NCBI RefSeq assembly: GCF_964355755.1
Contig: NC_092671.1
Coordinates: forward strand, 1,364,001 to 1,428,000
Direction of reading: 5' to 3'
DNA length: 64,000 nt
DNA from: Antedon mediterranea
Taxonomy: Eukaryota; Animalia; Echinodermata
Shown: positions 1 to 64,000 of the stretch, one piece after another
Position numbering within the stretch: the first letter of the stretch is position 1
How the letters are laid out: each line of letters opens with the position of its first letter
The notes under the pieces: generated by a model
What the model was told of the DNA's origin: nothing
What the model saw: the letters and a program-made list of their open reading frames with translations, nothing else
The model's database searches: none
Program-made: the position numbers and the translations under genes

Positions 1-699
1 AACACATGGAAAGTTATATGTGGTATAAAAGAATGTATTATTATGGATGTAAAGATGGACCAACAATAATGGAAAGCCAATTATCGAGTTTGCCGGAGCC
101 ACAAGAAAACAAAGGGTACAACTATAATAATAGAACTTGGCTTATTATAATATAAAAATATACATTCCCAATCTTCCACCCACTCAATCCCACCATAACT
201 TTTGACCTCATAAATTAAAGAATTGATGTAAATGATGATTGCTGATTGCAAAAACTAATTTCCAAAACCCTGTATTATTCCCAACAAAATACACATAATG
301 ACTTGGAAAGTCATTGCTTAATTTTGCGAAGAAGGCTAAGGCTGGAGATATCATTAAAATCTGTCCGTTTTCATTCGTCTCTAAACAAACATCTTGTTGT
401 AATAAGATGGAAATGGCATATAGAATCTGTCAAATGGGCTTTTATTGTTGTTCACTAATGGAACTATTTATAGTCTATAATCATTGCTATTTAAATTATA
501 ACAATAAAGATGATAAAAAAAAACATAAAGAGGAAGTATTTATTTGAAGAGGACTTAAACCATAAGATCAATGCAATATGATTATGACTAAAATTATAAA
601 ATTCTAAGGCTGGACAAAGTCCAATGTTAATGTTGTCACACAACCAAAAGCTTTCTAATATCAATGAAAGGTGGGGAAAAAGTGATAATTTGATTGCAA

Positions 700-760
700 T
701 GATAAGAATGATGAAAAAGATGATGATGATGATGATGATGATAATGATTGTATATGATGA
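700..760. repeat. (GAT)n microsatellite
   Basis: Run of GAT triplets that explains the poly-Met pseudo-ORF 624-812; a second GAT/AAT tract lies at ~905-935. Confidence 0.9.
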
Positions 761-3700
761 TGTTTATGTTCTCTACATATCTTTCTCAAACTACACAAAC
801 CAAGTTGGATAAATTTAGATTACAATAATAATAATAATTTAATGTTGATAATATAGCAATGAATTATTATCATTATCATGCTAGTAATATACTGATGATT
901 CCATTGATGATGATAATGATAATGATAATGATTATGAGAGATTACTAGTCACAGTATAGTGCATAGATGCTACGCAGAGCCTGTCAAAACAATTCATCAC
1001 TACAACTAACACATGTACGAGATGTAGTATATGAATACAATACATTGTCCATATAAGGCTGGCTCATTGGACTAGAGCATACAGTTAGTAAATGTGGCCT
1101 ACAGAATCACATCAGCTGTGGAAGCAGTATGTCCTCTGAATTGCAGCAATCATAATAATATATGTCAAAATCAAAATACAATGTCTTATTTAATTTCTAA
1201 AGAATACAAAATATTAGCAGCTGGGAATGATGTATCAGTACTTACTAGCAGTTTGAAATTGTGATTCCCAAACAGAGCAAGTCATTAAAATGGAATCTAT
1301 ACTATGAGGAATCTGTCTTGGATGCTAAGGACACTATGGTATATCACAGTGTGGCAATATACTCATTCAAGTTTTTATTTTTTTAAGACATTGACATTGA
1401 TTTAATTGATAATATTACTAAATCTCTAATTGGCACATTCTGTAAATAACTAAATGTATTTTCTTATCTGATGTGGGTTCATCCCATTTTTATTTCTGAT
1501 CTCTCAAATTAACAATTAACAAACAACAAACACACAAGACACACAACATTAACAATTAAAGAATATATTGTCAAATTGGTCACTGTTAAATATTTTAAGT
1601 ACTATTATATCAATTTATATTATAAAAACCATAATATCTGATAAATAAAACAGTTACATACCGTTAATGCACAAATCCTGAATCAATGTATACGATGCAA
1701 AAAGGAATTAATATTCGGGAAGAGAAATCAGGCATAAGCACTAAATTGCAGTACACAATCTGAGAGGTATTTGCCTTCAAACCAAACACCTTAAGATCTA
1801 ATGGCGTAGATTTATAGTATGCATCCGTTTGCTGGCGATTACTGCCGTACATAGTACAACAGTCAGTGAGATGCTCTCGGCACTAATTGCGTAAACAGAT
1901 TGATTTTTGGCGGTCGTAGAGCGCAACCAATGAAATTATCTCAGTGACTCATTATGACATAGTGCTAATTATTCATTACATACTCATTAGCATAATCTAT
2001 AAAACATTATGTAATGTTCCAACAAAGAAATATTACTGACCATAACCATGATGGAACATACTATAAATGTGTTGTTTATCCATAACATAATCATTAATAT
2101 TGAATATCATCAAAACAATGGCATAGATACTGGAAAAATAATTAAGAAATACATTACTAACACATTAAAATCTAACATGAGCCGGTGCCACATATTGGTA
2201 GCGTCTAAACGGCTTAACAAACGGTAACATTATCACACAAATGACGTATATGAATGTAAACAAAACATAAAAGATGCCGCATACACTGATGATAATGGTT
2301 GCTATTCAACAGTATATTTTCCTATGTTTTATTGATGCTGTAAACATACAAATGAATATAAGCCAATTTATAAATTAGGAGTTGTAACCTAAACTACTTC
2401 ATTCTGGGTACGGTGTCTGGATAACTTACCCTAAGATGACCCAATTTTTCTTGAAAGGGCACAGTTATTAATAAGCAAAAACATATTCGATATAAATAAA
2501 AGCTAAATTCCTAAAAGATGATTAAAAAAAGAAAGTACTGATTGTTAATGTTATTATGTAATTAAATTTTCACAACATAATTCAATAAAAGATTAAAATA
2601 ATTTGTTCAAACTAAGGAATAAAGCAAGTAAAATATGTATATATTGTATTTCATTGATTCGTAATTAATTTTTTTAAACAGAACATGAATATTAAATGAT
2701 TTCAAAATGGTAATATTAAAAATGGATACAAAATTATAAACCTACATTAAATCTGATGTCACCTGCAAACCACTAAATGCATACTATAACGATATGAATA
2801 CTAAATGCACTTAATGCAAAGCATCCAATTAGCATGAAATATACTATATCCCTAAGGAATGAGTATGTAAATCCATGCTGACAACCAGGCTAATGCCTAG
2901 ATGTCCACCACATAAAGTCTAAAGCCAAGTTTACACCAAGCCCGGGTACAGTCCGCTGCCCATAAGAAAAGCATAAGCATGTACATGGTTATTTGAGGTC
3001 TAGACTTATTTTTTCTTGTACTGTAGTCCACATCCTCAATCTATGAAAGACACTTTATTCTGTTTTTTAAAGCTATTTCAAGCTTTAACCACTCCTACGT
3101 CTTAGTGCAATCTAGTGTCTAAGAGCAAGAAGAGTTTTAAAAATCTCCAAATACTGGAATATGGACTGAAAACAGGAAATTCTCCCACAATGTATAACTA
3201 TTAGAAAAAAAAAACACCAAAAAATCCTGGATTTGGGCTGAGAGTTAGCTGTACTATATTAGAATTCAGACCAGGGAGTTAAAGCATTACCCTACCTGTC
3301 TGTACACTCCTCTTGGTACACTATATCTCTCAGTACACTACCTCCTGGTATTTGGTAAATCCGGTATTTACATCAAAGTCAGTAGACTAATTACCTCTTG
3401 CTTAGCTTCCTTCAATCACAAAATGAACATCTTTCAAACTTGTCTGTTCTGTGTTTCCTGTTAATTAGTTGTTATTCACAAATATACAAATGCTTTATTG
3501 ATCGTGGATAATTAATTAGTCAGAATCTCAGTTGTATAAATCTATTATTGAGCCTTTTTAATGGCGATTGTTCAACTCTTTTCAAAAGCTTTTGAGCACT
3601 CTTTAATTGTGATCAATCAGAACAAAGATTTGTCCTTCCAATACCTCGTTATTTCCACTGAATCTTAAGCTTGAAGATATGCGTCGTGAAAGTCATTTCT

Positions 3701-4459
3701 AAACTAGAAATTACAAATTAATTGATGCCTAATATTTTGGTTTTTGCTTAGGCCATAGACCTATAAATTTGGTCGATGCTTAACAAATAATTTTGTTATT
3801 CTAAATAACTAAACATAAATTTAATTAACTAATTTTTTAAATGCTTATAAATTAAAAGGTCACTTTCTACTTTACTACGTCAGTGAGAAAAATCAAAGTT
3901 CAATTAAAATTATATATATTTCATATGACTTCAATCAGAAATACATAATTAGAGTTAAGCTAGTAATCAATCTATTAGCATGCTCTCAATTGAGTAACAT
4001 GGACCACCCCCCTATCTAATGACCCCGATTACATACATTGCTGACTAATTAAAGACATACCTTGATACAGTAGCTGGGTAAAAGTCATGTAAAACATGGA
4101 CCTTGTTTACTCTGACTGGGACTAAGTGAAACCATGCCTACTGGGCTTGCATCAAGACGCAACAACTGTTAAATTATTTACATATTAATATGAACAGCAA
4201 GAAAGTAACATGCTGCCGTCAAAGAACATAGAAACCACATTCTCATGTTTTGGTAGGAACAATATCAACATTTTCAACAATAAGCATGTTGGGTGCAAAT
4301 ATGGTAAGAAAGGCACAGAATAAATATGTGTTCGTATTGTGAAAACTAAACACAACATTAAGGTACACAATAATGTGTTCACATTGTGAAAAGTAAATGT
4401 TATTTCAACCGAGTTTGACCTATTGTATCTTTAAATGAATAAAAAAGTGAAAGGTATGT

Positions 4460-4469
4460 CACTGTTCCT
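4460..4469. repeat. Left target-site duplication (CACTGTTCCT)
   Basis: Identical to 21960-21969; extending by one base on either side breaks identity. Confidence 0.92.
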
Positions 4470-4679
4470 CGGTCAGTCTAATTACCGAAAACAACCGAAA
4501 ACAACCGAAAACAACCGAAAACAACCATAAACAACTGAAAACAACCATAAACAACCGAAAACAAACCGAAAACAAAATAACAATATCTAAATACCGAAAA
4601 CAAATTTGATGCAGCTACTATATTGACCTCGCACGCCAAACAAATTTCTACAGTATATTTTTTAAATGTCGCCCTCTAT
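4470..4679 (+). repeat. Left TIR with subterminal 10-bp tandem array (ACCGAAAACA)n
   Basis: About 9 copies of ACCGAAAACA or variants. Inner parts (ATCTAAATACCGAAAACAAATTT, ATGTCGCCCTCTAT) also have inverted counterparts at the right end. Confidence 0.9.
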
Positions 4680-5299
4680 TGATAGGTGTTTCTAAAGCCA
4701 ACAAGACCGCGCGCGCAAAGCCAAGGAGATAGAGACCATACGAAATGGAAGTGTGCACAAAATTTAACTCAATATCGTACAAACTCAATGATAACACCGT
4801 GCATTTACTTACAGAATCTACAATATGTTAGATATTTAATATATATGTTACATGAATCTTACGGAGACAAGGAATTGTCTGTAGTCGTAAGACCCTTTGA
4901 AAAATAAAACATTATCATAGAAAAAAACATGAAATAAGGTTTTAAAGATACAAGTTGGAAAGTTAAAGTATTCCTACATATAATATAAAAGAAACTACAT
5001 AATAGTAGCCTAACACTAACACGCACCACGCATAATATATAAGCATTTTAATATATAAGCATTTTTAAATACTGTAATTCGATATAATCACTTCTAAAAT
5101 ATTTTTTAGTATTTTATAACAATTTTAACAACTAGGGATGGTTCTCGAATACATAGTATAATTTCAGCGATTTCAAATGTACTTACCGCATGACAATAAT
5201 ACACCACTTCTACGACGTTTATTTGTGTATATTGTGTTTATATGTAAAACAGTTTGTGAAAAACACCTCTATTCGGTGCAAATCGTAAATTAGCAGGTC

Positions 5300-5490
5300 T
5301 GAAAATAATACTAAAAAGTGGTCAAAAATTGGGACCGTAGTCCGGATTGCCTCCAAATGTAATGGAGTGGTCCTTGGCCACATATTTCTTGCAATAACTT
5401 TTTTGAGTAATTCTGCTAACAAACAGACAGACAATCAAATAAACAGACACACGCGATCGATTAGAGATACCTCCTTGGCGGAGGTAAATA
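5300..5490 (-). mobile_element. Truncated DINE-1/Helentron-associated (HINE-like) non-autonomous element
   Basis: Minus strand starts TTATTTACCTCCGCCAAGGAGGTA (T-rich end, 7-bp hairpin at 5468-5486), followed by a GTCTGTCTGTTTG microsatellite. This is the typical DINE-1-like 5' layout; no 3' end found. Confidence 0.6.
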
Positions 5491-5614
5491 ATAAATAACT
5501 TTTAAACCAATCAATTAATTGTGATAGAAGTATTGTGGTATTTGACTGACTTTGACAAATCAAGAAAGACGCCAATAAAAAAATCCCTTTTATGTAATGC
5601 TGAAGTAATTTTAT

Positions 5615-5733
5615 TTCTATCTACCCAATTAATAAAGAAAAGCCAGTAATGCCAAATTCATTCTGCATACGACTGATCAGGATGTCGTGATCTATCGTAT
5701 CAAAAGGATAAAAAAAAAACTGCCAAAACTAGC
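5615..5733 (-). pseudogene. LINE (CR1/L2-like) reverse transcriptase fragment, copy 1
   Basis: Near-identical to 7676-7789; minus strand encodes an FDTIDHDILISRMQNEFGITG-like RT motif. Confidence 0.7.
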
Positions 5734-5993
5734 ATAATATATCACCCTTTATCATGTTTCATCAACATAATATATCACTTTTAACGCGATAGAGCAGTTT
5801 CCGTACTATGAGATTTATTATATTATTTATACCGACTGATATGTTTCATAAAGTAGACAGGAAATGGTTAGATACTGAATAATCTTACCTAACGTATGAA
5901 GGTTAGAAACTGGGCGAAAATCTGAGTTTAATGTTGATTTGGTCGGGAACCTAAACCAATAATTTCGCAAATCAACATTAGTAGACATTCGTA

Positions 5994-6296
5994 GGGAGTG
6001 AGTGGCCGAGCGGTTACGACAGTGGAACAGTAATTACGTAGCCATAACATCGGCAGGGGTTCGAGGCTCACTCACTCCGTGGTTCTGGTGGTTAGAACGA
6101 GTCTTCTCGGATAAGGACTATAAACCGTAGGTCCAGTGTACACATCTCGCTCGTGTGCACTTTAAAGAACCTAGTACGAGACGAGTAGGGGGTTACCCCG
6201 GTGTATTAGTACATTACAGCCACTGATCACCAACTGGGTCCTCTGGGAGACCAGTCTTTGACTGAAGAGGTTACCCAGTATAAATATAAATTCAAT
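5994..6296 (+). mobile_element. tRNA-derived SINE with Deu/Nin-type central domain
   Basis: A box TGGCCGAGCGG, B box GGTTCGAGGC, acceptor-like stem GGAGTGA/TCACTCC, then CTCGGATAAGGACTATAAACCGTAGGTCC..GCACTTTAAAGAACC and a short AT-rich tail. A decayed relative lies at ~57400-57498. Confidence 0.8.
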
Positions 6297-6679
6297 CGAT
6301 TCTGTGTTTTAAAACTTTTATTTTTATTTAAAATGTATTAGGATAAAAATGGGCAAAACGGATATATTGCTACATTTAAAAATGGAGGTCAAATACACAG
6401 TACAAATATTTTGTATATAGCCCGATTTAAACAAATGACAGGAGAAAAACATAATATCTATTTGGGTATTTATTTCTAACTATACGTTGATTTGTTTACA
6501 AACTTTTACGATTGCATGTTCATTAAATTCGTCATAACCATGCCAGGTTACTTTCCAGAGGTGAATGACGATATAATATTTTTACATTAAATGCATTGGC
6601 GATATTGTTGTTACCCATATTTTATGTACATCAAGGATTATGTGTTGCGCTGTATTATACATTTTTTTTTACTTTGATG

Positions 6680-6681
<2 letters not shown>

Positions 6682-6749
<68 letters not shown>
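6682..6749. repeat. (TA)n microsatellite
   Basis: About 34 perfect TA units. Confidence 0.98.
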
Positions 6750-6750
<1 letters not shown>

Positions 6751-6826
6751 TGAGGACTAGTTGTGTTCCAACCGTACCACGCCGAGAATGTTAAAGGGTC
6801 GTTATCCAATCGAGTTAAAGAACAAT

Positions 6827-6909
6827 ACCATGAAATGGTCTAATGGTTAGAGGGCAACTGCATATCAAGCAGACGGTCCGAGTTCGAGTCTCGGTTGGGT
6901 CGACTTTTT
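6827..6909 (+). other. tRNA-like Pol III unit (pseudo-tRNA) inside a repeat adjoining (TA)n
   Basis: A box TGGTCTAATGG, anticodon-like arm CTGC-ATATCAA-GCAG, perfect T arm CCGAG-TTCGAGT-CTCGG and TTTTT at 6905-6909; the acceptor stem pairs poorly. Confidence 0.6.
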
Positions 6910-7302
6910 CTCATTCTCACAGATTTCCTCATCTTTATCATTTCAAAAATTAATTAAATAATTTTCAGTGTATCACCGGGCGGTTTGGAATTTATTTCTA
7001 TGCCTGTTGTGTTTTTATATTTATACAATTGTATTGCGAAGCACTGTGTAAATTATATATAAATAAATACTGTCAAATTACAGTGCTCATCGGAACATGA
7101 TCTCATAAACGCGTCATTGGCGAAAGTTCCGTATTTTTTAGTTGTATGAAAAAATGTCTCTGGCGGGATTCGAACCTGTATATACGTTTCATACAAAAAT
7201 TGTAATTAATCACGGCAAACAATTCTACGTAGTTCCTCGGAAATCTGTCTTAAGGCCATAACTGACAGGCCTATGCAACTCATCGAATTAATTTACTAAC
7301 TT

Positions 7303-7620
7303 ATTTTACAGAATTGATGCCGTCAAGAACTTGGCTGGGATGATGCAATACCTCGCACCATCCAATCCGAATGGAATATTGGTTAGATGAACTTAGAAGG
7401 CATGAAATATGTTACAAACTACAACACAAAAAGTATGCGAGAGCGAATTACACCCTTTTTTAGATGCTATAATTAAGGGCCAGCGTTTCTGTAGTTGATG
7501 ACACTAACTATCGATGAGGCAGCACCCATAGATAGTAATGAAAATAAGTCAGTCTGAGATTTTCAACATGGGAGAACCTCTGGAAAACTATAGCTTGGGT
7601 ACCAGGTCCTGAAATACAAG
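7303..7620 (+). pseudogene. Degenerate BEL/Pao LTR-retrotransposon pol relic
   Basis: Plus-strand translations across stops and frameshifts give ILQ..CRQELGWDDAIP..QSEW..WLDEL, ELHPFLDA (cf. ELHxFSDAS) and RFSTWENLWKTIAWV (cf. RFSSWxRLxRVTAWV), in the expected order but with large deletions. Confidence 0.72.
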
Positions 7621-7675
7621 GCTCGACTGAGACAAATATTAAAACTACCAAGGAAGAAGAATGGATCCATCAATA

Positions 7676-7789
7676 TTCTATCTACCCAATTTAAAGAAAA
7701 GCCAGTAATGCCAAATTCCTTCTGCATACGACTGATCAGGATGTCGTGATCTATCGTATCAAAAGGATAAATAACCTGCAAAAACTAGC
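7676..7789 (-). pseudogene. LINE (CR1/L2-like) reverse transcriptase fragment, copy 2
   Basis: ORF 7563-7781 contains FDTIDHDILISRMQKEFGITGFSLNW, matching the non-LTR RT motif (A)FDTxDHxILxxxL..GIxG..LxW. Confidence 0.75.
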
Positions 7790-8358
7790 GTTAACAAAAT
7801 TATTGAACCAGTATGAATATGATGTTTCAAAAGAGCACGTCATGAAGACCACAACATTTGAGAAATGTCTATTCCCACAATCAAATGCAATCACACACGT
7901 ATAAAGCATGCTGTGTATTTCAGTTTCTTATAGATACGGTATCAGTAACTTGAACTAGTATATTATGGAGATACTCTGTGGAGATCGATAGTTCTATCAA
8001 CTATGGTTGTTCATTTATTTGGTGCTCTTTAAGTATAGAATAGATAAAGATAAGCTAAAGCTTCACTGTTTAAAAACACAGACGATTTATTGTTGACACT
8101 TGAGAATTTGTATAAGTTATTCATAAATCTAATTTTTTTACGAAAAAAAAACCTAATTTCACAACTAATTTTAGTGAATTTTCATATATTTATATTTAAT
8201 CTCTATCGAACGGTGGGGCAGGGAATAGGCCTAATGGAGGAGGTAGGAGGGTGGGGATGAGCTATATTATAATGATGTAGGCATATGTATAATACCATTA
8301 AAATATACAATAGACACATTATAATGTCAACAACCTTATAATAAAACAAATACTAATG

Positions 8359-9391
8359 GAGAAAAACTCGAAAACAGAGACCCCCACTAAAACGTCTCAT
8401 TATATTGGGGGTCTCTTTTTTTGAGATTTCCCGAGACCCCCTAATATAATCCCTGTTTATTGAGAGTGTTGCAAATACCCACCAACGAGCTTGGTCATAA
8501 ATTATTAAAACCCAACTTTTATCGCAAAAACCGTGAATTTATGTTTATTTATTTATCAATTTATTTTTATTTTTTTAATTCATTTCTTTTTAAAGGTTCG
8601 CCCAACACAATATATTTGTCTTCATCCTCCAGTCTGCCTCAAAGTCTGACCTCATATCATTTTGTTATTGCATTGTACGTTATTATCTTTTATGCTTGTT
8701 AATAAAGGTTACGAAACTAGTGTCAGTTTTTGAAATAATCTCCCGCTTTTTAGCTTCTAACATGCATTTATACATCTTACTTAACTTCTAGGACGTCGAC
8801 CTTGTATTCCAAAATGACAGTCTCTTCACACGCGTTCAAGAATTCATCAATCTTCTTATCGTTGCGGCATGTTCTTTGATATCGGCATATCAGTTACCGT
8901 TTATTACTGATACGTCATTCTGTGATTTTGAGACGTTTTAGTGGGGACCCCCTATATAACGTAATATTGACCTAATATTGAGACGTTTTAGTGGGGGTCT
9001 CTGTTTTCGAGTTTTTCTCGAAAACAGAGACCCCTATATAACGTAATATTGACTTAATATTGAAACGTTTTAGTGGAGGTCTCTGTTTTCTAGAAAAACT
9101 CGAAAACTGAGACCCCCTATATAACGTAATATTGACTTAATATTAAGAAGTTTTAATGGGGGTATCTGTTTTCGAGTTTTTCTGGAAAACAGAGACCCCC
9201 TATGTAACGTAATATTGACTTAATATTGAGACGTTTTAATGGGGGTATCTGTTTTCGAGTTTTTCTGGAAAACAGAGACCCCCTATATAACGTATTATTT
9301 AGACGTTTTAGTGGGGGTCTCTGTTTTCCAGATTTTCTCGAAAACAGAGACCCTGGGTCTCGGGTCTCTGGTCTCTGTTTTTGAGACACCC
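8359..9391. mobile_element. Nested foldback-type DNA element remnant with 82-83 bp hairpin-containing tandem repeats
   Basis: 8359-8399 is the exact reverse complement of 8979-9019. The array at 8929-9354 has units with a 19-bp stem GGGGGTCTCTGTTTTCGAG/CTCGAAAACAGAGACCCCC. The right end GGTCTCTGTTTTTGAGACACCC looks like a TIR terminus; the left terminus is missing. Confidence 0.65.
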
Positions 9392-9679
9392 GTTTCGACC
9401 TATCTCTTAGTCTCTGGTCTCTGTGTTCGAAGAACCTTAGTAATTTTATCAAGATCATACAAAGGAGTTCCTTACATGTTTATTCTTGACGGTAACCTAT
9501 TTTGCAATATGTCAGTGGAATAACTGGCATTTTATCGGAGTCGGACGGTTTTGTCAAAATAGTGTTTGATATGGCGATAGCACCGGTTCCGTGTGCGGTT
9601 ATTATCAAAGCAGCCTGTTGGTTTCCGATTTCTTAAAGATGGTCCCAAATATGAGAGCAGCTTTGGCAAAATGTGCATT

Positions 9680-9941
9680 GCGATTGGTCTAGAACTTTGA
9701 CGGTGTTAGGCTTCAGAAAATAAGCCAATAAAAAAGACCTTCATGCAACTATGTAAAAAGCGTGGTTCTGCTGAAGTTTCTTTCCACTATTTAAAGCGAT
9801 AAAAAAACACATCATACCTTTATTCTTGAATTCTCACTGGAGAAAATCCATCTAAATCTTTATTTTTGTACAGTTCAGTTCAGTTGTACAACAGTTCAGT
9901 CTATTTTTACTTAACCGTTCGGTTCTGACGAGCACACAGTG
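9680..9941 (+). promoter_or_regulatory. Candidate promoter and non-coding first exon of the transposon gene
   Basis: ATTGG (~9683) and CCAAT (~9725) boxes, repeated Inr-like TCAGT at ~9870-9901, and a consensus donor GTG|GTAAGT at 9942 that could join the acceptor at 10845. Confidence 0.45.
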
Positions 9942-10848
9942 GTAAGTCATTCATAATTATTTACAGTTCATTTTTTAATAGTTAATCATTATTCAGTGTA
10001 TAAAGAATGCTTTAATTTAAATATCTACAACGGTATTCAAGTTATTTATTTGTGCGAATCGCAATTTTTCGCGTATACGCATTCGCAGTTTAATTTTTAC
10101 CCAAAAATCATCAAACTAATCATTTTGACTAATAATGATATAAAGAATTGAAAAACAATAAAGCCTAAGTTAAGCAATTTGATTTGTGTACTTGTTTTTT
10201 TTCTTTTTCTCTTTTGTGGCGCAAACACCACTTTTATTCACATTCATATTATCTCATATTACATAAAATCGTATTATTTAACTTGTAAATGTCGTTACAG
10301 TTCATAAGTAACATTTTTACATATATGAATTCTGTATTACTCCTTTTTTCATTAATTTTCTTATATTTTGTTATACACTTGACAGGATCATCATTATCAT
10401 CTATCCCGTTTTAAAATAGTTCACACATTTTCATTTGTTTGTTTTCATTTTACAACCCGGATTATACAATATATTTATATACATGATAAAAATAAACAAT
10501 AATAGCTCAGTACCACCAGTAACCCGTATCACTGTAATTCTTTTTCTGTTAATCGTATCAAATTAGAAATTATATTATCATAATCTTATTTCTTAAAGCT
10601 ACCCATTTTTCTATACTTTTTTCTTTATTGTTATATGTTTCACATTCAATGTTATATAACATATTGCTTTTAAATGAATTCCATAAAGATTTACCGACTG
10701 GCTTATTTAGTGCAGATAACATTTTTATTCTATAAATAGTAAATGCTGCAAAAGTGTAAATATAATCTGATAAATATAATGTGTACTTGCTAATGATAGG
10801 ACCTTACAATTGCTTTCAAACCAATTGTTCTTATTTTACTTTCAGAAT

Positions 10849-11854
10849 ATGTACAGACAAAAAAGGCAGCACAAAAAAACTAGACCTTGTTTAACTTGTT
10901 TTGATTGTGACAAGAAAAAAACGGGGAAATACTTTTGTGGTGTTTGTAAGTTTGCGTGCAACAATGACAGTATATTTTGTGATTATTGCTTACGCTGGTT
11001 CCACATATTGTGCGAAAACTTAACTAAAGCAAACTTGCATAGCTTAGGTAACTCTCCTTTGCATTTCACTTGTTCCGAATGCTGTAGCCCTAATGGCAGT
11101 TTTGATTTTTTGGCCTCATTAGAGCGTATTGATTCAGCTACCAAAAACAATTACAATATACTTGACATAGCGCAAAGTGAACGTTTATTTCTACGTAATC
11201 ATCGCTTTAGTAAACCCCCGTTTACGATATCTCAACAGTATGTCATCGATGCTGTTTCTACAAGTATAATGAACAAATGTGGAGGTGGGCGTTTAATCCC
11301 TGTATCTGTCGCTGGTGACGGTAGCTGCTTGTTTAATGCCGTAGCTGTTGCTTTGACTGGCAATGAAAACATTGCTACTGAACTTCGCGTAAGAACATTT
11401 GTTGATATGGTAGAAAAAGAAACATTCTACAAGGAACTGCACAAACATTCAAAAATTGCTTTAACCAGTCCTGATTACAATCTCGCTTGTTCAGATTGTA
11501 GTCGTGAAAGCGGTTATTCTTCAGCTTGGCAGATACAGGCGTTGTCTAGTGTTATAGGGCAAGAAATTATTTCTGTGTATCCTCCTTATAATGGCGTTAC
11601 TGACAATGCACATCGCATATTGAATAGAAGTTTTTATCCTTGCGAAGAAACAGCTGACAGACATCCGATTTTTATTATGTGGACTAGTACACTATTACCT
11701 TCTTCAAAGGGTACGTGGATTCCTAACCACTTTGTCCCGTTATTGGACAGTTCTTTAATAGATGAGAGAGTGTGTTTACCCGAAATATTGTCATCTTGCT
11801 TGTCATCTACTTCGTATGACGACATTGGTCACAAGAAAGTAATCAAAAGGAAAG
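10849..11854 (+). CDS. First coding exon: PHD finger plus vertnin-type OTU cysteine protease/deubiquitinase domain
   Basis: PHD C4HC3 pattern CGVC..CDYC..WFHILC..CSEC (~10936-11082). OTU motifs VAGDGSCLFNAV (Asp 11317, Cys 11326), ELRVRT, YSSAWQIQALSSVIG..I.SVYP, IFIMWT, WIPNHFVPL (His 11728), resembling VRTN-family OTU domains. Acceptor TTTCAG at 10845 precedes the ATG; donor AAG|GTAAAT at 11855. Confidence 0.88.
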
Positions 11855-14800
11855 GTAAATTAGGCCTACTCTACTAATTTAGACAAATGGTTTCTTATTT
11901 ATTTGTACAAATTTAAAAAAAATAAAATTTTAGGATAAGAATACACAAAACTTATCCGTACGTAGTGTACGCAATAGATTGGTTCATTGTTATTTTTTAT
12001 TGTAACGAAGTTATCTCAGAGGTGTGTTTATATTATTGACCGAGATAAATCTAAATTTTTATAGTTCAAAAAAAGAAAAGGCGACCGAAAATGAAAGAAC
12101 GAATCGCAACTATAGTACCCATATCATCTGATTCCGTTGACTCAACACCACAGGTTGATCCTACAGACTTTCCCTCCACTTCTGTTGATAGACAACCTTT
12201 CCATAAACGGGATATGATTTCCCTATCTCCACTGTCCACGCCCAACAGCGACAACGTACCCATGTCGATGACAACGCCCGACTTGAAAACCACAACAGAT
12301 ACGCAACATGCAAGAGGTAGTGTTTTGTTCTGTTATTTTTTTTTTAACAAAGACATGTTTTATTTAATAAGTGTAGGCGTCTATAGAAAACTGAGATATC
12401 TGATTGTATCTACATCAAATACAATTGTGTGTTTGTACTTATCGATATGAATCTACATTTTTATAGTGCGAAAAAAGAAAACAAGGCGACCGAAGAAGAA
12501 GCAACGAATCGCAACCACAGTAACCATATCATCTGATTCCGTTGACTCAACACTTGATCCTACAGACGTTCCCTCCACTTCTGTTGATAGACAACCTTTC
12601 CATAAACGTGATATGATTTCCATATCTCCACTCTCCACATCAAACAGCGACAACGGCAAAAAGACAGACACAAATGCCACGATGGCTAATTTAGAGGGCT
12701 ATCCAGCTACCTCTTTTTTTAACCAATCTTCCAATATAGATTCTGATCTGATTTCATTATCACACCCATTTTCTGACCCCAACAAGAACAGCAATGATCA
12801 TGCAGACACCAATGAAAAGTTACTACCTAATCATAATGATGTATTGCATATGCCTATAACAGGAAAGCCTTCCGATAGTGTGATTTTCCAATCCCCAATT
12901 TGTAACCCCCACAGCGAAATCATAAAGGAAAAAAGCACCATAAAAACTATGCAACATGAAGGTAAGTGTTTTGTTCGTTTTGATCTTCGCATTACAAGAT
13001 CTGTGTTAGAAAACACAAATTTTAGATATATCTAAGTTTTCTAGATCTAAAAAACTCAGATATTTGAGTTTCCTAGAATTATGAAATTTAAATAACAAGA
13101 TCCGAGTTTCAATCTTCAAATATAAAAATCAAATCACATAATACAGTAAATCGTGTCATTATTAATAAGAGGGTAGTGTTTAAAATACACCTATCATTGT
13201 AAGTACTGTTATTTGCAATATAGTACTGCGGTCAACCTGCATAAAATGCGCCTAAAATGTATAACATGATATAGAACACTGTTCAATGTCTGATTGTTTA
13301 TCATGTATGTTATTTACCTTTAAAAGGCAAAAGAAAAGCTCCCAGCAATAGCCTGAAAATATAGGGGAATACATTTGTAGTTATGTATTGCATTATGGTT
13401 TGACAAATATTTTATATATTTTCAAAAAGGAAAACAGCAGAGGCGACACACTGTATTTTTCAAGATTGAAGATGTCGGTGATAATTCACCATTTATATTT
13501 TCTTCGTCCGAGTCTGAAGTTGATCCTACAGACTTTCCCTCCAATTCTGTTGATACACAACCTTTCCATAAACGGGATATGATTTCCATATCTCCACTGT
13601 CCACACCCAACAGCGACAACGTACCCATGTCGATGACAACGCCCGACTTGAAAACCACAAAAGATACGCAACATGCAGGAGGTAGTGTTTTGTTCTGTTT
13701 TTTTTTTTGTAAAAAATAAATGTTTTATTCAATAAGTGTAGGTGTCTATAGGAAACTGAGATATCTGATTGTATCTAGATCAAATAACATTGTGTGTTTG
13801 TACTTATCGATATGAATCTACATTTTTATAGTACGAAAAAAGAAAACAAGGCGACCGAAGAAGAAGCAACGAATCGCAACCATAGCAACCATATCGTCTG
13901 ATTCCGTTGACTCAACACCACAGGTTGATCCTACAGACTTTCCCTCCACTTCTGTTGATAGACAACCTTTCCATAAACGTGATATGTTTTCCATATCTCC
14001 AATCTCCACACCAAACAGCGACAACGTACCCTTGTCGATGACAACGCCCGACTTGAAAACTACAACAGCTACGCAACATGCAGGAGGTAGTGTTTTGTTC
14101 TGTTTTTTTTTTTTTTAACAAAGACATGTTTTATTTAATAAGTGTAGGTGTCTATAGAAAACTGAGATATCTGATTGTATCTACATCAAATACAATTGTG
14201 TGTTTGTACTTATCGATATGAATCTACATTTTTATAGTGCGGAAAAAGAAAACAAGGCGACCGAAGAAGAAGCAACGAATCGCAACCACAGTAACCATAT
14301 CTTCTGATTCCGTTGACTCAACACTTGATCCTTCAGACTTTCTCTCCACTTCTGTTGATAGACAACCTTTCCATAAATGTGATGTGATTTCCATATCTCC
14401 ACTCTCCACATCAAACAGCGACAACGGCAAAAAGACAGACACTAATGCCACGATGGCTAATTTTGAGGGCATTCCAGCTACCTCTTTTTTTAACCAATCT
14501 TCCAATATAGATTTTGATCATCAATTTTCTGACCCCAACAACGACAGCAGTGATCATGCAGACACCAATGAAAAGTTACTACCTAATCGTAATGATGTAT
14601 TGCATATGCCTATAACAGGAAAGCCTTCTGATAGTGTGATTTTCCAATCCCCAATTTGTAACCCCCACAGCGAAATCATAAAGGAAAGAAGCACGTCGAT
14701 GACAACGCCCGACTTGAAAACCACAAAAACTATGCAACATGAAGGTAAGTGTTTTGTTCGTTTTGATCTTCGCATTACAAGAATAGATCTGTGTTAGAAA

Positions 14801-17800
14801 ACACAAATTTTAGATATATCTAAGTTTTCTAGATCTAAAAAACTCAGATATTTGAGTTTCCTATATTTATGAAATTTAAATAACAAGATCCGAGTTTCAA
14901 GCTTCAAATATAAAAATCAAATCACATAATACAGTAAGTCGTGTCATTGTTAATAAGAGGGTAGTGTTTAAAATACACCTATCATTGTAAGTACTCATTG
15001 TTATTTGCCAAAAATAGTACTGCGGTCAACCTGCATAAAATGCGGCTAAAATGTATATCATGATATAGAACACGATTCAATGTCTGATTGTTTATCATGT
15101 ATGTTATTTACCTTTAAAAAGCAAAGGAAAAGCTCCCAGCAATAGCCTGAAAATATAGGGGAATACATGTATAGTTATGCATTGCATTATGGTTTGACAA
15201 ATATTTTATATATTTTCAAAAAGGAAAACACCAGAGGCGACACACTGTATTTTTCAAGATTGAAGATGTCGGCGATAATTCACCATTTATATTTTCTTCG
15301 TCCGAGTCTGAAGTTGATCCTACAGACTTTCCCTCCACTTCTGTTGATACACAACCTTTCCATAAACGGGATATGATTTCCATATCTCCACTGTTCACAC
15401 CAAATAGCGACAACGTACCCATGTCGATGACAACGCCCGACTTAAAAACCACGAAAGTAACGAATCATGCAGGAGGTAGTGTTTTGATCTGTTGTTTTTT
15501 TTTTAACAAAGTAATGTTTTATTCAATAAGTGTAGGTGTCTATAGGAAACTGAGATATCTGAATGTATCTAGATCATATAACATTGTGTGTTTTTACTTA
15601 TCGATATGAATCTACATTTTATAGTGCGGAAAAAGAAAACAAGGCGACCGAAGAAGAAGCAACGAATCGCAACCATATCATCTGATTCCGTTGACTCAAC
15701 ACCACAGGTTGATCCTACAGACGTTCCCTCCACTTCTGTTGATAGACAACCTTTCCATAAACGTGATATGATTTCCATATCTCCACGCTCCACACCAAAC
15801 AGCGACAACAGCAAAAAGACAGACACAAATGCCACGATGGCTAATTTTAAGGGCATTCCAGCTACCTCTTTTTTTAGCCAATCTTCCGATATAGATTTTG
15901 ATTTGATTTCATTATCACATCAATTTTCTGACTCCAACAACGACAGCAGTGATCATACAGACACCAATGAAAAGTTACTACCTAATCGTAATGATGTATT
16001 GCATACGCCTATAACAGGAAGGCCTTCCGGCGATAGTGTGATTTTCCAATCCCCAATTTGTAACCCCCACAGCGAAATCATAAAGGAAAAAAGCACGTCG
16101 ATGACAACGCCCGACTCGAAAACCACAAAAACTATGCAACATGAAAGTAAGTGTTTTGTTCGTTTTGATCTTCGCATTACAAGATCTGTGTTAGAAAACA
16201 CAAGTTTTAAATATATCTAAGTTTCCTAGATCTAAAAAACTCAGATATTTGAGTTTCTTAAATTTATGATATTTCAATAACAAGATTCGAGTTTCATTAT
16301 TCAAATAGAAAACTCAAATCACCAAATACAGTAAATCGTGTCATTATTAATAAGAGGGTAGTGTTTAAAATACACCTATCATTGTAAGTACTGTTATTTG
16401 CAATAGTACTGCGGTCAACCTGCATAAAATGCGGATAAAATGTATCATGATATAGAACACGATTCAATGTCTGATTGTTTATCATGTACTGTATGTTATT
16501 TACCGTTAAAAAGCAAAAGAAAAGCTCCCAGCAATAGCATGAAAATATAGGGGAATACATTTGTAAGTTATGTATTGCTTTATGGTTTGACAAATATTTA
16601 TATATTTTTAAAAAGGAAAAAAACAGAGGGGACACACTGCATTTGTCAAGATTGAAGACGTCGGCGATAATTCACCAATTATATTTTCTTCGTCCGAGTC
16701 TGAAGTTGCTCTAAGTAATTCCGAAACACGATACAGTCACATAAACAATTCATTTAGTTCTGATCTGGAAAAGCAAGGTTCGTTATTTAATTTACACAAC
16801 CTAATTGAAACACTATATTAATAAAATCTACATTATCTTTGTGTGACACAATATTCGAAAACAAAATTCATTATCATTTCCAATATGCAATTAAAATTAA
16901 AATAATTCTGTTTATTTTTGTGGGAAATTGTGACGGCTGATATCTTTTATTTTCCAAATAAAACTATCTTTAGATGTATCGACTACGTTTTAGCGTGTTC
17001 TTAAGGTACAATTACATGTTACTAATATACTAATATTCTATTGTGAAAATATTACATATAAAATAGAAAATGCATGCATCATACATTTGCTCAAAAGTAA
17101 CTATTGAAATAAAGTTTATAAACAGTGCCCGCAAAAAAGGAAACATGCCTATTACTGTTATTAAATATTTTGAAATTTTCAATATGCTTCGTTTTAGGTG
17201 ACCGAATGTCGTGCAAAAGGTTCACAAAGCGGTTGTTAAACAAAAAATTTGTTCAGGTGTCTGAACTATACCAAATCCTCATGAAAACATCAGAAAATGC
17301 AACATTCCCAGACATTCCGCAGGGTGTTAAAGAAAATATGTTATTTGTTGTCAACAATGAAGGCAATGTACAACAACGTTTTGGAGGTGGTCGTAGCTTC
17401 TTTCCTGATGATTGTGGTGTATGGGACTCGTCAAGTAGTAGTACTCCGAAGACACAGTTCACAAGAGTAGCTGGAAGGCTTATCACCATTGTCTTTAAGT
17501 GTGATAGATTTTGCATTAAAAAAAACGGTACTTGGGTCCCGCTCGTACCACAACCGACTAATATTATAACTTTGCATAGGTGTTATTGTAAATTAAAACG
17601 AGACAAAGGGTACAAAAAACGAGTGTCGTGGATAGAAAACGAAAACGAAAAAATGAACAACTTCAATAGGCCTAAAGCAGTAGTTGAATACATTGGCAAT
17701 TTTCCTTTTACCATTTCGTCACATGGTAATGACAGACATACACACACAGAATACGTACGTACTCATCCGAAAGTTCTACGTGATGCTGAATGTAGACTTG

Positions 17801-19077
17801 TCCATTCCAAACCCAGGGATACTTACGCAGATATGGTTTTTTCTAACCCCGAAAGCGCACCCAGAGATATGAAACAACTGAGAAATTTGAAATATAACCG
17901 ATCAAAAAAACTCACCACAGGTAGTAGGTCTAATGTTGCCGATGATATACAAAATTTAATAACCGAATTAACAAAACATGAATTTGTAAAAAAAGTCTTT
18001 GCTGTACCTAATCAGCCTCCTTGTGTAATTCTGTACACAAACAATCAAATTAATGACTTACGAAGGTTTTGTTGTGGCAATATTTCTCAAAGTATACTAG
18101 GGATCGATAGGACTTTTAACTTGGGGGCTTGCTATTTAACGGTTACTGTTTTTAAAAACACTCTATTGCTTAAAAAAGAAGCAAATGATCATCCCATTTT
18201 TGTCGGCCCGATGCTATTACACTGGGATGGTCGGTACAGCACGTATCTTGATTTCTTTACACATTTGCGTTGTCAGCTTGACAGTGACATAAACAATTCC
18301 GAAGTTGGTATGAGTTGTAATATGGTCATAGGTTCCGACGAAGAAAAGGCAATTTTGAAAGCTTTAAACTTTTCTTTCCCCAATTCGCGACACATATTGT
18401 GCACAAGGCATATCAAGCAAAATGCATCTCGTTACTTGCTTGAAAAGCAAGGAGCAAATAATAAGTACCGACAAATAATACTAAACAAAATCTTTTCGCC
18501 GTCCGGATTACTTGGGAGTACAAACATTTCACAATTTGACAAACGTTCACTACAATTGGAAATAGATTTCCAAAAACAAGTTCCACTATTTGGAAATTAT
18601 TTTAGAGATAAACTGTGCCCAACCTTAAAAGAAAAGGTTTTCAGACCCAATATTACCGACCGAGTGATTCCGGACCGTTGGACAAACAACAACTGCGAAA
18701 GCATAAATCACATTCTAAAACTATCCATTAACTGGAAACCACAAAGGCTTCCAGATTTAGTACAAATTCTACACAAAATTGCGAAATTACAATATGCAGA
18801 CGCCCGGCGTGCAATTCACGGACAAGGCAATTTTTACGTTATCCCTAGATTAAAGAAATATACAGTGCCAAATTCGGTTTGGATAGGGAAATCTGAAGAT
18901 GAAAAAAACAAATATGTTTTACGATTTTTGAAAATATCACTGAACAAAACAGTTGCAAAAACAACAACATCTAAAGACGGGAAATTAATTATTCCTGCAA
19001 CACCACAATGTGCTAAAAAACCAGGACAAAAAAAAAGAACCAGAGTTGCAAAAACCACATCATTCAGTAAGAAATAA
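10849..19077 (+). CDS. Predicted 10-coding-exon fusion protein (~1860 aa): PHD finger - OTU (vertnin-like) protease - low-complexity repeat linker - MULE DDE transposase
   Basis: Manual splicing: 10849-11854, 12065-12316, 12467-12961, 13430-13681, 13832-14086, 14238-14744, 15224-15475, 15625-16146, 16616-16777, 17198-19077 (5583 nt). Every intron is GT..AG and phase 1, and every internal exon is a multiple of 3 and stop-free in the joined frame. Four donors are the weaker GTAGTG and three acceptors end AAAAAG, so exon usage needs RNA support. Confidence 0.75.
12065..16777 (+). repeat. Tandemly duplicated exon-intron cassettes encoding a Ser/Thr/Pro/Asp-rich linker with basic heads
   Basis: Exon order X,Y,Z,X,Y,Z,Y,Z' (252, 495, 252, 255, 507, 252, 522, 162 nt) with duplicated introns (four of 149-151 nt, three of 468-479 nt). 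Shared core DPTDFPSTSVDRQPFHKRDMISISPLST; heads RKKKTRRPKKKQR or GKQQRRHTVFFKIED. Confidence 0.9.
17198..19077 (+). CDS. Terminal exon: MULE/Mutator-family DDE transposase
   Basis: Uninterrupted frame. Motifs LGIDRTFNLG (D at 18106), IGSDEEKA (D at 18337), ILCTRH (CxxH, 18400-18411) and WTNNNCESINH (E at 18697); N-terminal DDCGVW..VVEYIG..SHGN..YVRT putative DNA-binding region; basic C-terminal tail. Acceptor TTTTAG at 17197 is in frame for phase 1. Confidence 0.92.
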
Positions 19078-21619
19078 GAGTTGTATCAAGACTTGAAAGA
19101 ATTAATGGTGAAGATTTTACTTAGGCTATTTTATATTCACACTTATTTGAAACTCATAATCTACAATAATTACACTCTTTTTATAATAATATTGTTTTGT
19201 ATATGTTTTTAACTTAATATCATTTATATTAAATCAGTATATACTTGTATAATACAAAGATTTGAATGTGAAAAAAATAGTACCGTATTTATTCGAATAA
19301 ATTGAATAAATGCAACCCAACCCCTCTAATTAGGGCGACAATTACACAAACTAATTTTTACTCTATTTAACACGTCGTGATGTAATTGTATTGTAGTTTT
19401 CATATTGAAGAGGTTCCGAGATATCTATTGAACCATTTTACACCAAAAAAAAAAATAAAAAGTGCATTAAGCTTATTCAATCGGTTTCCCTAAATTTTGT
19501 CGAAGAACCCCATTATCCACGCCATCAATGTGTCAAAAGCTAGTAATTTGATTAAATGTTCTCAGTTGTGTTTTATGTCGCACATTTAATAATTCCACAT
19601 CTCGTACGTTTTACTATTACTTTAACAATGAAACGTTTATTATTAAAGGTAGGCCTACCTTAGTTTCTCGTGTTATTAATTCTGTTTGCACTTATTAAAT
19701 CTATCTTTTTATATTAATTATTGTTAAAGTTAAGTCGCATTTTAAATATACTTATGTATTTACTCCAGTATTTGTCACAGTGTTAAATTTTTATTATTTA
19801 ATAACGCATTTACTAGATAGCATTTACAGATTATTATTGCAATTTTAAATATGTTTATATTGGTTTGTACATGGAGGTCCTCCATGGTTTGTATAACACT
19901 ACTTCCTAAAAACATACGTTCTCTGTCTAACAATTTTTAAAAGCAATGCAATCGTATCCGATTTAGATTGACAACTTAGCAGTTGTAAATATTCAGTTTT
20001 GCAATTAGCATTAAGTTATAAAATTTCTTTTTTCTTTTAAACTTTTGTTCGATAATTTGTATTTTTTCTCCACATAGAATATAAATCACTTTGCCTTCAA
20101 CAAACATGTGTATTAAGTTTGTTCTTTTTCAAAAAAAAATTCACAAATTGATATTTTATTGAGTTTCAACCTATACCTAAAAAAACATTAGATTTCAGTA
20201 TGTTTTGTGTGTTTTTTTTTACAAATTAAATTTAGGTAGATGTTGATAATACATTTGATATCTTGAATCAAGTTTGTATACCTCAAAAACATTATATTTA
20301 ATGCCTTTCCTCTGGTCAAGAGACGAGATAAGCCCTTGACCAATGTTAGGACCAATCAAGGTGCTTTAAACAGTCCTGGCTTTGTTTGTATCAAACCTGT
20401 TAGTGGCGGTAATTATCGCTGTTGGTTTTTATTTTAATAAAATAAAAAATAAAAAAATAAAAAAGGAATTATGTTACAGATTTTCAGTTGTGTTCTCATG
20501 TATTATTTAAAACATGAAAAATGTTATTTATTTACTACACTATGTTATTTAAATTTAGTTTGTTGTAGTTAAACAAACATGGCTAGATGTTGATAATACA
20601 TCTGATATCTTGAATCGAGTTTGTACCTCGAAACAAAATGAAATTTAGTACTAAAAAGATGTTACAGACTTGAGTTGTGTTCTCATGTTCTCTCAATATG
20701 ATTAGGCCTAAGGTTAATAAAGATTTACAAGTTAATGAAACATGTTTGTGTTTTCACTTCCTGTCATCATTTTTGTCAGACTATTATATATATATATATA
20801 TTTCAACGGAGAAAAACATTCATTAACTCATTAATCAGGGGAAACAACATTACGTTTAATTGTTAAACAACTTAATCAAAATTAAGCTGTCGCTGCAAAA
20901 GACTTAAAATGAATCCTCTCTAAAACGCACACTGCTGGAATTAAGAATTTAACTTATTTAATAAATGTTTATATATTTTTCTTTTTTATTTTAACCTTGA
21001 TTTTAATTTGTATTACAATACTTGTCTAGTCTAGTGGTGAATTGGGCATTACACCAGAAGGCTAGCTATACTCTTTCTTTCAAATTGATTTTTTAATGAA
21101 ACAAGTACTTTGAACAAATTCATGCGTGAGCACATAGGCATCATTTTCTCTCTATTTGCATTCAAATAAATTACAGTTATTCGTTTAGTGAACAAATAAA
21201 TTCAAGAATCAACATTAAAATAACGTCAAATGATATGAGTTATGAGGTTCCATTTTTCATGAATTTTACGCGCGAGAGTACCCATTTCCGGCCATCTAGC
21301 TAGGGGTGTCATGGGAGTAAATTAGCTTCGTCACAGGCCCCACCATGGTTCCAATACTTCTTATCATTTTATCAGAACTAAACTTACCCACCCACCCACA
21401 ATGATCATCTCAGGCATTACAAATTTCTTAGTAGGCCTTCTAGCTGTTATATGGCCACCGAATAACAAAGTTTAATAAATAATAGACTATTTAATTAATT
21501 TTCAGTGGATTATTTGTTGGGTACTTGGGGGTATAGGCCTACTATAAAACAAAAAAACACCTCTGACGTATTTAGCTTTGCTTTTTGCTTCTCAGTTTGA
21601 AATGAACATGTCATAGGGG

Positions 21620-21689
21620 AAAACTTTACCTTTGCTCCCCCCCCCCCCCCCCCACATCTCCCTATTTCAAAATCCTGGATCCGCCCCTG
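21620..21689. mobile_element. hAT-like MITE end fragment
   Basis: Poly-C run followed by AAATCCTGGATCCGCCCCTG, a common hAT MITE terminus; no partner end seen. Confidence 0.45.
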
Positions 21690-21780
21690 ATTTTGGTGCC
21701 GAATACTCGTCAGATCCTGACAACCAAACCAAGGCTCACGTGTAATAACGCAGTGCTATCTACTTCAATATATCATTAAT

Positions 21781-21959
21781 ATAGAGGGCGACATAACAAA
21801 AAATTTGTTTTCGGTAATTAGATTTGTTTTAGTTTGTTTTCGGTTTGTTTTCGGTTGTTTAGGGTTGTTTCCGGTTGTTTTCGGTTGTTTTCGGTTATTT
21901 TCGGTTGTTTTCGGTTGTTTTCGGTTGTTTTCGGTTGTTTTCGGTAATTAGACTGACCC
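21781..21959 (-). repeat. Right TIR with (TGTTTTCGGT)n array
   Basis: Reverse complement of the left TIR with a somewhat larger number of 10-bp units; begins ATAGAGGGCGACAT. Confidence 0.9.
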
Positions 21960-21969
21960 CACTGTTCCT
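21960..21969. repeat. Right target-site duplication (CACTGTTCCT)
   Basis: Identical to 4460-4469. Confidence 0.92.
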
Positions 21970-24616
21970 TTACATTTCATCTGAAGGAGGCAGCATAAGA
22001 AATAGAGCAGTTCTAAAAAAATACAAATAATACAACACAAAAAGCTCAAAGTATAAACTGAGATATCAGAATTACTATTTTTTATATGCTGATCATACGT
22101 TGCGTAGGTCTTATTCCAAAATTATCATCTATGTCAAATAGTCAACTCAGCACGACAATAAACTAGATCTTAAAGTATGGACTAATATAAAGAATGCCTG
22201 CAGTTGTACAAAGCATTGCAATAGATACAGGCTGCTATGGTAGTATTACACCTTACAGATGAGGATGTTGCTCGTATTTAATTAATTTAAATGAAAATTA
22301 AAGCGATCGATTCAACTGTATTGTGTAAATGAGGCTCACATAAGGTAAATCACAGGTGTATTGAAAAGATGAGTAGAACTATTATAAAGATGAAATCTTA
22401 ATCTAAATCGTTTCCAGTTGATGGATTTAGAGCAGTTCTGTTTGTGGGTAATCACTTTATTCTTTATAATTTTATACTATAATATCAGAATCCCAGTATT
22501 AATTAACTTACATGTACATAACTTATGAAACCTATGTTCAAAATTAATTCTACCGGTATTATTATACTGTATATGACCCATATAATCCCATCTCCTAATT
22601 TAGGCCAAATTCATACACATAGTAGTTTTAGTTTAATCCAAATACAATTCCACCCACTAATTTTTGCCAAATTTTGGTAAGCAGGCCCCTTGAAACTATA
22701 CTTGGTTGTTTACGGTAATTATTGCAGATATAACATAGAAACATCAGTGGGTAAAATCTCTTACTACTGCTAATGTACACCAATTTACTACTGAATTGTA
22801 TTACTGTAGGCCTACTAATACAGTACTACAGTATGTATCCTGAAACAAACCCCATTTGAAGACAACATATCAAATAAATTGAATTTAGATAGTTGATTAC
22901 AAATGAAAAATTTGGAGAGATATTGCGAGAATTAAATAACTTCCAGTGGTGTTTGTCCATGCCCTGCTGGTCGAACACCTTCTTGCCCTCGGGGGCTGAT
23001 CAGACGCGCTATTGGCCACTCGTATAAACCTTAAATGACCTGTACACATGTTGTGAAACTTACACGTCTTCACTTTATTGTTATGTTTATTCATGTAAAA
23101 ATTACTTTAAAATTGTTTTTTTGCTGCTACTTTTATGAACATTTTTTTTAAATAAAATATATTAATTTTTATAAATTTAATAATTTACTGTACTGCATTT
23201 TGTCAATTGTAGTCTAACAAAATGCATTAGAATGCCATCATTATGTAATTGAAACCCAAAATGTGTATCTAGGCCTACTAGTATCCTTTTAAGCACTTTA
23301 TGTATGTGAAAATGATACATAAAAAACTCAACTTACAGCCTAAAACGTTTAGTATTTATCGTCTTAGGCTAATCAAAATAAAATCAACAAAATTACTCAC
23401 ATGTACACATCAAATAAGCTACAAATAAACATTTGTAATTTATAAAAACATAATGTATGTTTATGAAGCTCAAAATATAATCCTACCTCGACTGTATGTT
23501 CTTAGCAAACTCCACAAACATGCAAAATATTATCTCTTTGGTAATAGATGCAATAAACTATCCAATAACAAGTGTAGAATGTCAGAACCTAAGAGCAGTA
23601 TAATAGTACAAGTTGCTATGTATCTGTTTTCAGGTAGTAGTCAGCACACATTAAACAAACATGCTGTAAGCAATGTTATTGATTAACCAGCCTGTAATAT
23701 AGTTTACAGAGAAACTGACCAGTAATAATACCTAACCAAACGCTGACCACGACAGACCGTCACTAACGGAATCAACTTTCAAATACTCAGTGGTGATTCG
23801 TCATGGAAACAACCAGCAAGTGTCTCACAACCGTTAATATGATGCTAGTAAACATAACGAGTGTCGGCTTCGAACGCAGCATCCCTCGGAAGACGTCATG
23901 TTAAATCTGTCCTCCTGCTGTGACCCCTGATGGTACATCGTAAAGTGTACCTTTCCGTCGATGCCACAAGAGCTCGGATAGGTCATGATCGAAGGACGTA
24001 ACCCGAGCCGATCGCAGACAGGGATCGTTGATCTATTTGCGGTTCAGGTAACCTTACCTGAATATGCGGCAATCATCCTTGTAAAGAGAATCGTGCCATG
24101 CTGCCTAAGCCCTCTAGGTATACTACCAGCTAATTACAACTTGGTATGGGGTTGCAACGTTAAACAAATTACAACAGGTTCATGTTTTTTTAAGGTTTCT
24201 TTTTCTTCAAATCAATTTTTAGACAGCAATTAATTCTAAAAACGGGGATGTTTTCATTATTCATTAAGAATAGATGAACCAAACAGCTTGAAGTTGCTTG
24301 GTTTGGTGAGCGCGTGAGAGGAAAAAAAATCACTTTCACTTTATAAAAACAAACAACTTACATGAACATTACCAAATACAACATCTTAAACAGGTGTACC
24401 TTAAGGAGAAATTGAGATAATGTGAAAAACGTGAAACTATGTCAGTCTGTTGCGAAGGCAGGTGGAACATATCTGGGATTTAGGATGAGTTTACTGAAAC
24501 CTATAGCTTACTTGTTGAATGAAGTATCTAGCATGCTGGTGATATTTGATGCAAGCCCATAGCTATAGTTTTTATAGGAGAATTTTTTTGTACGACAAAA
24601 GGGATACAACCATTAT

Positions 24617-24678
24617 TGTCATTGGATTCGAACCAACAATCTATAGTCCAGCATCTAACACACTGTGCCACACGTCCT
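24617..24678 (-). mobile_element. Decayed tRNA-derived SINE head
   Basis: Minus strand GGACGTGTGGCACAGTGTGTTAGATGCTGGAC..GGTTCGAATCC (A and B boxes). Confidence 0.55.
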
Positions 24679-27600
24679 AAATAATGTATAGTAGACAATC
24701 ATATTCATCCTCCAATGTTTTTAGAAATAAAGAATAAACTAAAACTTATTGGCACAATGTCAAGAAACTTTCTTCATCATACATATCATAAGGAATATCA
24801 AAATAATAAACATCAAGCAGTTATTGGATTATTACATCATGCTAACCTTCCAGAAATGCAGTCATATTTCTATTATATAATTGGATTATCTTATGGTGTC
24901 AACTTACATCTTATGGTAATATAATATTTACCACAAATAATAGAAAATTTATTACGAGTACGAACTTAATCTTCATGTATACTTGCGAAATTTGGGGAAA
25001 AGGTTCAAATCAAAAAAATTCAAGTAAATTAAACTCCTCATTGGCTCTGGATAAGTTGTTTTGAAAATAAAGGGAGCATATAGAAACCTACTGCTTGTCT
25101 TGATCTTACATCAGAAACATAATGTTTAATTTAACATCAATATCCTTTTATGGTTAAATCTACCAAATATAACTTCAAAAACGTAAGTAAGAAAATGTAT
25201 GAAACAACATTACCAGTATTATTTACTTAATATTTACTCTTCCCTTCAATGAACATTCAAGAAGGAAAACTTATACAGAACAATAATATATTAGACTGAC
25301 CTTAGAAATGTGGCAGGGATGTTGAATTATTAAGGCCTATTGAACAGATGTACAGTGTTGGCCTAAATATGAACACCACCTCTCTACAAATGAATTACTT
25401 TAAACCATCTGCGGCAGAGGAGTTGATGAATGGACATAGTTTCTGAGTTAATAATATCACTGATGACATCATCAGTAGACAGCAACTCATCTAGCTAGCT
25501 ATCTCTTTGAGCATCGATCTGGCTTCTTGCCAACAGAGGCCAGGTTAAATTTACTTTCATATTACATACAAATGATTTTTTTTTTATAATTTCATGAATG
25601 AAATGTATTGTCTACATCAGACATAATACAAATTGCTTTAATATCATTTTGTCTGAACACTTAAAAACTATAATATATATTATATAATTTCAAAGAATTA
25701 ATAGCTTTTTTGATATTCTAGTTGTGTTTACATGGTAGGAAGAAATTCACATTATTATCAATCCAAAATTAATTGCATATAATTTATTTTATATCATATC
25801 TTGTAGCAATATATAATAAATTAATATTCAAACAAAACGAAAGTAAATGGATCAAATGACCAAAAAATAATTGAATGAACCAAATAAAAAAGATTTAAAT
25901 GGAAAAAAGCATAGTTAACACAATAACAAACCATATCTGACCTATACAAAAAATGACAGAAACATTATGTCAGACAAGACGTCAAGAATTAATGATCTAA
26001 TTATCTAACATTATAAAATGATAAGTATAAATTTCGATATACTGCCCTCTATCTGTAAATATGCTCTGCAGCAAAAATAATTCATGCCATTATACCAATT
26101 TAACATTAGTAGATGTACTTAATACTACAGTAATGAAAGTAGTATAATAAGAGTCGAGTAGTCTTGTTTACCTGTGTAACTGTAAGGTTTTAATCAACTA
26201 ATTGTGAGCAATACAATATATAGGCTTAACTATCATGAACAACGATGTTTACAGAATCACCCTCGAGTATGGGTGGCAAACATGTCTGTTAGTACAATAC
26301 TCACAACATCCCTCATCCGCACACCTGAAATCACCTCTTACAAAAAACTGCAGTAATTCTATTGTTTAATAAACAGTAGTAGCTCTACATTGATTATGAT
26401 TTATATTTTTCAACTTTAATCCTATATGTTCTAAAGTTATTTTTTAGAAAGACTTTATTAGTACATATTTTTACAAAGGCTAAATTAAAATCTTGTTGAT
26501 TAAAATATCCTATGCAAAGTTATATATCAGCCAAAAGTTATCCCTTAGGATTCCATGATGAATGTGTAATTAAACTTCTTTTTTTTAAATTAAACAAATC
26601 CAATGTCAAGGCCTTCCCTTTTCTCAAAGCAATTTGTTGCTTCTGGTCCCGTAGGAATAAGTCTATGAACTTAAGTGTGCTATGTGTGTGCTATAAACAT
26701 ATAATAAGTACATTGTACCTTCACTACTAAGTTTGTGATTCATTGAAAATCTTTTTATAAATCTTGAAACACAATAAACTTAACAGTCCTTTAGACCTAT
26801 CAAAAAAGATGGAAACCTAACATGTTTCTTTCCCACATATCCTTAACATTGAGGATGACATATTGGTTTGATCCCAAACAGGGCAGGATACTTAGTTTAT
26901 TAAGACCAAGGCAAACCTTTTCTATAAAACAGATTAACTACTGGTTCCTCAGCCAAATTTAAGTTAGTCATTACGTTAGGAAATATCAATTTACATAAAT
27001 ATTACATTTATTGAAATAAATAAAATTTTAATGTTAAATTGAAATAAAAACTAACTTAGTTCCTAGTATAGCATCTTCAATTATTCATAAATCATAAGTA
27101 TTTTTTTTCTTCTTTTATTTTATTATAGTAAATTTAACTATAATTATTGAAAAATACATTTCAATAAAGAAGGAAAAACTACAAAACATTCTACAAAATT
27201 ATTTCTGAACCTAATGATTTGAACTATAGAGGGCAGTACAACAAAATAATCATTTACGCGTATTATACTGCACTTACTTTTTATAAATTTACAGAGGGCA
27301 GCATAATGTTATCTATGATGGCAAATACTCATACTCTTACTACAGTACATACAAACTTAAAAGTTCTACTAGGATACTAATAAAACACTCCCAAAAAATA
27401 AAAAGTCAAAGAAAAGGCGTGTCCCGTATTCATTTCTGAACGTAGGGTAATGACCTGTTAGGAGCTCATTTTAATAAGCCTCAGCATTATGTGGTAATGT
27501 TACAGTTGTTTTCCATGTTGCCTTGTCTTTCAACTAGGTAATCATTTACACCTGAGTGGACTGGGACTTGTTTTTATCCGGAATTGGAATAACTTTATAA

Positions 27601-28133
27601 AATTCAATATTGCATTTAAAATAAGTTTATAAACAAAAAATGCTATACCAGTCGTTTAGTACTGTGTTTCAAAAATTTATTGTCTATAAAGTGAATAAAG
27701 CCAAGATTATCGGATGATGTCAAGACACTCGGGGGGAAAAACTCTACCAAAAAAACACAATTTTGGAAGACTAATTATTGCTAACCACGTTTCATTTTGG
27801 AATAATTTCTTACAAACCTTATAACCTTCAGTCACAGATCATGTCAAAGATTATAACAAATGTCCATCTATTTATAGATACCACGCACTAAATTAGATTT
27901 TTAACTTTCATAATAAATTAAATTATGTGCAAAAAAAGTAACAATAACTGTGAAAATCACCACCCGATTTCCGAGGTATCATAGTAATATTTGGTAATAC
28001 AGCATCTCATTTATATTACATGTGGTGACTAAGCTTGCCTTGTGAGGAGCCTCTGAGTGAAATATTGAAAAAAAAATAAATACAGTACCGAGAATCAACA
28101 GAAATCACTGAAAACAAAGAAAATGAGACTTAC

Positions 28134-28183
28134 CATTTGAGATGCACTTTTCGGATGTGAATTTACAGTTAGCTTGTCACCAA
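28134..28183 (-). CDS. NAV2: Neuron navigator (NAV/unc-53/sickie) calponin-homology domain exon (50 nt)
   Basis: TTTTTGTTTTTAG acceptor and GTAAGT donor. Joins the 29372-29255 exon in phase 1 to give IGDKLTVNSHPKSASQM, aligning with vertebrate NAV ANEKIEDINGCPKNRSQM. The symbol marks the family; the paralogue cannot be resolved. Confidence 0.85.
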
Positions 28184-29254
28184 CTAAAAACAAAAATAGC
28201 AATGTATAACCTTATTGCTGTACAAAGTAAAATGAATTTAAATGTACCTTGAAATCGTTGCTAAAACATTCTAAAATGCTGGTTAGCTGGCGTATACAGC
28301 ATCTCTACCTATTGGCTTACATCTGGGCCTAGTTTATTGTTGACAGCAGAAAGATTTACACCTTGTAGGTTGGGAAACATTTTTCTGGTAAATGAAGGTG
28401 AACGTGGAAAAGCTAATATGAAATAGTTTCTTTATGAAACAGTTCTGATGGGGATATTTTTTTTTTTTTATTCTTTTGGGGTTTCCTTTTATGGACATGG
28501 ATTACTTTCAGTCATAAATCAATCAAACATTCACAAACAGCATTTAGAGTTTTACATTTTGGAAAATAAATATACATGTATTTCCCTCTGTCTAAAATTA
28601 AAGCATTAACAAAAAAGTGCTATTTCTCTAAAATAAAGACAACTTTTGGGACTATGCTGCTGCTGCTATAGTAATTATTATTTTGAAAGTGCATCACAGC
28701 TGATGATGTTAATTACTGCAGTAATTTACCTTGACACCTTGTAATGGTCATAGGGGACATAACATCATAGTTAATTAAAATCTACTTAACACAGCAATTA
28801 AAACCAATTTAAAAGATACTCCCTCAAGTTTTTGAAATCCATTGGAGCAGAAGCATTCATGATATAGGCCTAAGTAAAGTATTTTTTTCTTTTTGGTAAA
28901 ACAATTTTTAGTTTGATGTAAATTATATAGATCAACATCTCAACATTGTGGATAATTTGATTTTTCCTTTTTCTGCATATAAATTATTTTCATTTTTTTT
29001 CCGCAGATGATTTAATTTCATCTTTTATTTCATTTAAAAAAGATGCAAGAAATTCTGAGATGTTAAGTTACCAAATTGAGACACAAGATCTGCACTGCGT
29101 GGGTTTCCAACCCACTCAAACACTATTAAACTTTGGGTCTAAACATACCGCTAGCCTACATACAGCCATGAATCAGGAACAATACAAGCTCAATAAAGAA
29201 TGAATAATGGGCAACAAGCTGGTAACAAGATCATTTAATGATTTGTATACTTAC

Positions 29255-29372
29255 TAACAGATTCAATGACACGTGCCAGGAGTACGCCATTACACACGTC
29301 AACCTGGAGGTCATTGATCAAGCTACGGTGACCTGCTCGCTCCAAGTAAAAGTTAGCCCAGTCTGAATACAC
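29255..29372 (-). CDS. NAV2: Neuron navigator (NAV/unc-53/sickie) calponin-homology domain exon (118 nt)
   Basis: TTTTGTTTTCCAG acceptor and GTAAGT donor. Encodes VYSDWANFYLERAGHRSLINDLQVDVCNGVLLARVIESV, matching NAV IYTDWANHYLAKSGHKRLIRDLQQDVTDGVLLAQIIQVV. Neighbouring coding exons were not found in the window. Confidence 0.92.
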
Positions 29373-32300
29373 CTGGAAAACAAAACAAGATTTTATTAGA
29401 TGTAACAATCATAATCCTTTAACTTATTGCCAATATATTTTGAAAACAAAACAAGATTGAATTAGATGGAATAGATGATTCCTTTTCAAATTTTGTTCGT
29501 ATTTATGTGGTGTTTTATTAATTTTATTACAAACTTGTGTAAAAACAATCAATGTTGATTTGTGCTGTATTCAGTCTCGTGAATAAAGTATATAAAAAAA
29601 ATAAAATGAGAGTGTGTTAATGGAATGGATACCATAATGGAAATCATCAAAACATTTGTAATATCAATATTGGAAGATTAAGAAAACTTGTAACAAAATT
29701 ATTTATTAGATAAAATACATGAGTGTGATGTTACACCAATGGCATTGGTTACAATAACTTATAAATAATATTGTCTGTTTTTTAAAATGTATAATTAAAA
29801 ATATCTGAAACCAATTTAACCAAGACTAGGTCCTCCTCATTCCACATTTGATAGCATTTTTATTTTAAAGCTAAATTGGTCTACATTTATATATTTATTT
29901 TGTAAAAAATATCAGTAATTTATTCTGAAAATTGATGTTTATTTAAACTGTATTATTATAATAATTTTGGTTTCTGTAGTGTTTTCTTTAACACATTTTC
30001 TTTCTTCTTTCTTCTTTCTAATCAATATTTGACCCAAATGAATTCAATACATCACCCAAAGGAAAGTTTGAGTTAATGCATAGCCTACAGTAAAATAATG
30101 AAGAGTTAGATCCAAGAGACAGCTAAAAAGGGGCGAAATGACAACAATTACAGACAGAGGATGTTGACTTGCTATAATCAATGATATGGTAACTTAATAT
30201 TACAACTAATATTGCCTTGCAATCTTTCCATTCATAATAACTTCATTCATAAATAAATAAATAACAGATTTTTAACTTTTCAACTTGTACTAGGGGCAGT
30301 AGGGGTTAGTGATGAATGATGGTTATTACGTACCAATCAATATACATCATCTAAATTAACTATAAAGGTAATACAATACCGCAACAAACATTGACATCAT
30401 CAGGTATTCCTGGTTTCTTCTCATATTCCCTAATAAATTCACTCACAAATAATGAATTATAGCTACCATAACAGAGGTAGAACTCAATTTAAGTTCATGA
30501 ACTTAATATAATCAATACTGAACTTGCAGGGAATATTACATGGATGCAATGGTGATCTTTGGCGCAACATAAAACCTTTCCTATGACACGTAAAACTCAT
30601 AATAATATCGCTCACAGAATTTATTGATTTATTTTAATTTCACAAATTCTTTAACTAAAGACGTCCGTTGTCGGTCGGTCGCAAGATGTCATTATAACAA
30701 ATGTGACATGTTGTTTACCACACGTTTTGCTTATTATTCTGTTTGTAAAGCATTTATTTCTTTGCAGGCGGCTAGGCCAGATTAGATATTATATCAATAT
30801 CTTAGCTCCCATTGTATAATATGGAGAATTACTTTGTTTTGTTAATATATACCACCATGCACTGTTTTTATTTGTATGTATTTGCGTCTCAGACCAACAC
30901 AGTATTATATGCAAATGATATTAATGGAAATGATGTTTCCACTGATGTTTTAGAATACATACATTTTACAATCTAAAAAACCTATTTTTTAAATTAGGAA
31001 TAGTTCACAGGTCGAAAAAAAGATTTTGACAGAAACATTGTACTTTGACTTAAGGCATTAATACTTATTTCTTAGAACTGGTTAGTTACTATAGTAATTG
31101 TCTCCATTTTTGTCAAAACATGTTCTTTCACTTTTCTTCAAATTTATTATATTGCTTCTTAAGGAAATTGTAAGCAAATATTTTCCGAATCAATAAATGT
31201 AATATAGACAAATTCTAGGCCTGAAGGGTATATAAATGTCAGGTAACCTAGTAAGGACTATGTTAACTGCACTCCAGGGTAGAAGCGCTCATTTAATGGT
31301 TTATAAGATTATACAGCTAGGCTAGGGGACAGATAAGTTTGCCCTTAGCCTGCGAAAGTACAATTTATTGTTATAATTTTAATTATTTGTCTGTTCATTA
31401 ATATATTTTTAGATGTGATAAATGTAACATTTGTATCTAAGCTGATTTTGGTTTATGCTATAAAGTTCCATAGGCTGATCGAAGGTGATGGAGGAGGTGT
31501 AAATTTGACAATTGAAATACATCAAAAATAGTACATTAGTTTAATTTAGTAATTAATTAAACAATTTTTAGGAAACAATTGGGAAATGAAAAAAAAAAGA
31601 ACAGATGGGGGACCTAAGAAAGAGAACAAAAGATGGAGATTCACAAATTGTTGGTTGCTTCGGAGTAGTGACATGGAAGCAACGATTGCCACAAGGAAGG
31701 ATTGTGGAAGAAGAAGTAAACCAAAGTAAGCGAGTACATGCAACAGTAACAACAACAGGTATAGTGTTTACTGAATTGTATAAAGAATGATTTGTGTATA
31801 ATGTGCTATAAAAGATGCATATAAACAGAGAGAGAGTTTTATAGGCTTACGTAAAATTTGAGATGTAGAAAATTGGTTAAACATGAGTACATGATAATTT
31901 TCACAAATGTAGTATTGACTACTATATAATTATGTAACATTTTTCATGAATATTTAATTTAGCTACCGTGTGGTATCCATGACATTTTATAACCATCAAT
32001 TAATGGTTGCTAAGCAACATATCTTCATATAGTTAATATTATAGCATTAGGGATACAGGAAATGTCTGCTGGTTTGCGGTGCAATTGCAAACAAACTGCG
32101 TGGGTGTGTGGACACACGGACCTGCAGCGTAAATAAACACAATATTTTACATAATATTATTGGATTCAATTGATTTTCCTCTATTGGGGTTTTCAAAACA
32201 AAATCAAAGTAGATTATTTAGTATAGATCTTAATTATTCATTTGAAATTAAATACTGTATGCATGTAAACATTTTCAAAATAACATTTTTACAATAAACG

Positions 32301-33299
32301 TTATTCATAATAAAGATTTTCTCACTTGAACACAAATTACACTTGTAATAATAATGTAGAACCAAATTATAGTAACACTAACTACGTATATTTTAACATT
32401 TCAATATAAGCATCATGGTCATATTCTTAATCTCAATCAACAGCACAAACTGTGCAATAATATTTACTAAATGTAAAATACTATTTCTCTTTTTTTCCAT
32501 TCTTTGTTTTGTTATGCTGCAGGCATCCATTTTATGTTAGTTTGCCCCAATGACATCATTTTGTGTTCATGCATATAGGTCACACAAATGAGTTAAAATC
32601 GGTTACTTTGATTCTGGGTGTGGGAATTTATAAAACATATGATGTAGGTATTGAAAGACTGAAGACTTTATGTCAGAAATGACCTAAAAAAAAGATGTCA
32701 ATGCTTCATCATTTTGAAATCTAACAAAATATGTTAGTATACTCTTAGTTCAAAATGTAGAAATATTTTTAAAATCATTTTGTAGAAAGACGAAAAAAAT
32801 TAAAAATGAAAGAGAGGTTCACCTCAACTTTTTTCCCAACACCTGCCACTGGTTCTGGTTCAAATAACCGGCTCACAGAGACATCTGGTAGCCATTGACT
32901 TAAAGTTGGAATTTGGATGTGTTACTTTTAAATGTACATGAGTATGAGAATGACTACTACCAAATTGCACAGTCACAAAACACCTTGGTATTTTATTAGG
33001 CAAGATGATATTACTAGCCTCATCCTTCAGATGGAATATTAAGGCATTGGTCATTTATTCATAATTTACAACAACAAAATTGAAAACAACATTATTTCAT
33101 AAGCATATCAAAAACATAATGTAAATAATTTAAAAAAAACTGCAAAATAATATTTATTATCAAAAATACTTAGCTGCCATGTTTCTTGTTAATATATTTA
33201 CCTTTAGAAATATTGAAAATGTATTAATATGATTTTTACTGCAATTGAAATGTACCGCTTTACGTTTTATTGTTATTTTCATTTCTGTGTCTTATTTAT

Positions 33300-33408
33300 A
33301 TGTTTTGTTTGCTTTTGAATGTTTTGTTTTGGTGTTCCTGATACAAGCTTTTGCTTTTTTGGTGACACCACCATTTTGGAAATAAATATTGATTTTGATT
33401 TGATTTGA
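33300..33408 (+). mobile_element. Probable LINE/SINE 3' tail
   Basis: Stem-loop GGTGTTCC..ACAAGC-TTTT-GCTT..GACACC, then AATAAA and a (TTTGA)n tail. Confidence 0.45.
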
Positions 33409-33874
33409 ACATTGGAACAATTAAATTAGTAATATCATTTTTGGTTTATATAATGTTCTTTTGAACTTTATACGACCCATTGGTAATAAAACCAGGATAT
33501 CTTGACTAAAGAAAACATCTTTCTGTGATAAAATGACTGAAATAATATAATGAATGTTTTTATAGAAGGTCCGAAAAGTTCACGACCTTATACATCTGTC
33601 ATTTTTCAATAAAATATGTAAACATACTAATTATACTAAGGTGTAAACTGTTCATTAGAGGCCAGGGAGTAGGTACTTGGTGAAGAGTACGTACTTGGTG
33701 AAGAGTACGTACTTGGTGTGGCGATCCTTTATAAGCTCATAACAAAGGTATACTGGGATTAAGTGTAGGTAAAATTGTTCTCACCTTTTATCATTTAAAA
33801 TGTTATCAATTAAAATTATTAAAACTGCATTAAAAAAAGAATAAAAGAAACTAAAAGTACCAGTGAATCAACCC

Positions 33875-34135
33875 AATAATATTACCTCATCAATACTATG
33901 ATGCATTTTTTGTATATTTGAACACTCATTACTTAAATGACACACTTCATAAATCTTATCAATATTTATAACATTAAAATTGCAGTAAAAAAACAAAATA
34001 CCCAAAACTACCAATGTAGAATAATACCTCATCAATACTATGATGGATGTGTTTTGAATATATACACTTATTACTTAGATGACACACTTCATAAATATTA
34101 TCAATATTATTAACATTAAAAATGAAGCAGTAGTA
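33875..34135. repeat. Diverged tandem duplication (~143-bp period)
   Basis: TACCTCATCAATACTATGATG..ATGACACACTTCATAAAT occurs twice. Confidence 0.8.
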
Positions 34136-35029
34136 GGATGAATCATCAAAGAGCAAAGTCGGCAGGTAACGTTGATAGCGCCGCACCTGCTCAGGTGTGT
34201 AAAGATGCTGCCGGTATGCGTACAGTATCATATGACTCATTAAATATTCATCCTCCTCCTGCTGCTATGATTTAAGGGTAACATAGACAATAGCAGCTGT
34301 GCCTTGATTATGTGTAAGAGATATTGCTATTATTCATCTTAAAATAATGGAAAATTATCAGGATGCATCTGTACCCTGATCAAATATGTAAGAGATACAG
34401 CTATTAATCTTAGTTATTGAATAAAATAAGAAGTAAGCCAGTATGTAAAATATGTAACCTCAGCGTGAAAATCATTCTCAGCAGAGAGTAACTTTTTTTT
34501 ATTGATTGTACCAAAAAACTCTGAAGAGTATTTTTATCACAGTAATAGGCCTACTTTTTATTTATTGATCAGAGCGAATTGGTCCTGTGGTCAAATGTTT
34601 TTGATAATATGTTGTGATAAAAAAAACCTACTGTACCAAAGCACATGTAACCTCAGCGAGAAGAGTGTATTTAGCAGAGTGTAATTATTTGCTTAGTCAT
34701 AAACACTGCATCATAGAAAGTACAATCTTCATCAAGTAATGATGAAATCAACAAACGAACGGATTAGCTAAATCGCAATGATTGTTCGCATTTTAAAAGC
34801 AGGTCAGTTTAAATTCTCGTAAAACCAATTATGATCACGTGTTACGATCAATATCGGTTAGTTCTTATGGGATTTAAGATTATAATTAAGTCAAAAATTG
34901 TGGAAGACAGCTTATTTTTATTACATGATATAAGAATCAAAATTTGATAGCAGAACAGATACAGTAGTATACTTCAGATATGGATATGGTGTATTTTAGA
35001 TTCATCTTATACTGTTATATGCTAATGTA

Positions 35030-35414
35030 CAGTATAGTACCTCTATTAAGGGGACATCTTCAGGATCAAACGAAGTCCACCTTTAATAAGGGTGTCCCCT
35101 GAATAGGGGTTGACAGTAGAAGTTTCAAAACATATATTGCCCCTCGTTCATCTATGGGAAAGTGTCCCCTGAATAGGGGTCGACAGTAGAAGTTTCAAAA
35201 CATATATTGCCCCTCCTTCATCTCATGGGAAAGTGTCCTCTGAATAGGGGTCGACAATAGAAGTTTCAAAACATATATTGCCCCTCCTTCATCTCATGGG
35301 AAAGTGTCCTCTGAATAGGGGTTGACAGTAAAAGTTTCAAAACATATATTGCCCCTCGTTCATCTCATGGGAAAGTGTCCTCTGAATAGGGGTGTCCAAA
35401 GGATGAGTTATACA
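35030..35414. mobile_element. pogo/Tigger-like MITE containing four 70-71 bp tandem units
   Basis: Degenerate CAGTA..ACCTCTATTAAGGGGACA terminus with TA flank; unit starts at 35092, 35162, 35233, 35304 and a partial unit at 35375. Same family as 37470 and 52126. Confidence 0.7.
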
Positions 35415-35469
35415 GTATTTATTGGTAAAAATATCAAACTATCTACTACCGTGTGTTTGACTGAAAGTG

Positions 35470-35643
35470 TATTCTTTCAATATCATTAATTATAATTAAT
35501 TTCTAATTAGAAAAAAGAAATAAGATGCAATAGTGAAAATTGTTTAATATTTTATTTCTTAAATATTAAACAATTTTCACTATTGCATCTTATTTCTTTT
35601 TTCTAATTAGAAATTAATTATAATTAATGATATTGAAAGAATA
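35470..35643. repeat. Perfect AT-rich palindrome with 83-bp arms and 8-nt loop
   Basis: 35470-35552 is the exact reverse complement of 35561-35643. Confidence 0.97.
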
Positions 35644-36382
35644 TATTATTTGGCACATTATCAAACAGAAACACTAGACATAAAAAACATAATTTTGTGG
35701 AGCGATGTAATTGTGATCGGAGACGGAGTGACGAAAATCAATCACAGATCCATTTTCTCGGTGATTTTGAATGCTTTACGGCGTGTCAACGTGATTAAAT
35801 TCAAGTGTCACTTAGGAGAACTAGGACAATTGGAGAAACATTTTTTATTGGTAGCCTTACAAAATTTAATGACCTAAATATGTGATACTCACACCTAACT
35901 GACACGCTATAGCAGATTATTGCAATGAAATCTATATTTTTTACATATAATAGTGAATATTAATATGTTATTAACAGCCTTCAATTTAATGATGCACTTT
36001 AACCCAAATACGTACACCTACAGTATATTCTGAATATTCGGAAGTAGAAGTAAATGGTATAGAGACCAACTACATATTGAACATGTCACTGAAACTCATC
36101 AACTTCTTTATTTTACCTATGTAGACAATGTTTTAAGGTTTCCATGGCAAGTACCAGTCAGGTTTTTTAAGGTTTCCATGGCGAGGTTTGAAGTACACCA
36201 TGTGTTTCCAAAATAATGTAATATGTACCTAAAAGTCGCGAATAGAAAGGTCGGACGATAACATTACTCCATGAGCATAACAATCAACGTTCCCGATTGT
36301 ACTCTATTTGCCACAAACCTGATTTTACTATTTTTAAAATGATGTTCTTAAATAAAATAAATTATGGATTACAGTATTTTAA

Positions 36383-36951
36383 AGACCCCTTCCCTGCAAT
36401 TTTGGACGTTTTTTGGAAAATTATGATAAAAAGTGAGAAACAATGCACTACCTAAGTAGCTCGCGGCGATCGACCTCTCGTGGACGGTCTTAGGCCTAGC
36501 CTAGCTAGGCTTAGTTTTGTAGGCCTAGCTGGTAAACATCGGTAACGTACGAACATCGTACGCTACCTATATACCTAGCCTGACGTTGTATAGTTGCTGC
36601 ATTAATTGTCTTTCTATTTTTGCCAGACTCCGTTGATACAAATTGGGGGAAACCCGGTATTTTCGCTGAAAAGTTAGGAGTCTTCCATTTGTTTTGGCCT
36701 CACGATCGATCGAAAAGTGGGCGAATTACAGGTGAAAAACAAAAATATCAATCTGCGCGCAATGCATTTTGGGATTTATAGCGGGCCGCTATAATTATCA
36801 GAATCGACTTATTTTTAATTATATAATATTTTTTATTTTTAACCGTTTAAAGACGAAAAAAGTTATCGCAATAGGATCATATAGTATTATTTTTACATTA
36901 AATATAGTTTGTGATCTTAAATTAGATCTAAAAAACGTAGGGAAGGGGGCT
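36383..36951. mobile_element. Non-autonomous Kolobok-like DNA transposon
   Basis: TTAA on both sides (36379-36382, 36952-36955), AG..CT termini, TIR AGACCCCTTCCCTGC versus AGCCCCCTTCCCTAC (13/15), CpG-rich interior. Confidence 0.75.
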
Positions 36952-37469
36952 TTAAATAAAACATTTTTCATTCAGATGTTATTCACCAATTAGCACATTA
37001 ATTATAGTATGCTATAAATTGACATATTAAACTTGATTTAATACTTCATATAATATGCAATATATTTAATCAAACACATTTCATATGCATATTATTAATT
37101 AAAGTGATCTCCTACTCTAAATCATTATACTAATCTAGATAACAAGTTCCACAACTATTGGGTTGAGTGATCAATCTCTAGAGAATAAACAGCCATGAAG
37201 GGGGCAAGGCTGGGGAAGGAAGACTCTGATCACATACATAACACAGGTCAAACATTGCAACATTGACGTTTTAATTACATGTGTGCAATAATCGCTTTGG
37301 AATCAATCACGTCTCAATTTTTTGTTTGTGCAAGGACAAAACCCCAAGGTAATGCTACAATTATTATTTTGTATTATTTCATGTAAACAATAATGGTATA
37401 ATGTAACTTCTTATTAAAATTCATATTTACATCCATCATCCACTTTTAATATAAAATGATTGCCAATTA

Positions 37470-38222
37470 CAGAAGAACTTAAGGGGACACCTTTGGGACC
37501 CAAAAAAGTGCCCCGTCAAGTGTTTCCATTCAAGAGGGATTGGTCATCATATTAAAACATATATTGCCCCTTGTTCATTTTACAGGAAAGTGTCCCTTAA
37601 TAGGAGTGTCCCTTAATAGGAGTGTCCCTTAATAGGAGTGTCCCTTAATAGGAGTGTCCCTTAATAGGAGTGTCCCTTAATAGGAGTGTCCCTTAATAGG
37701 AGTGTCCCTTAATAGGAGTGTCCCCTAATAGGAGTGTCCCTTAATAGGAGTGTCCCTTAATAGGAGTGTCCCTTAATAGGAGTGTCCCTTAATAGGAATG
37801 TCCCTTAATAGGAGTGTCCCTTAATAGGAGTGTCCCTTAATAGGAGTGTCCCTTAATAGGAGTGTCCCTTAATAGGAGTGTCCCTTAATAGGAGTGTCCC
37901 TTAATAGGAGTGTCCCTTAATAGGAGTGTTCCTTAATAGGAGTGTCCCTTAATAGGAGTGTTCCTTAATAGGAGTGTCCCTTAATAGGAGTGTCCCTTAA
38001 TAGGAGTGTCCCTTAATAGGAGTGTCCCTTAATAGGAGTGTCCCTTAATAGGAGTGTTCCTTAATAGGAGTGTCCCTTAATAGGAGTGTTCCTTAATAGG
38101 AGTGTCCCTTAATAGGAGTGTCCCTTAATAGGAGTGTCCCTTAATAGGAGTGTCCCTTAATAGGAGTGTCCCTTAATAGGAGTGTCCCTTAATAGGAGTG
38201 TCTCAAAGGAGGTGTTCTATTG
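37470..38222. mobile_element. pogo/Tigger-like MITE with expanded 16-bp minisatellite
   Basis: TA|CAGAAGAAC..GTTCTATTG|TA ends; 38 copies of GTGTCCCTTAATAGGA at 37590-38197. Confidence 0.8.
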
Positions 38223-41169
38223 TATAGTTTTATATAATATAATTACCTGGTATCTGTTAGTTTTATGTCTTTTTGCTTTAATTTAGCAGTAAATAATTTG
38301 TTTGCTATATGTTTACTTTTAAATGTTATTTTGTATAATGCTTATAAAAAAAAAACCATTATAGAAGTTCTTCATATAATTATATAATATTTATATCATA
38401 AAAGATAAAATTGATAAAAAGAATTACATAATGAATTGTTTGCAAGCACACAATTGTTATGCTTATATGAATGTTTAAGGTATCCACTGTAAATTACATT
38501 TTGCAATATAAAAAAATATGATACATGTAACATCTAGTCTAATTGATCTTAATGGAGTAATTTAAATGCAGCGATTAAACTAGAAATTTAATATAGCATT
38601 TAGTGTCATTTATCATCTCCGCATCCTACGAATCTTGATGCTTTCTCTATCATAAGGTGATTATATTATATCGTTTGAAATATATCTTATGTTTAATACT
38701 GGCAATCTATAACGAGGTAGGCAGGTAAATCATTAAGGTTCAATCCGATGCGACATACTTGGACAAACACTACACCAAGGTAATTTTATCTTAAAGCCAT
38801 GTTCACACACACACACAACTACTGATTAGCATTATCTAGATATAAGCCTGTGTTCACACAGTTCTTCCTTATCTGGATCAGTGTTATTATTTTACTAAAA
38901 ATCATATAATCCCAAAAGTCATATGAATTCCCACACGCTGATTTGAATACCAGAAGTTGATTGGCTATTGAATATAGAGGTCAAATTACTAAATTGGATG
39001 TGCAGAATCAGGCTATCCTGACCGGCCAAACAAAATTTTGATTATCAGATCGGGCATTCCCATGTAGACGACGTTTGGTTACATCTCGATTTGGATTATA
39101 GTCCGCTAGTCCAGTCTAGTCTCAAAATATGAGTCCATAACAAACAGTGATTTTTTATTTCATCTTGTATAGTAAAAAGAATTCCTTATATAATATATTT
39201 GTTATAATAAAAACTACAAAAGCAATTCTGTTACATCATCTTACAAAGAAGGCTACACAAACGAAAACTGGAAGGGTTCCCTCTGGTGGTGGTTGAAATG
39301 CTTGATGGTTATAATTTTTTAAAAAGAGTTAAAAATTACAATTTTATCAAACTACCTACTAGTTGATAATCATTGTATTCATGTCTAACGTAAGTCTGAA
39401 TGATTTCACAGCGTAGAGAGGCTAGTTAACGAGAGATGTTAATCAACATCTTACAAAGTACATGCATGAATAAACGATGACAATGTGATTATGGGGAAAT
39501 GATCTATTTCCTAAGTAACACTGGTAGATAGCTTATGTCAGATACTAATCAATACTGATTCTCTAAGTTTTATCTTACAATACTATAGATCTTTAGATGT
39601 AAATACACATGTCGTCAAACTGCTTTTTTACTTAGACTCAGTGATCTACCTTTAAATTCTACACTGTCATCTATTTCTTTCTTTTTTAGGACTTTGTTTA
39701 AACCATGCCTTCTGATTGAACCATGACATTCTACTGCATCATGCTTTTAAGCTGAACCATGCTTTTCACTAAACCATGCCTTGAAAGGTTTGCCTCTCGC
39801 AAGTTGACATTTCTAAGCAACTATATCGACCTCTATTTTTCAAAGAATTACCAAAAACCCATTAAATACTATTCAAATTTGGGTCAACTTAAACCTAAAT
39901 ATAGGGATACTACACTCAAAGCAGCTTATACTTGGAATAAATGATGCTATAGGCCAAACTTTATATTTAATAACATGTTCTTGGTTTGCTTCAGACATAA
40001 TAAGTATGATGCTTGGCTTTCACTAAAATTAGTTCTGTCTATTTTCTGATCATTTTCAAACCAATGCCAAAGGGAAAACAAATTTCCTAAAAATATTAAT
40101 CATTTTACTTAACGAAAAAAAAAATTAAAAACGTGAAAACTACAAGGCCTAAATGTATTTGGTTCATAATGTCAAAATGTCAATTATTGTGTGGTTTCAC
40201 ACCCACAACAAACCTGGCAGATTAGGATTGAGCTCCTAATTAAATTATAGCACACCAGCTTCCAATGTATTGGTACTAGTACTAGTGTTAAACCAACATA
40301 ATCACATCTCAATCAGCACAGTAGAAGCTGTCATGTAGAGGAAATTGATTCCTGGCAAAAATATCAAAGCAAAACAGCACTACAGTAGCAACACCATTGC
40401 AATTCAATAGTCTACTCGCAGCCGTAATTATGCTCTTTTTTGTTGTTTTTTTTTTCAATAATAACTGCTAAGAGGTGTATCTTTATCAAGTCCTTCTTGC
40501 TAAGTGAGACAATTTTACTTAATAAAGTTTGAATGCTTTCACTCGCGTACAAGGGAATACTTTTTGCTTTTTTTTACAGTTTAGAGGTCTTACCACAACT
40601 GTGGTAAAGCTCATAGAGCCAACAAAGTTTATGTGCGGACACTGGTAACATTTCCCTTCCTCAGGTAATTTTTTAATCAACAAAGTCCAGTGTGAATATG
40701 GCTTTTATACTAAGCCAAACTACATTTTCTTCATTATACTTGTAAAAAGGTGTATTAAAAAAAAGATTATGAAAAATTTACATTTGCGCTGATACAAGAT
40801 CAAAATGTCATCTACAAACGACCTACATTTCCAAGCTGCAAATATAAAATGTAGTAAACCTAAAAAGAAACTTTGCATATGATCTGATGGATGTAATCTA
40901 ATTGCTGATGTATTAGGTTTGAAGACAGCAAGATCGACATCTCTAAATTGAATCTTACCTCAGGTGCTACCTCAGGTGATATATCCACCTGTCCTCTGTA
41001 TACTCATAGAGCAAACACATTATGCATTAGATTCTGAGATTTTGTAGACAAAATTTGCAAATCTTATTTTAATGTTGTAAAGACGGATTTAAATCACACA
41101 GGATAAATTAATTTGTAATTTTCTCGCAAGAGGACTTTCAGATTGTGAATAAATCAATTGAGTTTGTTA

Positions 41170-41327
41170 AGCTCTGTCTATACTATCAAACTAGTTTGAC
41201 AAAAAATAGTGAGATGCACCCAAATATGGTAGTAATATGCTTAAATATGGTAGTGATATGGCATCATCATGTTCATATATGGGCACATCACATTTTTTTG
41301 TCACATAAAGTTTGATGTGCAGACCTT
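41170..41327. mobile_element. PIF/Harbinger (Tourist)-like MITE
   Basis: Terminus AGCTCTGTCTATACTATCAAACT; homologous to the copies at 41601, 44913, 53223 and 61394. Confidence 0.75.
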
Positions 41328-41600
41328 TCTCATTTGAAACATTCAAATCATTGAAAACAATGCAATAATAGGCTGCACTCAAAAAACATAAAATCACGGA
41401 CAACCAGATGTATCCTTTACGGACAGTGAGATGATTTTATAAACTTGTTTGTGCCAAAATCTATGCACAACTAATTTTGAAAATATTCTATTAACAGTTA
41501 TGTCATTACATACATCTTGTGTATATTTTACTGCGACACATCCAACATTTTATATTTGTAACGAAGACTAAGAATTATATAATCTAAATAATCAACCTAA

Positions 41601-41722
41601 AGGTCTGTCTACACTATCAAACTAGTATGTGACCAACAAAATGTGATGTGCCCATATGATGATGTCACTTCACTACCAACAGATTTGGGCATATAACAAC
41701 TATATTTAGGCACATCATATTT
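41601..41722. mobile_element. PIF/Harbinger-like MITE, truncated
   Basis: TAA|AGGTCTGTCTACACTATCAAACT left end; right TIR absent. Confidence 0.65.
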
Positions 41723-42802
41723 TGAGCTTAACACATTTGCCATTAGTAAACATAATTAATGAAAGTAATTGATTTTACAAATTGAACAGCTCTTTTGATA
41801 CAATTCCCCCTGGATTAATAAACCAGCTGAATTAAATACGTAATGTTCATTCTATCTACGTACGCCACTTTGAACTATAACATGATTTGAACACATTAAG
41901 AGTTACACAATCACAGTCGTGAAATATGGTTGTAATTTGTGCAGCAAATTAATTTTTAATATAACTTATTGTGTTGTTCCCTTCTGTAAGTGGTGAGCTC
42001 CTATTGGTTTGAAAAATAAAAATAAATGTTTGCAGATACTTTGACAAGAGTCAAGATTTGATTTTGTGGATACTAGACGAAAACATTACATGACAACTCA
42101 AACATTTTAGTAGGGAGATTTTGGTTTCATGTTGCGCTATAAGAAGATGTCATTGTGCACACGCTCAGAAACATGAGCAGGCGCAAAATGACATTGAATG
42201 CCAGCTGCATAGTGGAGTGAGGCATCATAAAAATTAACACTCCATATTAACAATTAAAGATGTAGCATTACTACATTAATATCTAAAGTTAAATTGCTGT
42301 AAAATTGGTCATGGCGGGTGCTAAACTGCTAACAAATGACATATCAATATTGTGTCACATTGAAGGCCAAGCACAACTACAGCCACTGCCCACTATTTAG
42401 ACATCAAGGCTAATCTTTATCCTAAGCTGTGATGGGTTATTGATTTTGTATAAGTAAATAATTCCTTTGTAAACTAGTAATTCTACATGTGTTGAAAAAC
42501 CTTCAAACAATAATCACATGTTCTAGTCTATGGATAGACAATTTAGAAGCACTGGTGTTTAATATATGTTATTGGTATACTGCTTTGCCAATTGTGGAAT
42601 CGCATACTGTTACTGTTCTGGTGGCCATCTTCTTCACATGGCTGTCATTGACAGATACTTTTAAAAATACTATTTGTTCTAATAGAAACAGTCATATTCT
42701 GTCAATTTGTTTAAACAAATAATTGTTATTCAAAGTTGCACAATTGCAATATTAAGTTTTAGTTTTTTAATATGTAACTAAAACTAAATTTAATATATGG
42801 TC

Positions 42803-44296
42803 TTTTTTAGGTTATATGCATGATATGCATATAACCTCTTGATTCTGTCAAAATCTTTATTTATTTATTTATTTATTTATTTATTCTTTCCTTAGCACTA
42901 TTTTGTCCGTGAATTATCTTGATATCAGTTTCATCTATCTAAGTCAATTTTTCAGAGTATATTCCTTATGGCCAGGAATCGATGTGGTTATATTTTCACG
43001 ATGCGTAATCAAAAATTACGCGGTCTACGCGCGATTTTACGAAATCACGTTTGTAATCATATCTTCACAAGCATGAATCACAATTAAACAAAATTTGGTA
43101 CTCATAAATTTCAGGTCATATTTCATCATATGGCAATACAATTACGTGCGTAGCGCATATAACGCTTGCGTACGCGCGCTTAAAATGTTCAAAATTGTCA
43201 AAATTTATTTTCGATGAAATTAGAGTACGTTTCAGGCAATTTTAAGCGTTTAAAAAATTGCCATGAGTGCGCAGATTTTTGCACGCGCACTGCGCGTTAT
43301 ACGTTAATGCGCACTCTTTTTGTCCGATTTCGGTTGTACAACCTTTCTTTAATAATATCATCATATTTTATTCACTTTTCAACGCGTAATTGCCTTATAC
43401 GAGCACGTCAAAAGTGACAGGCTACGCACGTGTAAGTTAACAAAATGGTGAAAATATGCTAAATTTTAAAATTAATATAGATCGTCAAAATGCTCGGGAA
43501 CACATATTTTTTATTTCATTTTCTTGAAGTGTATGTATCTTATGTATGATTTATTATTAAACTAAGGGAACAAAAGTTGATTAAGCCATAATTGATTGCA
43601 TATTAAATTAAAAAAAATTCATTTCGACAATCAAACAAATTATGACATTTTCTTAGGCCAAAATAACAAACTTAACATTAACTTTCTTCCTCCAAAAGTT
43701 CATATATTAAAGTTAAAAGTATATAGTTTGACAGTGCATCATTTTTGTACATTTTTAGAGATGTCATCATAGTAAAAAATTATAATTCATTGCGGTATTT
43801 AATAATCTATCTGCACCAAAGTGGTTACTGCATAGTAAATACACGGAGGAATTTTTCTACAATTTTTAGACAGTTGTGTATGGCTCGGTGGTGTGTGCTC
43901 GTGTCTATGGCACTCAAGGTACCGAGATCGAGTCTCACCTTGGGAAACGAAATAAGATTTTTTTTTTTATTATCCGTATTGTTTGTTCAAATTTATTTCT
44001 TAGTGTATATATTATACACATGATTTATAATGAAATCTAGATAAAAAATAACTTATGTCTTTATTATTATGTAACAGCAAATGTGGTTTATGACATTATA
44101 CGCAGAGGGATCTTTGATCGGATTGTGATACCGGCTATTGTATTCGCGTTAGCAAGGTCCTATCATATATTATAAATAATTATAGAATCTGAGAAAATCA
44201 ATGAATCAAAATATCTTTTAAAAATCAATTATCTTTATTAAAATCAATGCATATAACCTATAATTCGTCATAGTGACGAATTAAATCTAGTTTTTT
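42803..44296 (+). mobile_element. Complete non-autonomous Helentron (HINE/DINE-1-like)
   Basis: T6, then subTIR AGGTTATATGCAT (42809-42821), its inverted copy (42825-42837) and a (TTTA)n tract. The 3' end has ATGCATATAACCT (44247-44259), a 10-bp hairpin TAATTCGTCA-TAG-TGACGAATTA (44261-44283), CTAG and T6. Confidence 0.88.
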
Positions 44297-44912
44297 ATTA
44301 TAATTTACAAAATTTAGGTGGGGCTGAGGCAGACTCGGATCTATATATATTATATTGACGCTGATAAGCACTCCCCCAATGAATGTCCATCCTAAATGAA
44401 TGAATGATCTACTTGGAAGTTAAGACTATTATAAATTTCAATTAAATATAAGTGATGTCACTTTAGAAACATTTACAATGACTTTCAAAAGTAGAAAGAC
44501 CTTCAGAAATTAAAATAGCAGACATTAGCTTAAACAGGAACAAGAAAAGTACCCAACACAAAGATGCTTGCATAAATGTTGAATTAATTTTTAGCAAAAT
44601 CATTGTCTAACAATAAAAAAAAGTTCATTTTAATTGAATGATAGATGATATATCAAATTTTCTTCTGTTTATTATTGAAATTATTTCCCTTAACATGAAG
44701 TGCCATTAACCAGAGTTTAACATTTCATCAAATTAGATTTCACTTTTTGATTGTTTCCCTTGTCAGTCACGCTTATTCTCTAAACGTTTAATTTACTCAT
44801 CTTTAGTCTGTTTAGATTTTTCAGGTAATGAACAATAAAACACTCTTAACTTTCTAATAAAACTAATTGTTTTATAATACAGCCAACTCCTACTCAGAGA
44901 AAACTCCTATTA

Positions 44913-45072
44913 AGTTCTGTCTACATTATGAAACTTTATGTGACAAAAAAATGTGACGTGCCCATATATGGACATGATGATGTCATATCACTACCATATT
45001 TGGCCATATCACTACCATATTTGGGCACATCACACTTTTTTTTCAAATTAGTTTGATAGTGTATACAGAATT
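44913..45072. mobile_element. PIF/Harbinger-like MITE
   Basis: Both TIRs recognisable; internal duplicated CATATCACTACCATATTTGG. Confidence 0.75.
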
Positions 45073-46533
45073 TTATTCCTATTGACACTTTCTTTTGTTT
45101 TATATTAATTTTAGGCTATTGCCTGACCACTGATTAACTTTGTATTTTCAGTCAGTCATATTTTTCTCATTGGAATTAGACAGCAAATTTAACTTGATCA
45201 CTTCTCACAAGTAAACTAACAAAATGATAATGAAAATATTACAAATTCTTGAACAGATGTCTGAAGACACTAGAGAGACAAAATAATGAATTCTGAAATC
45301 AAAGCGTTCAAACTCCCTTGACATCACCGCCAAGTAGCAATTTTAAGTAAATATTTTCCTATATCAGTAGTTTATCATTTCAAAACTTATGACACCTTAG
45401 GGAAAGATAGTACTTAGTTGATGACCGAGTCTTTACAATTAAACATCTTTTATAATTCATTAAGTGATTAATAACAAACACTTTTTAATACATACAACAT
45501 TTATATTCAATGAAAAGTTACAGTATACCATTGAGCAACAATTTGGAATCTATGGCTTTTAATACAGCTACAACAAATTACAAAAACATAAATTACATAT
45601 TTACTCATGCCATGGATGTAATTTTGATGGCAATACCTACCATCTAAATCTTCCACCAAACCTAAAGCTTATTTTAAAGCTTTTATTTTAATTTAGACAG
45701 TACTGTTTTATGTTTCTTCAATAGCTTTTCGACAATCATCTCTATATCAGTCATTCCTATTTATACTATATTTTATTGAAATTGTATATTATAAATAATA
45801 ATATTTTGATTATAACTATATTAAATATGTAATTATTATATTTGTTTGAAAGTCATATTAAAAATAATATTAAAAAAGTATGGATAAATGTTGTGAAGTC
45901 AAACATTGGTTAAAATGCTTTGAAATATATGATTTCTGCAAACACAGTCTTTCAATTCATGCATTTTATTAAGCCTATGATGTAATTAGGCTTAAAACTC
46001 AATTGGCAGATGTTAATGAATTACTTGATTCAAGTCAAGATCTCAATATCAATTTCACTCAAAAAGCTAAATTCTCACACCTTATTTGCATACACACTGA
46101 AGCAGCATGTCTTAAACAAATAATGATTGTTGTGAAATATGTTAAAATATTCAAGAAATTAATTAATTTATCATTAATTAAATACAGTATTCACTACTAC
46201 CAGTAGCACCATTTTCAATCTAGTGACATACTGTAAATATGATATATTACATTTATCTATAATTAGCAAAAAAATAATTTCTTAACCTTTTAACACAAGA
46301 TTGTTATTTTTAACATAAAAAATTGTAAAATACTATAGCTTTAGATCTGACATTTTAAATTTGAACTTTAAGTTTGTTGCGTTTCAAAACAATCCTATAT
46401 TTTGTTATTTTTATTCTATATTGTCGTTCAATGTTTATTTTATCCTTTTAATAGGATAATCAAAACAGTACTTTGTAAAACGTTGAAATCACAAACAAAA
46501 AGAATATCAACACAATTGCTACAACTTGTGCAT

Positions 46534-47380
46534 ACTGTACTATACCAAGTAATATATCAATGTACCTTTAAGTTCACAGTACGACTGTATTCTCTACTAT
46601 ACCAAGTAATACATCTATGTACCTTTAAGTTCACAGTACCACTGTATTCTCTACTATACCAAGTAATACATCTATGTACCTTTAAGTTCACAGTACCTAC
46701 CACTGTATTCTCTACTATACCAAGTAATACATCTATGTACCTTTAAGTTCACAGTACGACTGTATTCTCTACTATACCAAGTAATACATCTATGTACCTT
46801 TAAGTTCACAGTACCACTGTATTCTCTACTATACCAAGTAATACATCTATGTACCTTTAAGATCACAGTACGACTGTATTCTGTACCATAACAAGTAATA
46901 TATCTATGTACATTTAAGTTCACAGTACCACTGTATTCTCTACTATACCAAGTAATACATCTATGTACCTTTAAGTTCACAGTACCACTGTATTCTCTAC
47001 TATACCAAGTAATACATCTATGTACCTTTAAGTTCACAGTACGACTGTATTCTCTACTATACCAAGTAATACATCTATGTACAGTACCTTTAAGTTCACA
47101 GTACCTACCACTGTATTCTACTATACCAAGTAATATATCTATGTACCTTTAAGTTCACAGTACGACTGTATACTGTACTATACCAAGTAATATATCAATG
47201 TACCTTTAAGTTCACAGTACGACTGTATTCTCTACTATACCAAGTAATACATCTATGTACCTTTAAGATCACAGTACGACTGTATTCTCTACTATACCAA
47301 GTAATACATCTATGTACCTTTAAGTTCACAGTACGACTGTATACTGTAGTATACCAAGTAATACATCTATAATACATCTA
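46534..47380. repeat. 57-bp minisatellite (~15 copies)
   Basis: Unit TGTACCTTTAAGTTCACAGTAC(G/C)ACTGTATTCTCTACTATACCAAGTAATACATCTA; gives the 19-aa periodic pseudo-ORFs. Confidence 0.95.
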
Positions 47381-49031
47381 TCTCTAAGCTCCCAGTTTGA
47401 TACAGTATTACTGTACATAAGACTATAATAGCATGGGAAAGAATATCAGATATAATTTACGTTAATTTGTTATGTTTTATCACATGTAATGTTCATGTTG
47501 GATTGTTGTTATGCTTATTATGTATTATACTATACTGTATGTTGGTATTCAATTAAACATTTTTCTGTCAAATGGGGTAATATTTCTTATGACTGTTAGC
47601 AATGCTGTTCACCAGGAAGGGTACTCTCGCTATTATTGTATGCATATAAATAGTAATTAAATGTATTTTTTTATTATTAATTATTTAAAATATCAACAAT
47701 TTTTGAAAAAAAATGTCTTAATAAACATCCTGAAGTATTATCTGTAATCTTTATATAAAATGGCACCTTTAGCCTCATGGTATCTAATAATTTCTGGATT
47801 AAGTGCAAATTAATCTTTGAAAGTATTTTTTTTATGAGCTTGACATTTTTATAAAGTAATATGTCTCATAAAAAAATCAACATTATAAAAACATTGATTT
47901 TAACACATATTGATATTTTGACATTATGAAAAGCGTGTCATGTTGGAGATAATTGTTGAGTGGGCCGACAAACAGAGGAAAACTTCAATATTCTGTTTAA
48001 TGTCATCACAAGGCTACAAATGACAAATCAGTTTTCGTTGTCAGTTGTAAAACCAACTGTCCACAATCATACAAAGTGTTACGTCTCATATCTGTACTGT
48101 CCCTAGGGATATGATTTAATTATAATTTATATATATAATAGCAGCTGTATATTGTAATTATATAATTACAATCAAAACTAGCTATTTGTGTAATTGTTAA
48201 GATACATATATTTGAGGGTCTAATAATAAGTTTTGTGTTACGCTAGCGACCGGACAGGACCACAAACAAACACAGATAAACCATCATTGGATGGAAATGT
48301 CATTTATTAAAATAACGAATATTAAAACGTGTATATTGGTAAAACATAGATGACATATCACTTTTATTATAAAACTGAATTATATTACATTTATAAAATG
48401 GGTTACGCCCTATACGTTAAGTTCTTATACTTTCTGTTATTTACCGGTAGTACTCCCTTTCAGCACATGCTAACATAGCTAATAAAATGGAAAATATCTC
48501 ATTTAAAAACTACTATAAATTAAAAGTATATCTTTCATCTTCTGTGAGATTCAACATAGGCCTATATACGGTTCAACTGTTACCTTTGCAAATACATTCT
48601 AAAGCAATATAAAAGAGTTTTTTAAATTACTGGAATTTTTCTAATAAATTCATACACGTATAGGAGTACTGCAACATAATTCTTATTTAAAACAAATACA
48701 TGATATAACGTGGCATGTCGCCAATCTAATCTTTCAAAATTATAGTAATTAACAGAATATTTAGATTGCCTATTCTAGTTTTGTATGGAACATCTTACTA
48801 TGCTAGCGAGTTCTTTGCATATTTCTATGTACTTATTATCCATCAATTTTGATGAATCGCGAGTATATCAACTTACGAGATTCGTTATGTTTAGAAAAAC
48901 ATCTCAGTAGGAAAATGATATTAGAATTAAGATGAATGATTTCATACCAGGTAATGTGTAAGCAGATTTATTAGCTAGAACATGTCAACTTTTTAAATTT
49001 CATTTTTTTTTTTTAATTATTATTTCAATCA

Positions 49032-49256
49032 AATTTATTTAACCACGGATGCCTAGGCCTACTGCTTGAAATTAAAGACTTCACTTGAAATCATTATATA
49101 GGGTTTTATATTTACATAGTCACTTCAATTCAACTGTATTTAACCACGGAGGCCTAGGCCTACTGCTTGAAATTGCAGAATTTACTTCAAATTATTATTT
49201 TAGGGTTTTTTAAAAATAATATATATAGTCACTTCAATTCAACTTTATTTAACCAT
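49032..49256. repeat. Tandem duplication (~103-111 bp period)
   Basis: TATTTAACCACGGA.GCCTAGGCCTACTGCTTGAAATT..ATAGTCACTTCAATTCAACT occurs twice, plus the start of a third copy. Confidence 0.85.
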
Positions 49257-52125
49257 AGACTACTAGTTTGGAATTTTAAAATCAGCATATATACTGTAAA
49301 AACCTGTTTATGAATTTATGAATATTGTCAAAAAGAATGCATAATTACATAGTACTAGCACACAATAGATGAATGAATTTGTGATGCATTTATCAACAGA
49401 AGCATCATCAACACTCACTGTGACAATTGAGTTCAGAGTGAATTCATCCACAGGCATTAAGGTCCAATGGTTCTTCGATCTTCTATTATTAGCCTCTCAA
49501 TCATTGTCATCAACTCTCAACAACATGCATTACTCACATCAGTCTTGCTACGTAATTACTTAAAGTTTTCGATACTTAAATTTTGAATAATCAATCCTAT
49601 GTTTATATCTCCATGATCTGAATATATTAAATTAGTTTTTCTTTTTAATATAAAAACACTTTTGCATACATCAACCATACAATCAATAAGACGTACATCC
49701 CAGGATAAAAAATATCACCAGCTTTAAAATGGAAATACATACCAAATACAACGTATATTGATGTCTTCGTTTTAATATGCATTTAAACTCTCCAAAAAAG
49801 ACACCACTAGACTATCCCTAAAATTTTAATTTTCCGCAAATTTTAGTTTTCTTTTGCTATATTCATACAATATATTCAAACTTGGGACTTGACAGTTTTG
49901 TGGTAGAGGGGTGCTTTAGGAACCTATAAATTTCATATCAAAGTCCTCTTTCTGAAGAACATGGGATATTGTGCATTTAAAGTAAGCTAGGCACGAAATA
50001 GACATAAAGATTTACAAGTTGTCCTCTCATAAAAAAGTAAAGCATTTTTGCTTACAACTTTCTGATTAAATGAAATATACAAATACTCATTAATTTTAAC
50101 AATTCATTTTTCAAATTCAACATTTTTACAAATTAAATTTATTCTAATGTTTGAAAATAAATCAAATATACGTTAAAACGTTAACAGTATTATACAGTAA
50201 AATTGACTTAAATCCAGCAGTGAATCATTTTACACATTATGCCATGTATCCGTAATTGTCTGTGAATCCCATAATACCTATTTATTTGTGTGAGATAAAT
50301 CATCCCATGACAATCTGTCACACAATGATAAGTGCAGTGCATCTCTAGAGTACAAGATATAACATAGGTAAGTTGGGTAGCTTACTCAAAAAAATGATCA
50401 CATAATTATTTTAGAGAGAGTGTGGAATGAGCAACCTTTGTTGTAGGGTAGGACCAGTAACTATCCCTCCCACTTCTTGCCAAAGAAAGAAGACCGCTTA
50501 TTTCCAGAGAAAGAAGACCGTTTCTTTCCAAAGAAGACCGCTTCTTTAAAGAGAAATAGTGGATAAAGAGGCCTTTATTGTACAGAGTGGCATAATATTT
50601 AGCATAAATTATTTTTCATTTGGCTCTTCCGAAAGGATATACTTTTTTCCATTTTGCAATTTTAATTTACATAAATTTAAATATTCTGCTTAATACAAAC
50701 ATCATTTATTCTTGATTTACAAGCAAGCAAATACAAAAGACCTACTTTCCTCTCAATCTGCTCTCTCTATGACTCAGCACAAACCCCTGGGGCAAAATTT
50801 GAGGGGAAAGAATATCACTGTGATCCATCCTCTGTGTACCCCCAGATAATCCTTGACGAAATTCCTGAAGGAATATCAAAATCATAAATTATCTGTAATG
50901 TGACAAGGAACGGAAAAACTGAGAAACGTTTCTGTTCAATGAAAATATCGGATAAGGGTTTTTTCGCAAAAGGAAAAATAACCATTTTTTTAATTTTTTT
51001 TTTTTAAAGTTTGAATGCTTTTTTGTTTTTTGCACTGTTATTGTCCGACAATTGAATGTTGTAAAATGTTGTAATAACATCATCATTCTTTGTAGCTACT
51101 GTATATTCTTAAAAATTAAAATGAATTACTTTCAAATTTTTATTTTTTTAAGCTTTTTAAGAAGTGAACATTAATCAAATATTGTTTTTCTCACCGACCC
51201 AAGGTAACATGATGACAAGGATATGAAAACATCAACAAAGTACTTGAGAATAGTGGTTATGAAATAATGCTACTATACAAACAATATTCAATATCTTGAT
51301 GCTACCATAACAAATCAAGGACAGAATTAAATGTAACAACCAGCAATATATGAGCTGGAATCAATGCTAGATTAATAATCATAATGTTTGTGTAACCAGT
51401 AGAAATTTCAAAATAAAAGAAATTAAATAATTTCAAATTTTCTGGTTAGAAACATTATCAAATAATAATCATGTGAAAAAATTATCCTCCAAATAAAAAA
51501 GAAAAACAGGACAAATTTCAAACATCTGGTTAAATAGCGTTCTCGAATGATTGAGAATGGTGGAACGCCATTTTAAAGTTATCGCTGTACAACTTTTAGT
51601 TGTTATGCAAGGTGAGCACATTGTATTTCGGGTAATCTTGCCATTTTTTCGTCAATGACCCCACACCATGTATTTTCCAATAAAAAGGTTATTCTAATGT
51701 CCACAGTGAACATTAGTTGACTAAGACAAATCTTCTAACTCCTTTAATTCAATTATTCTTTTTCGAAAATTCCAACACATCTAAATCCCCGCGATATGAG
51801 TTCACAACGCTACGATACCAACATCAACAGAGTGATTCATACTTCACGATTGATTCTTTAAGTAAACGAGATCATCAACGCACAATGTACATACACCAGA
51901 CAGATGGTTAAGGTAATGCACCAGTGTTTATTTTAGTACGTTACTAACATAGTACAAAATGTTGTTAGTCACAACAGTCGTATATTAATTCTTATTAATA
52001 ATGATCTTGCAAAATATTTTTTTGGTCTGATATATTGTTTGGACAATGAGAAAAGTCATGGTTAGAAAACTAGATAACAAAATTGTTTTCTAAATCATTA
52101 TAATCTCAATATTTTTTTTAATGTG

Positions 52126-52246
52126 AAGTAGAATCTCTCTATCAAGAGGACACCTTCGGGACCCAACAAAGTGTCCTTACAAGGATGTCCTTTTAATAGG
52201 AGGTGTCGTCTTAATAGGAGTATCCCCTGATTAGAGGTTGGCTGTA
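52126..52246. mobile_element. Decayed short copy of the pogo/Tigger-like MITE
   Basis: AGTAGAATCTCTCTATCAAGAGGACACCTTCGGGACCC..GTGTCC..TTAATAGGAG..AGAGGTTGGCTGTA. Confidence 0.65.
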
Positions 52247-52371
52247 GTTTAAACACAATTTACATAAAAAGTAAAAGTCAAACTTTTTATTCATTTTGCA
52301 ATTGAAAAAATCTTAATGCTTGTAATTTACTGTGTACAAATCAAATAAAATAATTATAATTAATTAAAATA

Positions 52372-52540
52372 CTTGCCCTGATAAAGGACTAGTGTTGCCC
52401 GAAGGCTGTGCTAATTTTTTTGGCTATTTTACTTTATCATTTTGATTTAGTCTTTTGCTTATTTTATTTTGTATCTCCATTGAGATCCAGCCACTAATAC
52501 CCACACAATTCATTTTTTCAGTAATTTGCCTTTGGATTGA
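52372..52540 (+). mobile_element. Possible Penelope-like pLTR remnant with degenerate hammerhead ribozyme core
   Basis: CTGATAA-AGGAC-TAGTGTT-GCCC-GAAG resembles CUGANGA..stem II..GAAA, followed by a T-rich stretch and GAGATCCAGCCAC. Confidence 0.45.
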
Positions 52541-53222
52541 TAATTAATTAATACAGATATAAAAACACATCAAAAACTACAATAATTATGCTTAAAATTT
52601 AGATTAAAATATTTAATGCCAGATGGCATAGAAGAGCAAAAGGAATGATTGGTAATAGCAATATTTTAATATAAATAGTTTGTTGTAAAAAAAAAATATT
52701 CAAGGAAAATATCAATCATCTTTATTCTTTAGGAACAGATGTTCAATAAATAAAATATTAATAAAAAATGAAAATTATTATAAAAATAAGTTAATTTGAT
52801 TTGATATATACTCTATTTATAAATCATTATCACAGTCTAAATCTTGAGTACGCAAACATTATGTTAACCTCTTCAAACTTAATTTACAGTCAACACATTA
52901 CATGTCTTATTTACTGTCATGTGTATTCATACCGTGACATAAGTTCATTTTATGTCATCTCCGTATCTCAAATGGTCTTTTTCTTGTGTACATATCAAGG
53001 ACTTACAAAATCAAAGCCAAGTTTATTAGTTTTAATAATATTATTTTAAGTTAAACAATCATTTATCTTAACTTAATTCATTCTGAATTAAGTTAACTGA
53101 TGTTATTGTATTTAACTTCAAATTCCATTGTCTCGCAAGTGATCTTTAATGATGAATGAATAGGTAATATTGTGGGGATCCAAAATGGAAAAAATATAGC
53201 AAATGTAGCAAATATAGTCTAA

Positions 53223-53383
53223 AGCTCTGTATAGACTATCATACTAGCTTGACAAAAAAGTGTGATATGCCTAAATATGGTAGTGATATGCCCAAATATG
53301 GTAGTGATACGACATCATCATGTTGTCCAAATATTATAAGCACTTTTTTTTGTCACATAAAGTTTGATAGTGTAGACAAGGCT
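53223..53383. mobile_element. PIF/Harbinger-like MITE
   Basis: TAA|AGCTCTGT..GTAGACAAGGCT|TTA, with TWA flanks. Confidence 0.78.
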
Positions 53384-56300
53384 TTAGAGATAAAGAAAGC
53401 CTGGCACAGTTTGAGTAACTACAAAAATAGCAAATCTAGGCACTATACAAAATCTTCATTCTTCAGAAATTAAGGGAAGATTTAAAACTAAGGGGAGATG
53501 ATCAATAAGCTAACTTCTTGTTTCGTCCTTTCCCTGCACTTTGTTGACAAAAAAACATGTACTTTATTGTGTTATATTATTGTGGTAGTATGCCTCAGTC
53601 AATTAGATTAAAGGGACAATGAATGTCACTATAAATTTCTAATTTTTCAGAAAATCCACATGATACACGTCAAACTCAAAGCAGAAATGTGAAACATATA
53701 TTTTAGACATAAGTAGAAAATTAACAAATGTCTTGTTGAACTTGTGCCATAAATGAGTTGTCATTTTTCTGAGAACCCAATTTTTTTCAGAGATTAATTA
53801 ATGTTCAAGAAAACAAATTATGAGTTACCTCATTTTTTGGCACATGTTTTCTGGGAAATAATTTTTTTTGCAAAAAATGTAATTAATGAATATGCAAAAA
53901 AAGAAAATTGTTAAAGATCCTAATCTTGATAGTAAAAAATCTAATATTTTTTACTGTATCTCAATAAAATGACAGAATTTGTTATTTTTATTTTATTGTT
54001 TGAAAACTATAAATTCTGATGGAGATGTCTTAAGGATAATAGATAACTTAAGATGGATAAACAAAAAGAGGGATTAAAAAAGGTTGCCCGATTGATTAAA
54101 TGCCAAGAGGGTTTATCAGTCTGCTAAGATGATCAATCTACGCATCTCAAATCAAACTAGACATCGTTATTAACATAATTAAAAAGTTTATAATAGGAAT
54201 GAGGACTGTTTACCGCACATGAGACAAACCTAGTTTTACTTTCTAACGTGACTGTCTTTTGTATTTAATTATTTGGAAGAGTTAGTTGTTCAAAATGAAT
54301 GACGTGTCTAGTACCCAATTTAGCTGTCAAACACTACGTGCATTATTACTACTGTACAACATTCAAAATGACAGCACTCATGATGTTACTGACTCATTGG
54401 GAAAATTGCCATTGTTAAAAAAAAGATTCTTTTTAAATAAAAGGTTATTATTGTTGGATTTAAATTTTATTGTTCTAATATCTGAATATATATTTACCTA
54501 ATAAATATAACATTTTGATCGTTTATTTAATTAGCTTCTCATTAATAAAATAGACACAAGACCTAAAAATGTATATGACCCCAGATATAATCCCATGGTC
54601 CTCATGTATAATCCCACCCTAAATATCTTGATGCCATGGGATTGTACTCAGTCATATAAGTATTTTACGCTAATGTAAATATCTAAATTTATATTTAATT
54701 TTTTAATACAATATATTATTTAAATGCTTAGTGAAAAGAGTATACAAATTACACATAACAAATTATTTAAATGATAAAAAAAAACATGAATATTAAATAT
54801 CAAAAAATGTTTTTATAAATAAATGTCATTCTAGCATCATAGTGCGATACAAACATGAACATGAAAAAACCTTCCAGAATTCAATCAATACAAATAACAA
54901 AAGCACTCAAGAGGAATATCCAGTCAATAAATAGCAGACGACACTATCCCATGGATCTTACCTTCTTTATTTTCTGGTTGTTCTTTTCCCATTTCCATAA
55001 CATCACAGCCATAATTGTTTTGGAATTTGTTACGTATTTAAAATCCCTGTATTAATCTCCCTGGCATCCAGCAACAAAAACAACCCTTCAAATAGCTGCC
55101 ATCCTTTTAATTCTGACAGCTCGTCTATGTACATACTACAGTACATAGATTCTATAGTGATTTACTCCTAACAGGGCCTTTGGACACAACCATTCATCAA
55201 AAGGGGTGAATAGTAAAGCATGTATTAGACAACTGTGACTATTCAACCGTAAATCAATATTACAACCTTCTAATACAATGACACTAAGTATATACTTAAT
55301 TATCCAGGGACAACTATAAATAATTTAATTACTTTACAATTAAATAAATAAAATAATGAAATTAATTTCAATTAAAAATTTAAAGAATTATGATTTTGTT
55401 ATCCCTTGATAAAAATGATTCATTCCACAATATTTTCAATAATTTTACTCAATGAAACAGCATTGTATTGCTTGGAATATATTCATGAATAATGGAACGG
55501 TCTTTGGAAAGAGGGTTAATTTATATGCTGCCATGGCAACATGTGCACATCATTCTAATCATTATTGCAAATAATTAGGTGATTAAAGATTGGTTGAGAA
55601 ATAAAAAGAGCACTTCTCAGTTGTCATGACTACCATGGAAACTAACATAAAGTAGGATTGGAATTACATGATATGAAGATTATGAATTATGCAAATGAAC
55701 AACATCTGCTAATATATAATTACGTAAATATCATGTTTAATAAGAAAATATGATATTTATGTCAATAATGCTAATGAGATGTCAACTTTGAATTTGTTAT
55801 TATTATAATTTAGTATGTATTTATTTTTTTCATGTTTTCATACACTATCAATTTTGCTAAACCCAACACATCTATAGTATTACACAGTAGACATACAACA
55901 TCCTCAAAAGCCTTCCATTTTCACCCTCTGACTTTTTTTATATAAACATTTTGGATTCTAACATTTATTATCATGGAAAAACAGTGAATGACGACATTTA
56001 TATTCATTTTATTTTTTTTTTTTTACTTTTCAAAATCAACTTTTATTTTGTTAAATTTCGTACATATCTAACACAGCAAGTAACTCGTCAAACAGCATTT
56101 GTTTAAATCCCAAAACAATTATTTCCAGGACTACTTTTCTGTTACAGTTACGTTATTTATTAATGTTCTATCAATTTTTAGTAATCAATAAATTCAACAT
56201 ATAATTACTTTAAAGTCAACATGTCATTTTTCAAACTAAATTGAAATTAAAATCCTAATAATCTACAATACTTTAAAATGTATGTACTTTTTGTTATCAT

Positions 56301-57399
56301 AAGTAACTAATTTAGGTCACACATTTTAATACAATCGTCCGAATTCACGACAGGTCAACTTGGGTCACAAAAAATTAGTTTCTAATAATAAATCTATCAA
56401 TGAATTGTTCAATCCAAATAAATTTTGGTCTACAATTAAATGGGACACACATGTGTGCATTTGTTGTAGTGTGCAAAGCCAACTTTATTAGTGCGTGCTT
56501 AAATACCAGCTTTGTCTATAAATTAAGCGCTCCTTATATAAACTATCGCTCCAACTAAAGCCTCTCGTCAATTAGAAACTACAGTAACTTTTCTCATTTA
56601 CGGTACGTACACATCTGAGCGTTGGTATTTCATGATCATAATCCAACAACATTATGTATTATATTTATAATGTTATTTTATCATCTAATACTGTATGCCT
56701 TATAAATTTTATTTTATTTTTTTTAATATACATAATCATAAAAGTTTTGTATATAACATATTTACACCAGCTGCATATCCAAAATATTTTAGCTTCTTCA
56801 GTTTTTTTTTCAAATAGTTACAGCCGAGTTGTGTGTTCTATTGGTACTATTTTGTTCTATACATCCTCAACAAAATAACCAGTATTATAAATTAATTTTT
56901 GTTTCAATAATAATGTCTATTGGGTAATAACAAATATTAATATAATATTGATTAGACTGCAGTGTCCCAGGAGTACCATACTAAATTCACTTCTATGCTA
57001 AGGAATTTACGTGAGATAATTGGCATGGAAATGATGGTGAGTGGACAGTAGAAATTAAACAGCTAGCTAGTAGTAACACACCAATATAACTATAGTATTA
57101 AGTAGACTAGAATTTTAAGTTGCACATCCTATACTTGGCATTCCTTATACCATCCTTATTTTTATAGTCCACTTTAGTGATATATGCAACAACGCCTATA
57201 TGTAAAATAGATTATTAATTTAATTCTAATTTTTTGGAGAATACTGAATTTTTAAATAATTGTTTTACATCAGTTTACATAAAATAAATATGTCATGACA
57301 AATCATAAATGATACATTAAACACTTTAGGACAGAAAGTCTGCTTCAAAGTTCAATTGCTCGAGCCTTTCAGGCAGAGGCACCGTTTACCGTACTTAAA

Positions 57400-57498
57400 G
57401 CGCGTATATTGGCATGGGTTTGAGGCCGACTTGCTACTACTGTAGTTTCTGGTGGTGAAACAAGTCTTCTCGGATAAGTACTATAAACCGTAGATCCA
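57400..57498 (+). mobile_element. Decayed fragment of the Deu/Nin-type SINE
   Basis: TTCTGGTGGTGAAACAAGTCTTCTCGGATAAGTACTATAAACCGTAGATCCA matches 6083-6135. Confidence 0.75.
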
Positions 57499-58129
57499 AA
57501 GATCTATTTTTGAGAATTGTTCAATAAATTAGACTATTTGAAATTGAAAGTTGTCTTCAAATTGTGCATTTTTATTGAAATGTGGCAGTATGGTTTTTTT
57601 GTTGAATTTTCCGATCTGCTCCGCCTACCATCTCTATTCAACTAACATTGACACTCAAACATAAACAGCTATTATAGGATGTGAACTTGTAAAATTGGCA
57701 CTTTAAATTGAGGTAGTTTTCAACGCGTTGTTTTCATTGTACACAGAGTCTGTAGTCCATGGCAGCTGCTCTGCAACATGAATCTCTATTTCTATTCAAA
57801 TACTGTAAAATTGCTTAAGTGTTTATAATTTATCTCACGCAACACTAAGGTACCTTTGGTATATTACACCTGTCATGGATGAAAAGACTGGATAGTTCAA
57901 ACACGGAGTAGCTCCATGGTTCAAACATCGAGTAGCTCATTGGTTCAAACATGGGCCATAAAGCTGAAATGAACTGGGAGTTAGTTGATATAAATATTAT
58001 CTATACAATTTATATCTATTTTAATGTAATTTATTATCTAACAATAATAGTACTCAAGCAGAACCAATTATACAAGTAATCAATTTATCAAATAAGTCAT
58101 ACTGTATTTATCTTCTAATTTATAAGGTA

Positions 58130-58327
58130 GGGTAGGTAAAGTCGAAACCAAGCTAATGCTAACGGCCGTAGTGCCCATCTCCATTTCTATCACCTGGGTG
58201 GGGAGGAACAATGTGGATAAAGAATCTTGCTCAAGGACTCAACACTGCAGTGACCGAGCCGGGGCTGGAACCGACTACCTCTTGATTGCAAGTCCAATGC
58301 TCTAATCATTGCGCCACAGTGCTCCAC
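58130..58327 (-). mobile_element. tRNA-derived SINE (CORE-like)
   Basis: Minus strand GGAGCACTGTGGCGCAATGATTAGAGCATTGGACTTGCAATC..GGTTCCAGCCC, then GTCCTTGAGCAAG..TTTATCC..CCACCCAGGTG. Confidence 0.75.
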
Positions 58328-61300
58328 AATCTAATTTATAATAATGATAAATCCTGAAACACTTAAAACAATTTACCAAAATGAAAAAAAGTACAACTTA
58401 AAGGCTGGCATGAACATGGGATACTTCACTTCTTAAAGAGGTGGAACTAACGTATAGTAAAACAGATACCACTTCACAAGCATTCTTTCACTAAATGATA
58501 GGGGAGAAATCAAGACTAGGTGCTGTGGTATGACGTTTCTAGGTCTTCTGCTGCCTTGTTTTTTTCTGTTGAAAGCATACATAGGGATATTTTATTTTAT
58601 TTTTTGCATTTAAATAAGGGAACTCTTATACATGAGTCCAGTCCCAGTGATGCAGCCACAAGAAATAAAGTGGTGTGTTTGTTGTTGTTTGCAAGAAAAG
58701 GGAACAATCCTCTGTGCAACCCTACCCACTGGGTTGTCAAAGGCCTGTGAAAAAGTGGTCAGGTTGAAACCTTACCAACCGTACTGGTCCATCTTCTCAA
58801 TGTGGACCAGAAACCAACTTCGTTTCACCAAGATGGAATAAAACTAAGTAAAGTATACTGCAAGGTTTAAGTATCAACTTAAATCATTAAGCATTTGGAT
58901 TACATGTAAAATGACAACTGTTACAGCAACGTAAAGGGGAGTCTTAGCAAGAACTTAACTTAATTTACTTTCATCTATTATAGATTACAGCATTCTTGTT
59001 CTACCAGGTGGCTACTAAGATGCAATTTAGATATGAAATGGGTACATCAAGTGGAATCAAGATCTGGAGCTGACATAATATCAATCCATCTCAAGAATGA
59101 TGACAATCTTAAAGCTAGTAGTAGAATAATTAAATTATCAGTGGGAATTGCGATAAAGAACAATGGAAAATCAACATTTAACTTCACAACACTAATATTT
59201 ATCTAAACATTATTTAAAATAACGCGTAAATTGTTGCTGTTTTTCTTTCAAATTTGTAAAAAAGATTCATAGGGTTTCTATTGAAAGTATATACAAAATT
59301 ATACAAAATTAATTAGAAGGTAAATCATCACTTTTACACCATTTCTACAGTATTTTAATAGTGGCAAACACTCTAATTGTTTTTGAATAATGTATAAATT
59401 GTGTATTTTAATGGCAACCGTGTTCTCGTTTGTCTAAAGCCAACTCTCATCATTCTGTTGATAGAATAATTCAGAGGATGAAATTAATGTTTTGTTTACT
59501 ATAGTATTATTTTACTTTATGATAATTACATGTATTTTGAAATTAAATGTTATTTTATAACGATGACATTAATTTAATTTTGAAAAACTGTGGCATTCTA
59601 ACGAATGATAATTAAAAGCTGATATTTAATTGCCAATAAACATATTTTCCAACATTAAATATCCGTAAATAAAAAAAAAGAGATATATATAATACTGTGA
59701 ACAACCATGCTATATATCATGTGAAAAGTAATCATCTTATATCACTTCAGGCAAATAAATTTAACAAACTGACAGCGTTTTACATCCTCTCTTTTTAACC
59801 TAATGTATTTATCATAAAATATATTTAGAACATTCTATAACAGCAGACGTGTTATATATTCCATGTAGCTACATTTTCCACATAGTGAATTGCAAAGATT
59901 AAGTGTGTTGAAAATTGAATTACTTCAACATGAACATGTGTTAATTTTATAATTAAAATTAAGTTTAAAATGTACTTTTATTTTGGACTGTAGCCTATTT
60001 GTTTCTAATGATAACCAGGTGACATAAAGTAATTTTTTTAATTATATTAAAATTGACAAATGTGCATGATGCTAAAATACATAAGACTGTACTTGGGAAA
60101 TAAGCGTGAGCTAAAGTAATGACTCATGGATAATGGAATAATTATGTTTATTCTTAGGCTGACAAACTAATTGGCCTACGGAATTATTGATTAATTTCTG
60201 AAATGTATGCTTGATATGCTCTGTCATTGACGCTGGCAATCTAACACATTTAAAATAGGTTAGGTATTTAAATATGATATAATATTAAAATTATGCTGCA
60301 TAACATAAATTGTATATAATATGTAGAACAATATTAATTTGAAACCCGAGTTGCAATTCAATTGTTATTGTCTGTATATTTATGCATATTAATTTCTGTC
60401 CGTCATAGACGCTGACAGAATTGTAAATTTAAAATAGGTTAGAAATAAAGAAATTGAATATAATATTAATACAGTACAGTGAAAATGGTGATAACAATGA
60501 TACATTTGAGAAAATTCTGTTTTGGTTTTTTATTTTGTATGAATATGATAACACATAGTCCATCATCTATCAATAAAAACATAGAGGGCAGTATACGATA
60601 ATTTTTTTTAAACAAGAAATGAAACACCAGATTCCTAATTAAAGGAAGTATTAAAGATGTTGATATAGCTCCCTTAACCTTGCCAGTTCATGTAATGGAT
60701 AGCCATGAAAAAAACAGTGAAGTGAAGTTGCTTGCATATCCCAGTAAAAGAAAATAAGAATTTATTCTTGCTTTGTGGACTATAAAATATGCTATAGAAC
60801 TTCAGTCTATTAAATCTAGATACACATTTTTCATTAAGTATGTCCTTGGCTAATATCAGTTTTATTTACCATCACCCTTATCCAATCAAGTTTGGTCTAT
60901 TTACCTTGAGTGCTGGTTTTCAGTGATTTGTTTGTTACTGCATTACTTTTACCCAATATATTTTTATTTCAAAACCATAATAATTTTTGGTCAAGGATCA
61001 AAAACCACAGACGATGTCAGTGACCTACTAAGCCATGACAAAACATTTCATTTTTACAATCTATCATATAAAGTCAACATAAGTGTTTCCTCTACTTTGG
61101 AAAAAATAAATACATTTAAAATGTAAATGCTCAAAGCATTATATTGAAATAGAAGCCATTACTAATGGCAACATATCCTTTGAGAAACATATAAATGACA
61201 ATACTGTTTTATTTATATTCATCCATGTTTAATAATAGAATACAGTAAATTGTGCAGGTCTCTGTAGAGGTTAGATGACTATCATACAGAAAGAACCAAT

Positions 61301-61393
61301 AAGAACAACTTGCAGTCCACTGGAAAAATACTAGGGTAGAAAGTGTGCGCATTGAAAGGAACTGGCCACCCTACCACATAATGCTGAGGCTAA

Positions 61394-61528
61394 AGCTCTG
61401 TCTACACTATCAAACTTTATGTGACAAAAAAATATGATGTGCCCATATATGGACATGATGATGTCATATCACCACCATATTTGAGCACACTTTTTTGGTC
61501 AAACTAGTTTGATACTGTAGACAGAGCT
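61394..61528. mobile_element. PIF/Harbinger-like MITE, apparently nested in an older SINE-tail-like sequence
   Basis: TAA|AGCTCTGTCTACACTATCAAACT..AGTTTGATACTGTAGACAGAGCT, near-perfect TIRs. Confidence 0.8.
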
Positions 61529-62013
61529 TTTAGTACAATGAGCTAACAGCTTATTCCTCTACATTCAGAATGAATACCAGATAAACAAATCTATGAGTAC
61601 ATACCAAATGACACTTATGAATCCTCTCAAGGTTCAGCTTAACTGTACAAATATTAAAATTATTGACAATGATCACCATGGCAACAAATTGCTACCAAAT
61701 CTGTACCTGACCTTCACATTAATAAAAGACCATTAGCTTGTCCACCTGTCTGACCATTAGTTTTACCAATTGCCCTGTTGCTAAGCATTCATTAATCCTG
61801 ATGTCATGGTAACAAAATTAATGTTCTGTGAACATTACTAATTCATTTATACCATGGACATCTTTTAATATCTCCAGTTTTAGTTTTCAGGGACATTTAA
61901 TTGTAGCTCTAAATATTTTCCGTCTGAAATTTTATGCTGCATTAAAAAAACTCATATGTTAATATTTTTTTCTGTTTGCTGTAACAACGTATTAGTGACT
62001 TATAATTCATATC

Positions 62014-62832
62014 TATGGAACGCCGTTTACGCAACATTTCGATGATATGAATTTTATGACGCGATATGTGAATGAAATGCATCGATATGAATTGAATGGC
62101 CTGATATATGAATGAAATGTTTTGAATTGAATGCTTTGAATTGAATTTTTTGAATGAAATGTTTTGATTGAAATGTTTTGAATGAAATGTTTTGAATAAA
62201 ATGTTTTGAATGAAATGTTTTGAATGAAATGTTTTGAATGAAATGTTTTGAATGAAATGTTTGAATTGAATTGAAAAGTCAAACTATTGGCGGCGTATGT
62301 CATTCCCGCTCGCGATTTTTTTTCAACCTCTTAATAGGCCTAAGCATGGGTACCCTCATCTCCTTTCAACGCTGTCATCAATATGAATCCTTTACAGAGA
62401 CTCCCTAACAGACCTGAAACATTGGAATACATATTTCCGAACCCAGGTCTGTTAGGATTCTCTGTAAAGGCAGCGTGGAAGAAAGGAGATGAGGGTACCC
62501 AGGCTTAGGCCTAAGAGGTTGAGAAAATAATCGCGAGCGAGAATGACATACGCCACCAATAGTTTGACTTTTCAATTCAATTCAAACATTTCATTCAAAA
62601 CATTTCATTCAAAACATTTCATTTAAAACATTTCATTCAAAACATTTCATTCAAAACATTTCATTCAAAACATTTCATTCAAAACATTTCATTCAAAATA
62701 TTCAATTCAAAGCATTCAATTCAAAACATTTCATTCATATATCGCACCATTTAATTCATATCGATGCATTTCATTCACATATCGCGTCATAAAATTCATA
62801 TCATCGAAATCTTGCGTAAACGGCGTTCCATA
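62014..62832. mobile_element. Non-autonomous IS3EU-like foldback DNA transposon
   Basis: TATGGAACGCCGTTTACGCAA..TTGCGTAAACGGCGTTCCATA termini and 6-bp TSD CATATC (62008-62013, 62833-62838). The arms of ~390-410 bp contain 14-bp arrays (GAATGAAATGTTTT)n. TAY..RTA ends with 6-bp TSDs characterise IS3EU. Confidence 0.82.
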
Positions 62833-64000
62833 CATATCAGTGTGTTTCTAAAGTTTCATACATTTGTAACTATAGAGGGCAGCATACAAGTTAAAAAAAT
62901 ATAAGGCTGGCTATCCTGTTAACATTAAAATTACAATGAGGAGGTGCGCTTGCAAAAAAATTGTTCTCTGGGAAGACAAAATATTCAGATCATAACCCTG
63001 AAATGATACTCAATCAATCAAAATCAATTTATCAATTCCATAAAACTAAGGATATAAAAATATGGCAAAGCTTTTAAGCCAAGACCCTTAAAAATAAATA
63101 AGGTAATAAGAAGTTATTTATATCAATAACAATAACAAACAGAATAAACTTGGACGCTGCTACCAGGACCTTGCTTATTAAAATGCACACATAAATACAC
63201 AATTGCAAAACCTATTTAATGTATCAGGTTAACTATAAAATAGAACAAAATTCAGGGTTTTATTATCCCTTTTCAAAATGTTTTAAAACACCATTGAGGA
63301 TTGTCTACCACAGTGCGTTTCCTATGTCAAACACCCTGTAATAAATCTCCTTTATAATGTTCATAATAGGACAATGTATAGACTTTATGTCTTTAAGTCA
63401 CAATCACAATACTAAGAATGTTACCACAAGCACAATCATTCTTTTTATTACACATACTAAATTCATTAATTTAAATAAGTTTCTTTTTCACAAATCTCAC
63501 ACATTTTGTGTTTATAAACAATCGTTATACTTTGTGGTTTTTGGAATATAGATTATTCATCTGCCATAACTTATGTTTTTATGAGACACAAGAGGGCAGC
63601 TTACCGACAAACTTTCTTTTTTTCTAATAAACGTCACTTTATGTTTTGAAATTTTCTACAAAAAGAAGAGTTATTGGTGAGATGTTTTGCCATCCTGTGA
63701 CATAATTTTCACTTGAAAAATATGAACTTCAATGAAAAAGAAAAATAGATATCAAAAATTAATTAATAATTTCACTTTAGTTTTCAAAAGGAGAGAGCAA
63801 GCGTCCCAAGCATTCTATGATTTGCCGCAAGACTCGACCTCCACATCACTAGCCTTACGTTCATACCTCTATACCACTAAGCTACTCCACAGTAGTTATA
63901 CAATTTATCATCCAAAAGAAAAGTTTAATCCATTGTATATTACAACATAACATAAAAAATTGAAAAGATTATGAAACTGGACAGCGTATTAATAATCGTG

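Follow-up and report, generated by a model that had tools for sequence, protein, structure and literature searches.

A 17.5-kb Mutator-like transposon with foldback ends in a Neuron navigator intron of Antedon mediterranea, probably a recent and polymorphic insertion

Described Mutator-like elements and the ends of the Antedon element

Among the described Mutator-like elements (MULEs), Muta1 of Aedes aegypti, a type-2 foldback element of the Phantom group, is 3.2 kb long and encodes a 504-aa transposase with a DDE + W signature; its symmetric ends consist of a short terminal motif and tandem subterminal units within terminal inverted repeats (TIRs) of 145-200 bp, its target-site duplications (TSDs) are 8-9 bp, and few identical autonomous copies coexist with many short derivatives (PMC5499845, PMC5225508). 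Replacing the first base of Muta1, G, with C lowered both binding and excision (PMC5499845). Tm1 of root-knot nematodes, a Phantom-like foldback MULE from a decaying family, has a FLYWCH-type transposase, a 9-bp TSD and 7-bp asymmetric end motifs that are unlike each other (PMC3169594). Rehavkus combines a MULE-related transposase carrying a PHD finger with TIRs of 26-400 bp, a 9-bp TSD and, ahead of the 3' TIR, a minisatellite, and the term OTU has no occurrence in the main text of the paper describing it (PMC6446971). Ubiquitin/SUMO-type cysteine proteases accompany the transposase in Ulp1-MULEs, Medicago OTU-MULEs, Ginger1 and Helentrons, where the protease lies at the C-terminus (Medicago MULE, Ginger1), is of the Ulp1 type (hydra, lancelet and plant MULEs) or is part of another superfamily (PMC2836005, PMC1702500, PMC9741609).

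The window analysed here, a 64-kb stretch of Antedon mediterranea DNA, contains an element of 17,490 bp (4470-21959) flanked by the 10-mer CACTGTTCCT on the left (4460..4469) and on the right (21960..21969). This 10-mer is absent elsewhere in the 64 kb on both strands, which bears out the perfect 10-bp TSD proposed by an earlier sequence-only reading of the locus. The outermost bases of the element are both C, and inward of them exactly 56 bases are perfectly complementary, as had also been claimed; past base 57 the TIRs diverge, 155 of 171 aligned columns matching across some 200 bp. The left TIR (4470..4680, plus strand) comprises the terminal C, a 14-bp end motif, about nine 10-bp tandem units (9.1) and an inner motif at 4666, and the right TIR (21770..21959, minus strand), whose inward reading starts with G, comprises about twelve such units (12.1) and the inner motif at 21782. 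Because 42 of the 56 complementary bases are copies of the 10-bp unit and the ends differ beyond base 57, TIR identity provides no molecular clock, and the 56-bp match is weak as evidence of age. The C at both ends is a genuine mismatch, but it is not special to this copy. Among the public contigs compared (runs X1, X4, X5 and X6; X2, X3, X7 and X8 were left out, X7 and X8 having a share of 0.09), loose ends begin at 4470 in 7, 9, 3 and 10 contigs and at 4471, after a consensus G, in 3, 5, 3 and 8 contigs, respectively, and the mismatch is a recurrent trait of the family.

The 10-bp TSD falls within the range of 8-11 bp given for MULEs (PMC6446971), the TIR length of about 190-210 bp with gaps is that of a long-TIR (>100 bp) MULE, and the foldback TIRs with subterminal tandem units are those of the Phantom/Muta group. 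The N-terminal finger in that group is listed as none, FLYWCH or SWIM (PMC6446971); the FLYWCH finger is lacking here, neither FLYWCH nor SWIM being found at E<=1 in the domain search. The right end begins GGGTC, like the Muta1 motif; however, the Antedon element differs from Muta1 in its length of 17.5 kb, its predicted protein of 1,860 aa, its 10-bp TSD, its C and G ends, its PHD-OTU head and the absence of a FLYWCH match. In contrast to Tm1, its end asymmetry is confined to one base and its family is young. A PHD finger is shared with Rehavkus. Neither the 9-bp TSD nor the minisatellite of Rehavkus is present, as the only tandem repeat between the stop codon and the right TIR is a two-copy A-rich 15-mer, and, unlike in the other protease carriers, a PHD-OTU head lies at the N-terminus of an animal MULE. 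The same domain order is seen in OTU-MULE proteins of marine invertebrates (Pinctada, Branchiostoma and others), whose DDE part is 28-48% identical, with further DDE relatives in Haliotis, Mytilus, Oratosquilla and Styela; OTU-MULE fusions are widespread among marine invertebrates. Across 4,268 surveyed genomes, complete arthropod MULEs reach at most 10 kb (PMC13359780), and at 17.5 kb the element exceeds the animal Mutators covered by the surveys compared, in agreement with the unusual size noted earlier. It is an unusual variant of a known superfamily. Pack-MULEs are non-autonomous and carry fragments of captured host genes; the Antedon element encodes its own predicted transposase.

Position in the navigator gene, copies and probable empty alleles

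Three minus-strand exons of the host Neuron navigator (NAV) gene encode residues 1-73 of P0107, a NAV2-like protein of A. mediterranea, with 73 of 73 residues identical: the first coding exon of isoform X2 (residues 1-17, 54962..55012), a CH-domain exon (residues 18-56, 29255..29372) and an exon for residues 57-73 (28134..28183) that ends in a GT donor and is followed by the intron holding the element. A word-index search with the NAV exon found nothing; HMMER gave the match. No 8-residue word from the rest of all six NAV isoforms occurs anywhere in the window, a motif search for the next exon gave a best score of 28 out of 68, the full NAV protein revealed no further exon in the left part of the window, and none of 91 minus-strand frames of at least 28 aa at or left of 28211 matched the CH domain. 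Residues 74-2513 are missing from the window and must continue to its left, and therefore the element sits antisense in a NAV intron of more than 28 kb. Thus, the proposed antisense, intronic position 3' of the CH exons stands, and the gene does not end before reaching the insertion. The predicted effect on NAV is most likely small, and the intronic polymorphism is in itself ordinary as long as no change in the splicing or expression of NAV can be attributed to it.

Among the public contigs, X1 and X4 represent one sample and X5 another; X1-X4 may be the source of the window itself. Long internal contigs were identical to the element in 4,980 of 4,980 letters (four contigs, X1) and 6,015 of 6,015 letters (five contigs, X4) and matched 2,787 of 2,788 letters in five contigs of X5, while the subterminal parts differed from the majority contigs in 4 of 721 and 5 of 796 letters. 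Internal depth was 110-151 against 28 in the flanks for X1 and 943-1,205 against 270-280 for X4; these ratios of about 5x and 3.5-4x disagree although they come from one sample, and depth is not to be read as copy number. Parts shared at several times the flank depth are spread along the element (7312-7749, 9352-10233, 10739-12148 and 16679-20370). A young multicopy family is supported by these observations.

Left-flank contigs of X1, X4 and X5 match the window through 4469 and then continue with 20, 20 and 240 letters, respectively, that are unlike the TIR. Over the whole locus, X1 and X4 contigs fit up to 4459 with 30 letters left, right-flank contigs begin at 21960, and the fit of an X5 contig of the same depth (5.9) stops 60 letters before 22019. 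Two contigs of organism B match 4380-4462 and 4380-4463, respectively, and then depart, within the target 10-mer, without entering a TIR. Among the joints and loose ends listed (15 of 171 and 24 of 105), the places where contigs leave the window suggest that two samples have an allele without the element and that the orthologous site of the second organism is empty. The earlier suggestion of a recent, polymorphic insertion is supported by the internal identity and by flanks that leave before the TIR. An element fixed in relatives and without other copies is not what was found, with organism B lacking the TIR at this flank and near-identical copies indicated. The empty alleles might alternatively be products of precise excision from an older, once-fixed insertion, as Muta1 excision is precise in about 90% of events given a TSD (PMC5225508); however, organism B also departs within the 10-mer and the coding divergence from the family contigs is zero, unlike in an old copy, and this origin is very unlikely. 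Even less credible is a domesticated host gene or an assembly artefact. Support for the filled junction, which is absent among the contigs listed, comes from the window and from the break between contigs at 21960, and one relative, P0037, is automatically labelled Vertnin, but the perfect TSD, TIRs at both ends, multicopy depth and empty alleles all argue against this reading, and the single copy, fixation and loss of TIRs and TSD typical of domesticated genes are not seen.

The transposase gene and its duplicated exons

The gene model has 10 exons and 5,583 bp, remaining open over 1,860 codons to a single terminal stop, which agrees with the claim of 5.6 kb of coding sequence without a disabling lesion. 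All nine predicted introns are GT..AG and phase 1, and the predicted splicing depends on three AAG acceptors (13430, 15224 and 16616); a first model with nearer CAAG acceptors was discarded as its frame was broken by 48 stops. The frame also stays open if the exons of the three AAG acceptors are skipped. A candidate non-coding first exon, a guess from sequence, ends in a GTAAGT donor (9875..9941, plus strand). The contigs of X5, a run flagged as RNA by guess, span introns and flanks, and the sole GT..AG joint (5336-5467) among the 15 of 171 joints listed occurs in X1 and X4 too, so X5 says nothing about expression.

The predicted protein consists of a PHD finger, an OTU protease, a Ser/Thr-rich spacer of ~900 residues and a Mutator DDE transposase. 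Exon 1 (10849..11854, plus strand) encodes the PHD finger and the OTU protease (Cys160, His294), and the last exon (17198..19077, plus strand) encodes a Cys/His-containing N-terminal domain and the DDE core (D1538, D1615, C1636/H1639, W1729, E1735). The CxxH motif is a mark of MULE, hAT and P transposases. PHD, OTU and MULE were matched in Pfam, the last with E 5.2e-6 and 27.3 bits, 0.3 bit short of the cut-off of 27.6, and the MULE match was found in 12 of 12 scanned relatives at E<=0.1. The D, D, E, CxxH and W positions are each conserved in 52-53 of 54 aligned sequences, including the window, and the OTU Cys and His in 13 of 13. The structure model of the DDE part (pLDDT 88) had as its top fold match the ISCth4 transposase (E 4.4e-7), a member of the IS256 family, followed by P-element and Hermes, and the predicted PHD-OTU head folds like OTU deubiquitinases with the catalytic Cys and His in place. 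A PDB sequence search with the DDE profile gave nothing below E 0.2. The best Protein Atlas score was 0.82 for P0102, a lead only, and exon 1 had no usable match there. Taken with the DDE residues and the Pfam match, the fold confirms the MULE identity proposed earlier.

The PHD-OTU gene, perhaps Pack-MULE-style host cargo, and a DDE transposase starting from a Met near 17207 might be two separate units, given an in-frame ATG near the start of the last exon and exon joining that is predicted only. However, both parts lie in one frame in relatives such as P0102 (969 aa), which matches exon 1 (E 3e-47) as well as the DDE exon (E 1e-80); a precomputed OTU match exists in 13 of 101 DDE relatives and all intervening introns are phase 1, so that two units are improbable.

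Between the head and the DDE core of the single-gene model lie eight symmetric phase-1 exons with their introns (12065..16777, plus strand), which are tandem duplicates of 90-94% identity: 12065-12316, 12467-12961, 13430-13681, 13832-14086, 14238-14744, 15224-15475, 15625-16146 and 16616-16777. Their predicted product is rich in Ser, Thr and Asp. Indels are multiples of three in 6 of 6 cases in the exons and 0 of 10 in the introns (Fisher p 1.2e-4); the pairwise aligner gave 10 of 12 exon gaps as multiples of three, one 15-nt gap being split. The pN/pS ratio is 0.88-1.93 in the long exons and 0.34-0.38 in the short ones, where changes are few. Selection appears to have preserved the frame but hardly the residues, and therefore the block is likely a long flexible spacer. 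The distance from the OTU His to DDCG is 1,013 residues here against 33-381 (median 174) in relatives, measurable in 25 of 106 proteins; because most were retrieved by a search confined to lengths of 343-1,094 residues, and many represent single-ORF calls, a long spacer split by introns would necessarily be missed.

The size of the element is owed to these 4.7 kb of tandemly duplicated exon-intron modules plus nested repeats. The latter include a very-high-copy repeat at approximately 5870..6290, recognized by depth and loose ends and SINE-like by inference, with a related piece at 57408-57498; a (TA)34 run followed by a high-copy repeat (6682..6950, plus strand), probably a SINE, with a tRNA-like part at 6836-6904; and a MITE-like region (8359..9353) with an 83-bp palindromic minisatellite (8946-9353) and its inverted partial copy (8359-8429). 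Rfam miRNA matches at 8981-9354 were far under the gathering score and due to this minisatellite, and no Pfam family matched a possible reverse-transcriptase remnant at 7566-7784. Among the open reading frames no captured host gene was found, the other ORFs of at least 100 aa being overlapping frames or minisatellite.

It is conceivable, and a possibility of some weight, that the copy was recently active but is now silent, its gene not being spliced functionally or its 17.5 kb being moved only rarely, and in trans, by a shorter family member. The three AAG acceptors are compatible with this, the efficacy of DNA transposition is reported to drop above 6 kb of cargo (PMC6431247), and Muta5 looked as active as Muta1 yet was immobile in yeast (PMC5225508). 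On the other hand, the indels in the duplicated exons keep the frame, which implies that these exons were still translated once duplicated, and the parts at several times flank depth indicate that long copies multiplied.

Proposed mechanism and implications

The locus is very probably a Mutator transposon with foldback ends, antisense in a NAV intron, representing a likely recent and polymorphic insertion from a small family whose members are near-identical and probably autonomous. The DDE core would cleave at either end of the element and join the ends to the target with a 10-bp stagger, as in mosquito Muta1, with the 10-bp subterminal units as multiple putative binding sites and a family rule of C as the first base of one end and G as that of the other. 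Short non-autonomous copies sharing the TIR form a much larger family, which the same transposase likely mobilises. The element probably grew as phase-1 exon-intron modules were tandemly duplicated between its PHD-OTU head and its DDE core; more tentatively, this symmetric exon shuffling would have more than doubled the protein, and spacer length may be tuned by alternative splicing. The OTU domain is predicted to be an active deubiquitinase that would shield the transposase, or the complex containing it, against ubiquitin-driven removal, with an about even chance, the main alternative being self-cleavage of a polyprotein. On a label-level lead only, vertnin of vertebrates could derive from the OTU-MULE-containing clade; the vertnin passages of one paper mention only an IS3/IS911-like HTH. 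That the element is a currently active 17.5-kb MULE from an unnamed marine-invertebrate clade, with a working OTU, an exon-shuffled protein, a splice-tuned spacer, C/G ends and a possible link to vertnin, is put forward tentatively and as a whole is rather unlikely.

Activity is established for few animal MULEs, and a young intact element of 17.5 kb would be a natural test of the carrying limit of Mutator transposases. The activity of transposon OTU domains was untested as of 2022 (PMC9741609); the OTU domain described here is intact, its predicted fold is confident in the core, and it is directly assayable, so the old conjecture that transposons exploit the ubiquitin system becomes testable. 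The spacer in turn offers a clean, datable case of exon-module duplication with selection on frame only.

Element ends and host gene

The perfect 10-bp target site duplication (TSD) noted in a sequence-only reading was recovered at 4460-4469 and 21960-21969, and the 10-mer has no other occurrence in the whole window. Between its copies lies an element of 17,490 bp whose outermost base is C at both ends. The 56-bp perfect terminal identity described in that reading corresponds to 56 perfect inverted complements inside this C/C pair, the majority of which form 10-bp tandem units; when gaps are allowed, the inverted similarity extends to about 200 bp, with its limit at a common motif at 4666 and 21782. 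The terminal inverted repeats (TIRs) are of the same foldback type as those of the mosquito MULE Muta1 (PMC5499845).

The proposed antisense position in a Neuron navigator (NAV) intron is borne out by the host exons. A minus-strand exon at 29372-29255 matches the human NAV2 CH domain and retrieves P0107, the NAV2-like protein of the feather star Antedon mediterranea. Three exons in the window encode residues 1-73 of P0107 exactly, the third ending in a GT donor at 28133, and comparison of six isoforms found nothing of residues 74-2513 in the window; the element is thus antisense within an intron exceeding 28 kb, with the upstream NAV donor about 6.2 kb away. Judged by the residue identity, the host is probably A. 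mediterranea or a very near relative. The element carries 38 NAV-sense AATAAA signals in 17.5 kb, close to the host intron density (17 in 10.6 kb). An influence on NAV is conceivable. The minus-strand exon 55012-54962 is the first coding exon in NAV isoform X2 alone, the start exon of the other five isoforms being absent from the window.

Other repeats in the window include an 829-bp foldback element (62009-62837) with 314-nt arms, 96% complementary, of 14-bp tandem units and with no evident TSD among 12 flanking bases; a repeat of about 110 nt in four dispersed copies in both orientations (41201-41316, 44928-45075, 53220-53323, 61409-61487); tandem arrays with units of 71, 16 and 57 bp (35092-35393, 37589-38202 and 46538-47370, respectively), the first two with a core in common; and a perfect 83-nt palindrome (35470-35643).

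Copies, age and polymorphism

Eight public sequencing runs from three studies contain part of 16600-26500, and four were compared with the locus: X1 and X4 from one sample, X5 from another, and X6 from a second organism (organism B). As X1-X4 are possibly the source of the window, X5 and X6 are the independent samples. Long internal contigs were identical to the element at all 4,980 letters compared in X1, where their depth is 110-151 vs 28 for flanks, at all 6,015 in X4 (943-1,205 vs 270-280) and at 2,787 of 2,788 in X5 (5.5-10.7 vs 3-7), in line with the recent insertion proposed earlier. Contig depth is not copy number; read roughly, it would put the near-identical long copies at a few to about ten in each diploid genome. 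The summed TIR depth is 500-1,300 times that of the flank, inflated by tandem units, and points to many short derivatives carrying the TIR. In organism B, the DDE exon has almost no cover at 90% likeness, and exon 1 is present as diverged pieces.

The insertion had also been suggested to be polymorphic. Left-flank contigs of X1, X4 and X5 match to 4469 and continue with 20, 20 and 240 letters, respectively, that do not fit the TIR. In the whole-locus alignment, X1 and X4 contigs reach 4459 with 30 letters left over, and their right-flank neighbours begin at 21960; in X5, a contig fitting from 21960 has a depth of 5.9, equal to that of the left-flank contig. We infer from these breaks an empty site with a single target copy. 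Two contigs of organism B (depth 99 and 116) match 4380-4462/4463 without entering the TIR. The element is a genuine, young and probably polymorphic MULE, and the sequence-only reading holds in all points open to a check.

Contigs that carry this end beside other flanks begin at 4470 (C) in 7, 9, 3 and 10 cases in X1, X4, X5 and X6, and at 4471 behind a consensus G in 3, 5, 3 and 8 (24 of 105 rows listed), so that both end types are common in two organisms. Asymmetric ends are known for the nematode MULE Tm1 (PMC3169594), and in Muta1 a G-to-C change at the first base reduced binding and excision (PMC5499845), so the transposase of this family likely tolerates or exploits the terminal-base difference. 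A contig present in both X1 and X4 has 47 TIR-end bases (4470-4516), five letters and then a new TIR start with C, an arrangement that marks a nested or tandemly joined end at some other genomic site.

Predicted gene and spacer growth

The coding sequence, claimed to be intact, is predicted to comprise ten exons on the plus strand (10849 to 19077), which together give 1,860 codons and end in a single stop. Each of the nine introns has GT..AG borders and lies in phase 1, so any internal exon is skippable in frame; three acceptors are AAG, nearer CAAG sites disrupting the frame. PHD and OTU domains are encoded in exon 1 and the MULE domain in the last exon. The catalytic D, D and E, the CxxH motif and W are each kept in 52-53 of 54 aligned sequences (chosen by coverage out of 101 relatives), and both catalytic residues of OTU, Cys and His, are present in all 13 rows chosen for carrying that domain. 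The predicted fold of the DDE part (pLDDT 88) is closest to ISCth4, followed by P-element and Hermes transposases; that of the head core resembles the OTU domains of VCPIP1, DUBA, Cezanne and A20, and the PHD part has a low-quality structure model. One DDE relative, P0028, has a Ulp1 (PF02902) match in place of OTU, which hints at an exchange of proteases like that in Ginger1. The automatic UniRef name of P0037, a Pinctada OTU-MULE protein, is Vertnin, which points to a possible origin of vertnin within this group. Relatives P0009 and P0078, on contigs of 3-4 kb labelled as bacterial metagenome-assembled genomes, are probably animal DNA within bacterial bins.

Coding sequence accounts for 5,583 bp of the element, introns for 2,646 bp, and the parts before the ATG and after the stop for 6,379 and 2,882 bp. 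A 4.7-kb block (12065-16777) consists of tandemly duplicated exon-plus-intron modules with 90-94% identity. Divergence among module copies is similar in exons (4-8%) and introns (1-9%), reaching 13-14% in the last, truncated exon. Indels are divisible by three in 6 of 6 exonic cases vs 0 of 10 intronic ones (Fisher p 1.2e-4; two intronic gaps overlap and are possibly one event), and pN/pS of the long modules is about 1 or higher. Conservation thus extends to the reading frame but not to the residues, as expected of a translated spacer, and the block appears to be such a spacer, with selection on frame rather than residues. The spacer between the domains measures 1,013 residues vs 33-381 in relatives of identical domain order, a range from searches that could not return long intron-split forms. 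Relatives P0001 and P0037 also have short internal spacer repeats, and spacer growth through duplication seems recurrent in the OTU-MULE group.

In the 5' part, nested repeats of high copy number occur together with a tRNA-like repeat and a minisatellite of palindromic structure. A 119-bp direct repeat (5615-5733 and 7676-7789, 92% identity) flanks the nested repeats, its second copy overlapping a frame that recalls LINE reverse transcriptase and has no Pfam match. Among the predicted gene and the other ORFs of at least 100 aa in the element, no captured host gene was found.

Proposed mechanism and known systems

By analogy with Muta1, the DDE core would act by cut-and-paste with a 10-bp stagger, aided by the terminal tandem units as binding sites. 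PHD fingers have a chromatin-reading function, possibly exerted here too. For the OTU domain, deubiquitination that would protect the transposase or act on repair factors is favoured, in line with roles proposed for Ginger1 and Helitron proteases (PMC2836005 and PMC9741609); polyprotein processing, an alternative protease role (PMC1702500), is less favoured.

The element agrees with the MULE superfamily in every feature tested, and would work like Muta1/Phantom but without a FLYWCH match. The plant VANDAL20 is reportedly "monstrous", in the title wording of a cited work. The MULE-related Rehavkus group has the PHD finger in common with the element but differs in TSD length and minisatellite (PMC6446971); complete arthropod MULEs measure 1.9-10 kb (PMC13359780), MULEs with cargo rarely exceed 10 kb (PMC11162782), and CACTA families of 16-20 kb are known (PMC6431247). 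In literature listings and a DDE survey (bioRxiv 2021.09.26.461848), neither an N-terminal PHD-OTU animal MULE nor the element itself was found; as the Phantom paper, Repbase and supplements may cover it, no size record is claimed. The element is unusual in size and mode of growth, and it belongs to an OTU-bearing MULE group that is widespread but so far apparently little described.

Follow-up and report, generated by a model that had tools for sequence, protein, structure and literature searches.

A Mutator-like transposon of Antedon mediterranea with a predicted PHD-OTU module probably joined to its transposase

The window, by which we mean the whole 64-kb stretch of Antedon mediterranea DNA analysed here, holds two long open reading frames (ORFs) 5.3 kb apart, one encoding a PHD finger and an OTU protease-like domain and the other a transposase. 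Do they form a single gene of one transposable element, and, if so, what might a PHD finger and an OTU domain do for a transposase?

Boundaries and classification of the element

The ORFs lie within a Mutator-like transposon of 17,490 bp (~17.5 kb; 4470-21959) bounded by terminal inverted repeats (TIRs) together with a target site duplication (TSD), which fall at 4460-4607 and 21801-21969, outside the span covered by the sequence-only reading of this locus. The boundaries, the arms and the transposase are as follows.

4460-4469, no strand: left TSD, 10 bp, identical to 21960-21969
4470-4607, plus strand: left TIR, about nine 10-bp subterminal repeats, CGGT start, TRF period 10
4608-9870, no strand: non-coding left arm, host repeats nested in it (pieces resembling SINEs and an 83-bp tandem hairpin array)
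17198-19077, plus strand: coding exon 10, MULE transposase; N-terminal beta-rich region, then RNase-H-like DDE core
18106-18108, 18337-18339 and 18697-18699, plus strand: transposase catalytic codons D1538, D1615 and E1735
19078-21800, no strand: 3' UTR and non-coding right arm, AATAAA at 19296, 19305 and 19454
21801-21959, minus strand: right TIR, about twelve 10-bp subterminal repeats, GGGT start on the minus strand
21960-21969, no strand: right TSD, 10 bp, perfect duplicate of the left TSD

The TSD 10-mer occurs in the 64-kb window only at these two positions, and the base composition puts the probability of an exact match by chance at ~5e-7. Its 10 bp, matched exactly, lie within the 8 to 11 bp listed for MULEs in Table 1 of PMC6446971. 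The TIRs (~140 bp, ~91% identity between the left and right ends) agree with the ends of two related OTU-MULE loci, L003 and L027, which share the CGGT left start, the ACCG-type repeats and the GGGT right start. A TSD was sought at both: the contig of L003 begins at the TIR, while the flanks of L027 differ, with no TSD match.

The transposase retains an intact D-D-CxxH-E set (D1538, D1615, C1636-x2-H1639, E1735), as the sequence-only reading had stated, and these residues are kept in 17 to 19 of 19 relatives. Exon 10 matched the Pfam MULE profile at E=4.9e-6, its 27.3 bits falling just below the 27.6 cut-off, and the best PDB match of the transposase was ISCth4 (IS256/Mutator; E=2e-7). The beta-rich region ahead of the core likely binds DNA. 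FLYWCH, a DNA-binding finger listed for some Phantom MULEs, gave no match at E<=1 on exon 10; it is present in three other proteins (P0063, P0096 and P0197). By its DDE core with CxxH, its TIRs and its TSD, the element belongs to the MULE (Mutator) superfamily.

No Pfam match was obtained in either arm (12 frames; left arm, six frames at E<=0.05), nor was a VANC- or mudrB-like second gene found there. The left arm contains a tRNA-like piece at 6836-6904, and contig depth is very high over parts of it. Rfam matches at 8981-9354 were rejected as RNA; all were far below the gathering score and were due to the hairpin repeat.

Contigs of three sequencing runs (X2, X4 and X5) start exactly at 21960. 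In run X2, the flank contig from 21960 and a left-flank piece ending near 4460 have the same depth (44.2), a hint, drawn from partial contig tables, of an empty allele of the insertion. In the same run the contig of the coding part has ~3x the depth of the flank, depth not being a copy number, and the transposase contig shows 0 differences over 2,084 nt. The matching flank depths and the transposase contig, which point to an empty allele and to near-identical copies, suggest recent movement of the element, and this intact copy may still be mobile.

A single open frame and its relatives

The coding features upstream of exon 10 are as follows.

9870-9941, plus strand: putative non-coding first exon, predicted from sequence; GTAAGT donor, which would be spliced to the AG immediately preceding the ATG
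10849-11854, plus strand: coding exon 1; PHD at 10936-11094, helical connector, OTU at ~11239-11748
12065-12316, 12467-12961, 13430-13681 and 13832-14086, plus strand: coding exons 2 to 5
14238-14744, 15224-15475, 15625-16146 and 16616-16777, plus strand: coding exons 6 to 9
12065-16777, plus strand: linker (exons 2 to 9), eight phase-1 symmetric exons, 899 aa, Ser/Thr/Asp/Pro-rich

Ten exons (10849-19077) join through nine GT-AG introns, all of phase 1, into an open frame of 1,860 codons plus a stop, which confirms the ~1860-aa frame first proposed for the locus. The encoded order is PHD, OTU, a ~900-aa Ser/Thr-rich linker and the MULE transposase. TCAGTT motifs near the putative first exon presumably resemble an initiator. 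The frame stays open in 256/256 subsets of the eight internal exons, and because exons 4, 7 and 9 have weak acceptors, with a run of A before the AG, the use of internal exons is uncertain. The four runs used are contigs from two samples. In X1, a run tentatively taken as RNA, a contig piece keeps the intron sequence where it crosses the last acceptor, and no predicted junction is found among the 15 joints listed (127 more are unlisted); these are contig data, silent on expression.

To place the gene in its family, we turned to the relatives of exon 1, which number 1,906 clusters at E<=0.001 and of which the best 150 were analysed. Nineteen of these best 150 are at least 800 aa long; in 18 of the 19 the OTU is followed by a MULE transposase, and a PHD is detectable in 12. 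A transposase piece is lacking in 108/150, 107 of which are shorter than 800 aa and too short to judge. Two genomic ORFs are unbroken, one of 1,018 aa with PHD-OTU-MULE (L001) and one of 884 aa with OTU-MULE (L004). Since no PHD was seen in some relatives (P0010, P0012 and L004), the PHD is not essential everywhere. An OTU-like match was present at 13/60 loci, at 7/7 of those with a matched transposase start and at least 1.5 kb upstream and at 1/4 of those with 1.0-1.2 kb, counts that are biased because an OTU motif served as one of the search patterns.

The linker points the same way. Exons 2 to 9 derive from a ~1.77-kb tandem triplication with 90-92% identity. Among the linker-exon paralogues, 10/12 indels are multiples of three, the remaining two being 10+5 within one pair, compared with 0/19 in the paralogous introns (Fisher p 1.5e-6, overstated because pairs share events). 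The linker copies have a pN/pS of 0.61 (45 non-synonymous and 21 synonymous changes). Thus, with 18/19 long relatives fused, two unbroken ORFs and frame-keeping linker indels, the fusion of PHD-OTU to a MULE transposase is well supported by sequence comparison.

The distance of 5.3 kb between the long ORFs, the in-frame Met at the fourth codon of exon 10 and the weakness of some acceptors could instead reflect two genes, a PHD-OTU gene captured as cargo in the manner of a Pack-MULE and a separate transposase gene that begins at that Met. The unbroken fusion ORFs of relatives, the phase-1 donor of exon 1, which fits every downstream exon, and the frame-preserving indels of the linker all argue against such an arrangement and leave it highly improbable. 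We infer that the Antedon mediterranea copy is spliced into one mRNA, and we consider the described anatomy with a single polyprotein very likely. The original proposal of a PHD-OTU-linker-MULE polyprotein in a TIR-bounded, animal-type MULE is thereby upheld through its relatives, with splicing predicted.

At 899 aa, the linker is about six-fold above the family median of 156 aa (47-419 aa in relatives), having grown by tandem duplication of symmetric exons. It includes five basic NLS-like clusters. Such a long, exposed linker could suit a self-processing protease, in which the OTU cuts the polyprotein and frees the transposase, as the available text of PMC1702500 proposes for MULE transposases of Medicago that carry an OTU-superfamily protease at the C-terminus. 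However, LxGG is absent from this linker and from 19/19 homolog linkers, relatives' linkers range widely in length, and comparison of all 20 gave a single weak similarity, so that linkers are not conserved. The self-cleavage role suggested earlier thus found no support, and we regard it as very unlikely.

OTUs matching the same profile also occur on Helitron, FLYWCH-MULE, tyrosine-recombinase and hAT-like proteins, and their presence on unrelated transposon types suggests a generic benefit. In an OTU tree of 45 rows, 27/42 inner branches are open and the bootstrap is unsettled; the tree does not give the direction of any swap. One Helitron protein (P0198) bears the automatic UniRef name Vertnin, and the family OTU may resemble that of vertnin; no vertebrate VRTN sequence was among the results of any search.

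The predicted PHD-OTU module

Both domains of exon 1 exceed their Pfam cut-offs (PHD, E=3.6e-5; OTU, E=4.2e-5). The PHD has the complete C4HC3 ligand set that the sequence-only reading had recognised, starting at C30. AlphaFold2 predicted PHD and OTU as one compact unit of ~290 aa (pLDDT 94.2, pTM 0.92); an ESM Atlas query with exon 1 returned no usable match. Structural alignments of the OTU model gave Z 14.2-14.5 and rmsd 3.0-3.5 over 135-173 residues for OTUD3, Cezanne, VCPIP1 and A20, identity in the OTU alignments being 16-23%, and its His strand resembles those of A20 and VCPIP1. The modelled fold is A20/VCPIP1/Cezanne-like, a likeness that does not give linkage or substrate.

An intact Asp/Cys/His set had been proposed for the OTU (D157/C160/H294). 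Its Cys and His stand: C160 (11326-11328) is conserved in 106/114 spanning rows and H294 (11728-11730) in 87/101, with both in 79/99; in the other 20/99 the Cys or His is missing or misaligned. The two motifs occur together in 23/26 full-length fusions. The Asp, D157, is located in the loop preceding the catalytic Cys. Another aspartate, D134 (11248-11250), is a candidate for the third catalytic residue: it is conserved in 89/111 rows but is not aligned to Asp70, the third catalytic residue of A20, in the printed structural alignment. Judged by this conservation, the OTU catalytic residues are under selection, and sequence and model together make an active deubiquitinase quite probable.

Might the substrate of the OTU be NEDD8, SUMO or another ubiquitin-like modifier, or might the domain serve mainly as a binding scaffold? 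Ulp1 SUMO proteases take the equivalent place in other MULEs and in Ginger1, according to the accessible part of PMC2836005. Vertebrate vertnin is described as an inactive OTU homolog in the portion of PMC10318531 available to us, and one relative carries that name in UniRef. The strong conservation of Cys and His and the match of the fold to ubiquitin-specific OTUs run counter to both options and make them improbable.

Across the PHD family, an aromatic residue two before Cys1 is found in 52/59, Trp in 53/59, and C, S, A or T three before Cys3 in 47/59. In an alignment with Pygo2, these pocket residues match the positions of the Pygopus K4me cage (Y341/W366/A356 in the consulted part of PMC2726290); the equivalent of Pygopus Asp352 is variable across the family, and PHD matches to Pygopus were no stronger than those to ALFIN or DIDO PHDs. 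The finger, with its C4HC3 ligands and semi-aromatic cage residues, may form a Pygopus-like methyl-lysine pocket and is predicted to read H3K4me. Pygopus is a host regulator, and so are A20, Cezanne and VCPIP1; such likeness establishes neither the ligand of the PHD nor the linkage of the OTU.

Known systems and candidate roles

Novelty of the protease fusion is not supported: a joined OTU and MULE transposase has been catalogued before. In Table 1 of Dupeyron 2019 (PMC6446971), group 14 consists of one member, MuDR-6_HM from Hydra (Repbase; 5,227 bp), with an 'Ovarian Tumour Gene' motif and no TIR, TSD or Zn finger given in that table. Like the present element, it has one ORF carrying an OTU, the group 14 feature. 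The D1, D2, CxxH and E motifs of its DDE core, as printed in the supplement of PMC13359780, agree by eye with those of the present transposase; no motif match came from the alignment file of Dupeyron 2019. As far as that table lists the Hydra element, the present one differs in its 17,490 bp, TIRs, 10-bp TSD, PHD and spliced 900-aa repeat linker. New here are both ends of the element in full, the spliced linker with its triplication and the breadth of the family.

Other transposons carry comparable domains. Ginger1 resembles the present element in combining a transposase with a ubiquitin-family protease (OTU or Ulp1) or, sometimes, a PHD, for which an aid to transposition has been proposed since at least 2010; as far as the accessible text of PMC2836005 shows, its transposase is Gypsy-integrase-like, its domains are C-terminal, and its PHD is paired with Ulp1 rather than OTU. 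Among MULEs, a C-terminal OTU-type protease occurs in Medicago (PMC1702500, in part), a C-terminal PHD in Ciona and C. elegans, a PHD in Rehavkus, and Ulp1 in hydra and lancelet; those domains are single, and C-terminal where a position is given, whereas PHD and OTU here form one N-terminal module. Helitrons also bear deubiquitinase domains (OTU/VTD) but are rolling-circle elements; their VTD proteases are proven deubiquitinases with a proposed role in protecting transposition proteins, and transposon OTU domains had no activity tests as of 2022, according to the part of PMC9741609 at hand. Among the mostly open-access papers covered by our literature search, none described a MULE with PHD-OTU as an N-terminal module, or a transposon origin of vertnin.

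Among the candidate roles, we see the best fit for protection from degradation and for target-site choice. The transposase would bind the 10-bp TIR repeats and move the element by cut and paste, while the long flexible linker would let PHD-OTU reach nearby nucleosomes. The PHD pocket could then bias docking, and hence insertion, toward active, open chromatin; the OTU might trim ubiquitin chains in cis, sparing DNA-bound transposase from extraction and degradation, and damp ubiquitin signalling at breaks. A PHD-OTU deubiquitinase that works at the transpososome, guided by its PHD to dock on active chromatin, is our best overall explanation, and we hold its chances to be even. The particular role, PHD docking on H3K4-methylated chromatin with OTU deubiquitination of the transposase and its neighbours, falls at or slightly short of that.

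Anti-silencing through histone deubiquitination had also been suggested: the OTU of the TIR-bound protein would remove H2AK119 (or H2B) ubiquitin and keep the element transcribed. A compact single unit, as modelled for PHD and OTU, might suit an enzyme directed at nucleosomes; a transposase is able to activate copies of its own element (AtMu1; bioRxiv 10.64898/2026.08.24.746577, seen in part), and anti-silencing by VANDAL elements is known from the sources in part available. On the other hand, the closest folds are chain-editing deubiquitinases, the pocket suggests a reader of active K4-methyl marks rather than silent chromatin, and ~5.3 kb of sequence with nested repeats separates the predicted promoter from the left TIR. 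We therefore do not favour this role and consider it unlikely.

The broadest reading goes beyond the transpososome model and is tentative, in our view rather doubtful as a whole. It would have a large, barely described invertebrate MULE family with a rigid PHD-OTU reader-eraser, an H3K4me finger on an active A20/VCPIP1-like deubiquitinase, that guides the transpososome toward active chromatin, where the module edits ubiquitin; MULEs, Helitrons, tyrosine-recombinase and hAT-like elements would have exchanged the OTU cassette, and this cassette would be the active source of vertnin's dead OTU.

Unrelated transposons repeatedly carry ubiquitin-family proteases, and the complete ends, the intact frame and a compact 290-aa PHD-OTU unit that ought to express easily make the role of the OTU directly testable in this element. 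The PHD of RAG2 is a comparable built-in targeting module. If the PHD described here does read H3K4me, a Mutator transposase would have such a module of its own.

Gene structure and element ends

Two ORFs are the only long nonrepetitive ones in the 64-kb window; Pfam places a PHD finger and an OTU domain within the first and a MULE transposase within the second. The sequence-only reading had joined them through ten exons into a frame of about 1,860 residues, and this model held up: ten exons separated by nine GT-AG introns, all of phase 1, provide 1,860 stop-free codons, with the ten-exon splicing predicted from sequence. The acceptors of exons 4, 7, and 9 are weak; the PHD-OTU-MULE fusion is independent of them, since the frame is kept in 256 of 256 subsets of internal exons. 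The linker, encoded by exons 2 to 9, is the product of an ~1.77-kb tandem triplication with copies 90 to 92% identical, and pN/pS between exon copies is 0.61. Of 12 indels between exon copies, 10 have a length divisible by three (the other two total 15 within a single pair), compared with none of 19 between intron copies; the pairs compared share events and are not independent. This contrast indicates, at the level of sequence, that the linker is translated.

Features of the window
4470-4607 and 21801-21959: inverted repeats (TIRs), ~91% alike
4551-5271: left arm, on contigs with about ninefold the depth of the flank in run X2
5990-6290 and 6815-6950: very-high-copy SINE-like insertions within the element, the second tRNA-like
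7310-7620: presumably a decayed BEL/Pao-like retrotransposon fragment, judged by eye from a motif; no Pfam match there
8946-9353: 83-bp tandem array of hairpin-forming units, ~500 bp upstream of the predicted transcription start; related copy upstream at 8350-8450
10780-11877: ORF with PHD and OTU
17122-19077: ORF with MULE transposase
35470-35643: perfect inverted repeat, 83 bp, around an 8-nt loop
62009-62837: foldback element made of 14-bp repeats, its 314-nt arms 96% complementary

Each TIR consists of a short terminus plus 10-bp subrepeats. A 10-bp sequence, exactly duplicated, borders the pair and occurs nowhere else within the window. The termini of two related genomic loci, L003 and L027, match those of the window element, being asymmetric (CGGT left, GGGT right) with ACCG-type repeats. 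Because these termini and repeats are shared, the TIR pair belongs to the PHD-OTU-MULE gene rather than enclosing it by chance. The outermost base is C on the left and G on the right in all three elements (window, 4470/21959; L003, 1/8169; L027, 3434/6474); instead of a mutation, this asymmetry may reflect how ends are recognized in the family. At 17,490 bp, the element is longer than the 1.4 to 10.0 kb given for arthropod MULEs in the available text of PMC13359780; its large size reflects the triplication and nested host repeats. No Pfam-detectable candidate for a second gene was found in its arms. The depth of the 4551-5271 contigs hints at nonautonomous derivatives with the same left end.

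In X2, a contig of 5,539 nt aligns to 21960-22600 and then runs into 1,948 letters unlike the end of the element. A left-flank piece ends near 4460, and its depth, 44.2, is identical to that of the 21960-22600 contig. A contig also starts at 21960 in runs X4 and X5, and the transposase contig shows 0 differences over 2,084 nt. We infer that one sample, possibly the window's own source, carries an empty allele along with a few young copies. The MULE is intact and has probably moved recently.

Family breadth

Exon 1 matched 1,906 clusters at 50% identity (E ≤ 0.001), 522 of them at 1e-10. Domain makeup was judged in the best 150 of the 1,906, of which 19 are at least 800 aa long. Among these 19, a MULE transposase follows the OTU in 18 (17 by our own transposase search and one, of FLYWCH type, by Pfam), a PHD is detectable in 12, and the remaining relative is a tyrosine-recombinase protein. 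Some transposase was present in 42 of the best 150; of the 108 without one, 107 are too short for judging. Independent searches for longer relatives yielded six PHD-OTU-MULE proteins (P0001, P0006, P0007, P0008, P0190, and P0192; P0007, a Batillaria gene model, has a truncated OTU) and three OTU-MULE proteins (P0010, P0012, and P0191). Cluster members of P0008 (n = 20) and P0010 (n = 21) lie on many contigs, as for multicopy elements, and the genomic ORFs L001 (PHD-OTU-MULE) and L004 (OTU-MULE) are unbroken. Relatives with a named host come from mussels, rotifers, a gastropod, and a mantis shrimp. The linkers of relatives are 47 to 419 aa, unconserved, and often Ser/Thr or acid rich; the spliced 899-aa linker is peculiar to the window copy. 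The TIR-bounded L003 (8.2 kb) comprises a PHD ORF, an OTU-MULE ORF, and a spliced-looking C terminus. The PHD ORF (511-1026) precedes the OTU-MULE ORF by ~1 kb and is probably a separate exon.

Related pieces occur on other proteins as well. OTUs of the same kind are fused to a tyrosine recombinase, a 1,894-aa SAP-domain protein, and a hAT-like transposase (P0075, P0199, and P0203). P0002 to P0005, a distinct transposase-like protein from Mytilus and others, carry a related OTU toward the C terminus, with a repeat tail behind it; the OTUs of all four contain a long insertion and form a supported clade. P0009 and P0011 (~1,475 aa; 181 and 63 cluster members) have four tandem copies of the window transposase's N-terminal region and, by eye, a degenerate catalytic core; they resemble a host gene domesticated from a MULE.

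Domains and possible role of the PHD-OTU module

Residues 21 to 310 were modeled as a single unit (pLDDT, 94.2; pTM, 0.92), suggesting that the PHD packs against the OTU. The closest OTU folds are OTUD3, Cezanne, VCPIP1, and A20 (Z, 14.2 to 14.5). Of the Asp/Cys/His set first read as intact, Cys and His stood, with C160 conserved in 106 of 114 spanning rows and H294 in 87 of 101. The Asp is less settled: D134, conserved in 89 of 111, is unpaired with A20 Asp70 in the printed alignment and is a candidate third catalytic residue. The accessible part of bioRxiv 10.64898/2026.03.25.714162 gives Cys103, His256, and Asp70 as the A20 catalytic residues. In the family PHD, the Pygopus K4me cage positions hold conserved aromatic, Trp, and small residues, and ALFIN and DIDO PHDs score equal to Pygopus against it. 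Four residues beyond Cys2, the PHD has an additional, often conserved Cys, C37 (10957-10959), in the position of Pygopus Val350. For the transposase model (pLDDT, 80.1), the best match is ISCth4, from the IS256/Mutator family, and the catalytic set is kept in 17 to 19 of 19 relatives. A weak CG-1 match in one relative is consistent with a DNA-binding domain in the transposase N-terminal region.

We favor a cis-acting deubiquitinase with a chromatin-docking PHD finger. The transposase would bind the TIR repeats, the tethered PHD-OTU would engage H3K4-methylated nucleosomes, and the OTU would strip ubiquitin chains from the transposase or its neighbors at the cut. This role is favored because the PHD pocket fits active marks, the closest OTU folds are chain-editing enzymes, and Helitron VTD enzymes are active deubiquitinases (PMC9741609, as available). 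Moreover, Helitron, FLYWCH-MULE, tyrosine-recombinase, and hAT-like proteins and one further transposase type bear OTUs that the same profile detects, a distribution suggestive of a general benefit that likewise favors this role. Anti-silencing through OTU action on H2A/H2B is possible. Self-cleavage of the polyprotein, also raised by the sequence-only reading, finds no support in the sequence.

Relation to known systems

In the sections available, Dupeyron et al. 2019 (PMC6446971) describe group 14 as MuDR-6_HM of Hydra, 5,227 bp, with one ORF bearing an "Ovarian Tumour Gene" and listed there without TIR or Zn finger; by eye, its DDE core in the PMC13359780 supplement has the same motifs as the window transposase. 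Likewise from partial texts, Ginger1 carries OTU, Ulp1, and PHD, and hydra and lancelet MULEs carry Ulp1 (Bao et al. 2010, PMC2836005); Medicago MULEs have C-terminal OTU-type proteases, and C-terminal PHDs occur in Ciona and C. elegans (Babu et al. 2006, PMC1702500); Helentrons bear OTUs (PMC6431247); and vertnin is an inactive OTU homolog (PMC10318531). In our literature search, with Repbase Reports outside its scope, no MULE was described as having a PHD-OTU module at its N terminus. The window element is a real, intact MULE with a PHD-OTU-transposase polyprotein, its splicing predicted. Without adding a new principle, it is of value for its complete ends, the breadth of its family, and a testable enzyme module.
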